Positions 1 through 64,000 of a stretch of DNA of 64,000 nt are shown in pieces. This stretch comes from Clostridia bacterium (lineage in GTDB: Bacteria > Bacillota > Clostridia > Christensenellales > CAG-138), in assembly GCA_017509785.1 (NCBI GenBank), contig JAFWOT010000012.1:69476-133475 (forward strand), written 5' to 3'. The notes below the pieces were generated by a model. The model was given only the letters and a program-made list of their open reading frames with translations, made no database searches and was not told where the DNA came from. The stretch's first letter is position 1. Each line of letters starts with the position of its first letter. The position numbers and the translations under genes were made by a program.

Positions 1-1
1 G

Positions 2-778
2 GGTATCTCGAACACGATCCGCTTCATCCCGGCGCTCATACTCATCATTCCCGCGTTCGCGCTGCTTGCGCTCTACGTGATGTTCTTCATCTCCCAGTGG
101 AGCTATTACGTCGGCGCGTTCACGCACAAGCTCCCCGATGGGCTTTCGGCGGCGGGATATGCGCGCGAAGGTTTCTTCCAGCTGCTCGCGGTGGCCTGCG
201 TCAACGCGGGGCTCCTCGTTGGGCTCGGCTGCTTTACGAAGCGGAAGAACGGGGCGGAGGAGAAGGTCTGCAAAGCGGCCTCTGTACTCTTCTGCATTGC
301 GACGCTCGTTCTCATTGCGACAGCCGTCGCAAAGATGCTCCTCTACATCGACCTATACGATCTCACGTACAGCAGGCTCGCGGCAACGATCTTCCTCGTG
401 TTCCTTGCGGCGGCGTTTGTCATTGAAGTGTTCGCCCTCATTATAAAGCGTATGAAGGCGCTGCCGTTCGTGATCGCCGTCGGTCTCGTGATGGTGTTCG
501 CGTTCTCGCTCGTCAACACCGAGAAGCTCATCGCCGATTACAACGTCGACGCATACCTCTCGGGCAAGCATCGGAATATCGACGTCGAATACCTCCGCGA
601 CGATATAGGCATTAACGCGCTCGACGCCCTTTACAGGCTGAGAACGGAGGCGACCGATGGGAAGGTCGTCAAAGAGGCGGTGAGCTCCTCGGCCGCCATA
701 AGTCGGGATATGAACGCCCGCAGCGTCCCATGGTACAGATATGATATCCCGTACCTTCGGGAAAGCGCGAAGAAATGA
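2..778 (+). CDS. Multi-pass membrane protein, 5'-truncated by the window edge (DUF4153/DUF4173-like, family uncertain)
   Basis: The frame is open from nt 2 into listed ORF 77..778. There are several long hydrophobic segments (LLAVACVNAGLLVGLGCF, ATLVLIATAVAKMLLYI, IFLVFLAAAFVIEVFALII). Third codon positions are GC-rich like the core genes. Confidence 0.7.
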   Translation, partial: GISNTIRFIPALILIIPAFALLALYVMFFISQWSYYVGAFTHKLPDGLSAAGYAREGFFQLLAVACVNAGLLVGLGCFTKRKNGAEEKVCKAASVLFCIATLVLIATAVAKMLLYIDLYDLTYSRLAATIFLVFLAAAFVIEVFALIIKRMKALPFVIAVGLVMVFAFSLVNTEKLIADYNVDAYLSGKHRNIDVEYLRDDIGINALDALYRLRTEATDGKVVKEAVSSSAAISRDMNARSVPWYRYDIPYLRESAKK

Positions 779-795
779 CCGCAAAGACGGCACAA

Positions 796-846
796 AAGAG
801 GCTGTTGCCTGCAATCTTCCTGCATGTGCAGCAGCCTCTTGATTTT
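796..846. terminator. Bidirectional intrinsic terminator between convergent genes
   Basis: Stem AAGAGGCTGTTGC (796-808) pairs with GCAGCAGCCTCTT (828-840) and is followed by GATTTTG. Confidence 0.6.
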
Positions 847-922
847 GTGAGAGAACGCATAAAAGTGCGCAAGGTACAGAAAGAAAGCGCAAAAGCACAC
901 CGAAGGAGGGAGCTTAGCCTTA

Positions 923-2077
923 TTATCGCGTTTTGCCGACCCACTCATCCCATCTGGGGTCAGCCTGCATTTCGCTCTTTACCCTGTCGCGTTCCGGCAC
1001 ATCCCACCATGGCCAAAGCTCCGGCAGCTCCGGCGCGAACCGACGCTCCGCCTTTGCCGCGCCCGGTTTCACGTTTTTCAGCAGAGGGGCGGTATAGCTT
1101 TCGGCGCCGCTCTCCGCAAGACGATCCAAGGCATTTGCGTTTTCAAGAGCGATGTCGAGCGCGTCAAACGCCGCATCATGCTCGCCTGCAAGCCACAGGT
1201 AATAGGAGCGCAGCATATGCAGGCAGGCGACAAACCCTGCAAGCGGGCCATAGGATCCGTCCGTGCAAACGAGATCGAAAAGACCTGCCGCATTGAGAAG
1301 CTGCTCCACGGCGGTTTTCGGAGGCATGTTCCGATCCGAAAGGACGATCCTCTCCATCAGCTCCGCCGAAGCGCGCACCGTTTCCAAAAGGGCCCTCCCG
1401 CATTCTGCGGCGGCTTCCGCTCCATCGAACGCCATGATCCTGAGGAACGGCTTCGAACCGGAAAGCTCGGGTGCGGATTCGGCGAGCTGAAGCGCCTTTT
1501 CATGCTCGCCCGTGTTCTTATAAAGCTGTGAAAGCTCCGTCACGGCCTGCTGACGCATCGGCCCGGCGGGAAGGTCGGGCAGGATCTTCTCATACAGCTT
1601 GATCGCTTCCTTCCACTCGGGATAGGTCCTGTGCTGCTCAACGTCGTATCGCCCGTAGCCGTCCGCTCCGATGGTGTGGAGCTCCCCACGCCGCACATAG
1701 CCTGCGTTGAACAATACTGAGGCTAACGCAAGCCCGAGCTTTGAGTTCCCCGGGAACTCGATCAGCGCTGCTCTGGCGCATGCGATGCAGTTGTCGATAT
1801 CTATATCGACGCCGTTGTTCCTGCGATTCATATCACAGATCTTCTCATAAAGGGAATCCACCCTTTTCGATCTTTCGTTGTCATAACCGAAAAGCTCGTC
1901 GATGGAAACCCCGAAGTAATTGGCGATCGAGGGTATGAGCTCGATATCGGGGCAGCATATCCCCTTTTCCCAACGAGAAACCGCCTGTGCGGTCACACCG
2001 AGCTCGCTCGCAAGCGAGTCCTGCGTTCTCCCGTTTCGTTGACGGAATTCTCTGATTCGTTCACCTAATATGACCAT
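923..2077 (-). CDS. XRE-family HTH transcriptional regulator with a long helical-repeat (TPR-like) C-terminal domain
   Basis: N-terminus LGERIREFRQRNGRTQDSLASELGVTAQAVSRWEKG is a classic Cro/C1 HTH. About 310 aa of helical sequence follow. RBS AAGGAG lies 7 nt upstream of ATG 2077. Confidence 0.85.
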   Translation of the reverse strand: MVILGERIREFRQRNGRTQDSLASELGVTAQAVSRWEKGICCPDIELIPSIANYFGVSIDELFGYDNERSKRVDSLYEKICDMNRRNNGVDIDIDNCIACARAALIEFPGNSKLGLALASVLFNAGYVRRGELHTIGADGYGRYDVEQHRTYPEWKEAIKLYEKILPDLPAGPMRQQAVTELSQLYKNTGEHEKALQLAESAPELSGSKPFLRIMAFDGAEAAAECGRALLETVRASAELMERIVLSDRNMPPKTAVEQLLNAAGLFDLVCTDGSYGPLAGFVACLHMLRSYYLWLAGEHDAAFDALDIALENANALDRLAESGAESYTAPLLKNVKPGAAKAERRFAPELPELWPWWDVPERDRVKSEMQADPRWDEWVGKTR

Positions 2078-2321
2078 TGTTCTTCTCCTTGATTCATTTC
2101 ACCGGTGTGATCTCATTATACTTGGGAAAATGAACATGGTCAATTATCGATCTGTTGTTTGAATATCAACAAAATGTTTATATGGATGATATCACATGGG
2201 CAGCAAGGTTTATTGGAATTGCTTGATAGGCTCAATGGCGGAGCAGATTTCAATACTGCATATGGAAGTTAATTTCCGGTTTGTCGAGAGGAATCGGATA
2301 TAAAACTGAAAAAGCATCAGA

Positions 2322-2358
2322 GGCCGGGGAGTCTGTTCGTTCCCCGGCCTCTTTCTCT
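2322..2358 (+). terminator. Orphan intrinsic terminator with no annotated upstream plus-strand gene
   Basis: GGCCGGGGA (2322-2330), a 10-nt loop, TCCCCGGCC (2341-2349), then TCTTTCTCT. Confidence 0.55.
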
Positions 2359-2423
2359 GCGTTGACGCCTGCAACCGTCAACATGCCTGTCCGTAGGCAA
2401 GAAGCATATACTCAAAACAACTA

Positions 2424-2452
2424 TTGACTAACGAACGAACGTTAGGTATAAT
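2424..2452 (+). promoter_or_regulatory. Sigma-70/SigA-type promoter with an operator-like palindrome in the spacer (TetR gene promoter)
   Basis: TTGACT (2424-2429), a 17-nt spacer, TATAAT (2447-2452). Palindrome CTAACG-n6-CGTTAG lies at 2428-2445 inside the spacer. The listed ORF start at 2424 is this -35 box, not a real start codon. Confidence 0.7.
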
Positions 2453-2501
2453 GGGCGATGTAATTCAGCATTACTTCTATTATGGAAAGAGGGCGAAAAG
2501 T

Positions 2502-3119
2502 ATGGAAAAGAGCAACACACGGGAAGAAATACTGGAGGCAGCGCTGGATCTGTTCGCTGTCAATGGATATGAAGCAACCAGTATCTCGCAGCTCGCCGAT
2601 GCGGTAGGTATCCGCAAGGCATCCCTTTACAGCCACTTTGCCAATAAGCAGGATATTCTGGATACTGTCATCGAAACCGTTCTGAAAGGATATGCTGACC
2701 ATTCGATCTTTGTACGCGCCGACTGGGACGATCCGGAATTCACAAAGGATATGACCGGCATGACCGCGGAGGATGCGGCAGAGCTCATCCGGGGACAGCT
2801 GCGTTACATCCTGCATGACCCGCACATCAGCAAGGGCAGGAAGATGCTCATGATCGAGCAGTTCCGCAATGCAGAACTGGCAGAGCTTCAGACGAAACAA
2901 AACTATCGGGACGTCCTGAACTATTTTATGGGGATGATGAGATTCCTGATCCGTGAGGCTGTTTTGAAGGATGAGGATCCTGAGATTATGGCCGCGCAGT
3001 TCTCATCTCCGATCACCGTCTGGATCAACCTGTGCGACCGGGAACCGGAGCGCGAGGACGAAGTCATGGACCTGGTCGGGAAACATGTGATGCAGTTCTT
3101 TAAGATCTATCGGAAGTAG
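2502..3119 (+). CDS. TetR/AcrR-family transcriptional regulator
   Basis: REEILEAALDLFAVNGYEATSISQLADAVGIRKASLYSHFANKQDIL is the TetR N-terminal HTH signature. ATG 2502 follows a purine-rich RBS and lies downstream of the promoter at 2424-2452. Confidence 0.9.
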   Translation: MEKSNTREEILEAALDLFAVNGYEATSISQLADAVGIRKASLYSHFANKQDILDTVIETVLKGYADHSIFVRADWDDPEFTKDMTGMTAEDAAELIRGQLRYILHDPHISKGRKMLMIEQFRNAELAELQTKQNYRDVLNYFMGMMRFLIREAVLKDEDPEIMAAQFSSPITVWINLCDREPEREDEVMDLVGKHVMQFFKIYRK

Positions 3120-3380
3120 ATCCTTTTGAATGGGGATTTACGATGGCCGGTCGGAACGGAGACGGCTGATCGGTTTTCTTTCGGGTATAAAGCTAATGAA
3201 CGATAGGACGCCAAGGAGGGATTGACGATGAAGAATAAAGCATTTCCGATCTCAATGACAGTTTTATGAGGAATGGTATTTGGATCAGCCATGCATAGCC
3301 TGACAATGGATCTGTATGGGACTGATGATGGGAATTGCATTCGGGCTGTTCGATTCAGATAAAAAGGATCGGGAAACGAA

Positions 3381-3947
3381 ATGAATACATTAAAGACAAT
3401 ACAGCCTCTATCAAAAATCGGAAGAATCCTCAGCAAGATCGTTTATATCTGCTGCGTGGTTGGATCTTGTGTTTGCATCGTCGGTATTATAAGCCTTGGG
3501 CTGGGCGGCGAGGTTTTTAAGCTGGGCGGTGTTACGATCCACAGTATCATTGAAAGCCATTCCCACATGAGTATGCCGGCCCTTTATACCGCAATGGCAG
3601 TCGGCATAGTTTTATGTGCTGCGGAGGCGGTTTTAAGTAAATTCGCTGAGATTTATTTCAAGAACGAACTTGCAGACGGAACTCCTTTCACTATGAGAGG
3701 CGCAAAGGAGTTAATGCGCTTAGGTATCCTGACTATTTCGATCCCTTTGGGCATGGTGATCGTCTGCTCCATCGGCGTTGCCATAGCAGATAGCTTCTTC
3801 CCGGAGATCGAGAAACTGTCTTATGACGGGTATGCATCCGTCGGATCAGGTGTAATGATGATCCTTTCATCGCTCTTCTGCCGCTATGGCGCTGAAGTGT
3901 GTGACGGGAAGGCTTCTTTGGAAAACATAGAACACGCAGAAAGCTGA
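3381..3947 (+). CDS. Small integral membrane protein (about 4 TM helices; DUF2975-like guess)
   Basis: Hydrophobic helices IVYICCVVGSCVCIVGIISLGL, ALYTAMAVGIVLCAAEAVL, LGILTISIPLGMVIVCSIGVAI and VGSGVMMILSSLF. Only 6 nt separate it from the next gene. Confidence 0.6.
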   Translation: MNTLKTIQPLSKIGRILSKIVYICCVVGSCVCIVGIISLGLGGEVFKLGGVTIHSIIESHSHMSMPALYTAMAVGIVLCAAEAVLSKFAEIYFKNELADGTPFTMRGAKELMRLGILTISIPLGMVIVCSIGVAIADSFFPEIEKLSYDGYASVGSGVMMILSSLFCRYGAEVCDGKASLENIEHAES

Positions 3948-3953
3948 TATCAC

Positions 3954-4931
3954 ATGAAGACGGAAAGACTGATCATAGATCAAATCAAAGAGACCGATAA
4001 AGAGGATTACTTTATCAACATTTCGCACGACAAAAAGGTGCTGGAGACCTTTATCTGCCGATATGCGGATTCATTGGAGGAATTTGACTTTTCCTCCTAT
4101 CCGGGAAGAGAGGACCTGTTTGCGATTCGGCTGAAGGAGACCGGGCGTCTCATCGGGATCGTCAATTTCTTCGATGAGAAGGGCGGCGTCTGTGAGATCG
4201 GATACGGGATCGGCTCCGGTTACTGGGGACACGGCTACGTCACCGAGGCAGTCAGGCGCTTTCTGGCGTACTTGTTCCGGGAAAAAGGGATGCGAACGGT
4301 ATACGCTTCCTTTTTCACCGGAAACGAGGCCTCCCGCCGCGTGATGGAGAAATGCGGCATGACCTACGATCACGTTTCGGAGAAAGAACTGACCTATCTG
4401 GATATTGAGCGGGATCTGACGTATTATGTGATTCACAGAAAGCCGGATGTGATTCTTTTGAACGGCCCTTCGTCTGCAGGAAAATCATCCATTGCGAAGG
4501 CACTGAAGCAGCTGCTCCTCGACAGCGGGACAGACGCTGTCATCCTCTCGCTGGACGATTATCTGCAAATGTCAGCAAACGAACCGATTTGGGAGGATGA
4601 CGTTTTTGCAATCATGCCGCACATGTGTGAAGGTATTGCGGCAGCGCTGCGGGACGGCAAAACGGTGATCATCGACCATGTCATCACCAGCTTTCGGATC
4701 TGGCAGGCCTTGTGCAATGCGGTTTCCGGATTTCAGATGAAAACGGTTCTGGTCCGCTGCGATGTCGAGACGCTGCGTCGGCGGGAGGCCGAACGGGGTG
4801 ACCGGTGCGTCGGCTCCGCAGAGGCGTCTGGCCAATATCTGTATCCAAAGACCGGATATGACCTGTGCGTTGACAGCAGCGAAGCAAGCCCTGCAATTCT
4901 TGCGGAAAAGATTATCAACTCCATGGCGTGA
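3954..4931 (+). CDS. Fusion protein: N-terminal RimJ/RimL-type GNAT acetyltransferase plus C-terminal chloramphenicol-phosphotransferase-like (CPT) P-loop kinase
   Basis: GNAT core is GYGIGSGYWGHGYVTEAVRRFLAYLF...NEASRRVMEKCGM. The C-terminal half has ILLNGPSSAGKSS (Walker A), VLVRCD and ERGDR, which resemble S. venezuelae CPT (ILNGGSSAGKS...RGDR, from memory). Confidence 0.8.
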   Translation: MKTERLIIDQIKETDKEDYFINISHDKKVLETFICRYADSLEEFDFSSYPGREDLFAIRLKETGRLIGIVNFFDEKGGVCEIGYGIGSGYWGHGYVTEAVRRFLAYLFREKGMRTVYASFFTGNEASRRVMEKCGMTYDHVSEKELTYLDIERDLTYYVIHRKPDVILLNGPSSAGKSSIAKALKQLLLDSGTDAVILSLDDYLQMSANEPIWEDDVFAIMPHMCEGIAAALRDGKTVIIDHVITSFRIWQALCNAVSGFQMKTVLVRCDVETLRRREAERGDRCVGSAEASGQYLYPKTGYDLCVDSSEASPAILAEKIINSMA

Positions 4932-5007
4932 AATGGATCCCGGAAGGATGTACGTCCACCGCGAATAGAAAAACGAAGAGAATGATCTGGAGGTAGATGG
5001 AACCATT

Positions 5008-5637
5008 ATGCCAGTAGAAGTGAATCCAAAGGAGACAACCCGGGCATCTGCATATGAACTGTGGATGCAAGCGCCGAACCCGATGGTTACGTTTTTCAAG
5101 ACCCTGGATGTAACAGAACTGATCAGGGCAAGCAGGAAAAGGAATCTGAAGTTCAATATGCTGATGGACTACTGTATCGGGAAAGCAGCTACTCCGGTAA
5201 AAGAGTTCTATTTGCTTCCGGTCGGTGACAAGCTGATGCGGTTCGACACAATCGCTGTAAACACGATCGTCAGGAACAAGATCGGAGAAGTAAGCTCCTG
5301 CGATATTCTGTTCACGGATGATCTGGAATTCTTTCATCGTGAATATCTGGATCATACCGGCCAGGTCGCGGAAACCTGCGTGGATCGGGATCTGTCATCT
5401 GACAGTATGGTGATCGGCACATCTGCAATCATTGATACTGAAATTGATGGAGCTGTCGGGATGAACAGCGGGATTTTCAACAACCCGTTTATGATCTGGG
5501 GAAAATACAGAAAAAAGCTTTTCAGGTATTACTTGCCGGTATCCTTCCAGTTTCATCATACGCAGATGGATGGAGCTCATGCGGGCAGGTTTCTGGAAAA
5601 TCTGCAGAAAGAAATAAACAATTTGAGGAGCATATGA
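5008..5637 (+). CDS. Chloramphenicol-acetyltransferase (CAT) family acyltransferase
   Basis: C-terminal LPVSFQFHHTQMDGAHAGRFLENLQ matches the CAT active-site block LPVSVQVHHAVCDGFHAARF. Length is 209 aa. Confidence 0.85.
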   Translation: MPVEVNPKETTRASAYELWMQAPNPMVTFFKTLDVTELIRASRKRNLKFNMLMDYCIGKAATPVKEFYLLPVGDKLMRFDTIAVNTIVRNKIGEVSSCDILFTDDLEFFHREYLDHTGQVAETCVDRDLSSDSMVIGTSAIIDTEIDGAVGMNSGIFNNPFMIWGKYRKKLFRYYLPVSFQFHHTQMDGAHAGRFLENLQKEINNLRSI

Positions 5638-6320
5638 TGAAGATACTTGTTTTAAACGGAAGTCCCAAGCGGGACAAAAGCGATACCATGCACATCACCC
5701 GTGCATTTCTGGATGGCATGAAGGAAGCGGCACCGCAGGATATCCATATCATTCACACCGTCGATCAGCACATTGAATACTGTACAGGCTGCTTTTCCTG
5801 CATGCGAAACGGCGGCGCCTGCATTCATAACGATGATATGAAAGCCATTCTGGAGGAGATCCTGAACAGCGATCTTCTGATTTGGAGCTTTCCGCTGTAC
5901 TGTTACGGAATGCCGGCACCGCTGAAGGCACTTCTGGACCGTACACTCCCTCTCAGCAGCATGGTGATGCAGAAGGTCGGGGACCGGTACGAGCACGTCG
6001 GACAGGCAGACTTCTCGCACCTGCGCTACCTGATGATCTGCGGCTGTGGCTTCCCCAACAGCAGGCAGAACTTTGAACCGGCGGTCATGCAGTTTAAGCT
6101 GTGTTTCCCCGGTGATCACACGATCATCACCGTTCCGGAGAGCCCTATGTTCAACGCACCGGAAGCGGCAGTTGTGACTGTTTCAAGACTGGAGCTGATC
6201 AAACAGGCCGGACGGCAGTACGCCGAAAAGGGACAAATCGAGGTTTCTCTGCTGGCAGAGATCACTTCCCCCATGATTCCCGAAGAGCAATATGCTGCCA
6301 TCGTGAACAGCGGCGTATAA
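5634..6320 (+). CDS. Flavodoxin-like NAD(P)H-dependent FMN reductase / iron-sulfur flavoprotein
   Basis: MKILVLNGSPKRDKS...CTGCFSC...LIWSFPLYCYGMPAPLKALLDR. The start overlaps the CAT stop. ATG 5637 is an equally good start (GAGGAG at 5625-5630). Confidence 0.8.
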   Translation: MMKILVLNGSPKRDKSDTMHITRAFLDGMKEAAPQDIHIIHTVDQHIEYCTGCFSCMRNGGACIHNDDMKAILEEILNSDLLIWSFPLYCYGMPAPLKALLDRTLPLSSMVMQKVGDRYEHVGQADFSHLRYLMICGCGFPNSRQNFEPAVMQFKLCFPGDHTIITVPESPMFNAPEAAVVTVSRLELIKQAGRQYAEKGQIEVSLLAEITSPMIPEEQYAAIVNSGV

Positions 6321-6329
6321 CCTGGAGCA

Positions 6330-6737
6330 ATGAAAGCGAGTCTGACCGTGTTCTTCGAAGACCCTTTCTGGGTTGGCGTCTTTGAGCGTATCGAGGATGG
6401 AAAGCTGTCTGTCTGTAAAGTGACCTTCGGGGCGGAACCAAAAGAATATGAGGTCTGGGATTACATCCTGCACCACTATTATGAACTGGTCTTCAGTCCA
6501 GCTGTTGAGATGGAAATCAGACAGGCGGCTGACAATCCAAAAAGAAGAAGTCGGAATGTTAGAAAGCATTTGGAAAACACAGGTATCGGTACGAAATCCC
6601 AGCAGGCTCTTCAAAGACAGCGAGAGGAGATGAAAACGGAGCGCAGACAGATCAACCGGGAGGAACGGGAAGCGGAAGCCCAGCGCCGATTCGAAATAAA
6701 GCAGGCGAAGAAAAAGGAAAAGAGGCGCGGACATTGA
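6330..6737 (+). CDS. YjdF/DUF2992-family protein
   Basis: MKASLTVFFEDPFWVGVFERIEDGKLSVCKVTFGAEP plus a Lys/Arg/Glu-rich tail, as in the DUF2992 family (from memory). Confidence 0.65.
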   Translation: MKASLTVFFEDPFWVGVFERIEDGKLSVCKVTFGAEPKEYEVWDYILHHYYELVFSPAVEMEIRQAADNPKRRSRNVRKHLENTGIGTKSQQALQRQREEMKTERRQINREEREAEAQRRFEIKQAKKKEKRRGH

Positions 6738-7225
6738 TGGCAAACACAATAACGCTTTTCAGAATAGCTGCCGGTATCGTTCTGCTTTTCTGTCCGGTGT
6801 TCTCTCCTGCCTTTTATGTGTTTTACATAGTGGCCGGGGTGTCTGATATGCTGGATGGATTTGTAGCGAGAAAAACAAATACGGCCAGCAGGTTTGGGGC
6901 AAGGCTGGATACGATTGCGGACTTTGTGCTTGTGGTCGTATGCCTGATCAAACTGCTTCCGATTCTTAGTATTCCCGCATGGCTGTATATATGGATCGGA
7001 ATCATTGCACTTATAAAAGTTGTAAATATCATTTCCGGATTTGCCGTACAGAAGAGGTTTGTGGCTGTTCATTCGGTTATGAACAAAGCGACCGGAGCGC
7101 TGTTGTTTCTAATGCCACTGACGATTCCCGCAGTTTCGCTAAAATACTCTGCGATTGTCGTCTGTGCTGTGGCAACTTTCGCAGCAATTCAGGAAGGCCA
7201 ATTCATCCGGACAGGAAGAGAATAG
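6737..7225 (+). CDS. Small CDP-alcohol phosphatidyltransferase family protein
   Basis: DMLDGFVARKTNTASRFGARLDTIADF fits DGxxARx8Gx3Dx3D. ATG 6737 overlaps the upstream stop (TGATG). Confidence 0.85.
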   Translation: MANTITLFRIAAGIVLLFCPVFSPAFYVFYIVAGVSDMLDGFVARKTNTASRFGARLDTIADFVLVVVCLIKLLPILSIPAWLYIWIGIIALIKVVNIISGFAVQKRFVAVHSVMNKATGALLFLMPLTIPAVSLKYSAIVVCAVATFAAIQEGQFIRTGRE

Positions 7226-7269
7226 CATCCCGGGCTATACGGAGCCGGGATCGGGAGGAAAAGCATACC

Positions 7270-7632
7270 ATGAAATTCAAAGGAACCCTTATCGTCGTAA
7301 AAGACTGCAATAAAGCATTTAAGTTTTATCAGGACATGTTTGGATTCGAGTTGATTCGGGATAATGACGGCAATATGGAACTGTCCGGGAATCTGTATCT
7401 CCAGGAAGAAAAGTATTGGGAGCGGTTTACCGGGAGGCGCGTTATTCCGCAAAGCAATCAAACTGAGCTGTATTTTGAAGAGCCGGAGATCGACAGCTTC
7501 GTAAAAAAGCTTGAGACACTCTATCCTGACACGGAATATGTGAATCACCTTATGACGCACAGCTGGGGGCAGCGGGTCGTAAGATTCTATGACCCGGACG
7601 GCAATCTCATCGAAGTTGGCACCCCTGTATGA
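7270..7632 (+). CDS. VOC (glyoxalase / bleomycin-resistance fold) family protein
   Basis: MKFKGTLIVVKDCNKAFKFYQDMFGFEL...VVRFYDPDGNLIEVG. The listed ORF 6979.. is an upstream extension that overlaps the preceding gene. Confidence 0.8.
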   Translation: MKFKGTLIVVKDCNKAFKFYQDMFGFELIRDNDGNMELSGNLYLQEEKYWERFTGRRVIPQSNQTELYFEEPEIDSFVKKLETLYPDTEYVNHLMTHSWGQRVVRFYDPDGNLIEVGTPV

Positions 7633-7768
7633 TCCGTGTACATAGATTAACAAAGAACGATTTGCGGAGCCCTATGATGTCCAAATGGAATACAAGTTAT
7701 AAAAGAGCAGGAAAAGTGGGATGTATATTGTCAAAGCAGAAGCAGATTAGGTAGAAAAAATCGCAGAT

Positions 7769-8200
7769 ATGTCTGTGAGAGCTTTCGAAACAGATGTTAA
7801 TGTAGGCGGAATAAAAGGCGATTGTCCCCCTGAATATGATTCGGTCAAATGGCATCAACAAATGGCCTGGGAGGGACATTTGTATCAAGCAATGATCGGA
7901 AAAGATTTGGTAGGGGCAGCCATTGTATTCCCGGATGAAACAGAAAAAAGCGTATACATTGGCAGGATCTTTATTGACAGCGTCTATCACAGAAAAGGTT
8001 ACGGAATTCGTTTGATGGAATGCATAGAAAAAAATTTCCCATGGGCTGCCGCTTTTCATCTGGATACCCCATGTTGGAATGAGCGGACAAATGCTTTTTA
8101 CAAAAGATTAGGCTATCGGACCATAAAGGTTGAGGATGGATTCGTCTTTTACCGGAAAAGTAAAAGTGAAACCACTGAGGAGGATATCGGACATGAATGA
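7769..8200 (+). CDS. GNAT-family N-acetyltransferase. An in-frame TAG 21 nt upstream separates it from its probable original start at 7721.
   Basis: IFIDSVYHRKGYGIRLMECIE...NAFYKRLGY is GNAT motif A. In-frame upstream reading is 7721 ATG TAT ATT GTC AAA GCA GAA GCA GAT TAG. Confidence 0.75.
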   Translation: MSVRAFETDVNVGGIKGDCPPEYDSVKWHQQMAWEGHLYQAMIGKDLVGAAIVFPDETEKSVYIGRIFIDSVYHRKGYGIRLMECIEKNFPWAAAFHLDTPCWNERTNAFYKRLGYRTIKVEDGFVFYRKSKSETTEEDIGHE

Positions 8201-8531
8201 ATATATTGCTTATTGCGGTTTGAATTGTGAGGCGTGTGAGGCACGTCTTGCAACTGTAAATAATGATGATGCGCTCCGCCAGAGAGTCGCTAAGGAGTGG
8301 TCTGAACTGAACGGTGTGGAGATCACGGCTGAGATGATCAATTGCCTCGGCTGCCGGATCGACGGGGTCAAGACGCCCTACTGCGAATCGCTCTGTCCGA
8401 TCCGTCAGTGTGCCATGGGGAAAGGCCTGGAGACCTGCGGCGGCTGCGGGGAAATGGAGCGCTGTGAGAAGCTGGGAGCGATCACCGGGAACAACGCAGA
8501 CGCTTTGAAACGCTTGAAAACAGGTATTTGA
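8193..8531 (+). CDS. DUF3795-family Cys-rich protein
   Basis: MNEYIAYCGLNCEACEARL...CLGCR...CPIRQCA...CGGCGEMERCEK. RBS GAGGAGG at 8177-8183. It overlaps the GNAT stop by 8 nt. Confidence 0.75.
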   Translation: MNEYIAYCGLNCEACEARLATVNNDDALRQRVAKEWSELNGVEITAEMINCLGCRIDGVKTPYCESLCPIRQCAMGKGLETCGGCGEMERCEKLGAITGNNADALKRLKTGI

Positions 8532-8783
8532 ACAGAAGGAAGGACAAGATTCGGATACGGGATTCTGGAGGAGCACCGGGGGCAGGGCTATGCCGCGGAA
8601 GCGGTGCAGGCGGCCTGCCGATGGGCTTTCCTGCACCCGGATGTAAGGTCCCTGGAAGCGGAAACGGACGCCGAGAACGCAGCGTTGCAGAGAGTCCTCG
8701 AAAAAAGCGGCTTTCGTCCCAACGGGACATTCGGAGAGGAAGGGCCTCGCTTTACGCTGGGCCGCCTTGATGTTGCAGAATGA
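8532..8783 (+). pseudogene. C-terminal fragment of a RimJ/RimL-type GNAT acetyltransferase (no start codon, N-terminal half missing)
   Basis: The frame opens right after the DUF3795 stop. It reads TEGRTRFGYGILEEHRGQGYAAEAVQAACRWAFLHPDVRSLEAETDAENAALQRVLEKSGFRPNGTFGEEGPRFTLGRLDVAE*. It is absent from the ORF track because it has no Met. Confidence 0.65.
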
Positions 8784-10168
8784 ACAAGATGAATGATATG
8801 AAAATGAACGGCAGCCTTACAGTCAACAAAATCCCATACCGCCTTCTTCGCCTGCTGGGGAAAGGCAAGGGCGGGTATTCCTATCTCGCAGAACGGAATG
8901 GGCAACAGGTGGTGGTCAAGCAGATCCATCACGAGCCCTGCGATTATTATGCCTTCGGCAACAAGATCGAGGCGGAATTGCGGGATTATGAGCGGCTGCA
9001 AAAAGCCGGCATCCGCATCCCTCGGATGCATGCCGTTGACAGAGACGCCGAGCGGATCGTCAAGGACTATATCGAGGGGCCGACTGTGATTGAGTTGGTA
9101 CGCTCCGGCGTATCGGTCGAGCCATATCTGCCCCAGGTGCGGGATATGGCGTATAAGGCCATGGCTGCAGGGCTGAATATCGACTATTACCCCACCAATT
9201 TTGTCCTGCATGATGGACTGCTTTGGTACGTGGATTATGAGTGCAACGACTACAGCGAGCAGTGGGACTTCGAACACTGGGGTATGCAGTACTGGCTGCC
9301 CAAGGTGAGCTTCCGCAGTTACCGGGACGAGGATTACGAGGCGGTTTGCGATTTTCTGATCGAATTGAATCAGAAGGACCGAACGCACATCAACTGGAAC
9401 TGGGCCCGCTTTGAATGGATGATGGAGCACCCGGAGTTTGACAAAAGCGCCGTCTCCTCCATCGGGCTCTGGCGGTCGGAGGGAAAGGTCGTCGGCGCGG
9501 CGATCTACGATATGTACTTTGGAGAAGCCTTCTGTGCCGCCCTGCCGGAGTATGAGGCGCTGTACCCGGAAATTCTGGACTACGCCTACCGGGAACTGAA
9601 GGACGGTACCGGGCTGGCTGTCGCGATCAATCAGGAAAACGCAGCAGAAATAAAGGCCGCTTTACAGGCAGGATTCGAGCGGATCGATCAGAAAGAGACG
9701 ATCATGGAGCTCTCCCTGGACAGAGATTTCTCATCAAAGCTTCCCGAGGGGCTGCAGCTTCGGGAGATGGATCAGATCGCGGATCGGGAAGCTCTTGAGT
9801 GGCTGTTCTGGCAGGGATTTGATCACGGGGACGACCGGGAAGCGTTTGAACGCTCGCTGGATCATGTTCCACATGTCCGAAGGCATTTCAACAAAGCCCT
9901 ATGCCTCTCCGCCGCGGACCCTTCCGGAGAGCCGGTATCGCACTGCTCCCTCTGGTTTCATTCAGATACGGACTACGCCTATGTGGAGCCGGTCTGCACG
10001 ATCCACGGTTACCGCGGGAAAGGGATCGCCGCCGCGCTCCTTTCGGAAGCTTTTTCACGCGCAAAAGCTTTAGGCGCAAAGAAAGCCTACGTGATCTCCG
10101 ATCTCCCGTTCTATGAGAAGCTCGGCTTTGAAAAAGCGCAGCAGTACTCGTTTTACCGGAAGGCATAA
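8780..10168 (+). CDS. Fusion protein: N-terminal RIO/Bud32-like small protein kinase fold plus C-terminal GNAT acetyltransferase region
   Basis: Kinase-like elements are LGKGKGGYSY (Gly loop), VVVKQ (Lys), DYIEGPTV (hinge), NIDYYPTNFV (catalytic loop) and YVDYE. The C-terminus GYRGKGIAAALLSEAFSRAKALGAKKAYV...FYEKLGF is GNAT motif A/B. Confidence 0.7.
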   Translation: MNKMNDMKMNGSLTVNKIPYRLLRLLGKGKGGYSYLAERNGQQVVVKQIHHEPCDYYAFGNKIEAELRDYERLQKAGIRIPRMHAVDRDAERIVKDYIEGPTVIELVRSGVSVEPYLPQVRDMAYKAMAAGLNIDYYPTNFVLHDGLLWYVDYECNDYSEQWDFEHWGMQYWLPKVSFRSYRDEDYEAVCDFLIELNQKDRTHINWNWARFEWMMEHPEFDKSAVSSIGLWRSEGKVVGAAIYDMYFGEAFCAALPEYEALYPEILDYAYRELKDGTGLAVAINQENAAEIKAALQAGFERIDQKETIMELSLDRDFSSKLPEGLQLREMDQIADREALEWLFWQGFDHGDDREAFERSLDHVPHVRRHFNKALCLSAADPSGEPVSHCSLWFHSDTDYAYVEPVCTIHGYRGKGIAAALLSEAFSRAKALGAKKAYVISDLPFYEKLGFEKAQQYSFYRKA

Positions 10169-10285
10169 AGGGCTCGGCCCGGCCTTCCTTCGGGATAGCA
10201 GCAGGACAGATCCGAGCAGGAAATGACAGGACGATTTCCGCTTTGAGAGATACAATGAACCCATCAAGGGACGGAGGACCAGCCG

Positions 10286-11179
10286 ATGGAGTGGCTTACC
10301 AGCATTCGTACAGCAATCCATTATATAGAAGAGCATCTGACCGACGACATCAGTGCGCAGGATGTGGCGGATCGGGTGTATCTTTCTCCGTTCTTTCTTC
10401 AGAAGGGATTCTCTCTGATGACCGGATACGGCATCGGAGAGTATATCAGGAACCGCAGGCTGTACCGGGCGGCGTTGGATCTGAAGGAGACGGATGATAA
10501 AGTGATCGACATTGCATTTCGGTACGGGTATGAAACACCGGAAAGCTTTACAAAGGCTTTCTCCCGGTTCCATGGCGCAACACCTTCACAGGTGCGCGGC
10601 GGAGCGGCAATCAACACATTCCTTCCCTTGACAATCAAACTATCCATTCAGGGAGGTAATCAGATGGACTATAAAATCACACCGATGTTCCCGTTTAAGG
10701 TTATCGGCTTTCAGAAAGAGTTTGACAATGAAACCGCATACGCTGAGATACCAAAGTACTGGGATGAGATCTGTGAAAAGTATGCTTACAGCGTGTATGC
10801 CGGAAATGCCCCGGCGAATCCCTATGAGCAGGCTCTGGTAGATAACTGCATCGGGGAATATGGCGTTTGTATCGATGACATTGGCGGAGGTAAGTTCCGC
10901 TATCTCGTTGCCGGTAAATACACGGGCGGCGATGTACCGGAAGGCATGGTTGTCTATGAGTTTCCCAGGAGCGACTGGGCGGTGTTCAACTGCATTGGTC
11001 CGATCCCGGATGCACTTCAGAGCGTGAACACGCGAATCTTCCGGGAGTGGCTTCCCGGCAATCCGGAGTATGAGCTTTGCGGTAATGCCAGCGTGGAGTG
11101 GTATGATTGTGTAAACGGAGAAAAAACAGATCCCGACTACCATAGCGCGATCTGGGTGCCGGTGAGGAGGAAAGAATAA
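10286..11179 (+). CDS. AraC-family transcriptional regulator with a GyrI-like effector-binding domain
   Basis: IDIAFRYGYETPESFTKAFSRFHGATPSQVR is the AraC HTH. The C-terminal 160 aa (DYKITPMFPFKVIGF...AIWVPV) has the GyrI-like/SOUL pattern. Confidence 0.88.
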   Translation: MEWLTSIRTAIHYIEEHLTDDISAQDVADRVYLSPFFLQKGFSLMTGYGIGEYIRNRRLYRAALDLKETDDKVIDIAFRYGYETPESFTKAFSRFHGATPSQVRGGAAINTFLPLTIKLSIQGGNQMDYKITPMFPFKVIGFQKEFDNETAYAEIPKYWDEICEKYAYSVYAGNAPANPYEQALVDNCIGEYGVCIDDIGGGKFRYLVAGKYTGGDVPEGMVVYEFPRSDWAVFNCIGPIPDALQSVNTRIFREWLPGNPEYELCGNASVEWYDCVNGEKTDPDYHSAIWVPVRRKE

Positions 11180-11241
11180 ACAGAAAATAATTACAGTACC
11201 AGCTTAAGCGAACTGATTCAATCGTTAAATTCATAAAGGAA

Positions 11242-11271
11242 ACACAGCGGGAAGATTGGCTCCCGCTGTGT
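11242..11271. terminator. Bidirectional intrinsic terminator
   Basis: ACACAGCGGGA (11242-11252), an 8-nt loop, TCCCGCTGTGT (11261-11271), then CCGTTTTA. It sits between the convergent AraC gene and the TnpV remnant. Confidence 0.65.
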
Positions 11272-11295
11272 CCGTTTTATACTTCTCATGGTTGG

Positions 11296-11538
11296 CTATT
11301 CAAAGTATTCCGCAAGCACGATTTCTTCCGCCGTGTTCCCGAAGGAATTGATTTCCTGTACCCACCGTAGTTGGTCACGGCACTTCAGATCCTCGTTGAC
11401 GCCGCTTTTCTTCGCCAATTCCAAAGTCAGATCCCAAATGCGTTCGCTGATGTACTCGTCCTGTGCTGGCAGGTATTCTTTCAGCGTTCCCTCGAACAGA
11501 AGGGAGGTGTACTTGTCCGGATCATGTTCCTTGAGCAT
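11296..11538 (-). CDS. TnpV-family (transposon-encoded) protein remnant. The original start at 11592 is cut off by an in-frame TGA.
   Basis: C-terminus LKCRDQLRWVQEINSFGNTAEEIVLAEY resembles the TnpV family block (LKA.DQM.WV..MN.I...AEEIV, from memory). Upstream in frame: RBS GGAGG, then ATG 11592, MNTNELGWI, TGA (11563-11565), RYGSKLLA, Met 11538. Confidence 0.6.
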   Translation of the reverse strand: MLKEHDPDKYTSLLFEGTLKEYLPAQDEYISERIWDLTLELAKKSGVNEDLKCRDQLRWVQEINSFGNTAEEIVLAEYFE

Positions 11539-11642
11539 GGCAAGCAGTTTACTGCCATAGCGTCAGATCCAACCCAATTCATTCGTGTTCATCTCTTTTT
11601 CCTCCGTTTTGGTTTTATTTCAGAAGCACTGAGATAAACAAC

Positions 11643-11682
11643 AAATCCGAACCCATCGCCAATCAGCTTCAGGTTCGGATTT
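11643..11682 (-). terminator. Intrinsic terminator downstream of tRNA-Asn
   Basis: AAATCCGAACC (11643-11653) pairs with GGTTCGGATTT (11672-11682). On the minus strand it is followed by GTTGTTT. Confidence 0.5.
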
Positions 11683-11690
11683 AGATTGAA

Positions 11691-11766
11691 TGGCTCCCCC
11701 TGTTGGACTCGAACCAACGACACTGCGGTTAACAGCCGCATGCTCTACCGACTGAGCTAAGGAGGA
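11691..11766 (-). tRNA. tRNA-Asn (anticodon GTT), CCA encoded
   Basis: The reverse complement reads TCCTCCTTAGCTCAGTCGGTAGAGCATGCGGCTGTTAACCGCAGTGTCGTTGGTTCGAGTCCAACAGGGGGAGCCA. It folds as a cloverleaf with a 7-bp acceptor stem, anticodon loop CTGTTAA and T-loop GGTTCGAGTCC. Confidence 0.95.
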
Positions 11767-11787
11767 ATGTTCTTTTCAACGCTTGCT

Positions 11788-11816
11788 ATTATACGACTGT
11801 ACGATGAAAAAAGCAA
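11788..11816 (-). promoter_or_regulatory. SigA-type promoter of tRNA-Asn
   Basis: On the minus strand: TTGCTT (11816-11811), 17 nt, TATAAT (11793-11788), about 20 nt upstream of the tRNA 5' end. Confidence 0.6.
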
Positions 11817-11856
11817 CCCCTTTTTTCAAATATATTGTACATTCGAAAACGCACTC

Positions 11857-11907
11857 ATGCGCGATTTTGCGCATATACTTGAATGCGCGTAAGAAATGGC
11901 TTATAAT
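11857..11907 (+). promoter_or_regulatory. SigA-type promoter of the CDF transporter gene with ATGCGC repeats (candidate metalloregulator operator)
   Basis: TTGAAT (11879-11884), 17 nt, TATAAT (11902-11907). Palindrome ATGCGC-n6-GCGCAT at 11857-11874, plus a third ATGCGCG at 11883-11889 inside the spacer. Confidence 0.6.
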
Positions 11908-12007
11908 TGACCTGCCGCTAAATTCTTCCTGTGCGGGAGAAAACGGCTCCTTCATTCAAAAACCTGCCGCGAATGAAGCGCTTCACGGCAAAAACGAGGT
12001 TGTCGAA

Positions 12008-13210
12008 ATGATCTCATTATTATCGAGGATATTCATCAAGCGGCGCGAAGAGTATTCGGATCCCGCGGTGCGCCGCTCCTACGGCGTGCTGTGCGGGGCT
12101 GTGGGTATCGCGCTCAACGTTCTGCTTTTTATCGGCAAATTCATCGTCGGGACAGCGGCGGCCTCCGTTTCGATAACGGCGGACGCATTCAACAACCTTT
12201 CCGACGCGGGCAGCTCCGTCGTCACCCTGATAGGGTTCCGGCTCGCGGGGCTGAAGCCGGATCCCGAGCATCCCTACGGACACGGCAGGATGGAGTACGT
12301 CTCCGGGCTGATCGTTGCGATGGTCATTATCCTCATGGGGTTCGAGCTGCTCATCTCCTCCATCGAGAGGATCGTCTCCCCCGAGGCGACGGAATTCTCA
12401 TGGACGGGCGTCGCGGTGCTTGCCGCATCCATACTGGTGAAGGCCTACATGTTCATCTATAACCGAGTCACCGCCCACAGGATAGATTCGGTTGCGATGA
12501 AGGCGACCGCGCTCGATTCCCTTACCGACTGCATAGCGACGCTCGCGGCGCTCGCGGCGCTGATCGCGGGCAGGTATCTCAACTGGCGCATTGACGGCTG
12601 GAGCGGTGCTTTCGTCTCGCTCTTCGTGATCTATTCCGGCTTTTCCGCCGCTAAGGAGACCATAAGCCCCCTGCTCGGTCAGCCGCCGGAAAGGGAGCTC
12701 GTCGATGATATAGAGCGCACGGTGACGGCACATGAGAACATCCTCGGCATACACGATCTCGTAGTCCATGATTACGGCCCCGGGCGCATGATGATGAGCC
12801 TGCACGCCGAGGTCCCCGCGGAGGGCGACGTGCTTGAGCTCCACGACCTGATCGACAATATCGAGCGCGAGCTCAAGGAGAAGTTCTCCTGTGAAGCGGT
12901 CGTTCACATGGATCCCGTCCGCACGCATGACGAGGTGACGGAAAGGCTTAAGCTTATGACGTGCGAGATACTTCGCTCGGTCTCGCCGGAGCTCCGGATG
13001 CATGATTTCAGAGTCGTGACCGGGCCGACCCACACGAACCTTTTATTCGACGTTGTGGTGCCTTTCGGTTTTAAGAAGAGCTTCGAGGAGATCTCCCGCG
13101 AGATCAATAAAAGGCTTGAAAGCGTTAACGACGGGAAGTTTTTTGCCGTTATCGATTTCGACCGCGAATTTGTGAAGAATGATGAAAGGGAGGGCGGGCG
13201 AACAAAATGA
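12008..13210 (+). CDS. Cation diffusion facilitator (CDF) family metal efflux transporter
   Basis: ITADAFNNLSDAGSSVVTLIGFRLAGLKPDPEHPYGHGRMEY plus a C-terminal cytoplasmic domain. ATG 12008 lies downstream of the promoter; the listed start 11783 would run through the promoter. Confidence 0.9.
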   Translation: MISLLSRIFIKRREEYSDPAVRRSYGVLCGAVGIALNVLLFIGKFIVGTAAASVSITADAFNNLSDAGSSVVTLIGFRLAGLKPDPEHPYGHGRMEYVSGLIVAMVIILMGFELLISSIERIVSPEATEFSWTGVAVLAASILVKAYMFIYNRVTAHRIDSVAMKATALDSLTDCIATLAALAALIAGRYLNWRIDGWSGAFVSLFVIYSGFSAAKETISPLLGQPPERELVDDIERTVTAHENILGIHDLVVHDYGPGRMMMSLHAEVPAEGDVLELHDLIDNIERELKEKFSCEAVVHMDPVRTHDEVTERLKLMTCEILRSVSPELRMHDFRVVTGPTHTNLLFDVVVPFGFKKSFEEISREINKRLESVNDGKFFAVIDFDREFVKNDEREGGRTK

Positions 13211-13455
13211 AGCATAAAGTCAGGCTGACGGTTCTTGAGAGCCGCTGCAGATGCGGCCTGCATGAGGCGGGGGAGGAGCACGTCGTGGATGACGTATGCC
13301 CGCCGATCTGTCACGAGCTGTGGAACGTCGTTTACCCGATGACGTACGTCCTCGGCAATGGAGGAGAGCTCGATTCGGGAGATGGGCGCGCAGCGTCTTT
13401 TACCTCGCGCTGTCCGGACAGAGGGCGTGTTGTCATAAAAGGCGAGCGCCTGTAA
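13207..13455 (+). CDS. Small Cys-rich protein (TIGR04076-like), translationally coupled to the CDF gene
   Basis: ATGA start/stop overlap at 13207-13210. 82 aa with CRCG...CPPICHELW. The family call is from memory. Confidence 0.6.
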   Translation: MKHKVRLTVLESRCRCGLHEAGEEHVVDDVCPPICHELWNVVYPMTYVLGNGGELDSGDGRAASFTSRCPDRGRVVIKGERL

Positions 13456-13468
13456 ATACGCATATTTT

Positions 13469-13496
13469 AAAGGGCAGCCCGTGCGGGCTGCCCTTT
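13469..13496. terminator. Bidirectional intrinsic terminator
   Basis: AAAGGGCAGCCC, loop GTGC, GGGCTGCCCTTT: a perfect 12-bp stem with A/T runs on both sides, between convergent genes. Confidence 0.85.
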
Positions 13497-13519
13497 CGGG
13501 TTTGCAAAAACGGTGAAGA

Positions 13520-15595
13520 TCACTCTTCCTCGTCCTCGTCCTTCTTGGCGTTCTCGATGATCTTCTGGGCGATGTTTGCAGGGACGTCCTCATAGCGGAC
13601 GAACTCGCTGCGGAAGGAACCGCGGCCCTGAGTCATGGAGCGGAGGTCGGTGGCATACTTGAACATCTCGGAGAGCGGAGCCTCGGCGATGATCTCGGTG
13701 TTGCCGTCGGAAAGAGGATTGGAGCCGATGAGACGGCCGCGGCGGCGGCTGATATCGCCCATTATATCGCCCATGTAATCCATGGGGACCTGAATGTCAT
13801 AGCGATAGATCGGCTCGATGAGAACGGGGCTCGCCTTCGCGCAGGCAGCCTTATAGGAAAGACGTGCCGCGGACTTGAAGGCGACTTCCTTCGAATCGAC
13901 GGGATGGTACTTGCCGTCATACAGGGTGGCCTTGACGCCGATCATGGGATAGCCGGCAAGGACGCCCTTCTTCATGGCCTCAACAAGGCCCTTCTCAACG
14001 GCGGGGATGAACTGGTTGGGGACTACGCCGCCGACGATAGCGTCGACGAACTCGAAGTCGCCGTCATCCTTCGGCTCGAACTTGATCTGAACAACGCCGA
14101 ACTGACCTGCGCCGCCGGACTGCTTCTTATGCTTGCCTTCGGCGGAGGCGGTGGAGCGGATGGTCTCACGGTAGGGGATGCGCGGATCGGAGAGAGCCGC
14201 CTCTACCTTGAACTTATTGCGGAGCTTCGCGCAGATGACGTCGATATGCATCTCGCCCAGGCCGCAGATGAGCACGTCGCCGGTCTCGGCGTTGCGCTCG
14301 ATACGCATGGTGGGATCCTCCTCGGTGAGCCTGTTGAGGCCGGCGAAGACCTTATCCTCTTCGCCGTTCTTCTTCGCGGTGACGGCGAGGCTGATGCAGG
14401 GCAGGGGGAAGTCGATCGGATCGAACTTCACGGGCTCGGCGGCGTCGGTGAGGGTGTCGCCCGTCGCGGTGAACTGGAGCTTCGCCATCGCGCCGATATC
14501 GCCTTCGACAACGGCGTCAACGGGGATGGTCTTGCTGCCGCGCATCATGAACACGTTGCCGCTTTTCTCGCTCTTCTCGGCATTCGCGTTGTAGGGGGAG
14601 ACTTCGGCGGAGATGGAGCCGCTGTAGACCTTGAATATGGAGATCTTGCCGACGAAGGGGTCGGCGACGGTCTTCATGACCTGAGCGGCGAGCTTGCCGC
14701 CCATCTTGACCTCGCAGGGCTCGCCGGTCTTCGCGTTGACCGCGGGACGGGCCTTGCACATATTGGCGGTGGGCATGAGCTTGACGATGTTGTCCATGAG
14801 CGTCGTCACGCCGATATTGGGAGCGGCGCAGCAGCAGGCAACGGGGGTGAGGATGCCGGAGAGCACGCCGATGTTGATGCCCTTTACGAGCTCGTCATGG
14901 GAGAGCTCCATGGTATCGAGGTAGGTCATCATGAGGTCCTCGTCGGTCTCCGCCGCTGCCTCCATGAGGGACTCGCGGAGCTTCTCGGCCTCGGCCTGAA
15001 GATTGCCGGGAACGGGAACTTCCTTCTCGCCCTTGCCGTCGAACATCTTCGCGGTCATGTTGATGAGATCGACGTAGCCGACGAAGGCGCCCTTCTCGAC
15101 GATGGGGAGCTGGATGGGAACGACGGAGATGCCGAACTTACCGGTGATGGCTTCCATCGTCTTCTCGAAGTTGGCGTTTTCCTTATCCATCTGGTTGATG
15201 ACGAGCATGCGGGGCATCTCAGCCTTATTGCACATGCTCATAGCCTTCTCGGTGCCTACGACGGGACCGGAAACGGCGCTGCAGAGGATGATGGCGGAGT
15301 CGGCAAGGGCCATAGCCTCGTGGACTTCACCGTAGAAATCAAAGAAGCCGGGGGCGTCTATAAGATTGACTTTGGTGTCCTTCCACTCGAAGGGAGCAAG
15401 AGCGGTGGAAATGGAGATATGCCTCTTGGTCTCCTCGACGTCATAGTCGGTGGTGGTTGTGCCGTCCTCAACGCGGCCCATACGGTCAAGCAGACCGGCG
15501 TTAAAGAGCATAGCCTCGGTGAGGGTGGTCTTGCCTTCGCCGCCGTGACCCAGGACACAGACGTTGCGAATGCTTTCTGCAGTGTAGTTCTTCAT
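13520..15595 (-). CDS. Elongation factor G paralog (divergent EF-G-II-like translational GTPase)
   Basis: 691 aa with five-domain EF-G length. It has GHGGEGKTT (P-loop), DAPGFFDF (G3) and NQMD (G4). It is not in an rpsL-rpsG-fusA-tuf context. Confidence 0.88.
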   Translation of the reverse strand: MKNYTAESIRNVCVLGHGGEGKTTLTEAMLFNAGLLDRMGRVEDGTTTTDYDVEETKRHISISTALAPFEWKDTKVNLIDAPGFFDFYGEVHEAMALADSAIILCSAVSGPVVGTEKAMSMCNKAEMPRMLVINQMDKENANFEKTMEAITGKFGISVVPIQLPIVEKGAFVGYVDLINMTAKMFDGKGEKEVPVPGNLQAEAEKLRESLMEAAAETDEDLMMTYLDTMELSHDELVKGINIGVLSGILTPVACCCAAPNIGVTTLMDNIVKLMPTANMCKARPAVNAKTGEPCEVKMGGKLAAQVMKTVADPFVGKISIFKVYSGSISAEVSPYNANAEKSEKSGNVFMMRGSKTIPVDAVVEGDIGAMAKLQFTATGDTLTDAAEPVKFDPIDFPLPCISLAVTAKKNGEEDKVFAGLNRLTEEDPTMRIERNAETGDVLICGLGEMHIDVICAKLRNKFKVEAALSDPRIPYRETIRSTASAEGKHKKQSGGAGQFGVVQIKFEPKDDGDFEFVDAIVGGVVPNQFIPAVEKGLVEAMKKGVLAGYPMIGVKATLYDGKYHPVDSKEVAFKSAARLSYKAACAKASPVLIEPIYRYDIQVPMDYMGDIMGDISRRRGRLIGSNPLSDGNTEIIAEAPLSEMFKYATDLRSMTQGRGSFRSEFVRYEDVPANIAQKIIENAKKDEDEEE

Positions 15596-15812
15596 AATTC
15601 GGTATTATCCCCCTAACGGTTATAGTTTTCAATCTGGGCGCATAATCACACCAAATAATATGATATCATAATTGAAGGGCGGTGTAAAGTGCGAATTTCC
15701 GCTTTGCACCGAAAAAATCTGATATATTTTGCTCCATCGGCGGGCCGTGACCCGGCGAAAAGGCTCCGCCGGCGCGGCGCCGCGTGAGGCCCGCGAATAC
15801 GCCGGATGGGTA

Positions 15813-15841
15813 TTTTATTTTGCGCCGACATGTGGTATAAT
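15813..15841 (+). promoter_or_regulatory. Candidate extended -10 promoter of pyrH
   Basis: TGG-TATAAT (15833-15841) with a weak -35 TTTTAT (15813-15818), 32 nt upstream of ATG 15874. Confidence 0.4.
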
Positions 15842-15873
15842 GGCCGAAGCAACGAAACCACGGGGAGGTCATT

Positions 15874-16575
15874 ATGGAACTGAAATACAAGCGTGTGCTT
15901 CTCAAGATGAGCGGCGAAGTCCTCGGCAGCGACAAGGCTCCGGTGGATCCTGCCAAGGTCGCGGAGGCGGCGAAGCATATAAAGAGCCTTTATGACGCGG
16001 GCGTTCAGGTCGGCGTCGTATGCGGCGGCGGGAACATAATGCGCGGCAGAGATTCCGGCTCAATGGACAGGAACCGCGCCGACGCGATAGGCATGCTCTC
16101 GACTGCCATAAACGCACTGAACCTCGAGCAGGGGCTCATCGATATCGGCGTGCCCGTGCGCGTGCTTTCCGCCGTGAATATCGAGCTCTTCATGGACACC
16201 TATTCCGCGAGGCTCGCAAACTCCGCCCTCGATAACGGGGAGGTAGTCGTTTTCGCCTGCGGGAGCGGCCTGCCCTTCTTCTCGACGGATACCGCAGCCG
16301 CGCTCCGTGCGGCTCAGATCCACGCCGACGCGCTCCTTCTCGCGAAGAACGTCGACGGAGTCTATTCCGCCGATCCGAAGAAGGATCCTTCCGCCGTCAA
16401 GTTCGACGAGCTCACGTATGACGAGGTCGTTTCCCGCGGGCTCCGCGCGACCGATCTGACCGCCATCACCCTCTGCCGCGACACCGGCATGAGGATGATC
16501 GTATTCTCGATGGAGGACGATTCCGCTTTCGTAAGGGCCTGCGCAGGCGAAAACGTGGGCACGGTCATCTCCTGA
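15874..16575 (+). CDS. pyrH: UMP kinase
   Basis: KRVLLKMSGEVLG...VGVVCGGGNIMRG. RBS GGGGAGG. Conserved pyrH-frr synteny. Confidence 0.95.
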   Translation: MELKYKRVLLKMSGEVLGSDKAPVDPAKVAEAAKHIKSLYDAGVQVGVVCGGGNIMRGRDSGSMDRNRADAIGMLSTAINALNLEQGLIDIGVPVRVLSAVNIELFMDTYSARLANSALDNGEVVVFACGSGLPFFSTDTAAALRAAQIHADALLLAKNVDGVYSADPKKDPSAVKFDELTYDEVVSRGLRATDLTAITLCRDTGMRMIVFSMEDDSAFVRACAGENVGTVIS

Positions 16576-16628
16576 CGGGAGCGATTGTAAATTTCGTGTA
16601 AAAAACGCCCCTGCGGATGAATTTCCGG

Positions 16629-16657
16629 TTGACAAGCAGAACTCTTTCTAATAAAAT
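16629..16657 (+). promoter_or_regulatory. SigA-type promoter upstream of frr
   Basis: TTGACA (16629-16634), 17 nt, TAAAAT (16652-16657). Confidence 0.55.
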
Positions 16658-16690
16658 AAATCGGTAAACGAAACAAAGGAGGTATCTGTC

Positions 16691-17245
16691 ATGAGTGAAG
16701 TTATTGATATTGCACAGGATAAAATGAATAAAACCATCGCCGTTTTAAAGCGCGATCTCGGCGGCCTCAGGGCGGGCAGGGCCAACCCCCAGCTGCTTGA
16801 GCGCATACTGGTCGATTATTACGGCAGCGCCACTCCCATCAATCAGATGGGCAACATCTCCTCTCCCGAGGCAAGGCTTCTCGTCATCAACCTCTGGGAT
16901 CCCAAGATGATCCCCGCCGTTGAGAAGGCGATCCAGAAGTCCGATCTCGGCATCAACCCCACCAACGACGGCAAGCTCATCAGGCTCGTATTCCCCGAGC
17001 TGACGGAGGAGCGCCGCAGGGAGCTCGTCAAGACCATCAAGAAAAAGGCCGAGGAAGCCAAGGTCGCCATAAGGTCGATCCGCCGCGACGCCAACGAGAA
17101 CCTGAAGAAGCAGAAGAAGGACGGCGAGATCACCGAGGACGATCAGAAGTTCTACGAGGAAGAGGCTCAGGAGATCACCGACGATTCCATCAAGGAGATC
17201 GACCGCATAGCTTCCGACAAGGAAAAGGAGATCATGGAGTTTTGA
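16691..17245 (+). CDS. frr: Ribosome recycling factor
   Basis: DLGGLRAGRANPQLLERILVDYYGSATPINQMGNISSPEARLLVINLWD...LTEERRRELVK. Confidence 0.96.
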   Translation: MSEVIDIAQDKMNKTIAVLKRDLGGLRAGRANPQLLERILVDYYGSATPINQMGNISSPEARLLVINLWDPKMIPAVEKAIQKSDLGINPTNDGKLIRLVFPELTEERRRELVKTIKKKAEEAKVAIRSIRRDANENLKKQKKDGEITEDDQKFYEEEAQEITDDSIKEIDRIASDKEKEIMEF

Positions 17246-17451
17246 CGGACGTCCGCGCAATGGAGCTTTCGGCCGCGGAGGAGATCCTCCGCGCCGAGGG
17301 CTTTGAGGTCGCAACATTTGAGGTGCGCTCGAAAAAAGGCGTGCCCGGCGGCGACGATAAAAGAGTTATCAGGGTACGCCGGGATGAAACGGGCAATACC
17401 GTTTACCTTGCGTACTCGGTTTTTAAGACGGCGGTTTCGCGGATCGATTGA
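17242..17451 (+). CDS. Small hypothetical protein with a PASTA-like fold signature, no signal peptide
   Basis: 62-69 aa (TTG 17242 or ATG 17260). GC-rich third positions support coding. ELSAAEEILRAEGFEV...VIRVRRDETGNTVYLAYS resembles a single PASTA repeat. Confidence 0.5.
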   Translation: MTDVRAMELSAAEEILRAEGFEVATFEVRSKKGVPGGDDKRVIRVRRDETGNTVYLAYSVFKTAVSRID

Positions 17452-17468
17452 TCCGGGCGGAGGACCCA

Positions 17469-18215
17469 ATGCGGATCTACGAGAGATACACACGGGAGCA
17501 GATCGAGGGCTTCGGCCTTGCGGGTGAGCTTCCGAAGCATATCGGCATAATTATGGACGGCAACGGCAGGTGGGCGAAGAAGCGTTTTATGCCGAGGCCC
17601 GTCGGCCACAGGGCGGGGATGGAATCCCTGCACGAGATCGTGCGCGAGGCGCACTGCCTCGGGATAGAGGCTCTGACGGTTTACGCCTTTTCGACGGAGA
17701 ACTGGCAGCGCCCCGTCCAGGAGGTCAACGCGCTCTTTTCGCTTTTGACCGAATACTTCGCAAAGGAGATCGACGAGCTCGACGCGAACGGCATGCGCAT
17801 AATTCTCCTCGGGGATATAGAGCCTTTCCCGGATAAGGTCAGGGAGTGCCTTAAGGACGCCGTCGAAAGAACGAAGAACAATTCGGGTCTCCGCTTCTGC
17901 ATCGCGATCAATTACGGCGCGAGGGCGGAGATAGTCCGCGCCGTGAGGAACATCGTCAAAGCCGGCGCCGCGCCGGAGCAGATCGACGAGGAGCTCGTCT
18001 CCCGCAATCTCTACACGAAGGATCTGCCCGAGCTCGACCTCGTCGTCAGGACGGCGGGGGAGCAGAGGCTCTCTAACTTCCTTCTCTGGCAGGCGGCATA
18101 CGCCGAATTCGTTTTCACGGAAGTGCTCTGGCCGGATTATACGCCGGAGGAGCTGAGAAAGAGCATTAAGATTTTCATGAAGCGCACGAGGCGCTTCGGA
18201 AGGGTCGTCGGCTGA
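17469..18215 (+). CDS. uppS: Isoprenyl transferase (undecaprenyl diphosphate synthase)
   Basis: HIGIIMDGNGRWAKKR...TVYAFSTENWQRP...RLSNFLLWQAAYAEF. GGAGGA lies 4 nt upstream of ATG 17469. Confidence 0.95.
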   Translation: MRIYERYTREQIEGFGLAGELPKHIGIIMDGNGRWAKKRFMPRPVGHRAGMESLHEIVREAHCLGIEALTVYAFSTENWQRPVQEVNALFSLLTEYFAKEIDELDANGMRIILLGDIEPFPDKVRECLKDAVERTKNNSGLRFCIAINYGARAEIVRAVRNIVKAGAAPEQIDEELVSRNLYTKDLPELDLVVRTAGEQRLSNFLLWQAAYAEFVFTEVLWPDYTPEELRKSIKIFMKRTRRFGRVVG

Positions 18216-18288
18216 ATCTGCGCCGATCCCTGCGCCGCTCCTTTGCGGGCGGCGAAAACGTCATCTGAAAGGTAAAGGGTTCGTTTAT

Positions 18289-19110
18289 ATGAGTGAGTTG
18301 GGGATCAGAGCGATAGTCGCGGTGTTTCTCATTGCGTTTCTCGGGCTCGTGGTATGGCTCGGCGGATGGGTGCAGGCTCTGGCGCTGACGGCGATCGCCG
18401 TGCTCGCCGTCATCGAGATGGGGCGGATGTTCGAAAAGAAGGATATACACGTTTGCCGCGCGCCGCTCTTCATCCTCGCGGGGGCGGAATTCATACTTCT
18501 CCTTCTGAACGAGCGATACGGCGCTCCGTTTCTTCTTCCCGCGCTGTGGATAGTTTGCTTCCTGTACGTCGTGACCGAAAGGATCCTCAACAAAAACCGC
18601 CGTACGGAGGACATGATCGCGACGGTATTCGTGATGATCTATCCGCTCACGCTGCTGCTCTGCTTCGGCTTCTTCGGATATAACGGGAACGACGTTTCGA
18701 GGACGGCGCTCATGCTCGTCTTCGCCGCCCCCTGTATGGCGGACAACAACGCCTACCTCTTCGGCAGGAAGTTCGGCAAAAGGAAGCTCTGCCCCGCGAT
18801 AAGCCCCAACAAGACCGTCGAGGGCTATATTGCGGGCCTTCTCGGCGGGCCGATGGGCGGCATACTCGTCTATTTCCTCCAGAAGCTCTGGGGGCTTGAC
18901 GTCCACTGGGGCTGGCTCGTAGGGCTCGGCTTTGTCGGCGGGATCGTCGGTCAGTTCGGCGATCTGTTCGCTTCGACCATGAAACGCTGGGCCGGGATAA
19001 AGGATTTCGGCACGCTACTGCCGAAGCACGGCGGAGTCGTCGACAGGCTCGACAGCGCGATGATGTTCGCGCCCGTCGTCGCGGCGGCGTTCGCGTATTT
19101 TATAAGATAA
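18289..19110 (+). CDS. cdsA: Phosphatidate cytidylyltransferase
   Basis: Multi-TM protein with AISPNKTVEGYIAGLLGG...GDLFASTMKRWAGIKDFG...HGGVVDRLDS. Confidence 0.93.
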   Translation: MSELGIRAIVAVFLIAFLGLVVWLGGWVQALALTAIAVLAVIEMGRMFEKKDIHVCRAPLFILAGAEFILLLLNERYGAPFLLPALWIVCFLYVVTERILNKNRRTEDMIATVFVMIYPLTLLLCFGFFGYNGNDVSRTALMLVFAAPCMADNNAYLFGRKFGKRKLCPAISPNKTVEGYIAGLLGGPMGGILVYFLQKLWGLDVHWGWLVGLGFVGGIVGQFGDLFASTMKRWAGIKDFGTLLPKHGGVVDRLDSAMMFAPVVAAAFAYFIR

Positions 19111-19120
19111 AGGCGATATA

Positions 19121-20269
19121 ATGAAGAGTATCTCCGTATTCGGATCGACGGGCTCGATCGGCAGGCAGACCCTCTCCGTGTGCGAGACGCACGGGGATCT
19201 GTTTGAGGTATCGGCCCTCGTATTCGGTTCAAACGTAAAGCTCGGGTGCGAGCAGATAAGGCGGTTCTGCCCGCGCGTCGTCGGAGTTTTCGATGAAGCA
19301 GCGGCGAAGATCGTGCGTTCGGAATTCCCCGGTATCGAGGTCGTTTCCGGCAGCGGCGTCTGGGATATCGCATCATTGCCGGGGGCAGACGTCGTTGTAA
19401 ACGGCGTGAGCGGCTTTTCGGGAACGTTCCCTCTTTTGAACGCGCTCAAAGCGGGCAAGCCCGTCGCCCTTGCCAATAAGGAGAGCGTCGTATGCGCGGG
19501 CTCTCTCGTGCGGGAAGCTCTCGCTTGCGGCGGGACTATCCTCCCCGTTGACAGCGAGCAGTCCGCCATATTCCAATGCCTGACCGCCGGAAGGCGCGCG
19601 GACGTGAAGAACCTTATACTCACGGCCTCGGGAGGGGCCTTCCGCGATATGCCGAAGGAGCTGCTCCCTTCCGTCACGCCCGAAATGGCGATGAAGCATC
19701 CCAATTGGAGCATGGGGCGAAAAATAACCATCGACTCGGCTACACTCTTCAATAAGGGGCTCGAGGTAATGGAGGCGGCCTTCCTCTTCGAGACCGAGGG
19801 GGAGAGGATAAAGGTGCTCGTGCATCCGCAGTCCGTCGTGCATTCGATGGTCGAATTCAACGATAACTCCGTCATAGCGCAGATGGGCGTGCCCGATATG
19901 CGCATGGCGATACAGTACGCGCTGACGTATCCCGAAAGGGCGGCCTGCCCGGCGGCTCCTCTGGAGCTTTCGAAGCTGAGCGGGCTCACGTTCGAGGAGC
20001 CGGATACCGAAAAATACCCGGCCCTGCCGATGGCATACGAGGCTCTGCGCAGGGGCGGCTCCGCTCCCGTCGCTTACAATTCCGGCAACGAGGTCGCTGT
20101 CGAGCGTTTCGTTTCCGGAGATATCCGATTTGACGAGATCCCGGAGTTGGTTGCCGGGGTCATGAACAGCATGGACGATATGCCTGTCATGAGCATGGAT
20201 GAGCTGCTCTTCTGCGACGCGGAGGCAAGGCGGCTCGCGCGTGAATACGGGACGAAGAGGTCGATATGA
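19121..20269 (+). CDS. dxr: 1-deoxy-D-xylulose-5-phosphate reductoisomerase
   Basis: ISVFGSTGSIGRQTL...LANKESVV...LTASGGAFRD...HPNWSMGRKITIDSATLFNKGLE. Confidence 0.96.
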   Translation: MKSISVFGSTGSIGRQTLSVCETHGDLFEVSALVFGSNVKLGCEQIRRFCPRVVGVFDEAAAKIVRSEFPGIEVVSGSGVWDIASLPGADVVVNGVSGFSGTFPLLNALKAGKPVALANKESVVCAGSLVREALACGGTILPVDSEQSAIFQCLTAGRRADVKNLILTASGGAFRDMPKELLPSVTPEMAMKHPNWSMGRKITIDSATLFNKGLEVMEAAFLFETEGERIKVLVHPQSVVHSMVEFNDNSVIAQMGVPDMRMAIQYALTYPERAACPAAPLELSKLSGLTFEEPDTEKYPALPMAYEALRRGGSAPVAYNSGNEVAVERFVSGDIRFDEIPELVAGVMNSMDDMPVMSMDELLFCDAEARRLAREYGTKRSI

Positions 20270-21381
20270 ACATTCTTTATTTTCTTGCAGCGCTGCTCGT
20301 TCTCGCTGTGATGATCACCATTCACGAGCTCGGGCATTATACCGCGGGCAGGCTCCTGGGCTTTAAGATACTCGATTTTTCGGTCGGATTCGGGCCCGCC
20401 CTGCTCAAGCACAGGAGCAAGAAGGGCATAACCTACGCCCTCCGCGCGATCCCGCTCGGCGGCGCGTGCCGTTTCTACGGCGAGGAGGACGACCCGGACG
20501 AGGTCAGGGACGACCCCGAAGCGATACCCTTCTATTCCCAGAAGCCGTGGAAGAGGCTCATCGTCATATTCGCGGGGCCTCTGATGAACTTCGTGCTCGC
20601 CTACGTGCTTGCGGTCGTTATGATGCTCTGCTGGGGCAACAGGGAGATAGTCTCCTACCCGAACGGCGACAGCGCCATAGTCATTACCGATCTGACGGAG
20701 GGCGGCCGCGCCGAGGCCTGCGGCATAATGAAGGAGGACGTCATAATTGCCGTGAACGGTACCGACGTTTCCGGCGAGCCTCATGATTTCGATGGCAAGA
20801 CCGACCTTATTTCAAAAGGCATAGACGAAGCCCCCGCCGAGGGCGTTACGCTCACCGTCCTTCGCGGCGATGAGAAGCTTGATATTCTTATTACCGATAT
20901 CTACAACGCGGAGATGGGGAAGAACCTTCTCGGCATCACGATGGGGAACATGATCGCCTTCAGGCCGGCGGGGCTCATGGAATCGCTCGGCTCGGGGTTC
21001 GTCCTCCTGGGGGATATAGTCAAGGTCACGTTCCAGGCGATAGCCAACGGCATAAGGAACGGCTTCCATCAGGGGGACGTTTCGGGCATAGTCGGCACCG
21101 TCGCAATAACGATGCAGATGGCTTCGCTCGGGGTCTATTACGTGTTCTACGTGGCGGTCATAATCTCGATGAGCCTCGGCATAATGAACCTTCTGCCCCT
21201 CCTGCCGCTGGACGGCGGTCATCTGCTCTTCGATTTTATTGAGCTCGTTGTCGGCAAGCCCGTCCCGAGGAAGGTGCAGAACGTGCTCAGCCTCATAGGC
21301 TTCGGATTGCTGATACTGCTCATGGTCTACGCCACTTACAGCGACATACGCGGCCTCTTCAGCGGGGCGTTTGATTTCTGA
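20266..21381 (+). CDS. rseP: RIP zinc metalloprotease RseP (site-2 protease, PDZ-containing)
   Basis: HELGHY motif, a PDZ segment, and NLLPLLPLDGGH. ATGA overlap with dxr. Confidence 0.93.
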   Translation: MNILYFLAALLVLAVMITIHELGHYTAGRLLGFKILDFSVGFGPALLKHRSKKGITYALRAIPLGGACRFYGEEDDPDEVRDDPEAIPFYSQKPWKRLIVIFAGPLMNFVLAYVLAVVMMLCWGNREIVSYPNGDSAIVITDLTEGGRAEACGIMKEDVIIAVNGTDVSGEPHDFDGKTDLISKGIDEAPAEGVTLTVLRGDEKLDILITDIYNAEMGKNLLGITMGNMIAFRPAGLMESLGSGFVLLGDIVKVTFQAIANGIRNGFHQGDVSGIVGTVAITMQMASLGVYYVFYVAVIISMSLGIMNLLPLLPLDGGHLLFDFIELVVGKPVPRKVQNVLSLIGFGLLILLMVYATYSDIRGLFSGAFDF

Positions 21382-21385
21382 TCAT

Positions 21386-22429
21386 ATGGAAACGAAAAGC
21401 TTCAAGATCCGTGATATCGCGATCGGCGGCGGGGCTCCCGTCACGATCCAGTCAATGACGAATACCGACACGCGTGACGCCCGGGCCACTGCAGCCCAGA
21501 TACTCGAGCTCGAAGCCGCCGGCTGCGAGATAGTGCGCTTTTCCGTCTATGACGAGGACTGCGCGAAGGCCATCCCAACGATAAGGGAGCTCACGCATAT
21601 ACCCCTCGTCGCGGATATCCATTTCGATCACAGGCTTGCCATAGCGGCTATCGAGAACGGGATCGACAAGGTCCGCATCAATCCGGGCAATATAGGCTCC
21701 GAAGCGAAGGTGCGCGAGCTCGTCGCCGCGGCAAAGGAAAGGCACATCCCGATAAGGATAGGCGTCAACGGCGGTTCGCTCGAAAAGGACGTGCTTGCGA
21801 AATACGGCGTCACCGCCGAGGCGATGGTCGAGAGCGCGCTTTCGCACGTCGCTATACTGGAGCGCTGCGGCTTTGAGGATATAGTCCTCTCGCTGAAGGC
21901 CTCCACCGTAGCAAAGACGGTCGAAGCTTACCGCATTGCGCGCGAGCGCACGCCGTATCCGCTCCACCTCGGAGTGACGGAGGCGGGCAGCGGTGAAGCG
22001 GCTCTCGTCAAGTCCTCCATCGGGATCGGGTCTCTGCTCCTCGACGGGATAGGCGACACCATCCGCGTTTCGATGACGGGTTCCCCCGTGCAGGAGGTGC
22101 ATGCCGCCAAGCGCATTTTAAACGCCGTCGGTCTTCGGAGCGAGGGCGTGGAGGTCGTCTCCTGCCCGACCTGCGGCAGGACGCGGGTGGATCTGCCCGC
22201 GATCGTCGAGAGGGTCTCGAATGCCCTCCCGAATACGGATAAGCCCCTCCGCGTCGCAGTAATGGGCTGCGCCGTTAACGGCCCGGGGGAGGCGAGGGAG
22301 GCGGATATCGGCATCGCCTTCGGGAGCGTGAACGCGGTCGTTTTCAGAAAGGGAGAGCTCGTCTATTCCGATAAGCTCCCCGGAGTTATAGACAGATTCA
22401 TAGAGGACGTTAAAAAGGAATTGCGATGA
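21386..22429 (+). CDS. ispG: 4-hydroxy-3-methylbut-2-en-1-yl diphosphate synthase
   Basis: IGGGAPVTIQSMTNTDTRD...RINPGNIG...VSCPTCGRT...VMGCAVNGPGEA. ATG 21386 lies after the rseP stop; the listed TTG 21371 would overlap it. Confidence 0.95.
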   Translation: METKSFKIRDIAIGGGAPVTIQSMTNTDTRDARATAAQILELEAAGCEIVRFSVYDEDCAKAIPTIRELTHIPLVADIHFDHRLAIAAIENGIDKVRINPGNIGSEAKVRELVAAAKERHIPIRIGVNGGSLEKDVLAKYGVTAEAMVESALSHVAILERCGFEDIVLSLKASTVAKTVEAYRIARERTPYPLHLGVTEAGSGEAALVKSSIGIGSLLLDGIGDTIRVSMTGSPVQEVHAAKRILNAVGLRSEGVEVVSCPTCGRTRVDLPAIVERVSNALPNTDKPLRVAVMGCAVNGPGEAREADIGIAFGSVNAVVFRKGELVYSDKLPGVIDRFIEDVKKELR

Positions 22430-25400
22430 GCGGAAGCGAATACGTCGAAATGGGCGGAAGGCTGCAAAAGGATTCCGCCTTTAAAATATCAAAAGCGGCA
22501 TGGGTGAAGTCCCTCGGCAGATTCGATGTCGGGGTCGAGGCGGCGCGCATGCTCCTTCCCAACGAGATGGAGGCCGTCGAGCGCGTCATAAAGGCGAAGC
22601 TCGACACCCCTTCCGTCACCTGCAGGTTCGATTTTAAAAAGGCGCTCGAGGAGTTTTCACAACTCCCCGACGGGGAGCTCGCGGGCTTCTTCATAGAGAG
22701 CTGGAGCCAGCTCTGTCCCGAGCTCGCGCCGGTGCTCGGGAACTGCGCGGTGGAGGTCACGGGCGAGAAGGATTCGCGCGTGTTCTGCCTTGCCGCGGCG
22801 CCCGCACTCGTTTTTGCGCTCAGCGACGACCGCGTCACCGGCTTCAGGGCCGCCGCTAACGAGATCTGGGGCTGGAATTTCGCGGTTCGTGTCACCGCCG
22901 ACGATTCCATAACCGAGCTTCGCCGCGTGGATATCTCCGCCTATTCGGAAAGGGCCGTCGGCGATCTCCCCGCGGGGAGCGTCCCCGCGCCTAAGCCGCA
23001 GAGAAGAGCGAAGCAGAATTCCCCGGCGGAGGGCGTCATTTACGGAAAGGATATCTCGAACGCAAGCGTTTTGAGCATGGCGGAATTCGGCGAACAGACC
23101 GGCACGGCCGCCGCCGTCGGCTCCATGATAGACATGGAGGTCACGGAGACCCGCAACAAACAGCGCAGCATTATCAAATTCACCTTCACGGATAAGACCA
23201 ACTCCCTCACGGTCAAGCTCTTCCCGAAATCCGATAAGGCGGGCGAGATCGTTTCCGCTCTCGAGGACGTAAAAAAGAAGGGCGATCTGCTCGCCGTCAG
23301 GGGGTCTTACGAATACGATTCCTACTCGCGGGATTACGTTTTCATTGCAAGCGACATCAACCGCCGCAAGGCCGTGAAGCGGTCGGACGATTCCCCGGCG
23401 GGCGAAAAGCGCGTGGAGCTCCATCTGCATACCCAATCCTCCACCATGGACGCGCTTACGAAGGTCGACGAGGTCGTCAGGACCGCTTACAGGTGGGGCC
23501 ACAGAGCCGTCGCGATAACGGATCACGGCGTCGTCCATTCCCTGCCCGAGGCAATGAAGGCCTATAAGGATCTCAAAAAGAAGGCCGCGGAAGAGGGCAA
23601 GGAATTCGATTTCAAGGTCATATTCGGATGCGAGGGATACCTCGTCAACGACTCGACCGATCACTCCCCAGATGAGAGCGACTTCACCGCCGTCTCCGCA
23701 ACGGCGGCGCAGTCCCCCGCGGGCACTTCCGTATTTGAGATATGCGCCATCCGTTTCGACCCTTCGGGCAGCGAAAAGGGCTTTTTCCGCACGCTCGTGA
23801 ATTCCGGCGCGGCGCTGCCCGCGTGGGCGGCGGAGGAATGCGGCGTCGATGAAGCAGAGCGCGCCTCGGCGCCCGATCAGATGACGGCCGTAAATGAGCT
23901 CCTGCGATTCGCGGAGGGCTCCGTCATAGCCGCATATAATGACGGCGTCATGAACGGCCTCGCCGCCCAGCTCCCCGATGAGGACAGCTTCCCCTTCGAA
24001 TACGTCGATATAAACAAGCTCGAGCTGAACGTCCATCTTGACGTCAAGGATTACAGCATGGAGTCGGGCTGCGCTCCGATATCCGGCAGGTATGAAGCCG
24101 CGCCCCTCCGCCCGGCGGAGGAGAACGCCCGCTCGATACGCGATCTTCTTTTGGGCATGATCGGCGAGCTCCGCGAAAGGGGCTGCGGCGTGCTGCCCCG
24201 TTGGGACAGACGCTCTCCCGACTTCAAAAAACTTCAGCGCTATCATATAATACTGCTCGCTTCTTCGCTGCCGGGGCTGAAAAACCTCTATAAGCTCGTC
24301 TCCTATTCGCACCTGCAGTATTTCCATAAGCGCCCCTGCATCCCGAGAAGCCTGCTCAACATGCTGAGGGGCGGCATAATACTCGGCTCCGCCTGTGAGG
24401 CGGGCGAGCTTTACCGCGCCGTTTCCCGCGGCAGGAGCGATGAGGAGCAGCGCCGCATAGCCTCGTGGTACGATTATCTCGAGATACAGCCCCTCGATAA
24501 CAACATGTTCATGCTCGATTCCGATGAGATGAAGTGGACGCTCGACGACCTGAAGGATCATAACCGCCGCGTTGTCGGGCTCGCGGACGAGCTCGGCAAG
24601 CCCGCCGTCGCCACCTGCGACGTGCATTTCCTCGATCCGGACGACGCGATCTACCGTTCCATACTCCTGCATTCGCAGGGCTTCCGTGACGCCACACGCA
24701 TGACGCCGCTCTTCTTCCGCACGACGGAGGAGATGCTTGAGGAATTCAGTTACCTCGGGGAGGAGAAGGCGAGGGAGATAGTCATAACCAACCCCAACAG
24801 GATCGCCGATCTCTGCGGCGAGCAGCTCCATCCCTTCCTTGACGAGCAGTTCACCTATTCGCCGGAGCTCCCCAACGCGAAGGAGATCCTGCAGGAGATG
24901 ACCATGGCGGAGGCTCACAGGCGCTACGGCGATCCCCTTCCGGAGATCGTCCGGGCAAGGCTCGATAAGGAGCTGAGATCCATAGTCGGCAACGGGTATT
25001 CCTCGCTCTACATGGTGGCTCAGAAGCTCGTGGCGAAGTCCCTTTCGGATGGGTATCTCGTCGGCTCCCGAGGTTCGGTCGGCTCATCCTTCGTCGCGAC
25101 TATGCTTGGGATAACCGAGGTCAACGCTCTGCCGCCGCACTATCTCTGCCCCGAATGCAGGTATTCCGAATTCGTGCTCGATTCGCATTCGAGGTGCGGC
25201 ATCGATCTGCCCGACAAGCTCTGCCCCAAATGCGGGACTAAGCTCAAAAAGGAGGGCTACGATATCCCGTTCGAGGTCTTCCTCGGCTTCAAGGGCGACA
25301 AGACCCCGGATATCGACCTAAATTTCTCGGGAGATTATCAGCCCGTGGCTCACCATTTCACCGAGGAGATGTTCGGCGCGGGGCACGCCTTCCGCGCGGG

Positions 25401-26727
25401 GACGATCTCCGGAGTGCAGGATAAGACCGTCTACGGTTACGTGAAGCACTACTGCGAGGATCTCGGGCTCAATAAATCCGAAGCGGAGATAAACCGTCTC
25501 GTCCAGGGCTGCCTCGGGGTCAAGAAGACCTCCGGTCAGCACCCGGGCGGAATAGTCATCGTCCCCGAGGATTACGAGATCTTCGATTTCTGCCCCGTGC
25601 AGCACCCCGCCGACAAGAACGACGCCGGCTCGGTCACGACGCACTTCGATTTCCATGCCCTCGACGATAAGCTCGTTAAGCTCGACATACTCGGCCATGA
25701 CGACCCGACCGTGCTGAGGATGCTCCACGATATAACCGGGCTCGATCCTCGCACCATCCCGCTCGACGATCCGGAGACAATGAGCATCTACCGCACGGAC
25801 GAGGCCTTGAAGGTCAGCCTGAAGCCCCTCGGGTGCGACGTCGGCTCCCTTGCGATACCCGAATTCGGCACCAACTTCGTAAGGGGTATGCTCGTCGAGA
25901 CCCGCCCCACCACGATGGAGGAGCTTGTCCGCATATCGGGGCTTTCCCACGGAACGGACGTCTGGAACAACAACGCACAGGTCCTCGTCGAGAACGGCAC
26001 GGCGACCCTCATGGAGGTCATCTGCACCCGAGATGATATAATGAATTATCTCATCTCGATGGGCGGCGATCCCTCGCTTTCGTTCAAGACGATGGAATCC
26101 GTCCGAAAGGGCAGGGGCCTCAAGGAGGAGATGGAGACCATGATGCGTGAGATAAGCGTCCCCGAATGGTTCATAGACAGCTGCAAAAAGATCAAATACA
26201 TGTTCCCGCGGGCGCACGCCGCGGCCTACGTAATGATGAGCTTCCGCGTCGCCTACTATAAGGTGCATTACCCGCTCGAATTCTACTCCGTCTATTTCAC
26301 CGTCCGAGCGGATACTTTCGATATCCAACTCTGCCGGGGAGGGCTCGAAGCCGTAATGGAGAACCTGAAACTCCTTAAATCCAAGGACAAGCCCGAGCAG
26401 AAGGAGAAGGACGCCATCACCATATTGGAAGTCGTCGCCGAAATGAACCTCCGCGGGTTCGAGCTGCTCCCCGTCGATATTTATAAATCGAAGGCCAAGA
26501 CCTTCGTCATCGAGGACGGGAAGATCCGCCCGCCGTTCACGTCCGTCGCCGGTCTCGGCGAGAACGTCGCCCTCCAGATAGAGAGCGCCGCAAAGGACGG
26601 CGAATACTCCTCGCGCGAGGATTTTGCCGTGCGAACGAAGGCGAATACCGCGATCATGGAGAAGCTCGCCGAGCTCGGCTGCTTTGACGAGCTGCCCGAC
26701 ACGGATCAGATAAGCTTTGGGGTATGA
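22426..26727 (+). CDS. polC: DNA polymerase III PolC-type (Gram-positive replicative polymerase). Its exonuclease insert appears degenerate.
   Basis: 1433 aa. Split PHP (VELHLHTQSS, AITDHG, GCEGY ... YHIILLA, GSACEAG, ATCDVHF). Zn-finger CPECRYSE...CPKCG. Polymerase core GGIVIVP and DILGHDD. ATGA overlap with ispG. Confidence 0.97.
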   Translation: MSGSEYVEMGGRLQKDSAFKISKAAWVKSLGRFDVGVEAARMLLPNEMEAVERVIKAKLDTPSVTCRFDFKKALEEFSQLPDGELAGFFIESWSQLCPELAPVLGNCAVEVTGEKDSRVFCLAAAPALVFALSDDRVTGFRAAANEIWGWNFAVRVTADDSITELRRVDISAYSERAVGDLPAGSVPAPKPQRRAKQNSPAEGVIYGKDISNASVLSMAEFGEQTGTAAAVGSMIDMEVTETRNKQRSIIKFTFTDKTNSLTVKLFPKSDKAGEIVSALEDVKKKGDLLAVRGSYEYDSYSRDYVFIASDINRRKAVKRSDDSPAGEKRVELHLHTQSSTMDALTKVDEVVRTAYRWGHRAVAITDHGVVHSLPEAMKAYKDLKKKAAEEGKEFDFKVIFGCEGYLVNDSTDHSPDESDFTAVSATAAQSPAGTSVFEICAIRFDPSGSEKGFFRTLVNSGAALPAWAAEECGVDEAERASAPDQMTAVNELLRFAEGSVIAAYNDGVMNGLAAQLPDEDSFPFEYVDINKLELNVHLDVKDYSMESGCAPISGRYEAAPLRPAEENARSIRDLLLGMIGELRERGCGVLPRWDRRSPDFKKLQRYHIILLASSLPGLKNLYKLVSYSHLQYFHKRPCIPRSLLNMLRGGIILGSACEAGELYRAVSRGRSDEEQRRIASWYDYLEIQPLDNNMFMLDSDEMKWTLDDLKDHNRRVVGLADELGKPAVATCDVHFLDPDDAIYRSILLHSQGFRDATRMTPLFFRTTEEMLEEFSYLGEEKAREIVITNPNRIADLCGEQLHPFLDEQFTYSPELPNAKEILQEMTMAEAHRRYGDPLPEIVRARLDKELRSIVGNGYSSLYMVAQKLVAKSLSDGYLVGSRGSVGSSFVATMLGITEVNALPPHYLCPECRYSEFVLDSHSRCGIDLPDKLCPKCGTKLKKEGYDIPFEVFLGFKGDKTPDIDLNFSGDYQPVAHHFTEEMFGAGHAFRAGTISGVQDKTVYGYVKHYCEDLGLNKSEAEINRLVQGCLGVKKTSGQHPGGIVIVPEDYEIFDFCPVQHPADKNDAGSVTTHFDFHALDDKLVKLDILGHDDPTVLRMLHDITGLDPRTIPLDDPETMSIYRTDEALKVSLKPLGCDVGSLAIPEFGTNFVRGMLVETRPTTMEELVRISGLSHGTDVWNNNAQVLVENGTATLMEVICTRDDIMNYLISMGGDPSLSFKTMESVRKGRGLKEEMETMMREISVPEWFIDSCKKIKYMFPRAHAAAYVMMSFRVAYYKVHYPLEFYSVYFTVRADTFDIQLCRGGLEAVMENLKLLKSKDKPEQKEKDAITILEVVAEMNLRGFELLPVDIYKSKAKTFVIEDGKIRPPFTSVAGLGENVALQIESAAKDGEYSSREDFAVRTKANTAIMEKLAELGCFDELPDTDQISFGV

Positions 26728-26911
26728 GAAAAACGCTGTAAAATTTCCAACGTGTTTTTTCGAACACCATTTTGATGAGGATGACCTCACCCCAAGCGGG
26801 GCAGACGCATATCACCTCCGTCGATCTTGACGGGAACGTCGGCGTGAGCGACGCTCTGCTCGTGCTCCGCTTCGCAATGGGTCTTTGATACGAATAACTG
26901 AATACGGTAAA

Positions 26912-26951
26912 CTTCAAGCGGCTTCCGAAAGGAGGCCGCTTGAAGCTTTTC
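26912..26951. terminator. Intrinsic terminator downstream of polC (also faces the convergent GntR operon)
   Basis: CTTCAAGCGGC (26912-26922), a 12-nt loop, GCCGCTTGAAG (26935-26945), then CTTTTC. Confidence 0.7.
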
Positions 26952-27004
26952 GAGAAACTATATTCGGTTTGGCAGCGGCGCGTCAGCCGAAAAAAACGTC
27001 GGAA

Positions 27005-27382
27005 TCAATCCCCTTGGCCATACCTTTGCTTGACCATCCGGGCAAGCTCGTCGGGCGGGCAGCCCATGTCCTTCGCCGTGCGGATGAGCCGATCGAGCAT
27101 GGGTTCCAGTTGGGATCTCCTGCGCTGCGCGAGCTCCGCGTCGGAAAGCTCTGCAACGAAGCAGCCGCTCCCCGCGCGTGTCGTGATGAGGCCGTCAGCC
27201 TCAAGCGCTTCCCACGCGCTGCGAACGGTTATAACGCTCACCCCAAGCTCCTTTGCCGCCGTTCGGATGGAAGGTAGCGGAGTCCCCCCGGGCATACTGC
27301 GGGAGAGTATCTGCGCGGCTATCCGATCGGAGATCTGCCGGTACGCGGGGCGGACGTCTTCGGGCAGAAGCGATATGTCCAT
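27005..27382 (-). CDS. GntR-family (YtrA-like) transcriptional regulator
   Basis: PAYRQISDRIAAQILSRSMPGGTPLPSIRTAAKELGVSVITVRSAWEALEADGLITTRAGSGCFV. 125 aa with a short C-terminal domain. Confidence 0.9.
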   Translation of the reverse strand: MDISLLPEDVRPAYRQISDRIAAQILSRSMPGGTPLPSIRTAAKELGVSVITVRSAWEALEADGLITTRAGSGCFVAELSDAELAQRRRSQLEPMLDRLIRTAKDMGCPPDELARMVKQRYGQGD

Positions 27383-28059
27383 CAGAGATCCACCTTTTCG
27401 AAATTGCGTATGGACGCCCTTTCCGAAACGAGAGTCACCGCCGCGAATACTGCCGCGCAGACCGCGGTGGTTATGAGCTGGACCCCGATATCATACCCGG
27501 AAGAGGGGAACACGTCAAGGTGCTCCGCCGCCCATTTCATGAAATAGGGCGCCTGCTCTATGCGGCAGAACATGAAGAAGCCCTCCGCCGCGAATATCCA
27601 TACGAATACCGCGAACGCGGAAAGCAGGAAGCTCCTGCCCGCCTTGACGCCCGTCTTATAGAATGTCGGCATGAATACGGCGTTGAACACCGCGAAGGTG
27701 ATAAAGCTTGCCCCGATGAGCGTCGGGCATGCGTCGAGGAAAGTGTTGGGGTTGCCGAGTATCGCGTGATTGAGGAACATCATCGGCACGTACAGCACGA
27801 GCATCGCAAGCTCAAGGATCGTCACGAAGCGGTACTTCGATCTGACGGCTTCCCTCTTCCCGACGGGGAGGAGGAGCGTAAAGAGAGCGTCGTTGTTCTG
27901 CACGCTCATCTGGAAGGAATAGAATATCGCGTTGCAGACGAAGAAGCAGGGGATGGTGTAGATGTAGTTCGGGATGAGAAGCATCAGCGCGAACGCCATG
28001 AATACGAAGTTCATCGGATGCAGGCAGAGCTTCAGCTCCTTATAAAGCAGGTCACGCAT
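27382..28059 (-). CDS. ABC-2-type transporter permease (6 TM)
   Basis: Hydrophobic 225-aa product. Its start overlaps the ATPase gene end and its stop abuts the GntR start. Confidence 0.8.
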   Translation of the reverse strand: MRDLLYKELKLCLHPMNFVFMAFALMLLIPNYIYTIPCFFVCNAIFYSFQMSVQNNDALFTLLLPVGKREAVRSKYRFVTILELAMLVLYVPMMFLNHAILGNPNTFLDACPTLIGASFITFAVFNAVFMPTFYKTGVKAGRSFLLSAFAVFVWIFAAEGFFMFCRIEQAPYFMKWAAEHLDVFPSSGYDIGVQLITTAVCAAVFAAVTLVSERASIRNFEKVDL

Positions 28060-28906
28060 CGAGATCGCCCTCCTTTTCGGAATAGATCATTATGGATTCG
28101 AGGTCGGCGGGGGCCTTCCTCAGGCCCTTGAGATGGGGCGCGTCCTCCGAACGGATGAGCCCGGTGAAACCGAAGGCATGCTCCTTGAAGCCTATGAGAC
28201 GTTCCTTCGCTTCACGCAGCTCCTCAACGGAGCCGGAAACGAGCATGAATCGTGATTTGAAGGATTCGACGTCGCATGAGAGGGTTATGTTCCCCTCGCG
28301 GATATAGGTGATATGATCGGCGCATTTTTCAAGATCTGAGATTATGTGCGTCGAAAAGAGTATGCTGCGGGTGCCGTCCTCTATCACGGAGCGGAACACG
28401 TCGAGCAGATCGTCGCGCGAGACGGGATCGAGCCCGCTCGTCGGCTCGTCGAGTATGAGCAGCTCCGCGTTGTGCGATAGCGCCAGCGCGAGTGCGAATT
28501 TCACGCGCATTCCCGCGGAGAGCTCGCTGACCTTCTTGTTCTCGTCAAGTGAGAACCTTTTAAGGTACGAAGCGTAAGCCGCGTCGTCCCAATCGTCGTA
28601 AAAGCGCTTCGTGACGCGGGCGATGGTCTTCAGCTTCGCCTGCCTGTAACAGTCGAATTCGCCCATTATGAAGCCTATCCTGCGCTTTATCGCTGCCTCG
28701 TTCCCGCGAATGTTTTCCCCGCACACGCGCACTTCGCCGCCGTCGCTTCCGATAAGACCGAGCATGGCCTTCATCGTCGTCGTCTTGCCCGCGCCGTTGC
28801 GGCCGATAAAGCCCATTATATAGCCGCGCTCCAGCGAAAACGAAACGCCGTTCAGCGTGAAGCCCTCGTAACGCTTCGTCAGCCCTTCGACTTCCAAAAT
28901 GTTCAT
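28052..28906 (-). CDS. ABC transporter ATP-binding protein
   Basis: GRNGAGKTTT (Walker A), LSAGMRVKFALA (signature), LLILDEPTSGLD (Walker B). RBS AAAGGAGAC. Confidence 0.95.
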   Translation of the reverse strand: MNILEVEGLTKRYEGFTLNGVSFSLERGYIMGFIGRNGAGKTTTMKAMLGLIGSDGGEVRVCGENIRGNEAAIKRRIGFIMGEFDCYRQAKLKTIARVTKRFYDDWDDAAYASYLKRFSLDENKKVSELSAGMRVKFALALALSHNAELLILDEPTSGLDPVSRDDLLDVFRSVIEDGTRSILFSTHIISDLEKCADHITYIREGNITLSCDVESFKSRFMLVSGSVEELREAKERLIGFKEHAFGFTGLIRSEDAPHLKGLRKAPADLESIMIYSEKEGDLDA

Positions 28907-28928
28907 AGTCGTCTCCTTTTCAAAAAAC

Positions 28929-28978
28929 TGTGCTTATTGGGCAAGCACAATTATACACGGAGCGATCATCCCTGTCAA
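28929..28978 (-). promoter_or_regulatory. Consensus SigA promoter of the ABC/GntR operon with an operator palindrome at the transcription start
   Basis: On the minus strand: TTGACA (28978-28973), 17 nt, TATAAT (28955-28950). Inverted repeat TGTGCTT-n7-AAGCACA lies immediately after, at 28929-28949. Confidence 0.7.
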
Positions 28979-28987
28979 GAGGGGTGC

Positions 28988-29016
28988 GAATATTTTTTCA
29001 TGCGGGGAGAATAATA
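28988..29016 (+). promoter_or_regulatory. Candidate forespore sigma (SigG/SigF-type) promoter of spoVT
   Basis: GAATA (28988-28992), 17 nt, AATAATA (29010-29016), compared with GHATR-n17/18-CATnnTA. It lies 31 nt upstream of ATG 29047. Confidence 0.35.
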
Positions 29017-29046
29017 AAACCACGAATAAAGAAGGAGACTCGTTTA

Positions 29047-29604
29047 ATGAAAGCAACAGGGATAGTCAGAAGGATAGATGAGCTCGGGCGTGTGGTCATC
29101 CCGAAGGAGATAAGGCGCACCCTCCGCATAAGGGAGGGAGACCCGCTCGAGATATTCGTAGACCGCGAGGGCGGCGTGATATTGAGGAAGTATTCGCCCA
29201 TCGGCGAGCTCGGGGATTACGCGGAGGAGTTCGCGGCAGCGCTGCACCGTTCGCTCGGGTGCGTGTGCGCCGTCTGCGACAGGGACGTATTCATCGCGGC
29301 CGCGGGCGTCCCGAAAAAGGAGCTCGTCGGCCGTCCCGTCCATGAACAGCTCGATAACGTAATGCGGGAACGCATCAGGGCGATCGCTTCGGCAGCCTCC
29401 GGCGAGGCGGTCATCCCCGTCGCCGCGGGGGAGGACGAACCCGCTTACACGGCGGAGCTGATAGTGCCCGTCGTCTCGTCCGGGGATCCGATCGGCGCGG
29501 TGATACTCCTTTCGAAGGAGCGGGGAGCGGCATTCGGCGAAGCGCATCTCAAGGCCTGCGAAACGGCGGCAGGCTTCATGGGCAGGCAGCTCGAGGACAG
29601 GTGA
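29047..29604 (+). CDS. spoVT: Stage V sporulation protein T (AbrB/SpoVT-type regulator with a GAF-like C-terminal domain)
   Basis: MKATGIVRRIDELGRVVIPKEIRRTLRIREGDPLEIFVDREGGVILRKYSP. RBS AAGGAGA. The listed start 28930 is an upstream extension. Confidence 0.92.
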   Translation: MKATGIVRRIDELGRVVIPKEIRRTLRIREGDPLEIFVDREGGVILRKYSPIGELGDYAEEFAAALHRSLGCVCAVCDRDVFIAAAGVPKKELVGRPVHEQLDNVMRERIRAIASAASGEAVIPVAAGEDEPAYTAELIVPVVSSGDPIGAVILLSKERGAAFGEAHLKACETAAGFMGRQLEDR

Positions 29605-29636
29605 ACGCCGCGCTCTCATATTTTTTGTCCGCATGC

Positions 29637-29665
29637 TTGTTTTTTCACTCGAAAAACAGTATAAT
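29637..29665 (+). promoter_or_regulatory. SigA-type promoter of murB
   Basis: TTGTTT (29637-29642), 17 nt, TATAAT (29660-29665). Confidence 0.55.
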
Positions 29666-29696
29666 TAGCATGGATAATTGTTGAAAGGGACACGAT

Positions 29697-30593
29697 ATGA
29701 GAGCATTCACCTGTGTCAAGGCATATATGGACGGCTGCGCGATACCCTATCGCACGGACGCAACGGGCAGGGACAGCACCACCTTCAAAGTGGGCGGGCC
29801 GCTTGCCCTTCTCGCGGAGCCTTCTGACGCGGCTTCCGCGGAAAAACTCATAAGCTATATAACGGAAAAGGAGATCCCGTACTATATCATCGGCAACGGG
29901 AGCAATCTCCTCATCCCCGACGAGGGAGTCGACAAACTCTTCATCCGCTTTGCCGGGGAGCTTGCGGATTTCCGCATAGAGGGGAACGAGCTCATATGCG
30001 GCGCGGGAGCCTCCATGGCTTCCGCCGCGAAGCGTTCCGTCGCCGAGGGGCTGATGGGCCTCGAATGGGCGGCGGGGATACCCGGCACGGTGGGCGGCGC
30101 CGTCGCGATGAACGCGGGCGCCTACGGCGGGGAGATAAAGCAGGTATTGAAGGAGGTCACCGTCATCGAGGGCGGCAAACTCAAAACCGTTAAGGCGGAA
30201 GACTCCGCAATGGGCTACCGCAGGAGCGCATATTCCTTCCCGGGGATGACGGTGCTCGAAGCGGTGTTTTCCCTCCGCCCGGACGACGGCGGAGCCGCCT
30301 CCCGCATGGAGGATTATTCCAGGAGGAGGCGCGAAAAACAGCCCCTCTCATACCCCTCGGCGGGGAGCACTTTCAAGCGTCCGGAGGGGCATTTCGCGGG
30401 CGCCCTCATAGAAAAGGCGGGGCTGAAGGGCTTTTCCGTCGGAGGGGCGCAAGTCAGCGAGAAGCACGCGGGCTTCGTGATAAATACCGGTAACGCGACG
30501 GCCTCCGACGTGATGGAGGTCATTCGCAGCGTCCGGCAGGCCGTGTTCGAATCCGAAGGCGTTATGCTGGAGCCGGAAGTCAAGATCCTGTAA
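29697..30593 (+). CDS. murB: UDP-N-acetylenolpyruvoylglucosamine reductase
   Basis: TTFKVGGPL...YYIIGNGSNLL...GIPGTVGGAVAMNAGAYGGEI...PSAGSTFKRP...GGAQVSEKHAGFVIN. Confidence 0.95.
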   Translation: MRAFTCVKAYMDGCAIPYRTDATGRDSTTFKVGGPLALLAEPSDAASAEKLISYITEKEIPYYIIGNGSNLLIPDEGVDKLFIRFAGELADFRIEGNELICGAGASMASAAKRSVAEGLMGLEWAAGIPGTVGGAVAMNAGAYGGEIKQVLKEVTVIEGGKLKTVKAEDSAMGYRRSAYSFPGMTVLEAVFSLRPDDGGAASRMEDYSRRRREKQPLSYPSAGSTFKRPEGHFAGALIEKAGLKGFSVGGAQVSEKHAGFVINTGNATASDVMEVIRSVRQAVFESEGVMLEPEVKIL

Positions 30594-30606
30594 GAAGGAG
30601 GAAGCG

Positions 30607-31482
30607 ATGAACGTACTTATAGTGACAGGTCTCAGCGGAGCCGGCAAATCCGGAGCGCTTCGCGCGCTTGAGGATACGGGCTATCTCTGCGTGGACAACC
30701 TCCCGAGCGGTCTCGTGAACAGCTATCTTGAGCTCTGCAGGACGGCGGAGCCGCCGGTAGAGCGGGTGGCGTTCGTTATCGACAGCAGGGAATCCGTATT
30801 CCGTTACAGCAATGAAAGGATGTTCCAGACCCTCGACCGGCTGGACGAGCCCCACGAGATACTCTTCCTCGACTGCTCGAACGAGGTGCTTCAGCGCCGC
30901 TACAGCGAGACCCGCCGCAGGCACCCCATGCATGACGACGTCACCGCCGGGATCCTCATCGAAAGGGAGCTTCTCGCCCCGCTGAAGGAGCGTGCGAGTT
31001 ATATCGTCGATACGACGGATATGACCCCGAGGGATCTTCAGCGCAAGATAGAGGACGTTATAAACGTGAAGGACAGGGACACGTTCCGCCTCGTCATATC
31101 GAGCTTCGGCTTCAAGAGGGGGATCCCTTTGAACGCCGATATAGTCATCGATATGCGCTATACCGCGAACCCCTATTATGAGGAGAGCCTGCGCAGGCTC
31201 TCGGGGCGTGACAAGCCCGTTTTCGATTACGTGATGCGCGATCCCATAGTTCAGCGCCATCTTGATAGTATCTCCGAGTCGCTGTTCGAGCTCATTCCCG
31301 CCTATGAGCGGGAGGGCAAGCGAAGGCTCATGATCAGCTTCGGCTGTACGGGCGGAAGACACAGATCGGTCGCCATGACGGAAGCGCTCTACGAGCGGAT
31401 GAAGGACTTCAGGAACACAAGTATCGAACACAGGGATCTCGTCATCGAGGCGGAATCCATTTCCGAAAGATTCGAGGGTTAG
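30607..31482 (+). CDS. rapZ: RNase adapter protein RapZ (P-loop NTPase)
   Basis: VLIVTGLSGAGKSGALRALEDTGYLCVDNLP...FGFKRGIPLNADIVIDMRY..NPYY...GCTGGRHRSV. Confidence 0.94.
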   Translation: MNVLIVTGLSGAGKSGALRALEDTGYLCVDNLPSGLVNSYLELCRTAEPPVERVAFVIDSRESVFRYSNERMFQTLDRLDEPHEILFLDCSNEVLQRRYSETRRRHPMHDDVTAGILIERELLAPLKERASYIVDTTDMTPRDLQRKIEDVINVKDRDTFRLVISSFGFKRGIPLNADIVIDMRYTANPYYEESLRRLSGRDKPVFDYVMRDPIVQRHLDSISESLFELIPAYEREGKRRLMISFGCTGGRHRSVAMTEALYERMKDFRNTSIEHRDLVIEAESISERFEG

Positions 31483-31490
31483 GAGAGAAC

Positions 31491-32453
31491 GTGAGCTTTT
31501 CGGGCGAGGTGAAGACGGAACTGATCGAGGTGAGGCTCAGGCGAAACGACGACGGCGTGAAGCTCGTCGCCGGGTTTACGCTCGCCGGGGCTTCTCTTAA
31601 GTATTCCACCTCTCACAGGAGATGGGGGCTCCATTTCGTAAGCGAGAACTCCGCCTGCATCAATTTCATAGCAAAGCTCGCGTGCAGGGCCTACGATCTC
31701 GAACCGGAGATATCCTTAAATGTCCATCAGCGGCTCCGCGCAAGAAACACGGAGCTCTTCCTCTGCGGGAAGGACGTGGACAGGCTCTGCCTCGATTCGG
31801 GGCTCATCAGCCTCGACGAAAACGGAGAAAAGACATTCACCCCAAGGCTCCCCGAAGGCCTCGAAGCGGAGCATGCCTGCCGCGCCTTCGTGCGCGGCGT
31901 GTTCCTCGCCTGCGGGACGGTCTCCGACCCCTCGAGTGGGTGCCACGCGGAGCTCGTATTGAAGAACGAGCAGGTGGCGAAGGGCATCGCGGAACTCCTT
32001 GCCGAGAGGCAGATCCCGCCGAAGATAACTACGCGCCGCGGCCTCCGGGTCGTCTATATGAAGAACGGCGACACCGTAGAGGATTTCCTCACGTTCATGG
32101 GCGCGGGCGAGGCGATGCTCGCCGTGCGTGAACAGAGGATGCTGCGCGAGGTCAAGAACAACTCGAACAGGGAGGTCAACTGCTTCTCCGCCAACATGGA
32201 GAAGGCGGCGAAGGCCTCCGCCGCCCAGGTGGAGGACATAAGGCTCATCATTTCGGAGCTCGGCCCGGACGCCCTCAGCGAGGGGCTCTATGAGGTGGCA
32301 TACGCCCGCATGGGAAACCCCGAGCTGACTCTGTCCGAGCTGGCGGCCGCCGTCGGGATAGGCAGATCGGCCGTCAATTACAGGCTGAAACGCATTGCGG
32401 CCATAGCCGCCGAGATAAGAAAACAGAACGGGAGAAACGCAAACACGGATTGA
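31491..32453 (+). CDS. whiA: DNA-binding protein WhiA
   Basis: GTG start. SFSGEVKTEL...FVRGVFLACGTVSDP...HAELV and a C-terminal HTH ELTLSELAAAVGIGRSAVNYRLKRI. Confidence 0.92.
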   Translation: MSFSGEVKTELIEVRLRRNDDGVKLVAGFTLAGASLKYSTSHRRWGLHFVSENSACINFIAKLACRAYDLEPEISLNVHQRLRARNTELFLCGKDVDRLCLDSGLISLDENGEKTFTPRLPEGLEAEHACRAFVRGVFLACGTVSDPSSGCHAELVLKNEQVAKGIAELLAERQIPPKITTRRGLRVVYMKNGDTVEDFLTFMGAGEAMLAVREQRMLREVKNNSNREVNCFSANMEKAAKASAAQVEDIRLIISELGPDALSEGLYEVAYARMGNPELTLSELAAAVGIGRSAVNYRLKRIAAIAAEIRKQNGRNANTD

Positions 32454-32454
32454 T

Positions 32455-35400
32455 ATGAGCTTTACACATCTGCATGTACATACAGAATACAGCCTCCTTG
32501 ACGGCGCTTCGAGGATCGGCGACCTCGTCGACCGCGCCGCGGAGCTCGGGTTCGATTCAATAGCGATAACCGATCACGGCGTCATGTACGGCGTTATAGA
32601 TTTCTATAACGCCTGCAGGAAGAAGGGCATAAAGCCCATCATCGGTATGGAGGCGTACGTCGCGCCGAAGTCCATATACGAGCCTGCGACTGCCCGCGAT
32701 TACGCGCATCTCATAATTCTCTGCAAGAACGAGACGGGCTACAGGAACCTCATGAAGCTCTCATCGATCGCCTTCGTCGACGGTTTCTATTATAAGCCGA
32801 GGATAGACTACGATCTTCTCGAAAAGTATTCCGAGGGGCTGATCGTGCTCTCCGCCTGCCTCGCGGGCGATATACCGCAGTATCTTCTCAACGAGCAGTA
32901 TTCGGAAGCCCGGAAGCTTGCCGAAAGGCTGAAGATGATATTCGGAGAGGATTTCTATATAGAGCTCCAGAACCACGGCATCCCCGAACAGCAGGTCGTC
33001 CTGCCCAGACTGAACGCGCTCGCGAAGGAGCTCGGGATAAAGACCGTCGCCACGAACGACGTGCATTACGTCAACAGGGACGACGCCGAAGCGCAGGATG
33101 CGCTCCTCTGCATACAGACGGGGCATTTCGTCGACGAGACCAACCGCATGCGCATGGAGGCGGAGGAGTTCTATTTAAAATCCGAGGAGGAGATGCTCCG
33201 CAGGTTCGGCGGCTATGAGGATGCGATAGCCAATACGGCCGAAGTCGCCGCGAAATGCGATCTCGAGATAGAGCTCGGCGGCAGGCATCTGCCGGAGTTC
33301 ACCCCGCCGGACGGCATGGGGCACGAGGAATATCTCCGGAAGCTCTGCGGCGAGGGAATGATAAAGCGCTTCGGCGAGCATCCCGACCCGGTCTATACCG
33401 AAAGGCTTGAGTATGAGATCAGCGTGATCGCCAAGATGGGCTTCGTCGATTATTTCCTCATAGTCTGGGATTTCATTCACTACGCGAAGACACACGGCAT
33501 ACCCGTCGGCCCCGGCAGGGGCTCGGGAGCGGCTTCGATAGTCGCCTACACGCTTGAGATCACGGATCTCGATCCCATAAAATACAACCTCCTCTTCGAG
33601 CGCTTTCTCAATCCGGAGAGGATCACCATGCCCGATATCGACGTCGACTTCTGCTATGAGCGCAGGCAGGAGGTCATCGACTACGTCGTCCGGAAATACG
33701 GCGCGGATCACGTCGCACAGATAATCACGTTCGGTACTATGGCGGCAAGAGCCGTCGTGAGGGATGTCGGAAGGGTCCTCCGCGTGCCGTATAACGAGGT
33801 CGACAAGATCGCGAAGCTCATCCCGCAGATGCTCAAGATAACTCTGAAGCAGGCGCTTGAAATGGTGCCGGAGCTGAAGGAGCTCTACGAAGGCAATGAA
33901 ACCTATAAAAAACTGATCGACCTTTCCATGAAGCTGGAGGGGCTGCCGCGCCATGCTTCGACGCACGCGGCGGGCGTCGTCATCTCCTCAAAGCCGACTA
34001 TGGAGCTCGTCCCCCTGCAGAGGAACGAGGATTCCATCACCACCCAGTACCCGATGGGCACGCTCGAGGCGCTCGGCATGCTTAAGATGGATTTCCTCGG
34101 ACTGCGGACGCTCACTGTAATACACGACTGCTGTGAATTTATAAAGCAGCGCGGCGACGAGGCGCCCGATTTTCCCGCGCTCGGCTATGACGACAGGCAC
34201 GTTTACGAGCTCATCTCATCGGGCGACACGATAGGCATTTTCCAGCTCGAATCCGCCGGGATGACGAACTTCATGATGCAGATGAAGCCCGGCTGCTTCG
34301 AGGATATAATAGCGGGCATAGCGCTCTTCCGCCCGGGCCCCATGGAGCAGATACCGAGGTATCTCGAGGGCAAGCAGGATTCCTCCTCCGTAACGTACGA
34401 GCATGAAAAGCTTAAGCCCATACTCGGCACCACCTACGGCTGTATGGTCTATCAGGAGCAGGTCATGCAGATCGTGCGCGACCTTGCCGGCTACTCCTAC
34501 GGAAGGAGCGACCTCATACGCCGCGCGATGAGCAAGAAAAAGCACGACGTCATGGAAAAGGAGCGCGTCAATTTCATCAACGGCATAGTCGATGAGGACG
34601 GCACGGTCTCCGTCCCGGGAGCGGTCAGAAACGGCATCCCCGCGGATATCGCCAACAGGATATTCGACGAGATGATGGATTTCGCCTCATATGCGTTCAA
34701 TAAGGCGCACGCCGCGTGCTACGCGGTCGTCGCCTACCGCACGGCATGGCTCAAATACTATTATCCCGTCGAGATGATGACCGCGCTCATCAACTCGTTC
34801 ATCGGCAGCGCGGACAAGATAGCGGATTACATCTATTACTGCCGCAAGAGGGGCTTTGGGATACTGCCGCCCGACATAAACCGCTCGCAGCCTCATTTTA
34901 CCGTTGAGAACGGCGCGATCCGTTTCGGCCTCGTCGCGATCCGTAACGTGGGCGAGGAGGCCATGCGCGAGATGCTCGCAGAGCGCGAACGCGGGGGAGA
35001 CTTTAAGGATCTCGCGGACTTCCTGACGAGGGTCGGCTCCGTCAACAAGCGCATGGTCGAAGGGCTCATAAAGGCGGGCTGCTTCGACAGCCTCGGCTAT
35101 AAGCGCCTCTGGCTCATGCAGAACTATGAGGATGAGATGAATTCCGCCGCAGCGGAGCGCCGCCGCCGCGAGTCCGGGCAGCTTTCGCTCTTCGATATGT
35201 TCGGGGAGGAAACGCCCGCTTCCGCTCCCGCGCAGATACCGAAAAACGCGGAAGAGTATTCGCGCGGGGATCTCCTCTCTATGGAAAAGGAAGCCCTCGG
35301 CATATACATAAGCGGGCATCCCCTTATGGAGTACGAATCGACGCTCCGTCTCATGAACGCGGACTGCAAGCGCCTCTCCGAAGCGGACGGCTCCTCCGGT

Positions 35401-35901
35401 TTTCGTGACAACGAGCGGGTCACCTTCGCGGGGCTCCTCGGCGGGATAAGGACGAGGCAGGTCAAATCCGGCGTCGGAATGATGGCCTACGGCGTGGTCG
35501 AGGATATGACAGGGCAGGTGGAGTTCGCCGCCTTCCCGACGGTGTACTCAAAATACCGCGATCTCTTCACGGACGCCGTCCCCGTCAAGGTGACGGGCAG
35601 GCTCTCCATGCGTGAGGATAAGGCGAACACGATAATGATAGACGAGATCTCAATGCTCGAAAAGACCGAAAGGTACAGGCTCTATCTCCGCTTCGACGCG
35701 GAGAGCGCGAAGAAGCTCGAGAGGGTGACGGAGGTGCTCCGCAGGTACCCCGGGAGCCACGACGTGCTGTTCTTCCGTTCCGATACGGGCAAACAGCAGC
35801 TCGCCCCGAGGGAGCTCTGCGTCAGCGGTTCGGAGGCTCTGCTCGAGGTACTCAGGAACCTTCTCGGGTTCGATAACGTGAAATTCGTAAAGCTCAAATA
35901 A
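32455..35901 (+). CDS. dnaE: DNA polymerase III alpha subunit, DnaE-type
   Basis: FTHLHVHTEYSLLDG, ITDHG, GMEAY, ATNDVHY (PHP). PDIDVDF, FGTMAARAV, HAAGVVI (polymerase core). OB domain near the C-terminus. 1148 aa. Confidence 0.97.
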   Translation: MSFTHLHVHTEYSLLDGASRIGDLVDRAAELGFDSIAITDHGVMYGVIDFYNACRKKGIKPIIGMEAYVAPKSIYEPATARDYAHLIILCKNETGYRNLMKLSSIAFVDGFYYKPRIDYDLLEKYSEGLIVLSACLAGDIPQYLLNEQYSEARKLAERLKMIFGEDFYIELQNHGIPEQQVVLPRLNALAKELGIKTVATNDVHYVNRDDAEAQDALLCIQTGHFVDETNRMRMEAEEFYLKSEEEMLRRFGGYEDAIANTAEVAAKCDLEIELGGRHLPEFTPPDGMGHEEYLRKLCGEGMIKRFGEHPDPVYTERLEYEISVIAKMGFVDYFLIVWDFIHYAKTHGIPVGPGRGSGAASIVAYTLEITDLDPIKYNLLFERFLNPERITMPDIDVDFCYERRQEVIDYVVRKYGADHVAQIITFGTMAARAVVRDVGRVLRVPYNEVDKIAKLIPQMLKITLKQALEMVPELKELYEGNETYKKLIDLSMKLEGLPRHASTHAAGVVISSKPTMELVPLQRNEDSITTQYPMGTLEALGMLKMDFLGLRTLTVIHDCCEFIKQRGDEAPDFPALGYDDRHVYELISSGDTIGIFQLESAGMTNFMMQMKPGCFEDIIAGIALFRPGPMEQIPRYLEGKQDSSSVTYEHEKLKPILGTTYGCMVYQEQVMQIVRDLAGYSYGRSDLIRRAMSKKKHDVMEKERVNFINGIVDEDGTVSVPGAVRNGIPADIANRIFDEMMDFASYAFNKAHAACYAVVAYRTAWLKYYYPVEMMTALINSFIGSADKIADYIYYCRKRGFGILPPDINRSQPHFTVENGAIRFGLVAIRNVGEEAMREMLAERERGGDFKDLADFLTRVGSVNKRMVEGLIKAGCFDSLGYKRLWLMQNYEDEMNSAAAERRRRESGQLSLFDMFGEETPASAPAQIPKNAEEYSRGDLLSMEKEALGIYISGHPLMEYESTLRLMNADCKRLSEADGSSGFRDNERVTFAGLLGGIRTRQVKSGVGMMAYGVVEDMTGQVEFAAFPTVYSKYRDLFTDAVPVKVTGRLSMREDKANTIMIDEISMLEKTERYRLYLRFDAESAKKLERVTEVLRRYPGSHDVLFFRSDTGKQQLAPRELCVSGSEALLEVLRNLLGFDNVKFVKLK

Positions 35902-35926
35902 TAAAGGCACAGAAAGGCAAAAAGCA

Positions 35927-36889
35927 ATGAAAAGGATCGGTGTTTTAACAAGCGGCGGCGACACGCCCGGCATGAACTGCGCAATTCGTTCCGTCTTCAA
36001 GACGGGCGTCGCGATGGGGATGCAGGTGATGGGCATCTACCACGGATACAAGGGCCTCATCGAGGGCAGGGTCGATTACCTCACCCATGAATCCGTTGAG
36101 AACAAGATGCATAAGGGCGGCACCGTTTTAAGGACGGCGAGGAGCGAGGTGTTCAAGACCGAGGAGGGCATAGAAAAGGCCATCTCCGTGCTCCGTGCCT
36201 ACGGCATAGAGGGGCTCGTCGTCATCGGCGGAGACGGCTCCTTCAGGGGCTGCATGGAACTCGTTAAAAAGGGTGTCCCCACGATCGGCATTCCCGGCAC
36301 GATCGACAACGACATGGGCTATACCGATTTCACCATCGGCTTCGATACGGCGGTCAACAACGTCACCAACGAGATCTACAAGATCAGGGACACCATGCGC
36401 GCGCATGACCGCGTCGGCGTAATAGAGGTCATGGGCCGCAACTGCGGCGATATCGCACTCTGGGCAGGGATCGCCGGCGCGGCGGATCTCATTCTCGTGC
36501 CTGAGGTGCCCGTCCCCTGGGATGAGGCGGCGACGCGGCTCGCGCAGAACAAGCTCCGCGGCAGGCTGACGAGCATAGTCATGATCGCCGAGGGAGCGGG
36601 CAGGGCGGAGGATTTCGTCAAGTACGTCCGCGAGCATACCGACGTAGAGATCAAGGCTACCGTTCTCGGCTACATACAGAGGGGCGGCAACCCCTCGGCC
36701 TTCGACCGCGTCCTCGCGGCGAAGCTCGGGCAAAGGGCGGTCGAGCTCCTTGCCGAGGGCAAGGCCGGACGCGCCGTCGGCATCCGCCATAACAGCATTT
36801 ATGACGTCGCCCTATCCGAGGCGATCGAAATGAAGGACGAATTCGATAGGAAGCTCTACGAGCTCAACGAGCTCATGGCTAAATTCTGA
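35927..36889 (+). CDS. pfkA: ATP-dependent 6-phosphofructokinase
   Basis: IGVLTSGGDTPGMN...VIGGDGS...GIPGTIDNDM...EVMGRNCGDIAL...LGYIQRGG. Confidence 0.96.
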   Translation: MKRIGVLTSGGDTPGMNCAIRSVFKTGVAMGMQVMGIYHGYKGLIEGRVDYLTHESVENKMHKGGTVLRTARSEVFKTEEGIEKAISVLRAYGIEGLVVIGGDGSFRGCMELVKKGVPTIGIPGTIDNDMGYTDFTIGFDTAVNNVTNEIYKIRDTMRAHDRVGVIEVMGRNCGDIALWAGIAGAADLILVPEVPVPWDEAATRLAQNKLRGRLTSIVMIAEGAGRAEDFVKYVREHTDVEIKATVLGYIQRGGNPSAFDRVLAAKLGQRAVELLAEGKAGRAVGIRHNSIYDVALSEAIEMKDEFDRKLYELNELMAKF

Positions 36890-36909
36890 TAAACTTACGG
36901 GGGGCAAGT

Positions 36910-37803
36910 ATGGAAAAAGGGAAGGACAAGCCCAAGAGACGATGGGGAGACAGGCGCGACGGAAGGCGCGTCAAGGCTCCGGGGCTGCAGACGGTGATGG
37001 GATACCTCATGCCGAAGCGCACCGAATGCGAGGTCTGCCTGCAGGACGTGCTGGACGTGACGGAGCTCGTCAAGGCGATCGAAAGGAAGAACGCGGAGCA
37101 TCCCGACTACAAGACGACGGTGTTCCACTGCGCGGTCACGGCGCTCGCCCGCATGGTGAAGGAGCGCCCGCTGATGAACAGGTTCATACAGGGCTACCGC
37201 ATGTATGAACGCGACGAGATCTCGATCAGCTTCATCGTGAAGCGCCGCTTCGCCGACGGAGCTGAGGAATCGCTCATGGTGCTCGTCCCGAAGGATGAGG
37301 ACACCATCGATTCGGTCAGCCAAAAGATTTACGGCAACGTGAAGGAGACCCGCAAATCGGAGACCTCGACGGGCGGCATCGACGCGACGATCGACGCGTT
37401 TGCAAGGCTGCCGAGATTCGTTCTCATGATCGCCATCAAGATCATCCGCTGGCTCGATTTCTGGGGCAAGACCCCGAAGGCTCTGACCGAGGGTGATACG
37501 AATTACACGACGATACTCTGCTCCAACCTCGGTTCCATAAAGGCGCCTGCGGTGTATCATCACCTCAACAACTATGGTACCAACAGCATTATGGTCACCT
37601 TCGGCACCATCCACAAGCAGGAGATGATAATGCCGGATGGCACGAAGCAGGTAAGGGACGTCATGGACTTCGGCGCGACGTTGGATGAGCGCATCGCGGA
37701 CGGCTTCTATTTTGCAAGGAGCTTCCGCCTCGTTCAGCACATATTCGCGCATCCGGAGCTTCTCGACAGGCCCCTCGGCGAACCGAGCGGCTACGAGTAT
37801 TGA
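36910..37803 (+). CDS. 2-oxoacid dehydrogenase E2 / CAT-fold acyltransferase catalytic-domain-only protein (atypical active-site motif)
   Basis: 297 aa with no lipoyl or E3-binding domains. The C-terminal block reads FGATLDERIADGFYFARSF, versus SFDHRVIDGADGARF in E2 enzymes. Confidence 0.7.
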   Translation: MEKGKDKPKRRWGDRRDGRRVKAPGLQTVMGYLMPKRTECEVCLQDVLDVTELVKAIERKNAEHPDYKTTVFHCAVTALARMVKERPLMNRFIQGYRMYERDEISISFIVKRRFADGAEESLMVLVPKDEDTIDSVSQKIYGNVKETRKSETSTGGIDATIDAFARLPRFVLMIAIKIIRWLDFWGKTPKALTEGDTNYTTILCSNLGSIKAPAVYHHLNNYGTNSIMVTFGTIHKQEMIMPDGTKQVRDVMDFGATLDERIADGFYFARSFRLVQHIFAHPELLDRPLGEPSGYEY

Positions 37804-37815
37804 AATGAATGAAAT

Positions 37816-37857
37816 AAGCGGCGCGTGAGGATCCTGATCCCCGCACCGCTTTTTATT
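37816..37857. terminator. Bidirectional intrinsic terminator between convergent genes
   Basis: Imperfect hairpin AAGCGGCGCGTGAGGATC / GATCCCCGCACCGCTT (37816-37851) followed by TTTTATTT. Confidence 0.6.
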
Positions 37858-39341
37858 TACAGCAATATGCAGATGAGGCCGCTGCAGCCGTCGTTCACCA
37901 TGCGGTTCAGCGTTTCCCGCAGGCGGAGCTGCACCTCGGGCGGGAGATTGTTTATCTTTCCCGTCATGCCCTCCTTCACGAGATCGTAGATGGGCTTGCC
38001 GAATATGTTAGTCGACCAGATCTCGTCCGGGCTGGTCTCGAACGTGTTCATGAGATACGAAGCAAGCTCCTCGCCCTGCTCTTCCGTGCCGACGAGCGGG
38101 TTGACCTCGCTCTCGATATCGACCCTTATTATATGCAGGCCGGAAGCGTGCGCCTTCAGCTTCACGCCGAAACGGCTCCCGTGGTGGACTATCTCCGGGC
38201 GGTCGAGCTGCATCTCGTCGATCTTCGGCGGAACGAGCCCGTAGCCGAACTCGTTAGCGGCCTTCAGCGCCTGAGCCACGCGGTCGTATTCCCGCTTTGC
38301 GAGGACGAGCTCCTTCAGCGAACTCATCAGCTCGGATTCGTCGGCGATCTCGCATCCGCACTGCTCCGAGAGGATCCGATAGAACACGCCCTCCTTCGGT
38401 TCAAGACGGTACTCTAAGCCCCCGTCGCCGAGCGTCATCCCCTCGAGCCGAGGCGGGAGCATATCCGCAAGCCCGCTCAAAGGCTCCGTGAGCTTCGCAT
38501 GATCGCGCATCCTCGAAATTTCGGGCAGCGCGGCGCGCACGGCGTCAAGCACGCCCCGCATGAGCGGGTGCTCCGCTCCGAGGGCTCTGACCCAGCGCGG
38601 CAGGGATACCGTCAGCGTGCGGACGGGGAAGTCATAGAGCACGTTCTCGAGAAGCTTTCCTATATCGGACGAGGTCATGTTCATCACGTCCACGGTGAGC
38701 ACGCTGACCGAGTATTTCTTCTCTATCTCCCCGGAGCAGCGGAGCGCGGCCTCGCTTTCGGGCTCCGTGCTGTTGAGTATGACGGCAAAGGGCTTGCCCG
38801 TTCTCCTCAGCTCCGAAAAGACCTTTTCCTCTGCGGGCTCGTATGCTTCCCGCGGGATCCCCGTGACGGAACCGTCCGTCAGCACGACGATCCCGACGGT
38901 CGAGTGCTCCGTGATGACCCTTCTCGTGCCGATCTCCGCCGCCTCGTTAAAGGGGATATCATGGTCGAACCAGGGCGTCCGCACCATCCTCGGGGCCTCC
39001 TCCTCCAAAGCGCCGAGCGCACCCTCCACCATAAAGCCGACGCAGTCTATCATGCGCACGGAAAGTTCCGCCTCCTCTTCGCTGCCCAGCCTGACGCTGA
39101 CGGCGTCGTTCGGCACGAACTTCGGCTGCGTGGTCATTACCGTCCTGCCGGAGCCGCTCTGCGGGAGCTCGTCGACGACCCTGTCGCGTATATGCCCGTT
39201 CTCTATATTCGGTATCACAAGAGTATCCATAAAACGCTTTATAAACGTTGATTTCCCCGTCCGCACGGGACCGACGACTCCGATATATATGTCGCCCTGC
39301 GTCCTCTGCGCGATATCGCGGTAAAGTTCCGCTCTTTCCAT
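37857..39341 (-). CDS. spoIVA: Stage IV sporulation protein A (spore coat morphogenetic ATPase)
   Basis: YRDIAQRTQGDIYIGVVGPVRTGKSTFIKRFMD...ELPQSGSGRTVMTTQPKFVP. 494 aa. Confidence 0.96.
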   Translation of the reverse strand: MERAELYRDIAQRTQGDIYIGVVGPVRTGKSTFIKRFMDTLVIPNIENGHIRDRVVDELPQSGSGRTVMTTQPKFVPNDAVSVRLGSEEEAELSVRMIDCVGFMVEGALGALEEEAPRMVRTPWFDHDIPFNEAAEIGTRRVITEHSTVGIVVLTDGSVTGIPREAYEPAEEKVFSELRRTGKPFAVILNSTEPESEAALRCSGEIEKKYSVSVLTVDVMNMTSSDIGKLLENVLYDFPVRTLTVSLPRWVRALGAEHPLMRGVLDAVRAALPEISRMRDHAKLTEPLSGLADMLPPRLEGMTLGDGGLEYRLEPKEGVFYRILSEQCGCEIADESELMSSLKELVLAKREYDRVAQALKAANEFGYGLVPPKIDEMQLDRPEIVHHGSRFGVKLKAHASGLHIIRVDIESEVNPLVGTEEQGEELASYLMNTFETSPDEIWSTNIFGKPIYDLVKEGMTGKINNLPPEVQLRLRETLNRMVNDGCSGLICILL

Positions 39342-39374
39342 TAGGCAGTCTCCCTTCGGTTTTCGATTCGGTAA

Positions 39375-39403
39375 AGCCTATGCTGCACCGCTTCTCAAAA
39401 TGA
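39375..39403 (-). promoter_or_regulatory. Candidate SigE-type (mother-cell) promoter of spoIVA
   Basis: On the minus strand: TCATTTT (39403-39397), 14 nt, CATAGGCT (39382-39375), compared with the B. subtilis SigE consensus ZHATAxx-n14-CATACAHT. About 33 nt upstream of ATG 39341. Confidence 0.35.
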
Positions 39404-39411
39404 CGAAGGCG

Positions 39412-39444
39412 AAAAAAACCCCGCAGAGCGCCGTGCCTGCGGGG
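39412..39444 (-). terminator. Intrinsic terminator downstream of der
   Basis: On the minus strand: CCCCGCAGG...CTGCGGGG, followed by TTTTTTT (39418-39412). Confidence 0.8.
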
Positions 39445-39451
39445 AGGATAT

Positions 39452-40777
39452 TCAGTTGTTATCGCTTTCCGCCCTGTTTCTGATTATGAGGCGGATGGGA
39501 ACGGAATCGAGCTTGAAGGATTTGCGGATGTAATTCTCGAGATAGCGGCGGTATGAGAAGTGCATCAGCTCGGCGTCGTTGACGAATATAATGAAAGTCG
39601 GCGGCATAACGGAGGCCTGTGTGCTGTAGTAGATGCGCAGCTTCCTGCCCTTGACAAAGGGCGGCTCCGACATCGTGACCGCCTCGCCGATGACGTCGTT
39701 CAATATGCCCGTCGTGATGCGCGTCTGCGCCTGTGAAAGGACGGCGTTCGCCTGCTCCATGACGCGCTGGACCCTCTGACCCGTCTTTGCCGAGATGAAG
39801 AGCATCGGCACATAGCTCATGAAGGCGAGATCGGTCAGCATATCCTTCTTGAATTTTTCTACCGTGTGAGTATCCTTCTCGATGAGATCCCACTTGTTCA
39901 CTATGAGCACGCTCGCCTTGCCCTCCTCGTGGACGTAGCCCGCGATGCGGACGTCCTGCTCGGAGAGACCCTGCTCCGCGTCGACAACGATCAGCGCCAC
40001 GTCGCAGCGGCGTATGGCGGCAAGCGACCTTATCACGGAGTAACGCTCGACGTTCTCGTCCCCGACGGCGCGCTTGCGGCGTATGCCGGCAGTGTCGATG
40101 AGGACGTAATCCTTTTCGTTGTATCGGAAGGGGGTGTCTATCGCGTCCCGCGTCGTGCCGGGTATGTTCGAAACGATGGTGCGCTCCTGCCCGAGCAGCG
40201 CGTTAACGAGGCTGGATTTGCCCACGTTGGGCTTTCCGACTACGGCTATCGAGACGGAGTCGCCGCCGTCGTCCTCCTCTATAGCGGGGAAGAACCTGCA
40301 CACCTCGTCAAGAAGATCCCCTATGCCGAGGCCCTGCTCGGCGGAAATGGTGACGAGATCGCCTATCCCGAGGGAATAGAAATCATAGGCCGTATCCTCG
40401 TACTTGACGTGATCGACCTTATTGACGGCGAGCACTATCGGCTTCTTGCAGCGGCGGAGCATCTCCGCGACTTCCATATCGGCGGCGGTCAGCCCCTCGC
40501 GCCCGTCCACGACGAATATTATGACGTGCGAGGTCTCGATCGCGAGCTCCGCCTGCCTGCGCATCTGGGCGAGGATTATATCCTCCGTATCGGGCTCTAT
40601 ACCGCCCGTGTCGATGACGGTGAAATAATGCGTGAGCCACTCCGCATCGCCGTAGATCCTGTCACGGGTGACGCCGGGGGTGTCCTCTATAATGGCAATG
40701 CGCTTGCCGACTATGCGGTTGAAGAGCGTGGATTTGCCCACGTTGGGGCGTCCTACTATCGCAACTAAGGGTTTCAT
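39452..40777 (-). CDS. der: Ribosome biogenesis GTPase Der (EngA), double G-domain
   Basis: GRPNVGKST and GKPNVGKSS P-loops, NKVD and NKWD motifs, KH-like C-terminus. Confidence 0.96.
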   Translation of the reverse strand: MKPLVAIVGRPNVGKSTLFNRIVGKRIAIIEDTPGVTRDRIYGDAEWLTHYFTVIDTGGIEPDTEDIILAQMRRQAELAIETSHVIIFVVDGREGLTAADMEVAEMLRRCKKPIVLAVNKVDHVKYEDTAYDFYSLGIGDLVTISAEQGLGIGDLLDEVCRFFPAIEEDDGGDSVSIAVVGKPNVGKSSLVNALLGQERTIVSNIPGTTRDAIDTPFRYNEKDYVLIDTAGIRRKRAVGDENVERYSVIRSLAAIRRCDVALIVVDAEQGLSEQDVRIAGYVHEEGKASVLIVNKWDLIEKDTHTVEKFKKDMLTDLAFMSYVPMLFISAKTGQRVQRVMEQANAVLSQAQTRITTGILNDVIGEAVTMSEPPFVKGRKLRIYYSTQASVMPPTFIIFVNDAELMHFSYRRYLENYIRKSFKLDSVPIRLIIRNRAESDNN

Positions 40778-42087
40778 TCTTTTATCAGCCTTTCGGTTAT
40801 TTCGAATAATTCGGAGACGAATCTCTCCCCGTCGTCCGAGGGCATCGGGTATACGGGCATATGGAGCTCGTCGGAAAGCCGGGGGAGATGCATCCCGTCG
40901 AGGAACACGTCGTCCATCTCACGGAGCATCGACGAGGTCATAAGCAAGGCTTCCCCCGTGAGCCGGCCCAACTCCTGCCGGATTATATCCCCGGCCGTCA
41001 CAAGGCCGGAGACGGTAACGCTTTCGCCGAAGAAATCGTTCCGGACGGCGTGCACGTTTACTGAGATGTTGTACGGTTCGAGCTTTGAGAACAGCTCCCT
41101 CATACAGCCGGATATCGCCGTTCCGCAGACGGAATCGAGCTCCACGCGGCGGGGCAGGGGAGAGCGCTCCCCGAGCGCCTCGATAAAGCCGCTCTCAAAC
41201 AGTCGGAAGAGCCCGACGCCGTTTTCGATCTGATCGAACGCGCCGTAGTATTCGTAGGGCGGCAGCTCGTACCCCGCGCGCAGATACATCTCATCCGAGC
41301 AGAAGGCGAAGTCCTCCGCGCCGTACTCCGCCCTGAATTCCTCGACAATGCGGATAGCTTCGCGCGCGTCGTCCCGGCTCATGGGCTTTAAAGGGAAGAG
41401 CCCCTCACGGTGCTTCGTGAGGCCTACCGGCACGACGGCGACCGACTGCGCCTCGGGCGAAAGCGACTTAAGATCGCGAAGCGTCCTTTTGAGGATCTCT
41501 CCGCCGTTCAGCTCCGGGCAGAGGACTATCTGCGTGTGGAATTTCAGCCCGTGCTCATGGAGAGCGGTGAGACGTTCCATTATTCGGTCGGCGTTCTTCG
41601 AACGCATCATCGTCTTCCTGACCGCGCCGTCCGTCGCATGGACGGAGATATAAAGCGGGCTTACGCGCCTTTCGAGTATCCGGCGGAATTCCGTGTCGGA
41701 AACGTTCGTGAGAGTGACGTAATTGCCCATTATGAGCGAGAGCCGCCAATCGTCGTCCTTGAAATAGAGCGTGCCGCGGTGGCCCCGGGGCATTTGATCG
41801 ATAAAGCAGAAAACGCAGTGGTTGGCGCATTGGCGCACGGGGCTCATCAGCCCCGACCCGAAGTTGAGCCCCAGGGGCTCCCATATCTCCTTTTCGATAT
41901 CAAAAATGACGAGCTCGCCTTCCGCCGTTTCGAATTCGGCGGTGATGCGCTCGTTGTTCGTGAAGAGCTCATAATCGATAACGTCGCGGATGGTCTCTCC
42001 GTTTACGGAGACGAGCTTCCATCCGGGGCGTATGCCGAGCTCGTCGGCTATGGAATCGGGATCGACTCCCGTGACCGGGTGTTTCAT
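40774..42087 (-). CDS. DUF512 domain protein (PDZ plus radical-SAM-like, TIGR03279-type)
   Basis: N-terminal PDZ-like IRPGWKLVSVNGE. CANHCVFCFIDQMP cysteine motif. ATGA overlap with der. Confidence 0.8.
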   Translation of the reverse strand: MKHPVTGVDPDSIADELGIRPGWKLVSVNGETIRDVIDYELFTNNERITAEFETAEGELVIFDIEKEIWEPLGLNFGSGLMSPVRQCANHCVFCFIDQMPRGHRGTLYFKDDDWRLSLIMGNYVTLTNVSDTEFRRILERRVSPLYISVHATDGAVRKTMMRSKNADRIMERLTALHEHGLKFHTQIVLCPELNGGEILKRTLRDLKSLSPEAQSVAVVPVGLTKHREGLFPLKPMSRDDAREAIRIVEEFRAEYGAEDFAFCSDEMYLRAGYELPPYEYYGAFDQIENGVGLFRLFESGFIEALGERSPLPRRVELDSVCGTAISGCMRELFSKLEPYNISVNVHAVRNDFFGESVTVSGLVTAGDIIRQELGRLTGEALLMTSSMLREMDDVFLDGMHLPRLSDELHMPVYPMPSDDGERFVSELFEITERLIKE

Positions 42088-42180
42088 AACAGAGGCTCCT
42101 TCTTTACCTGCATCATTTTATTATAACATAAACGGAGCGTCTGTTCAATTATAAAATATTTTCTCCGCGGCAAATTTTGA

Positions 42181-42209
42181 TTGAATTGGCGTAACGGGTA
42201 TGTTATAAT
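42181..42209 (+). promoter_or_regulatory. SigA-type promoter (extended -10) of the L,D-transpeptidase gene
   Basis: TTGAAT (42181-42186), 17 nt, TGT-TATAAT (42201-42209). The listed ORF start at 42181 is the -35 box. Confidence 0.65.
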
Positions 42210-42237
42210 GAAGGACAGAACTGTAACATGGGAGACT

Positions 42238-42945
42238 ATGATGAAATATACAAAACCGTTGTTGATTTTAATGCTTCTTGCCGTCATGCTTCTTCTCGTC
42301 GGATGCGGCGAAACGACCGAACAGCCCGACGTTGTCGGCGTCAATGATACGGGCGAGCCCCTTGTGACCGCCGCGCCGACCGCCGTTTCGACTCCGACGC
42401 CCGTTCCCACGGATACTCCCGAGCCCACGCCGCCCGGGGATCCCGATCCGGACCATCCTTATTACCTCTACGTCGAGAAGGGCTCTCATACGCTGACCAT
42501 CTACGGCAAGGACGATAATTACAATTATACCGTCGTCGTCGGCGTTTACAAGGTTGCTCACGGCGGGAACAGGACTCCGACGGGCATATTTACCCTTTCG
42601 GGAGATCGCGAGCGCTGGCATGATTTCCCCCTCGGCGGGAGCGCCCAGTACGCGACCCCGTATTGGGGGAACCTGTTCGTTCATTCGCCGATGTACGGCG
42701 CGCAGGATCCCTCGAGGATCTGGCCCAGCTATTACAGCGGGGACAAGGGCATCGGCACGGACAGCACCGGCGGTTGCCTCCGCATGGTGACGGAGGCCGC
42801 CAAATTCATCTACAACAATTGCCCGGAGGGGACGAAGCTCGAGATAGTCAACGGCTCCCCGCGCGGAACGACGAGCGCGGACGTGCCTCCCATCCAGAAG
42901 AAGGGTTACGACCCGACGGATGTTGACGCTTTGAACGGAGATTGA
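42238..42945 (+). CDS. L,D-transpeptidase (YkuD domain) lipoprotein
   Basis: Signal peptide plus lipobox LLLVGCG. Pro/Thr linker. HSPMYG...DSTGGCLRM is the YkuD His/Cys active site. Confidence 0.88.
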   Translation: MMKYTKPLLILMLLAVMLLLVGCGETTEQPDVVGVNDTGEPLVTAAPTAVSTPTPVPTDTPEPTPPGDPDPDHPYYLYVEKGSHTLTIYGKDDNYNYTVVVGVYKVAHGGNRTPTGIFTLSGDRERWHDFPLGGSAQYATPYWGNLFVHSPMYGAQDPSRIWPSYYSGDKGIGTDSTGGCLRMVTEAAKFIYNNCPEGTKLEIVNGSPRGTTSADVPPIQKKGYDPTDVDALNGD

Positions 42946-42947
42946 TA

Positions 42948-44045
42948 ATGAAAAGAACGATCGCGATACTGCTTCTTGTGCTGATGCTCACGGCCGCGGG
43001 TTGCGTTTTTGCCCCCGATAAGCAGACCGATTCGGGCACTCCGGAGCCTTCCGCTCCCGCGGAGGAGACTTCCGCTCCCACGCCGAGCCCGGCTCCGACC
43101 GCCGTGCCGACGGAGGCGCCGACTCCTGTTCCCACGGCTGAGCCCAGCGCGACCCCTCTTGTAACGGCGCAGTATAAATGCCGCGTGAACGACCTCAACC
43201 TGAGGAGCGCTCCGGACATAAACAGCAGCGTCATCGCGCAGATCCATTACGAGGACAGGATAAGCGTCATCGGCCCGGAGAACGATCAGTTCCTGAAGGC
43301 CATTTACGATGGGCAGATCTGTTACTGCTACACGAATTATCTCGTCCCCGCGAACGAGGAGCTCTACGGCTATCTGCCGCCGATGTATGAGTACGCGAAG
43401 GACGCTCAGGGCAACATCATCTATGAGGATGACGGGGTGACCCCGGTGACGCTCACCTCCGAGCTCATAGACGTCAGGCTGCTCATACCGGATATCGAGG
43501 TCTATCAGATATTCGGGACTGACAAGAATTTTACCGGAAAGGTCCTCTACGAAAGGCCCGTCCCGGTGCTGCAGGTCCCCACTGCGAGGAAGCTTGCCGA
43601 AGCCGCGAAGCGTTTCCGCAGGGACGGCTACACGCTGAAGCTTTACGACAGCTACCGTCCAAAGTCCGTGCAGTTCATACTCTACGACATCGTTCAGAAT
43701 TCGGCCTACATCGCCAACCCCTACAACAGCGCCTCGAACCATAACAGGGCGGCCGCGGTGGATATAACCCTCATCGGTCCGGACGGTAAGGAGCTCGAAT
43801 TCCCGACTCCGATGCATACCTTCACGAAGAGGGTATACCGCACGAGCCGCGATGAATGGACCCCCGAGCAGCAGAGGAACGTCGATTACATGACGAACGT
43901 GATGCTCGAGAGCGGATTCAAGCTCATCAACACCGAGTGGTGGCATTTCTCGGACGTTGATTACCCCTCCTTCATAGTTATGGATATCAACATGAAGGAC
44001 ATACCCAGATATACGGCAAGCCAGCTCGGCTTCGATACACCGTAA
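42948..44045 (+). CDS. M15-family D-alanyl-D-alanine dipeptidase (VanX/DdpX-like) lipoprotein with an SH3b domain
   Basis: Lipobox LTAAGC. Pro/Thr linker. SH3b-like CRVNDLNLRSAPDINSSVIAQI. SNHNRAAAVDITL and EWWHF match the VanX SxHxxGxAxD / ExxH motifs. Confidence 0.85.
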   Translation: MKRTIAILLLVLMLTAAGCVFAPDKQTDSGTPEPSAPAEETSAPTPSPAPTAVPTEAPTPVPTAEPSATPLVTAQYKCRVNDLNLRSAPDINSSVIAQIHYEDRISVIGPENDQFLKAIYDGQICYCYTNYLVPANEELYGYLPPMYEYAKDAQGNIIYEDDGVTPVTLTSELIDVRLLIPDIEVYQIFGTDKNFTGKVLYERPVPVLQVPTARKLAEAAKRFRRDGYTLKLYDSYRPKSVQFILYDIVQNSAYIANPYNSASNHNRAAAVDITLIGPDGKELEFPTPMHTFTKRVYRTSRDEWTPEQQRNVDYMTNVMLESGFKLINTEWWHFSDVDYPSFIVMDINMKDIPRYTASQLGFDTP

Positions 44046-44071
44046 ACGAATCACTAACGGAGGAAAATAAA

Positions 44072-44695
44072 ATGAAACAAGTCAAGAAGATCTTCGCGCT
44101 GACGCTCGCGGCGCTCATGGTACTGCTGCTCGCGGCCTGCACCTCAAAGGTCGATCCCGAAAGCGGCAAGACTCCCGATCCCGCCGTGAACACCGAAACA
44201 GCCGAAAATACCGATCCCGCCGAGACCGAAAAGACCGGCGAGGATATGACCGGCAAGCCCTTCTCGAACGATTTCGACATGGCCGTCGTCATCGACGGGA
44301 AGACCTACCCCGTCCGCGTCGACAGCGCGGAGGTGCTCTCCGCTCTCGGGACCGACTGCGAGGAGGATCAGACCATCAGCTGCGTTTACGACGGCTATGA
44401 CAAGACCTTCACCTACGAAGGCATCACCGTCAGCACCGTTCCCGTTGACGGGAAGGACGTCATCGAGATGTTCACCATAACCGGTCCCGCCTACTCCACC
44501 ACGAGGAACATAACCGTCGGCGCGTCCCGTGAAGAGGTCATCGCCGCCTACGGTGAGAAATATTTTGACGACGGGTATCTGACCTATACCGAATCCGGCA
44601 CGGACGCAGACATCTCCGAGATGAGGATCCAGTTCGAGTTCGAGGGCGATACCGTTTCCAACATCTTCATCTATTCTCCCAGCTATTCCAACTGA
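44072..44695 (+). CDS. Lipoprotein of unknown function
   Basis: Signal peptide plus lipobox LLLAAC. Acidic low-complexity linker. RBS GGAGGA. Confidence 0.75.
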   Translation: MKQVKKIFALTLAALMVLLLAACTSKVDPESGKTPDPAVNTETAENTDPAETEKTGEDMTGKPFSNDFDMAVVIDGKTYPVRVDSAEVLSALGTDCEEDQTISCVYDGYDKTFTYEGITVSTVPVDGKDVIEMFTITGPAYSTTRNITVGASREEVIAAYGEKYFDDGYLTYTESGTDADISEMRIQFEFEGDTVSNIFIYSPSYSN

Positions 44696-44710
44696 TGAGG
44701 AGCAACGCTC

Positions 44711-46111
44711 TTGGAATTCGCTTCAGCTAATTTTTTGTTCATATTCCTGCCGGTCGTGTTCCTTCTGCACCTCGTTCTTCCGTGGACGAAGGTACGCAAC
44801 TGGCTGCTGATATTGGCAAGCATCGTTTTCTACGCATGGGGGAACGTGTATTACGTTCCCCTCATGTGCCTGTCGGCGCTTGTCAATTATCTTTTTGCGC
44901 TCATGGCGGCAAAGGGGGAGGGGCGCAAAAAACCCGCGCTCATACTTGCCGCGGTATTCAATATCGGTCTGCTCGCCGTATTCAAATACGCGGCGTTCGC
45001 CGTTGAGACCGTAAACGGAGTTTTCGGAGCGGCGCTGCCCGTGCCGGAGATATTGAGCCCGCTCGGCATCAGCTTCTTCACGTTCCAGGCTCTGAGTTAC
45101 GTCATAGACTCCTATCGCGGCGATATAAAGCCCACGAGGAATTTCGGGCATTTCCTGCTCTATATCTCGTTCTTCGCGCAGCTCGTCCAGGGGCCGATAA
45201 TCCGCTGGTCGACTATCGAACGGCAGTTCACGGAAAGAAAGCTGACTCTCGAGGGCGCGGCGGAGGGTCTGCGCCACTTCATAATCGGTCTTGCGATGAA
45301 GCTCATAGTCGCCAATACGATGGGCAGGGTCACCGCTTTCGTGTTCGGCATAGAGGCCTCGGGCCTCAACGCGGCCTACGCGTGGGCGGGGGCGATCTGC
45401 TTCCTGATGCAGATATACTTCGATTTCGCGGGCTATTCCCGCATGGCGGTGGGGCTCGGGCTCATGTTTGGCTTCACCATCCCCGAAAACTTCGACCATC
45501 CCTATATCGCGTACAGCATGACGGATTTCTGGCGCAGGTGGCATATAACGCTCTCGCGCTGGTTCCGCGATTACGTCTATATCCCTCTCGGCGGCAACCG
45601 CAGGGGCGCCTTCAGGACGGGCGTCAACAAGATAATCGTTTTCCTTCTGACGGGGCTCTGGCACGGCGCCAACTGGACGTTCGTTGTCTGGGGAGCCTAT
45701 AACGGGCTGTTCCTCCTCGGTGAAAACTACGTGAAGAAAACGAAGTTCCGCCTGCCGAAGCCGGTAACGTGGGTCTATACCATCATCGCGGTCACCGTCG
45801 GGTTCGTGATATTCAACTCGCCCAACATGGCATATGCCTGGGCGATGATAAGAAACATGTTCTCGGGCTTTGATATTGCCCCGGAAACCGTTGCCGCGCT
45901 TTCCGCCGTATTCAAGCCCACCGTTCTCGCCGTGCTCGCGGTATCCTTCGTCGCGGCGACCCCGGCCGCCTCGCTCGTCGATTCCCGCCTTGCGGGCAGG
46001 CCGAAGCTCCGTGCGGCGCTCCGTTATTCGGCGGCGCTCGTGCTGTTCGTGCTCTGCGTGTTCTTCATAGCTTCGGGCAACTACAACCCCTCGATCTATA
46101 CCAAATTCTAA
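44711..46111 (+). CDS. MBOAT-family membrane O-acyltransferase (AlgI/DltB/PatA-like)
   Basis: TTG start 8 nt after GAGGAG. Multi-TM protein. RRWHITLSRWFRDYVYIPLGGNR...LLTGLWHGANW is the MBOAT His block. Confidence 0.9.
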   Translation: MEFASANFLFIFLPVVFLLHLVLPWTKVRNWLLILASIVFYAWGNVYYVPLMCLSALVNYLFALMAAKGEGRKKPALILAAVFNIGLLAVFKYAAFAVETVNGVFGAALPVPEILSPLGISFFTFQALSYVIDSYRGDIKPTRNFGHFLLYISFFAQLVQGPIIRWSTIERQFTERKLTLEGAAEGLRHFIIGLAMKLIVANTMGRVTAFVFGIEASGLNAAYAWAGAICFLMQIYFDFAGYSRMAVGLGLMFGFTIPENFDHPYIAYSMTDFWRRWHITLSRWFRDYVYIPLGGNRRGAFRTGVNKIIVFLLTGLWHGANWTFVVWGAYNGLFLLGENYVKKTKFRLPKPVTWVYTIIAVTVGFVIFNSPNMAYAWAMIRNMFSGFDIAPETVAALSAVFKPTVLAVLAVSFVAATPAASLVDSRLAGRPKLRAALRYSAALVLFVLCVFFIASGNYNPSIYTKF

Positions 46112-46121
46112 GGAGGCGGCC

Positions 46122-47189
46122 GTGAAAACACTTCGTTTGATATTTGTTGTTATTGTTATCGCCGCCTGCCTCGTGCCCTCGGTGCTGATGTTCTGCGGCT
46201 ATAAAAACGCCAACCGCGAAAACCGCCCTTTGGCGCAGATGCCGAAGCTCTTCACGGACGGCTCCTTCAACGAGGAGTTTACAAGCCGGCTTGACGATTA
46301 CGTTGAGGATCGATTCGCCCTCCGTGAGTACCTCGTCACAGCCTTCAATGCGGCGGACGTCGCCCTGCTTTCCGATTTCAACGGCACGAACGCAGTCATC
46401 GGAAAGAAAAACCACATTTTCTACGCCGAAACGACGGACGATCACCTCGGCATAAATCAGCTCACTCCCGGGCAGATAGACTCGATCGTGAACTTCCTTG
46501 CCGATATAATGGCGGAGGTAAGATCGCGCGGCGGCAAATTCGCGTTCATGACCGCGCCGAACAAGGCGAGCATTTACCCCGAGTATATGCCCTCCCGCCT
46601 GTACGTGACGGACGCCCCGCGCAATATCGATATGCTGACCGCGGCCCTGAAGGAGCGAGGCATTCCCGTGATCGACGCGAAGGCCATACTCCTTGAAGCC
46701 AAGGAGGAACGTACCGTCTACTACGAGCACGATTCCCATTGGAACAATTTCGGCGCGATGCTCGTTTACAACAGCATAGCGGAGGAGTTCGGCCTTCGCC
46801 GATACGATCCGCGGGACTATACCGTCGAGTATGACCGCACGGGCGATCTGCACAACTTCGTCTACCCTTCGACCGAATACCCCGAGGAGCGCATCATCTA
46901 TCCTCTTCCCGATTCATATAAGTCGAAGAGGCCCATAAACTTTGATAGGGATAAGGAGATCGAGACGACCTCGGAGGAGAACGAGCTGACTCTGCTCGTC
47001 TACCATGATTCGTTCGGGAGATCCCTGCAGCCCATACTGAGCACCGCCGTCGGCAGGCTCAGCATGAACAGCTACTTCCCCTATAAGCTCGATTACATCG
47101 AAGAGCTGGAGCCCGATCTCGTGCTGATTGAGCTCGTTGAACGGAACCTCGACATGCTCTATGAACACGCCGCTTCGCTCGGCTACTGA
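46122..47189 (+). CDS. AlgJ/AlgX/DHHW-type SGNH-like acyltransferase partner protein (membrane-anchored)
   Basis: GTG start after AGGAGG. N-terminal TM anchor. YYEHDSHWNNFGA is the D-x-H-W motif. It sits immediately downstream of the MBOAT gene. Confidence 0.8.
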   Translation: MKTLRLIFVVIVIAACLVPSVLMFCGYKNANRENRPLAQMPKLFTDGSFNEEFTSRLDDYVEDRFALREYLVTAFNAADVALLSDFNGTNAVIGKKNHIFYAETTDDHLGINQLTPGQIDSIVNFLADIMAEVRSRGGKFAFMTAPNKASIYPEYMPSRLYVTDAPRNIDMLTAALKERGIPVIDAKAILLEAKEERTVYYEHDSHWNNFGAMLVYNSIAEEFGLRRYDPRDYTVEYDRTGDLHNFVYPSTEYPEERIIYPLPDSYKSKRPINFDRDKEIETTSEENELTLLVYHDSFGRSLQPILSTAVGRLSMNSYFPYKLDYIEELEPDLVLIELVERNLDMLYEHAASLGY

Positions 47190-47203
47190 TCGTTCGGAGG
47201 TAT

Positions 47204-49024
47204 ATGAAAGGTTTTCTCTGCGTACTTCTCGCGGCGCTTTTAAGCTTCTCATTCACGAACTGCACCCTTTTCGGAAGGAGCTGTCAAAACGGCGTTCCCG
47301 ACCAAACGGAGGCGGATACCCCCGCGCCGACCGAGGCCGCCGTTCCGACCGCCGTTCCGGGCGATAAAGACGCCTCGGAAGCTCTCGCGCGGCTCGACAT
47401 GGATCTCTTCCGCGAGCTCGTCACGACGAGCGGCGATTCATACAATCAGCTCATTGCAGGCGATCCCGGCAGATTCGGCATCGATCCCGATGACGTTGAG
47501 CGCGGTTGGGGAAGCATTGGTTATGATGCGCACGTCTCCTCGATGGCGTTCTCGCGCCGCGTGCTCGGGCTGCTCTCCGATATCGACCGGGACGCGCTCG
47601 CGTTCCCCGAAAGAGCGGCGTATGACTCGCTGAAAAGGACCTTCGAAGTACAGCTTCAGTATGAGGATTACTATTATTATGACGAGCCGCTCACCCCGCT
47701 GAACGGGTATCACACGACTCTGCCCCTCGGGATGGTCTGCTTCAACGTAAGGGAATTGGCGGACGTGGAGGCGTATCTCTGTCTGATAGAGGATATGCCG
47801 CGCCTGCTCGGCGAGATCGCCGAATTCGAGGAAGGCAAGGCCGAGCACGGGCTGTTCATGTGTGAAAAGGCGCTCGATCAGGTAACGGCCTCCTGCAGAG
47901 CCTTTGCCGAAAAGGGGGAGGATTGCTTCCTCATCCCGTATTTCGAGACCGTATTGGAAAAGGCGATGGCTCTCGGCGCGTCGGGATCGCAGTGCGAGGG
48001 ATTCAGGCAGAGGAACCGCGATCTCGTTTTGAACGGGCTTCTGCCTGCGTACGAGCGGCTTGCCGATACTCTCGAAGCGCACCGGGCGGATTGTACGGCT
48101 TTTGTCGGCGCATCCGAAAGGAGCGCGGAAGCGAAGGCCTATTTTGAATTGAAGGCGCGCGACGAGGGCGCGACTATGGACGATATGGATACCGTCCTGG
48201 AGCTCGTTGAAAACATGGGCAACGCCGTGTTTTCCGATCTCTGCTTTGCGCTCGTATACGGCGGCGACGATATCACCGAAAAATACTCCGCGGGAGAGGA
48301 GATCGGCTTCGGCTCCATAGAGGAGAATCTCGAATGGCTGAAGGGTTTTGCGGAGGAATACTACCCCCCGATGCCGGAGTATTCCCTCAAATACATCGAC
48401 GTTCCCGAGGATATCGCCGATGATTTCAGCCCCGCGGCGTATCTCATCCCCGCCTTTGATGATTTCCATGACAACCTCATGCTCATAAACAGGGCGGACG
48501 AGGGCTCTGACGATCTCTTAACCATAGCGCATGAATCCATCCCCGGGCACATGTACCAGTACCTCAATACAAGGAACAACGGCGGGTTCTCCCTCTCGCA
48601 GCAGGTGCTGGAACCCACCGGCTATGCCGAGGGCTGGACCGTTTTTACGGAGGATTTCACGGCGAAGCACTGTTCCGAGATCGGGCGCGAATACTGCACC
48701 GCCGTCTGTTCCGAGAGCATATTCTTCAACGTGTTCGTTCCCGCATACGTCAGCATCCGCGTCAACCGTGAAGGATGGTCGTTCGAGGACGTGGAGGAGT
48801 TCCTCTCCGAATACGGAGCGGAGGACGCTGCGGATATCTTCTATGAGTACGCCGTCACAATGCCCTTCTATTCGATGAGCTATGCGATCGGTTATTCGTA
48901 CTTTTACGACATATTCCGGACGGCCGATCCTTCGGAGCCCGAGGAATGCAGAGCGTTTTTCGAAAGGTATCTGAGCTTCGGCCCCACATGGATGGATCTG
49001 ATGAGGGAGTACATGGGATCGTAA
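47204..49024 (+). CDS. DUF885-family secreted protein or lipoprotein (metallopeptidase-like HExxxH-type motif)
   Basis: N-terminal signal sequence. HESIPGHMYQ motif typical of DUF885 (from memory). Confidence 0.8.
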   Translation: MKGFLCVLLAALLSFSFTNCTLFGRSCQNGVPDQTEADTPAPTEAAVPTAVPGDKDASEALARLDMDLFRELVTTSGDSYNQLIAGDPGRFGIDPDDVERGWGSIGYDAHVSSMAFSRRVLGLLSDIDRDALAFPERAAYDSLKRTFEVQLQYEDYYYYDEPLTPLNGYHTTLPLGMVCFNVRELADVEAYLCLIEDMPRLLGEIAEFEEGKAEHGLFMCEKALDQVTASCRAFAEKGEDCFLIPYFETVLEKAMALGASGSQCEGFRQRNRDLVLNGLLPAYERLADTLEAHRADCTAFVGASERSAEAKAYFELKARDEGATMDDMDTVLELVENMGNAVFSDLCFALVYGGDDITEKYSAGEEIGFGSIEENLEWLKGFAEEYYPPMPEYSLKYIDVPEDIADDFSPAAYLIPAFDDFHDNLMLINRADEGSDDLLTIAHESIPGHMYQYLNTRNNGGFSLSQQVLEPTGYAEGWTVFTEDFTAKHCSEIGREYCTAVCSESIFFNVFVPAYVSIRVNREGWSFEDVEEFLSEYGAEDAADIFYEYAVTMPFYSMSYAIGYSYFYDIFRTADPSEPEECRAFFERYLSFGPTWMDLMREYMGS

Positions 49025-50325
49025 TGAAAGCAGTGGGCTTTTGCGGGAGCGCTTCGGAGGAATGCGCTCCCATTCGTGATTTTGTGCAGAAAAGAAACGC
49101 GGAGCTTATCGGCGTCATTGAAACGGATGGCGTGCCTTACCGCGCGTTCCGTTCGCTGCAGAGCGTGATAAAGCTGCAAAGGGCGCAGGTCGTCGTCACG
49201 CCCTCCTTCGGGGAGCTTGCGCCGGACAGGTATCTCTGCCTTGAAATGAAGCTGTTCATCGAAAGGAACGGGGCGAAGCTCGTCACTCTCGACGGCTCGG
49301 GGCCCGACCCGCGCAGGGAGATAGCCTGCGCCGTATCGAGGTTCTTTTCCCTGCCTGAGATATGGGAGGTCGCGCAGGGAACAAAGCTCCCGCGATATGA
49401 GAGGAGCGCGGATTTTAAACGCGTGCCGCCGTTCGGTTACCGAATGAACAGCGGCGCCGCCATCCCCGAACCTCGCGAAGCGGAGGCGGTGAGGGCGGCC
49501 TTTGCGGCCTATGCCGAAGGGAGGCCGATCAAGGAGATAACGGAGCTCGTTCGATCGATCTGCCCGGATAGGCGCCCCACTCTCATGACGGTAAAGACCA
49601 TACTTCGCAACGAGCGTTACATCGGCGCGAGATCGAAGAAGGGCTACTCCCTTCCGCCGCTCATCGAATACGATCTCTGGCTTAAAGCGGGGGAGAGATA
49701 TGAGCGGGGACGGGAAGCCCCTCCTGCCGAGGAGCCTCTGCGGGGGCTCATCCGCGCGGACAGGTCCTTTCGCATCATCCGCGATGAATCGGCAAAGCGG
49801 TCTCACGGACGCACAACGGAGTATGCGATAGACGCCGAAGCCCTCGACCGGGCGGCTTCGGCCGCGATCAACGCCGTCTGGGGCACCGCTGCTTCACGCG
49901 GGGCGTTCGCGGACTTCTGCGAAGCCGAAGCCGAAAACGCGTCGAATGCTCTTCTAAAGGCGGAGAAGCTTCGTGATGAGACCCTGACGCGGTTTTCCGA
50001 TTCGCTCGGTGAATTGAGAAGCGGAGCGAAAAGCGAAGAGCTTTTCGAAAGGCTGGATGTTTTGGCCGATATGAAGAACGTGCTCGGAATGCAGGTAAGA
50101 AGAACGGCCGATGAAATGAAGCTTTACACCCTCCCGCGGGAGGAAACGGAGGAATTCTTCTCAAGGGCATACCGGTTCCCGGAGCTTTCCGCGGAGGAGC
50201 GCGGCTTCATGGCAAAAGCCCTCTTTGCCGGGATAAGGATCGTCGGAGGCAGCGCCGCCTTCAGGGTGAGGACCCCTTACGGCAGGGTGAGGCGCATCCC
50301 CGCGGAGGGGATACTGACGGAATGA
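49024..50325 (+). CDS. Large-serine-recombinase-like protein with a degenerate (apparently inactive) catalytic domain
   Basis: The start overlaps the DUF885 stop (TAATG). The N-terminus MKAVGFCGSASEE replaces MKAxIYxRVSTxxQ. The recombinase domain PPFGYRMNSG...EAEAVRAAFAAYAEGRPIKEI...TILRNERYIG is retained. No DRLxR motif and no Cys zinc ribbon. Confidence 0.7.
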   Translation: MKAVGFCGSASEECAPIRDFVQKRNAELIGVIETDGVPYRAFRSLQSVIKLQRAQVVVTPSFGELAPDRYLCLEMKLFIERNGAKLVTLDGSGPDPRREIACAVSRFFSLPEIWEVAQGTKLPRYERSADFKRVPPFGYRMNSGAAIPEPREAEAVRAAFAAYAEGRPIKEITELVRSICPDRRPTLMTVKTILRNERYIGARSKKGYSLPPLIEYDLWLKAGERYERGREAPPAEEPLRGLIRADRSFRIIRDESAKRSHGRTTEYAIDAEALDRAASAAINAVWGTAASRGAFADFCEAEAENASNALLKAEKLRDETLTRFSDSLGELRSGAKSEELFERLDVLADMKNVLGMQVRRTADEMKLYTLPREETEEFFSRAYRFPELSAEERGFMAKALFAGIRIVGGSAAFRVRTPYGRVRRIPAEGILTE

Positions 50326-50340
50326 ACTAAAACCAAAAAC

Positions 50341-50369
50341 AGCCCCGCGGAGTGAACTGCCGCGGGGCT
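50341..50369. terminator. Bidirectional intrinsic terminator between convergent genes
   Basis: AGCCCCGCGG (50341-50350), a 9-nt loop, CCGCGGGGCT (50360-50369). The T-run lies on the minus-strand side (rc of 50331-50340). Confidence 0.75.
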
Positions 50370-50378
50370 TTCGTGCTG

Positions 50379-51698
50379 TCAGTCTTCCTTCTTTTCCCAG
50401 TCGATGTCGTCCTCGTCCTCCTCGGGGGGCTTCTCGTGGACCTTTATGAGCAGCCTCGTGACGCGCAGGTTCTGGATCTGCTTTACCGTCACGGTGAGGT
50501 TCTCGAAGTCGAACGATTCGCCCTTCGCCGGGTAGCCGCCGAGCTGTTCTATCGCCCAGCCGCCGACCGTGGCGTTGTCGTCATCGAAATCGTCGTCGTC
50601 GATCTCGAACTCGTCGAGCAGGTCGTAGATGCGCATGTCACCGTCGCACTCGTAAGTATCGTCGGAGATCTTGACGAGCTCATCCTCGATCTCGTCCGTT
50701 TCGTCCCAAATATCGCCGACGAGCTGCTCCAGAATGTCCTCCATCGTGAGGAGGCCCATTGTCCCGCCGTATTCGTCGGTGACTATCGCAAGATGGAGCT
50801 TCCTCTCGCGCAGCTCGCGCAGAGCCTGGGGGAGTATGGTCGTCTTGTGCAGATAGCAAACGGGGAGCATGTGCTCGCGGATGTTGAGCTCTGTCCCGTC
50901 GGCGATGGCCTTCAGGACCTCGTTGAGGTGGATGACGCCGATTATGTTGTCGATGCTGTCCTCGTAAACGGGGATCCGCGAGAAGTTCGAGTTGAGTATG
51001 GTCTCGATTATCTCGTCCTGATCGTCGTCTATGTCGACCGCGACCATATCGACCCTCGGCGTGATTATCTCATATGCGTAAATATCCGGGAATTCCAACG
51101 CGGACTGGAGCAGATCGCTCGTATGCTCGTCGATGACGCCCTCCTCCTCGACGGTCTCGATTATGTCGGAGAGCTCCTCCTCGGTGACGTTCGAATCGTC
51201 CGTCACGTTCTTCTCCCAAAGGGAGGAGCAACGCTTGACTATCCAGGTCACGACCTTGACGAGCGGGTAGAAAACGAACCTCAGCACGCGCAGGAAAGGA
51301 GCCTGTTTTACGGCGTAGTGATCGGGGTTCCTGTTTGCGACGAGTTTCGGCGTGATCTCGCCGAATATGAGGATCAGCACAGTCATGACGGCTGTCGAGA
51401 TCACGGCGGCAAGGTTCTCGCTCATCACGTTCGTCTCGACGAGGAGCATTATAAACAGCTCCGTCGCTATCGTCGAAGAGGCGAGATTGACGAAATTGTT
51501 GCCGATGAGAATGGTGCTTAACAGATCGTCATATCGTGAATAATTGAGGAGCGCCGTACCGGCTCTGCGGTCGTTTTCCTCCTCGGCCATGTGGCGGAGG
51601 CGCTTCTCGTTAAGGGAGGAATACGCGATCTCCGAGCCCGAGAACACGGCTGAAAGCACTATCAGAACTATCAGGGCGCCTATGTATGCGAAGATCAT
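50379..51698 (-). CDS. CNNM/CorB-type hemolysin-family protein (DUF21 + CBS pair + CorC_HlyC)
   Basis: SAVFSGSEIAYSS (DUF21), a CBS pair, and a C-terminal GGWAIEQLGGYPAKGESF...LRVTRLLI (CorC_HlyC). Confidence 0.9.
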   Translation of the reverse strand: MIFAYIGALIVLIVLSAVFSGSEIAYSSLNEKRLRHMAEEENDRRAGTALLNYSRYDDLLSTILIGNNFVNLASSTIATELFIMLLVETNVMSENLAAVISTAVMTVLILIFGEITPKLVANRNPDHYAVKQAPFLRVLRFVFYPLVKVVTWIVKRCSSLWEKNVTDDSNVTEEELSDIIETVEEEGVIDEHTSDLLQSALEFPDIYAYEIITPRVDMVAVDIDDDQDEIIETILNSNFSRIPVYEDSIDNIIGVIHLNEVLKAIADGTELNIREHMLPVCYLHKTTILPQALRELRERKLHLAIVTDEYGGTMGLLTMEDILEQLVGDIWDETDEIEDELVKISDDTYECDGDMRIYDLLDEFEIDDDDFDDDNATVGGWAIEQLGGYPAKGESFDFENLTVTVKQIQNLRVTRLLIKVHEKPPEEDEDDIDWEKKED

Positions 51699-52870
51699 TG
51701 CGCTTTCACCTCCTTGGGGCTTTCGGAGGCTTCGGGGTCGTATTCGTCGAATATCTCGCCGACGAGCTCCTCGAGTATGTCCTCAACGGTTATAATGCCG
51801 AGTATGTCGCTCCTCTCGCTGACGAAAGCGATGTGCGTGCGGCTCTTTGAAAGATCGAGCAGCAGCTCGTCAACGGGCATATCGGGGCGGACGAAGTACG
51901 GCGTGTCGAGCAGATCGACGAGATCGAGCTTGTCGTGAAGCTTCACGTATTCGCGGAAGAAGGCCCTTATAAGCACTACGCCTATCACGTTGCCCTTCGA
52001 ATTGACGACGGGCAGACGCGAATGAACGGTCTGCTTGAGCTGTTTTATCTGATCCTCTATGGGGTGGGATTCGTCAAGCTTCTCGACCTGATCCCACGGG
52101 GTGTAGCACTCGCTGACCGTGCGGCTGGAGTATTTTATGACGTTCACCATCAGCTCTGCGGTCGCGTCCTCCTGTTCGTCATCCTCCTCGCGGTCATCCT
52201 TGAATGTTTCGATTATGTCGACGAGCTCGTTCTCCGTAACGGAGGGAGCCTCGCCGCCCCTGATAAAGAGCTTGCCTATCCCGCGCCCTATCGCCGAGAA
52301 TACGACGGAGAGCGGGGTCAGCACCTTCATGAGTATGTAGAGCGAATGCCCTATGCCGAGCGAATACTTCTCGTTGCAGGCCTTGGCGTAGGCCTTCGGG
52401 AGCATCTCGGCGAAGAAGAACACGACGAGCGTGATTATGACGGTCGAGACTGTCAGCGCCGCGGCAAGGACCGATGGGCCGGCTCCTGCGAAGAGCTGCC
52501 TCGTTATCAGAACGGAAAGAGCCGAGCAGCCGATATGCATGAGATTGTTTCCTATGAGCAGGGTGGTGAGGGCCTTGTCGAAATTGTTCAATATGTACAT
52601 CACGTACTTGGCCTGCTTGTTCCCGTCCTCCGCATAGGACTTCATTCGTACCTTGTTGACCGAGGCCAGCGCGATCTCGCAGGACGCAAAATAGGAGCTT
52701 ATCACAAGGAAAAGCACCAAAAGAACTGCGTATACGATTATCAACCTCGAATTTGACCCGGAAACCGCATGGGTCAGAAGTGTGAGATTTCCTGCTTCAC
52801 TTGAAGCAGCGGATGGCATAACAGATGCAAAACATCGCCATATACTGCCATCATCCATTGATGAGACCAT
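51695..52870 (-). CDS. CNNM-family paralog (DUF21 + CBS pair, no CorC_HlyC domain); start codon uncertain
   Basis: SSYFASCEIALAS (DUF21) and a CBS pair ending VEDILEELVGEIFDEYD, then only 14 more aa. ATGA overlap with the downstream paralog. The N-terminal 45 aa of the listed ORF may not be translated. Confidence 0.8.
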   Translation of the reverse strand: MVSSMDDGSIWRCFASVMPSAASSEAGNLTLLTHAVSGSNSRLIIVYAVLLVLFLVISSYFASCEIALASVNKVRMKSYAEDGNKQAKYVMYILNNFDKALTTLLIGNNLMHIGCSALSVLITRQLFAGAGPSVLAAALTVSTVIITLVVFFFAEMLPKAYAKACNEKYSLGIGHSLYILMKVLTPLSVVFSAIGRGIGKLFIRGGEAPSVTENELVDIIETFKDDREEDDEQEDATAELMVNVIKYSSRTVSECYTPWDQVEKLDESHPIEDQIKQLKQTVHSRLPVVNSKGNVIGVVLIRAFFREYVKLHDKLDLVDLLDTPYFVRPDMPVDELLLDLSKSRTHIAFVSERSDILGIITVEDILEELVGEIFDEYDPEASESPKEVKAQ

Positions 52871-52978
52871 CTCCTCTCAAATTTAATCCAATACATTATA
52901 CATCATAGCACAGCGCAGAGCAAATATATTTTGAAAGAACGGAGTGCGAAAATTTGTTCTGAATTTCACTTCCGAAGA

Positions 52979-53007
52979 TTGACGGAGCCCATGCGGTATG
53001 GTATAAT
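52979..53007 (+). promoter_or_regulatory. SigA-type promoter (extended -10) of the DnaD/DnaI operon
   Basis: TTGACG (52979-52984), 17 nt, TGG-TATAAT (52999-53007). Confidence 0.65.
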
Positions 53008-53054
53008 ATTATTAAAGGCGGATCTGCTTTTTCTTATTCTGCAAGGAGGCCCCG

Positions 53055-54275
53055 ATGAACGGCGTTATTTTTTTAAAGGACAGGGAGCTGTTGGGCGTGA
53101 CTCCCGTTGAAAACGTATTCATAGCCAACTTCATGCCCTCCGCGCCGGAAGCCGCCGTCAAGGTCTATCTCTACGGGCTGATGCTTTTGTCGTCCTCCCA
53201 TTCCGCTGATGAGGATATCGCCGCCGCCCTGGGCATGAGCGAAACGGACGTGAGAGCCGCCTTCTCGTATTGGGAGAGCGCGGGGATCATCCGCGTCATA
53301 GGCGAGGAGCCGCTGCAGATAATGTACCTCAACGTGAAGGAAGCGCTTTCAAAGGGCGCCGTCGATACGGCGGGGGCGAGATACGGCGAGTTCGTCAGGC
53401 GCATACAGGAAGCCGCCGGCACCCGAATGATATCGGGGGCGGAGCTTAAAAAGATGTACGATTGGCTTGACGTGTTCGGCTTCGAGCAGGACGCCGCGAT
53501 CGAGCTTTTCCGCCGCTGCCTTGAAACTAAGGGGGCAAGGACGAGCGTCTCATACATGGACGCCGTCGCAAAGACCCTCGCAGGCAAGTCCGCCCTCACG
53601 AAGGAAGCCGTATCGGAGCACTTCGATGAGGAGGAGCTTCTGAAGACGGGAGCCGCCCGCATACTTAAGAGCTGGCACATGAGCCGCAGGCCCACCGAAG
53701 CGGAGCTCGCCCTCTATGAAAAATGGACGAAGGCATGGGGCCTGACCCGGGAGGTCGTTGACGCCGCCCTGCAAAAGATGACCGCAGCAGAGAAGATGAC
53801 CTTCGCTTATCTCGACTCCATTTTGAAGGAGTGGCACGAGACCGGCAGGATCGACATGAATGCGGTCGAAGAGGCCGCGAAGCGCGAGGACATGATGATC
53901 GAGCTCGCGCGGCAGGCGTTCAAACGGGCGGGGCTCGCTTCGCGCCCGAACGGGGAACAGAGGCGCCTCATAAGCGAATACTGTTTGGAAAGGCACATGA
54001 ACGCCGAGATGATACTCTACGCCGCGGAGCTTTCCAACGGGGATCAGAGGCCGTTTGTGAGGTTCAAGTCAATATTGAAGGATTGGAGCGAGCACGGAAT
54101 AGGTTCGCTTCGTGAGGCGAGGGAGTACCACGAGCGGAACGGTTCCCGCCCCGCGGGGAGAGCCGCGCAGGTCGGACGCGCTCTCAATTACATACACGGC
54201 GGCAGATATACCGACGAGGAGCTGAAAAAGCTCGGCATAAGCACCGGTGAGGAATTCTACGATGATGAAGAATAG
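53055..54275 (+). CDS. DnaD-domain replication initiation / membrane attachment protein (B. subtilis DnaB/DnaD-like)
   Basis: N-terminus VENVFIANFMPSAPEAAVKVYLYGL and repeated DnaD-like segments (YWESAGII, ILKEWHETG, ILKDWSEHG). RBS AAGGAGG. Confidence 0.8.
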   Translation: MNGVIFLKDRELLGVTPVENVFIANFMPSAPEAAVKVYLYGLMLLSSSHSADEDIAAALGMSETDVRAAFSYWESAGIIRVIGEEPLQIMYLNVKEALSKGAVDTAGARYGEFVRRIQEAAGTRMISGAELKKMYDWLDVFGFEQDAAIELFRRCLETKGARTSVSYMDAVAKTLAGKSALTKEAVSEHFDEEELLKTGAARILKSWHMSRRPTEAELALYEKWTKAWGLTREVVDAALQKMTAAEKMTFAYLDSILKEWHETGRIDMNAVEEAAKREDMMIELARQAFKRAGLASRPNGEQRRLISEYCLERHMNAEMILYAAELSNGDQRPFVRFKSILKDWSEHGIGSLREAREYHERNGSRPAGRAAQVGRALNYIHGGRYTDEELKKLGISTGEEFYDDEE

Positions 54276-55215
54276 ACTGCATTTCTGCAAGGAAGTGGAC
54301 GACGAGCTCTCCAGAAGGAAGAGCAGGATGCTCCGCGCTCAAAGGTCGAACGAGCTGCGCCTCTCCGCGGAGCAGCCGGAGCTTTCCCGGCTGGCGGATC
54401 GGATCAGGCAGACGGCTTTTGAATACGGGGAAAAGATAATGGCCTCCCCGAAGGACGCCGAGGCGCTCAAGGCGCTTGCGAAGACAGAAATATCCGCTAT
54501 GGAATCGGAACTGAAACGCGGCCTTGAGGAATGCGGGCTCGGAGCGGATTTCCTGGGGCCCCATTACACCTGCCCTGTTTGCCGTGACACGGGTGTTTAC
54601 GAGGGGCGCATGTGCTCCTGCGTGGGGCAGCTTCTTATAGATAAAAGCTTCTCGGGCTCCGGCTTGAACGCGGGCGAGAGCTTCGAAGCCTTCCGTCACG
54701 ACCTCATTGCCGACCCGAAGGAGCATCGCGCGAGCGAGCGAATATTCGCCTTCTGCCGCGAATACGCCGGGAGCTTCCCCGAGAACGATCAGCCGGATAT
54801 GCTCCTCATCGGCGCGCCCGGCGTCGGCAAGACCTATCTTCTCAACTGCATAGGCGGCGAGGTGCTTAAAAACGGGCATTCCGTATTGAAGCTCACCGCG
54901 AACAGGCTCGTAAACCGCGTAATGGAATCCATTCGCGATTACAGCGCCGAACGCCCCGATTTCACGATACCCGAGCTTCTGCTCATAGACGATCTCGGCA
55001 CGGAGCCGCTCATACCGAACGTCACGATAGAGACTTTGCTTTCCCTCATTTGCGAGAGGCAGGATCTCGGCAGGGCGACGATAATCGCTTCAAATAAGGA
55101 TACCGCGACTCTCGCCTCCGAATACGGGGACAGGATCATGTCGCGCCTTGTAGCGCCCAACCGCGTGCGCGTCATAAAGATAACGACCCCTTCCGTCCGC
55201 GTAATGAAGTTCTGA
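54262..55215 (+). CDS. dnaI: Helicase loader ATPase, DnaI/DnaC-type (AAA+)
   Basis: Zn motif CPVCRDTGVYEGRMCSC. Walker A GAPGVGKTY. Walker B LLLIDDLG. RBS GAGGAA 7 nt before ATG 54262. It overlaps the end of the DnaD gene. Confidence 0.8.
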   Translation: MMKNRLHFCKEVDDELSRRKSRMLRAQRSNELRLSAEQPELSRLADRIRQTAFEYGEKIMASPKDAEALKALAKTEISAMESELKRGLEECGLGADFLGPHYTCPVCRDTGVYEGRMCSCVGQLLIDKSFSGSGLNAGESFEAFRHDLIADPKEHRASERIFAFCREYAGSFPENDQPDMLLIGAPGVGKTYLLNCIGGEVLKNGHSVLKLTANRLVNRVMESIRDYSAERPDFTIPELLLIDDLGTEPLIPNVTIETLLSLICERQDLGRATIIASNKDTATLASEYGDRIMSRLVAPNRVRVIKITTPSVRVMKF

Positions 55216-55295
55216 TACCAAAGCCGCACGGCTCAAAGTATTTTCCGGGCTTCTCCGGCATAGAATTGACCGAACAAAAAACCGGAGGCGCAAGG

Positions 55296-56183
55296 ATGAG
55301 GATATTCGTTATAACAAAAAGGAACCTGCTGATCTCGGCCGCCGTTTTGGCGGCTTTTATCGCATGCGCGATCGCTTTAGCATTTTCGTGCGGGGGCGGG
55401 CACGCCGTCGAAAACAAGCCCGAAAAGACCGGAGCCGCTGAGCCCGCCCGCGAAGCAGCTTCCGCGGCGCAGACGGCGCCGCGGACCGGCCTGCTTTCAT
55501 CAGAAGATATCTATGAGGCGGACGTCCTGGCGGGGCTCCATAAGGAGCTGCCGGTCTATTCCGTTGAGCGAAGCGACGGGAAGATAGCCCTCACGATCGA
55601 CGCCGCGTGGGATGACGACAAGACCCCCTTCATATTGGAAACGCTCTCGAAGTACAACGTGAAAGCGACTTTCTTCCTCTGCGGCTCATGGGTGACCGCA
55701 TACCCCGATCAGGTCCTCGCGATACACAGGGCGGGCCATTCCATAGGGAACCATTCGATGACGCATCCGCACATGTCCGAGCTCACGGAAGAGAGGATAA
55801 AGAAGGAGATAAGCGATCTCGACGACGCCCTCCAAAGCATAACGGGGGAGAGGTCGACCCTCTTCCGCGCCCCGTTCGGGGAATACAACGACAGAGTCAT
55901 ACTCGCTGTCCGCGCTTCCGGGCACGAGCCCATCCAGTGGGATATCGATACCATCGACTGGAAGCCCGAACGCAGCTCGCAGACCATACTCGATTCGGTC
56001 CTGCCGAAGCTCCACGACGGCGCCGTGATACTCTGCCACAATAACGGATACAAGATAGAGGAGTATCTGCCCACCCTCATCGAGACCGCGCAGGCGAACG
56101 GGTATTCATTCGTTACGGTCGACGAGCTCCTCCTCGGGGGAGAGACGATGATCGACGTGAACGGCGTGCAGAAACTGAAATGA
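55296..56183 (+). CDS. Polysaccharide deacetylase (NodB-domain) family protein, membrane-anchored
   Basis: TM anchor. LTIDAAWDDD, GNHSMTHPHM and LFRAPFGEY are NodB motifs. GGAGG lies 7 nt before ATG 55296. Confidence 0.88.
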   Translation: MRIFVITKRNLLISAAVLAAFIACAIALAFSCGGGHAVENKPEKTGAAEPAREAASAAQTAPRTGLLSSEDIYEADVLAGLHKELPVYSVERSDGKIALTIDAAWDDDKTPFILETLSKYNVKATFFLCGSWVTAYPDQVLAIHRAGHSIGNHSMTHPHMSELTEERIKKEISDLDDALQSITGERSTLFRAPFGEYNDRVILAVRASGHEPIQWDIDTIDWKPERSSQTILDSVLPKLHDGAVILCHNNGYKIEEYLPTLIETAQANGYSFVTVDELLLGGETMIDVNGVQKLK

Positions 56184-56190
56184 GCAAATG

Positions 56191-56220
56191 AAAACACGGA
56201 GCCGAAACCCCGTGTTTTTT
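56191..56220. terminator. Bidirectional intrinsic terminator
   Basis: AAAACACGG (56191-56199), a 10-nt loop, CCGTGTTTT (56210-56218), plus extra T residues. Confidence 0.75.
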
Positions 56221-56230
56221 CTTCGTTGAT

Positions 56231-57151
56231 TTACAGAAGCGCCTCCGAGAAGCTCCTCGCGTCGAAGGGCTGGAGGTCTTCTATGCCCTCGCCCACACCT
56301 ATGAAGCGGATGGGGAGACCCAATTCGTTTTTGACCGCGACCACGACGCCGCCCTTCGCGGTGCCGTCGAGCTTCGTGAGTATTATCCCGGTGAGGCCGC
56401 AGCTCTCGCTGAAGGCCTTCGCCTGAGCGATGGCGTTCTGCCCGGTCGTCGCGTCGAGAACGAGCAGCACCTCAACGTGCGCTTCGGGAAGCTCGCGGTC
56501 TATGACGCGGCGGATCTTCGAGAGCTCGTTCATGAGGTTCTTTTTATTATGGAGCCTGCCCGCGGTATCGCAGATGAGCAGATCGTTCTTCTTCGAGCGG
56601 TAGGAGGCTATCGCGTCGAAAACGACCGCGGCGGGATCAGCGCCCTCGCCGTGCTTGATTATGGGAACGTCGGCGCGCTCCGCCCACACGGTGAGCTGCT
56701 CGGCGGCTGCCGCGCGGAATGTATCCGCCGCTGCCAGCATCGGGTGCATGCCCTCCGCCTTGTACATGGAGGCGAGCTTGCCTATGGAGGTCGTCTTACC
56801 CACTCCGTTCACGCCGACTATGAGTATCACGTTGTCGCCGCCCTCCGCAAGGAATGGAGTGTCGTCGCTCATGTGCTCCTCGAGTATGCGGATGAGCGCC
56901 TCCTTCGCGGCGCCGCGATCGGGGAGCTTTTCGGCCTTTACCTGTGCGCGGAGTTTGTCGAGTATCTCCTCGGTGGTTTCAAAGCCGCAGTCCGCCATGA
57001 TGAGAGCGTCTTCGAGCTCCTCGTAGAATTCATCGTTGATCTTCTCTTCGGAATTGCCGAATATGGCGCCCAAGAGCCCGCCGCGGGTCTTGGAAAGGCC
57101 TTCCTTCAGCCTTGCGAAAAGGCCGGGCTTCTTTTCCTTTTTCTTTTCCAT
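56231..57151 (-). CDS. ftsY: Signal recognition particle receptor FtsY
   Basis: GVNGVGKTTSIGKLA...DTAGRL...TKLDGTAKGG. ATG 57151 is preceded by GGAGGA and lies after the smc stop; the listed start 57187 would overlap smc. Confidence 0.95.
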   Translation of the reverse strand: MEKKKEKKPGLFARLKEGLSKTRGGLLGAIFGNSEEKINDEFYEELEDALIMADCGFETTEEILDKLRAQVKAEKLPDRGAAKEALIRILEEHMSDDTPFLAEGGDNVILIVGVNGVGKTTSIGKLASMYKAEGMHPMLAAADTFRAAAAEQLTVWAERADVPIIKHGEGADPAAVVFDAIASYRSKKNDLLICDTAGRLHNKKNLMNELSKIRRVIDRELPEAHVEVLLVLDATTGQNAIAQAKAFSESCGLTGIILTKLDGTAKGGVVVAVKNELGLPIRFIGVGEGIEDLQPFDARSFSEALL

Positions 57152-57167
57152 GGGTCCTCCTTTTGGT

Positions 57168-60100
57168 TTATGCGATGCTGTTTTCACCGAAACGGGCGGA
57201 GATAAGGGTGGACACGCCCTTTTCCTCCATCGAGACTCCGTACAGCGAATCGCATACGGCCATCGCGCCCTTTCGGTGGGTGATTATTATGAACTGAGTG
57301 TTCTCCGAATAGTTCTTCAGGTATTCGGCGTAATTGTCCACGTTCGCTTCATCGAGGGAGGTATCTATCTCGTCGAGTATGCAGAACGCGGCGGGTTTCA
57401 ATTTCAGTATTGCAAAGAGAAGCGCTATCGCCGTCAGCGCCTGCTCACCGCCGGAGAGCAGGGAGAGGAGCTGCAGCTTCTTTCCCGGGGGCTGTGCGAT
57501 AATGTCGATATCGCAGTTCAGTATGTCGGATGAATCCGAGAGCACCAGCTCCGCTCTTCCGCCGTGGAAGAGCTCCGTAAAGGTGGAGGCGAAGTTCTCC
57601 CGGATCTTGGCGAACTGCTCGGCGAATTCCTTCTCCATCGTGGAGGTAAGACGTTTGATTATCTCCGTCAGGTCAAGCTCCGCCTTTTTGAGATCCTCGC
57701 ACTGCTTCGAAAGCTCCTCGTGCCTCTCGACGACGTTCCTGTAATCCTCGACCGAGGATGTGTTCACCTCGCCGAGGCTCCTTATCTCCGTTCTCAGCTC
57801 GTCGGCGCGTACGTGTGAAGCCGTGACCGATATCTGGCGGCGGAAGGGGAGAGCGTTCTCGTAAGTGAGCTCGTAATCCTGCCAGATGCGCTGGGTCATG
57901 TTATCGAGCTCGAGCTTCAGACGGTTGAGGTTGAGCTCATACCTATGGAGCCGCTCGCGCATCTCGGTAAGGGAAGCGGCGCCGCTGTCGCGCCTTTCGC
58001 GAAGCTCGTCTACGAAGCGCAGTTTCTGTGCCCGCTCCTCCTCAAGGGCGCGGCGCTCGTCGGTCAGCGCGTCGACCTCGGTCTTCTCCTTCGAGATGCC
58101 GGTGCTCATCGAACCGAGCGTTTCCCTTGACCGGGAGAGCTCGTCGGAAAGGCGCTCCGCCTGTTCGGAGCTGTTTTTCTCGGAATCCTTAAACGAGGAT
58201 ATCTCGCGTTCGAGCCTGGCGAGATCGGCGTTCGCCGCGGAGTTTTCCTTGACGGCGGCCATATGCCGCACCTTAATGGAGGTGACCTCCTCCGATACGG
58301 CGCGGGCTTTTTCCCGCAGTACGGTTATTTCCGCCTGGACGCGCTTTATGTCCTCGGCGGTGGAAGCGTTGCCCGTGTTGAGGCCGGATTCGTCCTCCTC
58401 GGCCTGCTTCGCTTCGGAGTCTATATCGGCGATATTGTCGTTTATCTGGGCGAGCTCCGCGTCGTATTTTGCGCGGAGAGCGTCGTTCTTCTCAACGTAC
58501 TGAAGGACTATATCGTGCTTTTCGCGGAGAGCGGCGCGCTTTATGTCAAGCGAGCGGATGCTCTCGGCAAGCTCCGAGATCGCGTCGTTGAATCCGGGGA
58601 GCTTTGCTTCGAGCGCGGCCGTCTTCCTTCCGCATTCGGCGATGCCGTTCTCGGTTTCCTTTGCCTTCTTCGCAAGCTGTTCAAGCTCACGCTCGCGCCC
58701 GAGTATGCTGAACTCGCGCTTCTGAGTGCTGCCGCCCGTCATGGAGCCGCCGGGGTTCATTATGTCCCCGCGAAGGGTGGCTATCCTGAAGGACGAACGC
58801 GCCCTCTTGTTTATCGCTATGCCGACGTCGATATCCCTGACTATTACCGTGCGCCCCAGAAGATTCTCGGCGATGTTCCTGTACCTCGGGGAGAAGCTTA
58901 TGAGCTCCGAAGCCACGCCGAAGCACCCTTCGACGTTTATACAGGAGCGCTCCTCCGGCGTCAGAGTCCTCGGACGCATGGCGCTTACGGGGAGCAGGGT
59001 CGCCCTGCCGTATTTCTTTCTGCGGAGGTATTCTATGACCTGCTTTGCCTCCTGCTCGGTGGGCACGACTATATTCTGCAATGCTGAGCCGAGCGCCATC
59101 TCAAGCGCCGTCTCGTATTCAGCGGGCACGCTGATGAGCTCCGCCACGACTCCCTCGATGAGCTGTGAGAGGGAGGTGTCCCTCTCGGCGTCGCGCAGGA
59201 GATCGCGCACGCTCGAATAATACCCCTCGTGCGCGCGCTTCATCTCGTTCAATACGCGGCTCCTCGAGCGTAGAGAGCCGAGCTCCCCTTCAAGGCGGCG
59301 CTCCTCGCGGGATATGGAGGCGATCTCGAAATTGACTCCGTTCAGCTTCTCGACGGCTTCCGCCTGCTTGTTTTTGAGCGAGGCGAGCTCGTTCTCGACT
59401 TCGGCGTCCTCCGCCGCGCACTGCTCGTTTTCAAGACGGAGCCGATCGCCCTCCTCGTCGACGGCGAGCTTCTCGTTTTCGATATCGGAGATCCTGGCGG
59501 TAAGCGCCTTCTTCATCGCGTCGAGCCTTGAAAGGCGGCTCTTTGCATCGGATAGGCGGTTCATCCTGTCCATCATGGACTGCTTGTGGGCTTCGAGCTC
59601 CTCCTCCCTGGAGGCAAGCTCAAGGGAAACGGAAGCGTCCGCGCGCTCCGCCTTTTCGAGCTCGTCCGCGGCGGCCTTCGTTTCGGCCGCGAGGCCGGAG
59701 AGCTTTTCCCTTATGCCGGCGGCGGCGCTCTCGCGCTCGTCCATCGCTGCGCGGGCTTCCTTCGCGGAGGCTATGAGCCTTTCGATATCGCGCTCAAAAG
59801 CCGCTATCTTCTCGCGCAGGACCTTCTCCTCGCCCGTATGCGCCTCCATTCCCGCAGTAGCCGCAAGGAGCCTGCGGTCGACCTCGCTTATCGCGGCGGA
59901 TAAGCTGCGTTCCGATTCCTCCCCTTCGGAGAGGGTGGAGGCGAGCGCCTCCGCGGAAGCGGCGGCAAGCTCGATCTGCGCGGTGAGCTGTTCGGAATTG
60001 TCGGTAAGCTGTTTTATTCGCTCGCCCGATTTTTCATACTGGTATATGTAAAGGTTGAGGTCGATGTCCTTCAGCTCGTCGCGCAGCTTCAAAAAACGAA

Positions 60101-60737
60101 GCGCCTTCTCGCTCTGTTCGCGCAGGGGCTCTATGCGCCCCTCGAGCTCAAGGAGAATGTCGTCGAGCCTGACGAGGTTCTTCTGCGTGTTGAGGAGCTT
60201 CCTCTCGGCCTCCTCCTTGCGGACGCGGTATTTGTTGACGCCGGCCGCTTCCTCGAAGGCGATGCGCCTGTCGCCGCTCTTCTCGGAGATTATCTCCGAA
60301 ACGCGCCCCTGACCGATTATGGAATAGCCGTCCTTGCCTACGCCGGTATCGCGGAAAAGCTCGTGGATGTCCTTCAGGCGGCAGGCGGCCTTGTTGATGT
60401 AGTATTCGCTTTCGCCGGAGCGGTAAGCCCGCCGCGTGATGCACACGTCGCGGTACGGGGTCTTCAATTCACCGTCGGAATTATCGAAGAAGAGGGAGAC
60501 CTCGCAGAACGAAAGCGCGCGGCGCTTCTGCGTCCCGCCGAATATGAAGTCCTCGACTTTCTTGCCTCGCAGCGCCCTCGCGCTCTGCTCGCCGAGCACG
60601 AAACGGAAGGCGTCGGCGATATTGCTCTTGCCGCACCCGTTGGGGCCGATGATGGCGGTGATCCCTCCGGGGAAGGAGAGCTCCTGCTTCTTGGCGAAGG
60701 ACTTGAATCCGTTGATCTCGATATTCGTCAATCTCAT
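57168..60737 (-). CDS. smc: Chromosome segregation protein SMC
   Basis: 1189 aa. FKSFA...GPNGCGKSN (Walker A), long coiled coils, a hinge, and a C-terminal LSGGEQALTAIALLFA...ILDEIDTSLD. Confidence 0.97.
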   Translation of the reverse strand: MRLTNIEINGFKSFAKKQELSFPGGITAIIGPNGCGKSNIADAFRFVLGEQSARALRGKKVEDFIFGGTQKRRALSFCEVSLFFDNSDGELKTPYRDVCITRRAYRSGESEYYINKAACRLKDIHELFRDTGVGKDGYSIIGQGRVSEIISEKSGDRRIAFEEAAGVNKYRVRKEEAERKLLNTQKNLVRLDDILLELEGRIEPLREQSEKALRFLKLRDELKDIDLNLYIYQYEKSGERIKQLTDNSEQLTAQIELAAASAEALASTLSEGEESERSLSAAISEVDRRLLAATAGMEAHTGEEKVLREKIAAFERDIERLIASAKEARAAMDERESAAAGIREKLSGLAAETKAAADELEKAERADASVSLELASREEELEAHKQSMMDRMNRLSDAKSRLSRLDAMKKALTARISDIENEKLAVDEEGDRLRLENEQCAAEDAEVENELASLKNKQAEAVEKLNGVNFEIASISREERRLEGELGSLRSRSRVLNEMKRAHEGYYSSVRDLLRDAERDTSLSQLIEGVVAELISVPAEYETALEMALGSALQNIVVPTEQEAKQVIEYLRRKKYGRATLLPVSAMRPRTLTPEERSCINVEGCFGVASELISFSPRYRNIAENLLGRTVIVRDIDVGIAINKRARSSFRIATLRGDIMNPGGSMTGGSTQKREFSILGRERELEQLAKKAKETENGIAECGRKTAALEAKLPGFNDAISELAESIRSLDIKRAALREKHDIVLQYVEKNDALRAKYDAELAQINDNIADIDSEAKQAEEDESGLNTGNASTAEDIKRVQAEITVLREKARAVSEEVTSIKVRHMAAVKENSAANADLARLEREISSFKDSEKNSSEQAERLSDELSRSRETLGSMSTGISKEKTEVDALTDERRALEEERAQKLRFVDELRERRDSGAASLTEMRERLHRYELNLNRLKLELDNMTQRIWQDYELTYENALPFRRQISVTASHVRADELRTEIRSLGEVNTSSVEDYRNVVERHEELSKQCEDLKKAELDLTEIIKRLTSTMEKEFAEQFAKIRENFASTFTELFHGGRAELVLSDSSDILNCDIDIIAQPPGKKLQLLSLLSGGEQALTAIALLFAILKLKPAAFCILDEIDTSLDEANVDNYAEYLKNYSENTQFIIITHRKGAMAVCDSLYGVSMEEKGVSTLISARFGENSIA

Positions 60738-61477
60738 CGGGGTTCCTCCTTCTCGGGCGGGTCTATCGCGCCGAGCATCACGAGAGTCGCATGGGCGGCG
60801 TTCTGGCTCGCTTCCTGCTTGGAATTGCCGCGCCCCTTACCCATGGGCCTTCCCGCTATGAGAGCCTCTATCGTGAATTCGCGCCTGTGGTCGGGGCCGG
60901 TCACCGAAACGACCTCATATTCGAGAGCGCCCGAATGCTCCTTCTGTACGTGCTCCTGAAGAAGGGTCTTGAAATCCTTGACGGATACCGTCTTGACCGC
61001 CTCGTTTATGAAGCCTACGGCGAAGCTCAATATGAACCTCTTTGCGGGCTCTATGCCTCCGTCGAGGTACATCGCGCCAATGACGGCTTCAAGCGCGTCG
61101 GAGAGTATGGAGGGCTTCTCGCGGCCTCCGGTATGCTCCTCGCCGTGGCTCAGAAGGAGGTAATCCCCAAGGCGGATCTCCATCGCGGCGTCGAAAAGAG
61201 CCGTTTCATACACGGCGCGCGCACGAATCCTCGTCATGAGGCCCTCGTTCATATTCGGGTTGCTGCGGAAGAGATACTCGCTCACTATGAGCTCGAGTAC
61301 GGCGTCTCCGAGGAACTCGAGCCTTTCGTTATGGCCCGAGCGGCGGTTTTCGCCCTTGACGTATGAGGTATGAGTAAGAGCGGTGTTCAAAAGCCCGGCG
61401 TCCGCGAACTCATAGCCGAGCGAGCGCTGGAGCGTATCCAGCTCACTTAGTCTTGATTCCGATAATTTCATCTGCAT
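60734..61477 (-). CDS. rnc: Ribonuclease III
   Basis: NERLEFLGDAVLEL signature plus a C-terminal dsRBD. The start could be ATG 61477, 61471 or 61513. Confidence 0.93.
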   Translation of the reverse strand: MQMKLSESRLSELDTLQRSLGYEFADAGLLNTALTHTSYVKGENRRSGHNERLEFLGDAVLELIVSEYLFRSNPNMNEGLMTRIRARAVYETALFDAAMEIRLGDYLLLSHGEEHTGGREKPSILSDALEAVIGAMYLDGGIEPAKRFILSFAVGFINEAVKTVSVKDFKTLLQEHVQKEHSGALEYEVVSVTGPDHRREFTIEALIAGRPMGKGRGNSKQEASQNAAHATLVMLGAIDPPEKEEPR

Positions 61478-61558
61478 TCCGTTCGTTTTCCAAAACAAGC
61501 CAAGGGCCTGCATTAAAGGCCGTTGGAGCCCGATGCAGGCGATTGGCTTGCGTTGATA

Positions 61559-61783
61559 TTATTTATTGTTCTCGACGATCTCGATTATCTGGCCTACGGT
61601 CTTGACCTCGGCGAGCTGCTCGTCGGGGATCTCAACGCCGTAACGATCCTCAAGATCCATGACCAGCTCCACGAGATCGAGCGAATCGGCCTTGAGATCC
61701 TCGACAAAACGGGTCTCAAGAGTGATGTTCTCCTCGGGAACGTTGAGCTGCTCGGCAATTGCCTTACGGATTTCTTCAAACAT
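61559..61783 (-). CDS. acpP: Acyl carrier protein
   Basis: 74 aa. FVEDLKADSLDLVELVMDLE carries the phosphopantetheine Ser. Confidence 0.96.
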   Translation of the reverse strand: MFEEIRKAIAEQLNVPEENITLETRFVEDLKADSLDLVELVMDLEDRYGVEIPDEQLAEVKTVGQIIEIVENNK

Positions 61784-61840
61784 ATAAAATACCGCCTTTC
61801 TATAAAATACGCATTATTTTAACCCGAATCGGGAATAATG

Positions 61841-62857
61841 TCAATCATTGCTTTCCGCGGCCGCAAGAGCGGATATCCCGCGGGCGATCTTTTCGGTGAC
61901 GCCGCCCATGACGTAAAGACGCGCCTGCCTTATTGCGTTGACGAAAGCCTTCGCGTCGCTCGAGCCGTGCGCCTTTATAATGCCTCCGTTGATGCCCAGA
62001 AGAGGCGCGCCGCCGTACTCGGTGTAATCCATCGTCTTCTTGACGGACTTGAACGCGGGCTTGGCTAACGCCGCGCCGAGCTTCGTCCTGAACGAGGAAT
62101 ACAGCCCGCGCTTCAGCATCTTGAAGAGAGCGGAAGCGAGGCCCTCGGCTTCCTTCAATATGACGTTGCCGGTGAAGCCGTCGGTGACTATAACGTCGTA
62201 TTCGCCGGAAAATATCTCGCGTCCCTCGCAGTTGCCAGCGAAGTTCACTTCGGTTTCCTTCAGGAGCGCGTACGCCGCCTTTGTAAGCTCGCTGCCCTTG
62301 GCTTCCTCCTCGCCGTTGTTGACGAGGCCGACTCGCGGGTTTTCAACGCCCATGACGCCCTGCATATAAGCGGCGCCCATCACGGCGAACTGGGGGAGGT
62401 ACTCCGGCTTGCAGTCGGAATTCGCGCCGCAGTCCAACAGCAGGAAGGGCTTCCCGGCCGTCGGCATCACGGGCGCGAGCGCAGGCCGCTTGACCCCGGG
62501 TATGCGCCTTACTATGAGGGTCGCCGCCGTCAGCACGGCCCCGGTGGAGCCCGCCGATATGAGGCAGTCCGCCTCATGCGCCGCCATCACGTTCATCGCG
62601 GCGACGAGGGAGGAATCCTTCTTGCGTTTCACGGCGACGGTCGGCTGTTCGTCGCAGGTGATGACCTGCGGAGCGTGGACGACCTTTACGCGCGGATCGT
62701 TCGTAAGACCGTGCTTTTCGAGCTCCTCCGCAATGCGCTGTTCGTCCCCGGTGAGGATCGCATCAAAATCGTCCCACTCACGCAATGCTGCGGATACGCC
62801 TTCTATTACCGCGGCGGGGGAGTTGTCTCCGCCGAACGCGTCGATCACAAGCTTCAT
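61841..62857 (-). CDS. plsX: Phosphate acyltransferase PlsX
   Basis: KLVIDAFGGDNSP...SAGSTGA...LLDCGAN...DGFTGNVILK. Confidence 0.95.
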   Translation of the reverse strand: MKLVIDAFGGDNSPAAVIEGVSAALREWDDFDAILTGDEQRIAEELEKHGLTNDPRVKVVHAPQVITCDEQPTVAVKRKKDSSLVAAMNVMAAHEADCLISAGSTGAVLTAATLIVRRIPGVKRPALAPVMPTAGKPFLLLDCGANSDCKPEYLPQFAVMGAAYMQGVMGVENPRVGLVNNGEEEAKGSELTKAAYALLKETEVNFAGNCEGREIFSGEYDVIVTDGFTGNVILKEAEGLASALFKMLKRGLYSSFRTKLGAALAKPAFKSVKKTMDYTEYGGAPLLGINGGIIKAHGSSDAKAFVNAIRQARLYVMGGVTEKIARGISALAAAESND

Positions 62858-62937
62858 ATTATCGCTCCTTTTTTATACTGCCCACCATTATACTATAAAC
62901 GCGGGCGCTTTACAATCAAATATATTAAGAAAATAGG

Positions 62938-62966
62938 TTGACAGACGATTTTCCCGCGTGTATAAT
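62938..62966 (+). promoter_or_regulatory. Consensus SigA promoter of ylxM-ffh
   Basis: TTGACA (62938-62943), 17 nt, TATAAT (62961-62966). The listed ORF start 62958 lies inside it. Confidence 0.7.
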
Positions 62967-63038
62967 CTCATAGGTGTAAAGCTCTTGGGCTTTACAGCGT
63001 CGGCCCGACGACGGGCCGCGGCATTTTCGGAGGGTAAT

Positions 63039-63377
63039 ATGCTCGGCAAGGCGGAGATATCTCTCATGCTCGATTACTACGGCTCCTTCCTTACGGAGCG
63101 GCAGGCGGCGCTCATGCGCATGAGCGCGGATGAGGATATGTCCCTCTCCGAGATAGCCGAGCAGGTCGGCATCTCCCGCCAGGCCGTGCGCGATCATCTG
63201 GCCAAGGCCTCGCGCGAGCTCGCATCCCTTGAGGAGAGGCTCGGCCTCGCGGCGAGGGACAGGGAGCTTCTCCGCTGCGCCGATCGGCTCGAAGCCGCGC
63301 TTGCGGATCCCTCAGGCGAAGGTCTTCGCCGCAGCGCCGGGGAGGTCTGCCGCGTCATTCGTTCCCTCGTCAAATAA
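63039..63377 (+). CDS. ylxM: YlxM-family putative DNA-binding protein (UPF0122, sigma-70 region-4-like HTH)
   Basis: LMLDYYGSFLTERQAALMRMSADEDMSLSEIAEQVGISRQAVRDHL. It lies immediately upstream of ffh, as in other Firmicutes. Confidence 0.88.
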   Translation: MLGKAEISLMLDYYGSFLTERQAALMRMSADEDMSLSEIAEQVGISRQAVRDHLAKASRELASLEERLGLAARDRELLRCADRLEAALADPSGEGLRRSAGEVCRVIRSLVK

Positions 63378-63409
63378 TAACGGACCGTATCATATTGGAG
63401 GTTCATTCC

Positions 63410-64000
63410 ATGGCATTTGAAGGACTTGCTTCAAAGCTTCAGAATATTTTCAAAAAGCTCGGCAACAAGGGCAAACTCTCCGAGAAGGAGGTCAAGGAGG
63501 CCCTGCGCGAGGTCAGGCTCGCCCTTTTGGAGGCGGACGTCAACTACACCGTTGTAAAGAAATTCGTCAATCGGGTCACGGAGCGCGCCGTCGGCGCGGA
63601 GGTGCTCGAATCCCTCACGCCCGCGCAGCAGGTCATTAAGATAGTCAACGAGGAGCTGACGAGTCTCATGGGCGGCTCCGCTGCAAAGCTCGATTACGGC
63701 TCTAAGAAGCCCTCGGTCTTCCTGCTTTCCGGTCTCCAGGGAGCGGGTAAGACGACTATGGCGGGCAAGCTCGCCGCGTATCTCAAAAAGCATCAGTCGA
63801 AGGATACGCTTCTCGTTGCCTGCGATATTTACCGCCCCGCCGCAATAAAGCAGCTGCAGGTCGTCGGAGAGAGGGCGGGCGTCAAGGTCTTCGAAAGGGG
63901 TCAGGCGGATCCGGTCGAGACGGCAAAGCTCGCCGTCGAGTACGCCGAGAAGAACTTCCTCGACGTCGTCATAATCGATACTGCGGGCCGTCTCCATATC
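63410..64000 (+). CDS. ffh: Signal recognition particle protein Ffh, 3'-truncated by the window edge
   Basis: It is not in the ORF track because there is no stop before the window end. My translation from ATG 63410 (GGAGG upstream) reads MAFEGLASKLQNIFKKLGNKGKLSEKEVKEALREVRLALLEADVNY...LLSGLQGAGKTTMAGKLA...IIDTAGRLHI. Confidence 0.93.
   Translation, partial: MAFEGLASKLQNIFKKLGNKGKLSEKEVKEALREVRLALLEADVNYTVVKKFVNRVTERAVGAEVLESLTPAQQVIKIVNEELTSLMGGSAAKLDYGSKKPSVFLLSGLQGAGKTTMAGKLAAYLKKHQSKDTLLVACDIYRPAAIKQLQVVGERAGVKVFERGQADPVETAKLAVEYAEKNFLDVVIIDTAGRLHI

Follow-up and report, generated by a model that had tools for sequence, protein, structure and literature searches.

The PolC-type replicase encoded in the analyzed stretch of 64 000 nt (the window) carries a full-length, folded DnaQ-like exonuclease insert in which all five DEDDh catalytic residues are replaced. 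PolC is the textbook replicase with a built-in DEDDh proofreader, and the replaced state was observed throughout a clade of PolCs from uncultured gut and rumen Clostridia. The explanation that we favor, with moderate confidence, is that a pseudo-exonuclease insert is kept in an otherwise intact PolC and that proofreading would be based on the PHP domain.

The polC gene and its product

The features discussed below are listed in Table 1. The gene product was assigned to the PolC family by the equivalog profile NCBIfam NF001688 (1447.1 bits, cut-off 873) and by TIGR01405 (1323.5 bits, cut-off 1043). Pfam found the domains PHP, DNA_pol3_alpha, finger and HHH_6, and the PDB entries 3f2b and 9qpc matched with E=0, the alignment to 9qpc spanning aa 190–1431. 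The Pfam PHP match is split over aa 331–683 with the insert inside it, which is the domain order of PolC, and the LDILG motif is present as KLDILGHDD at aa 1085. In an alignment of 120 homologues neither the polymerase aspartates nor the PHP ligands vary; the E. faecium counterparts of D962 and D964, D972/D974, are needed for polymerase activity (PMC12592400). The C-terminal motif reads QI[SK]F[GS]F in the near part of the clade, to which the window PolC belongs, compared to QLSLF in canonical PolCs. The gene lies in a conserved neighborhood, dxr-rseP-ispG-polC. With the polymerase aspartates, the PHP domain and the clamp-type motif at the C terminus all present, the window polC appears to be an otherwise intact PolC replicase gene, and we infer that PolC is the main replicase of the organism.

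Table 1. Coordinates of the polC and dnaE features in the window
Feature	Position (nt)	Strand	Evidence
polC, PolC-type DNA polymerase III alpha subunit, 1433 aa	22426..26727	+	ORF, NCBIfam, Pfam, PDB matches
PHP N-terminal part, aa 325–410; ligands H333, H335, D342, H367, E403	23398..23655	+	
DnaQ-like (DEDDh-fold) insert, aa 411–600, putative catalytically degenerate pseudo-exonuclease domain	23656..24225	+	HHalign, AF2, Foldseek, dN/dS
Exo I remnant DFTAVSATAAQSP, aa 419–431; Asp to Ser424 (TCC, 23695–23697), Glu to Thr426 (ACG, 23701–23703)	23680..23718	+	
Exo II remnant IAAYNDGVMNGLAA, aa 501–514; Asp to Met509 (ATG, 23950–23952)	23926..23967	+	
Near-clade-specific block, nearly invariant there, aa 521–557 (SFPFEYVDINKLELNVHLDVKDYSMESGCAPISGRYE)	23986..24096	+	conservation, pLDDT
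Exo III remnant APLRPAEEN, aa 559–567; His to Arg562 (24109–24111), Asp to Asn567 (24124–24126)	24100..24126	+	
PHP C-terminal part, aa 601–800; ligands H607, C657, D732, H734	24226..24825	+	
Polymerase catalytic aspartates D962 and D964 (PDIDLNF), intact	25309..25317	+	alignment columns, codons
C-terminal putative beta-clamp-binding motif QISFGV	26707..26724	+	position and resemblance only
dnaE, DnaE1-type Pol III alpha, 1148 aa	32455..35901	+	NCBIfam, Pfam, ligand mapping

Replacement of the catalytic residues in the exonuclease insert

The 120 homologues were aligned with MAFFT and comprised 62 sequences with the degenerate insert (called dead here), 3 in which the insert is deleted and 55 canonical PolCs. 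The five catalytic columns read D-E-D-H-D in 55/55 canonical PolCs and S424-T426-M509-R562-N567 in the window PolC, so that none of the five DEDDh residues is kept. We observed the same in two profile-based alignments. A hidden Markov model (HMM) of the 55 canonical exonuclease domains matched the insert with 26.9 bits (E 1.6e-10) and gave Exo II and Exo III assignments identical to those of MAFFT, while the HHalign profile–profile alignment of dead and canonical domains (probability 100%, E 1.7e-39) showed the same five substitutions. With HMMER and phmmer, Exo I shifts leftward by one residue, to V423/A425, but this is immaterial because aa 420–431 (FTAVSATAAQSP) contain no acidic residue. 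An alignment slip was rejected, as MAFFT, HMMER and HHalign concur on the loss of the catalytic residues.

The original prediction, an earlier reading of this sequence, had placed a full-length insert of about 190 aa between the two PHP halves, and it is indeed present. Its codons for Ser424, Thr426 and Met509 were correct, and its Exo I and Exo II substitutions agree with MAFFT and HHalign, with HMMER giving the same result for Exo II. It had further proposed that Asp573 is possibly the retained Exo III Asp. This was a register slip: HHalign aligns Asp573 (24142–24144) with a non-catalytic helix position, the true Exo III positions are R562 and N567, and five of the five positions are therefore substituted rather than four. 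The profile alignments that it suggested as a check, performed here with HMMER and HHalign, leave no DEDDh residue in place.

The divergence of the insert is also visible in family searches. Different from canonical PolCs, the window PolC gave no match to Pfam RNase_T (PF00929) even at E<=1. Matches to NCBIfam DEDD domains were weak (best 28.9 bits against a cut-off of 454), and the canonical exonuclease HMM scored 240–263 bits on canonical PolCs compared to 17–57 bits on the dead ones. A search of PDB sequences with the insert alone found no match at E<=10; homology was therefore established via profiles and fold. Across 89 sequences of the dead clade no acidic or His column of the insert is conserved, and all insert columns that reach >=80% conservation hold A, F, G, P, L or V. 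An alternative catalytic site in the insert was rejected, since no polar or acidic column is conserved clade-wide.

In E. faecium PolC the Exo I double mutation D431A+E433A results in an exonuclease-null enzyme (PMC12592400). By analogy with other DEDDh enzymes in which these residues were mutated, the insert of the window PolC would be catalytically dead. Ser, Thr, Met, Arg and Asn replace the metal-holding residues and the general base, and canonical two-metal hydrolysis should therefore be impossible for this domain.

Fold of the insert and a conserved exposed block

The insert alone was modeled by AF2 with a pLDDT of 91.2 and a pTM of 0.87, using an alignment that included canonical PolCs. 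A second model of aa 325–800, with an alignment composed of dead-clade sequences only, reached a pLDDT of 90.4 and a pTM of 0.86. The best Foldseek matches of the insert were the exonuclease domain of 9qpc/9qrn, 2ido (E. coli epsilon) and 2p1j, and the Foldseek probability was 1.00 for the 9qpc exonuclease domain, 2ido, 2p1j, RNase T and ERI/3'hExo. AF2, Foldseek and HHalign thus all assign the insert to the RNase H-like DnaQ fold. The original view of a structurally retained domain that has lost its catalytic residues holds, given the full length of the insert, its high-confidence DnaQ-like fold, its purifying selection (see below) and the replaced DEDDh positions.

Within the insert we observed one block, aa 521–557, with a mean conservation of 0.87 compared to 0.54–0.61 in the remaining insert (42 near-clade sequences). 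The block includes an exposed loop that has lower confidence (pLDDT 68–78) in both AF2 models, with and without the surrounding PHP domain, and it is eroded or absent among the far members of the dead clade. The retained insert would have a structural, scaffolding or interaction role, which in the sub-clade of the window may involve the exposed block.

Selection on the insert and the core

For estimation of selection we compared pairs among GTDB loci, because the closest relatives are identical or show no differences in the insert. With the Nei–Gojobori method, a simple estimator under which several pairs were saturated at synonymous sites, dN/dS was about 0.1–0.55 for the exonuclease insert and 0.04–0.08 for the core. 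The ratio dN(exo)/dN(core) was 3.6–10.6 in dead PolCs and 1.3–2.7 in canonical PolCs, which means that the insert outpaces the core far more in the clade of the window than in canonical PolCs. At 60–65% core identity, insert identity was 21% in dead and 49% in canonical PolCs. Purifying selection is relaxed but real on the dead insert and strong on the PolC core.

Distribution, origin and authenticity

The identical protein (P0177) is encoded on 8 contigs, which range from 50 kb to 1 Mb. In a second assembly, a 182-kb ENA scaffold, polC is 100% identical at the nucleotide level and the neighboring genes are the same. An assembly or sequencing error, which had been named as a point to check, was rejected on these grounds.

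The survey of PolC orthologs that the original prediction had called for revealed the dead state in 88 PolCs of one clade, among them 27 GTDB species representatives. The members are uncultured gut and rumen MAGs with record labels that include Christensenellaceae and Candidatus Pelethousia; a search seeded with a Christensenellaceae MAG PolC gave MAG names only and no cultured member of the clade. Some of the dead-clade protein clusters have thousands of metagenomic members. Among the closest relatives, P0177/L036 carries the same protein as the window, and 7 aa are changed in P0001 and 4 aa in P0178, none within the insert; a scan of genome contigs did not recover the species of the window itself and reached an insert identity of 70% at best. 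An Rfam scan of the window for rRNA found one tRNA only.

In a neighbor-joining tree, a simple estimator built without the insert columns, the 88 dead sequences form one clade that includes no canonical PolC. On this tree, the pattern points to a single loss in the common ancestor of these uncultured gut and rumen Clostridia, which form a deep clade. Four insert-deleted PolCs (P0081, P0099, P0114 and L034; ~1150–1270 aa) have an intact PHP motif and fall outside the dead clade, and therefore represent independent events.

The PolC and DnaE1 PHP domains as candidate proofreaders

An 'active' PHP proofreader is defined in the literature by the motif HHDHEH[C/H]DH (PMC12926913, PMC3919608). The nine metal ligands of the window PolC are complete (HHDHEHCDH), as they are throughout the MAFFT alignment, in the 62 dead and 55 canonical sequences as well as in the 3 deleted ones. 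The eighth ligand, D732, is Asn in the Bacilli PolCs 3f2b and 9qpc ('atgnvhyl').

A second replicase gene, dnaE, is located 5.7 kb downstream of polC. Its product matched NCBIfam NF005298 with 1649 bits (cut-off 1260), contains the Pfam domains PHP, pol3_alpha, finger, HHH_6 and OB, has 9/9 PHP ligands (H7, H9, D16, H41, E66, H85, C135, D202 and H204) and shows an internal clamp motif QLSLF at aa 909; the label DnaE1 reflects this equivalog profile, the domains and the motifs, and not a phylogeny separating DnaE1 from DnaE3. The motif HHDHEH[C/H]DH is common to the PolC and DnaE of the window and to DnaE1-type replicases such as Thermus Pol III alpha and M. tuberculosis DnaE1. In the latter enzymes the activity has been demonstrated, whereas in the window PolC it is predicted from motif conservation.

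Besides the polC insert, we found no DnaQ-like ORF within the window. Within ±10 kb of polC, 27 related loci likewise had no DnaQ-like ORF, and in such flanks of 37 related loci polC itself was the only hit in a search for DnaQ-like or dnaE genes. From the list of compensating activities in the original prediction, the PHP route is thus supported by the complete motif in PolC and DnaE1, and a stand-alone DnaQ-like protein was not found within the 64 kb.

PHP completeness is only a proxy for activity. We know of no PolC for which PHP exonuclease activity has been demonstrated, and our literature search found no published exonuclease assay of a clostridial PolC PHP domain. For DnaE-type enzymes PHP exonuclease activity has been demonstrated (as cited in PMC3919608), and three 'active' proofreaders are usual in Clostridia (PMC12926913). 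The conserved motifs make it probable that errors are corrected by the intact PHP domains of PolC and the neighboring DnaE.

Comparison with known replicases and vestigial exonuclease domains

Canonical PolCs (B. subtilis, G. kaustophilus 3F2B and E. faecium 9QPC) belong to the same family as the window PolC and have the same insert fold. They share its architecture as well: an N-terminal region, OB, PHP with an insert of ~190 aa between PHP strands, polymerase core, HhH and C-terminal clamp-type motif. Loss of the exonuclease as such has a precedent. Some Clostridia and Negativicutes have PolCs without the insert altogether (Timinskas et al. 2014, NAR, PMC3919608). In the same study, PolCs lacking the exonuclease occur only in Clostridia with PolC+DnaE1, and unassigned regions of >=50 aa are described at the termini only. 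Like these Exo-less PolCs, the window PolC has lost the DnaQ-type proofreader, occurs in a PolC+DnaE1 organism and conserves the PHP metal site. However, the insert is physically absent there, while the window PolC keeps a folded and selected domain. Assignment to the Exo-less type (NTD-OB-PHP-Pol3-HhH2) was therefore rejected, as the window PolC does contain a folded insert of about 190 aa.

Inactivated DnaQ-like domains are known from about half of the Pol I orthologues and from PolA2/APEX and PolB2 (PMC12926913). In these polymerases, too, a DEDD-fold domain has lost its catalytic residues and persists as a vestigial module. The vestigial domain of PolA2 carries a clamp-binding motif in a loop (PMC12926913), a possible analogue of the conserved loop at aa 521–557 of the window PolC. 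The difference is that Pol I, PolA2 and PolB2 belong to the A or B family and serve as repair, accessory or translesion polymerases, whereas the window PolC is a C-family replicase subunit. For Pol III alpha subunits the same survey, the most recent one of bacterial polymerases, reports decay of the PHP site and no inactivation of the DnaQ proofreader (PMC12926913). We found no description of a retained but dead exonuclease domain in PolC in the literature. The novelty suggested in the original prediction hence applies to the retained-but-dead state and does not extend to exonuclease loss in itself.

Possible explanations

According to the explanation that we favor, the DnaQ-type 3'–5' exonuclease insert would have become a pseudo-enzyme once, in the ancestor of the clade, and the folded module of about 190 aa would then have been kept inside the PHP domain. 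Proofreading would be done by the metal-dependent 3'–5' exonuclease of the PHP domains of PolC and the neighboring DnaE1. Three candidate proofreaders are normal in clostridial PolC+DnaE1 systems, a redundancy under which the DnaQ-type site could have decayed. More far-reaching, and put forward tentatively as a possibility we rather doubt, is the idea that the PolCs of this clade work without any DnaQ-type editing as the first natural PolCs depending on PHP proofreading, and that in the sub-clade of the window the fossil domain gained a new function via aa 521–557. As candidate functions, it could dock a partner (a trans-acting nuclease, the clamp or tau), or it could steer the primer 3' end to the PHP site. 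The same block could also serve proofreading in trans, in which the editing for PolC is done by a separately encoded DnaQ-like or other 3'–5' exonuclease, comparable to epsilon with E. coli DnaE. Such an enzyme might bind to the vestigial domain or to the conserved loop. The block matches the PHP domain in conservation, yet it is exposed and of lower confidence, which is typical of an interaction site; vestigial exonuclease domains can turn into binding platforms, as in the dead PolA2 domain; and bacterial proteomes contain on average >3 standalone DnaQ homologues (PMC12926913). We nevertheless regard an exonuclease acting in trans as unlikely: no DnaQ-like ORF was found in the window or within ±10 kb of polC at related loci, the erosion or absence of aa 521–557 in the far clade means that it offers no clade-wide solution, and with a complete PHP motif a partner is not required.

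A shifted division of labor, with DnaE1 as the high-fidelity bulk replicase and PolC in a narrower or lower-fidelity role, would make the DnaQ-type proofreader dispensable. This would fit the full-length DnaE1 of the window with its perfect PHP motif and canonical QLSLF clamp motif and the departure of the near-clade PolC clamp motif from QLSLF, and Timinskas et al. raised the same possibility for PolC+DnaE1 Clostridia (PMC3919608). However, the very strong purifying selection on the PolC core, the invariant polymerase aspartates and PHP ligands, the conserved dxr-rseP-ispG-polC context and the lack of any sign of degeneration outside the insert make it quite unlikely in our view. That nothing compensates, leaving a lower intrinsic fidelity with reliance on mismatch repair or a tolerated higher mutation rate, we hold to be very unlikely. 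All catalytic residues of the insert are gone and no PolC PHP domain is known from biochemistry to edit, but the nine PHP ligands are invariant across the 120 dead, deleted and canonical sequences, which argues that the site is functional and selected, and the housekeeping cores evolve at low dN/dS. An artefact, that is an assembly error, a wrong register or a shifted non-canonical active site that hides function, is extremely improbable and already largely refuted. It could be based on the acidic residues near the motifs (D419, D506, E565 and E566) and on the one-residue disagreement between HMMER and MAFFT at Exo I. Against it stand the identical protein on 8 contigs and the identical polC in a second assembly, the 88 sequences and 27 species sharing the state, the agreement of three alignment methods, the lack of a clade-wide acidic or His column in the insert and the wide gap in canonical HMM scores between canonical and dead domains.

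Meaning for PolC and its hosts

The dead clade is deep and environmentally common, and its combination of a decayed DnaQ-type site with a perfect PHP motif is the reciprocal of what the survey states for Pol III alpha subunits (PMC12926913). It provides a natural experiment on whether a PolC PHP domain can proofread, and on which non-catalytic job an exonuclease domain can have inside PolC. In annotation, the proteins of this clade carry the ordinary PolC label. Our finding matters for how widely a conserved exonuclease site may be presumed across PolCs, which are antibiotic targets (PMC12592400), and bears on the mutation rates to be expected for the gut and rumen lineages of the dead clade.

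Loss of the catalytic residues in the PolC exonuclease domain

The polC product of the window scores far above the cut-offs of two curated equivalog models (NF001688, 1447 bits; TIGR01405, 1323 bits), can be aligned end to end with the solved PolC structures of G. kaustophilus (3f2b) and E. faecium (9qpc, full-length), and its gene lies in the usual dxr-rseP-ispG-polC order. Pfam assigns PHP (aa 331–683, split by an insert), DNA_pol3_alpha, finger and HHH_6 domains, and no match to RNase_T (PF00929) was obtained in this protein even at E ≤ 1. The insert within PHP (aa 411–600) corresponds to the DnaQ-like exonuclease domain. To compare its catalytic positions we aligned the window PolC with its 119 best database homologues. 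All 55 canonical PolCs carry D-E-D-H-D in the five catalytic columns (motifs FDIETTG, HNASFD and HHRAVDD), and the window PolC has S424, T426, M509, R562 and N567 in the same columns. An HMM trained solely on the 55 canonical exonuclease domains matches the insert (26.9 bits, E 1.6e-10) and places D at M509, H at R562 and D at N567. HHalign of the profile of PolCs with such a degenerate full-size insert (the dead clade) against the canonical profile (probability 100%, E 1.7e-39) reproduced all five assignments, including D to S424 and E to T426, so that two independent profile methods agree on the substitutions and none returned D/E/D/H/D. HMMER and phmmer placed Exo I one residue off, at V423/A425, which is immaterial because aa 420–431 (FTAVSATAAQSP) contain no acidic residue.

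The original prediction had given residue numbers and codons correctly (Ser424, TCC, 23695–23697; Thr426, ACG, 23701–23703; Met509, ATG, 23950–23952) but had counted four of the five DEDDh positions as substituted, with Asp573 as a possibly retained Exo III Asp. The substitutions are borne out and the count is not: HHalign pairs Asp573 with a helix residue located C-terminal to the motif, and with this register error removed all five positions are substituted. In the E. faecium PolC, mutating the Exo I Asp and Glu alone yields an exonuclease-null enzyme (PMC12592400), and for this reason an insert devoid of all five residues can almost certainly not act as a canonical two-metal nuclease. A sequence artefact can be rejected as the source of the substitutions, as the window PolC is identical to a database entry (P0177) that occurs on 8 contigs ranging from 50 kb to 1 Mb, and on one of these, a 182-kb ENA scaffold, polC is 100% nucleotide-identical and flanked by the same genes. 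In two close variants 7 and 4 aa are changed, all outside the insert.

Retained fold and relaxed constraint

An AlphaFold2 model of the insert (window 23635–24255) reached a mean pLDDT of 91.2 and a pTM of 0.87. Foldseek against the PDB returned the exonuclease domain of full-length PolC as top matches (9qpc, 9qrn), followed by the DnaQ-like domain of DinG, ERI2/3'hExo, E. coli epsilon (2ido), the T. maritima PolC exonuclease domain (2p1j) and RNase T, all with probability 1.00. A second model, covering PHP and insert (aa 325–800) and computed from an alignment of dead-clade sequences only, gave pLDDT 90.4 and pTM 0.86, with most of the insert at pLDDT 93–98, and matched 9qpc at E 3.5e-35. According to these models the insert is retained as a DnaQ-like fold, which together with the five substitutions supports the earlier reading of an exonuclease domain that is kept structurally and has lost its catalytic residues.

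Where the rest of the protein has diverged equally, dead inserts differ much more than canonical ones: insert identity is 21% in dead versus 49% in canonical PolCs at 60–65% core identity, and 51% versus 75% at 85–90%. Nei–Gojobori estimates from codon alignments gave an insert dN/dS of 0.1–0.55 (0.106 for the related loci L004–L005, 0.22 for L014–L024, 0.20 for window–L001), compared with 0.04–0.08 for the PHP and polymerase core and 0.1–0.4 for the poorly conserved N-terminal region of PolC. The ratio dN(insert)/dN(core) is 3.6–10.6 in the dead clade versus 1.3–2.7 in canonical PolCs. From these values, constraint on the insert is relaxed several-fold but not abolished; insert length (177–191 aa) and reading frame are kept throughout the dead clade. 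In some close pairs among L004/L005, L014/L024 and L026/L027, synonymous divergence differs between insert and core (dS 0.49 versus 0.18 for L004–L005), which may be due to recombination within polC or to tighter codon constraints on the core.

Among 89 dead-clade sequences, insert columns conserved at ≥80% contain only A, F, G, P, L or V, that is fold-core residues. Conserved acidic or histidine columns are absent from these sequences, so nothing points to an active site that has moved elsewhere. In the sub-clade of the window (near clade, 42 sequences) aa 521–557 are nearly invariant, with a mean conservation of 0.87 versus 0.54–0.61 in the rest of the insert and with H537, D542, C549 and R555 invariant. 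Part of this block, a loop, shows pLDDT 68–78 both in the insert alone and in the PHP context. Near-invariance and lower pLDDT suggest an exposed, functionally constrained segment, which is missing or eroded in the far part of the dead clade.

Distribution and origin

Degenerate motifs were found in 62 of the first 120 homologues and in 27 GTDB species-representative genomes, all of them MAGs of uncultured rumen or gut bacteria. Among their labels are Clostridia bacterium, Christensenellaceae bacterium, Christensenella sp. UBA1214, Clostridium sp. CAG:138 and Candidatus Pelethousia; a further homologue search found no named cultured member. Very large metagenomic clusters belong to the dead clade (P0184, 5171 members; P0201, 3771; P0230, 2537). 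In a neighbour-joining tree restricted to PHP and polymerase columns, the 88 dead sequences group together in a single clade without any canonical PolC inside, which implies one ancient inactivation of the domain. Four insert-less PolCs (P0081, P0099, P0114 and L034, 8576–12043) of about 1150–1270 aa with intact PHP motif branch outside this clade; the DnaQ-type proofreader of PolC was thus lost in independent events, by deletion and by decay. With regard to the C-terminus, the window PolC reads QISFGV (26707–26724), the near clade has a hexapeptide-like QI[SK]F[GS]F in place of the usual PolC clamp-binding pentapeptide QLSLF, and the far part keeps Q[IV]S[LM]F.

Genomic context

Features of the window are listed in the table below. 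The encoded DnaE carries the full set of nine PHP ligands as well as a canonical QLSLF clamp motif, and since a complete DnaE is encoded besides PolC, the organism would have a PolC+DnaE1 system. The dnaE gene lies only 5.7 kb downstream of polC, and was not seen in the 10-kb polC flanks of 27 related genomes. SpoIVA and SpoVT genes indicate a putative spore-former. The low-GC island carries genes for a TetR regulator, a GNAT-chloramphenicol-phosphotransferase-like fusion, a CAT-like protein, a flavodoxin-like protein, DUF2992, a glyoxalase/bleomycin-resistance-like protein, a second GNAT protein and an AraC/GyrI-like regulator; the island resembles a drug-modification gene cluster gained by horizontal transfer. 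The 459-aa ORF may be a serine-recombinase gene remnant or spurious.

Coordinates of features in the window
Feature	Position	Strand	Remarks
Low-GC island	2100–11690		GC 0.50 vs 0.58 in remaining window
tRNA-Asn	11691–11766	-	at end of low-GC island
polC	22426–26727	+	single ORF, 1433 aa
Near-clade block, PolC aa 521–557 (…EYVDINKLELNVHLDVKDYSMESGCAPISGRYE)	23986–24096	+	conservation
SpoVT gene	28930–29604	+	
dnaE	32455–35901	+	complete DnaE1-type Pol III alpha, 1148 aa; NF005298, 1649 bits
SpoIVA gene	37857–39341	-	
459-aa ORF	48946–50325	+	overlaps end of DUF885 gene; weak Pfam 'Recombinase' match, E 2e-5
DnaD/DnaB_2-like and DnaI/DnaC-like AAA+ proteins	53055–55215	+	adjoining helicase-loader pair

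Possible sources of proofreading

Nine PHP metal ligands (HHDHEH[C/H]DH) serve as the literature marker of an 'active' PHP proofreader (PMC12926913). The window PolC has all nine (H333, H335, D342, H367, E403, H607, C657, D732, H734), as do 62/62 dead, 3/3 deleted and 55/55 canonical PolCs; the D732 position is Asn in Bacilli PolCs with solved structures. Clostridial PolC+DnaE1 systems typically contain three candidate proofreaders, namely PolC PHP, the PolC DnaQ-type domain and DnaE1 PHP (PMC12926913). Such redundancy may have let the DnaQ-type site decay in this lineage, and editing then probably falls to the PHP site. The fold is an integral part of the PHP domain and presumably aids stability, enzyme architecture or an interaction there, which would explain its retention.

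Alternatively, a trans-acting exonuclease may edit, but no additional DnaQ-like ORF was found in the 64-kb window or within 10 kb of polC in related loci. Another possibility, on which Timinskas et al. (PMC3919608) speculated, is that PolC was demoted relative to DnaE1; against this, the window PolC keeps an intact core, both polymerase aspartates (D962, D964) and a C-terminal clamp-type motif, and so still appears to be a working polymerase. Finally, the lost exonuclease may not be compensated for at all.

Comparison with published cases

Exonuclease loss by deletion has already been published for 'Exo-less' PolCs of Clostridia and Negativicutes (Timinskas et al. 2014, PMC3919608), to which our four insert-less PolCs correspond. 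That study places unassigned regions of ≥50 aa at protein termini only; the published cases are therefore genuine deletions rather than dead inserts, whereas the window PolC keeps a full but dead insert. Pol I, PolA2/APEX and PolB2 offer well-known examples of vestigial DEDD domains (PMC12926913). Full-text searches of open-access papers found no description of a PolC with a retained, inactivated exonuclease domain. In a 2026 survey by the group of Timinskas et al. (PMC12926913) the DEDDh signature decided whether a DnaQ domain counted as active; the survey drew on species with complete genomes, unlike the MAGs of the dead clade.

Taken together, this is a clade-wide pseudo-exonuclease domain under selection in a C-family replicase. 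It contradicts the recent generalisation that the DnaQ proofreader is not inactivated in Pol III alpha (PMC12926913). With functional consequences that we infer, it sits comfortably with current views of proofreader redundancy in Clostridia, and two questions are now directly testable: proofreading by the PHP domain of PolC, and a non-catalytic role of the exonuclease domain.
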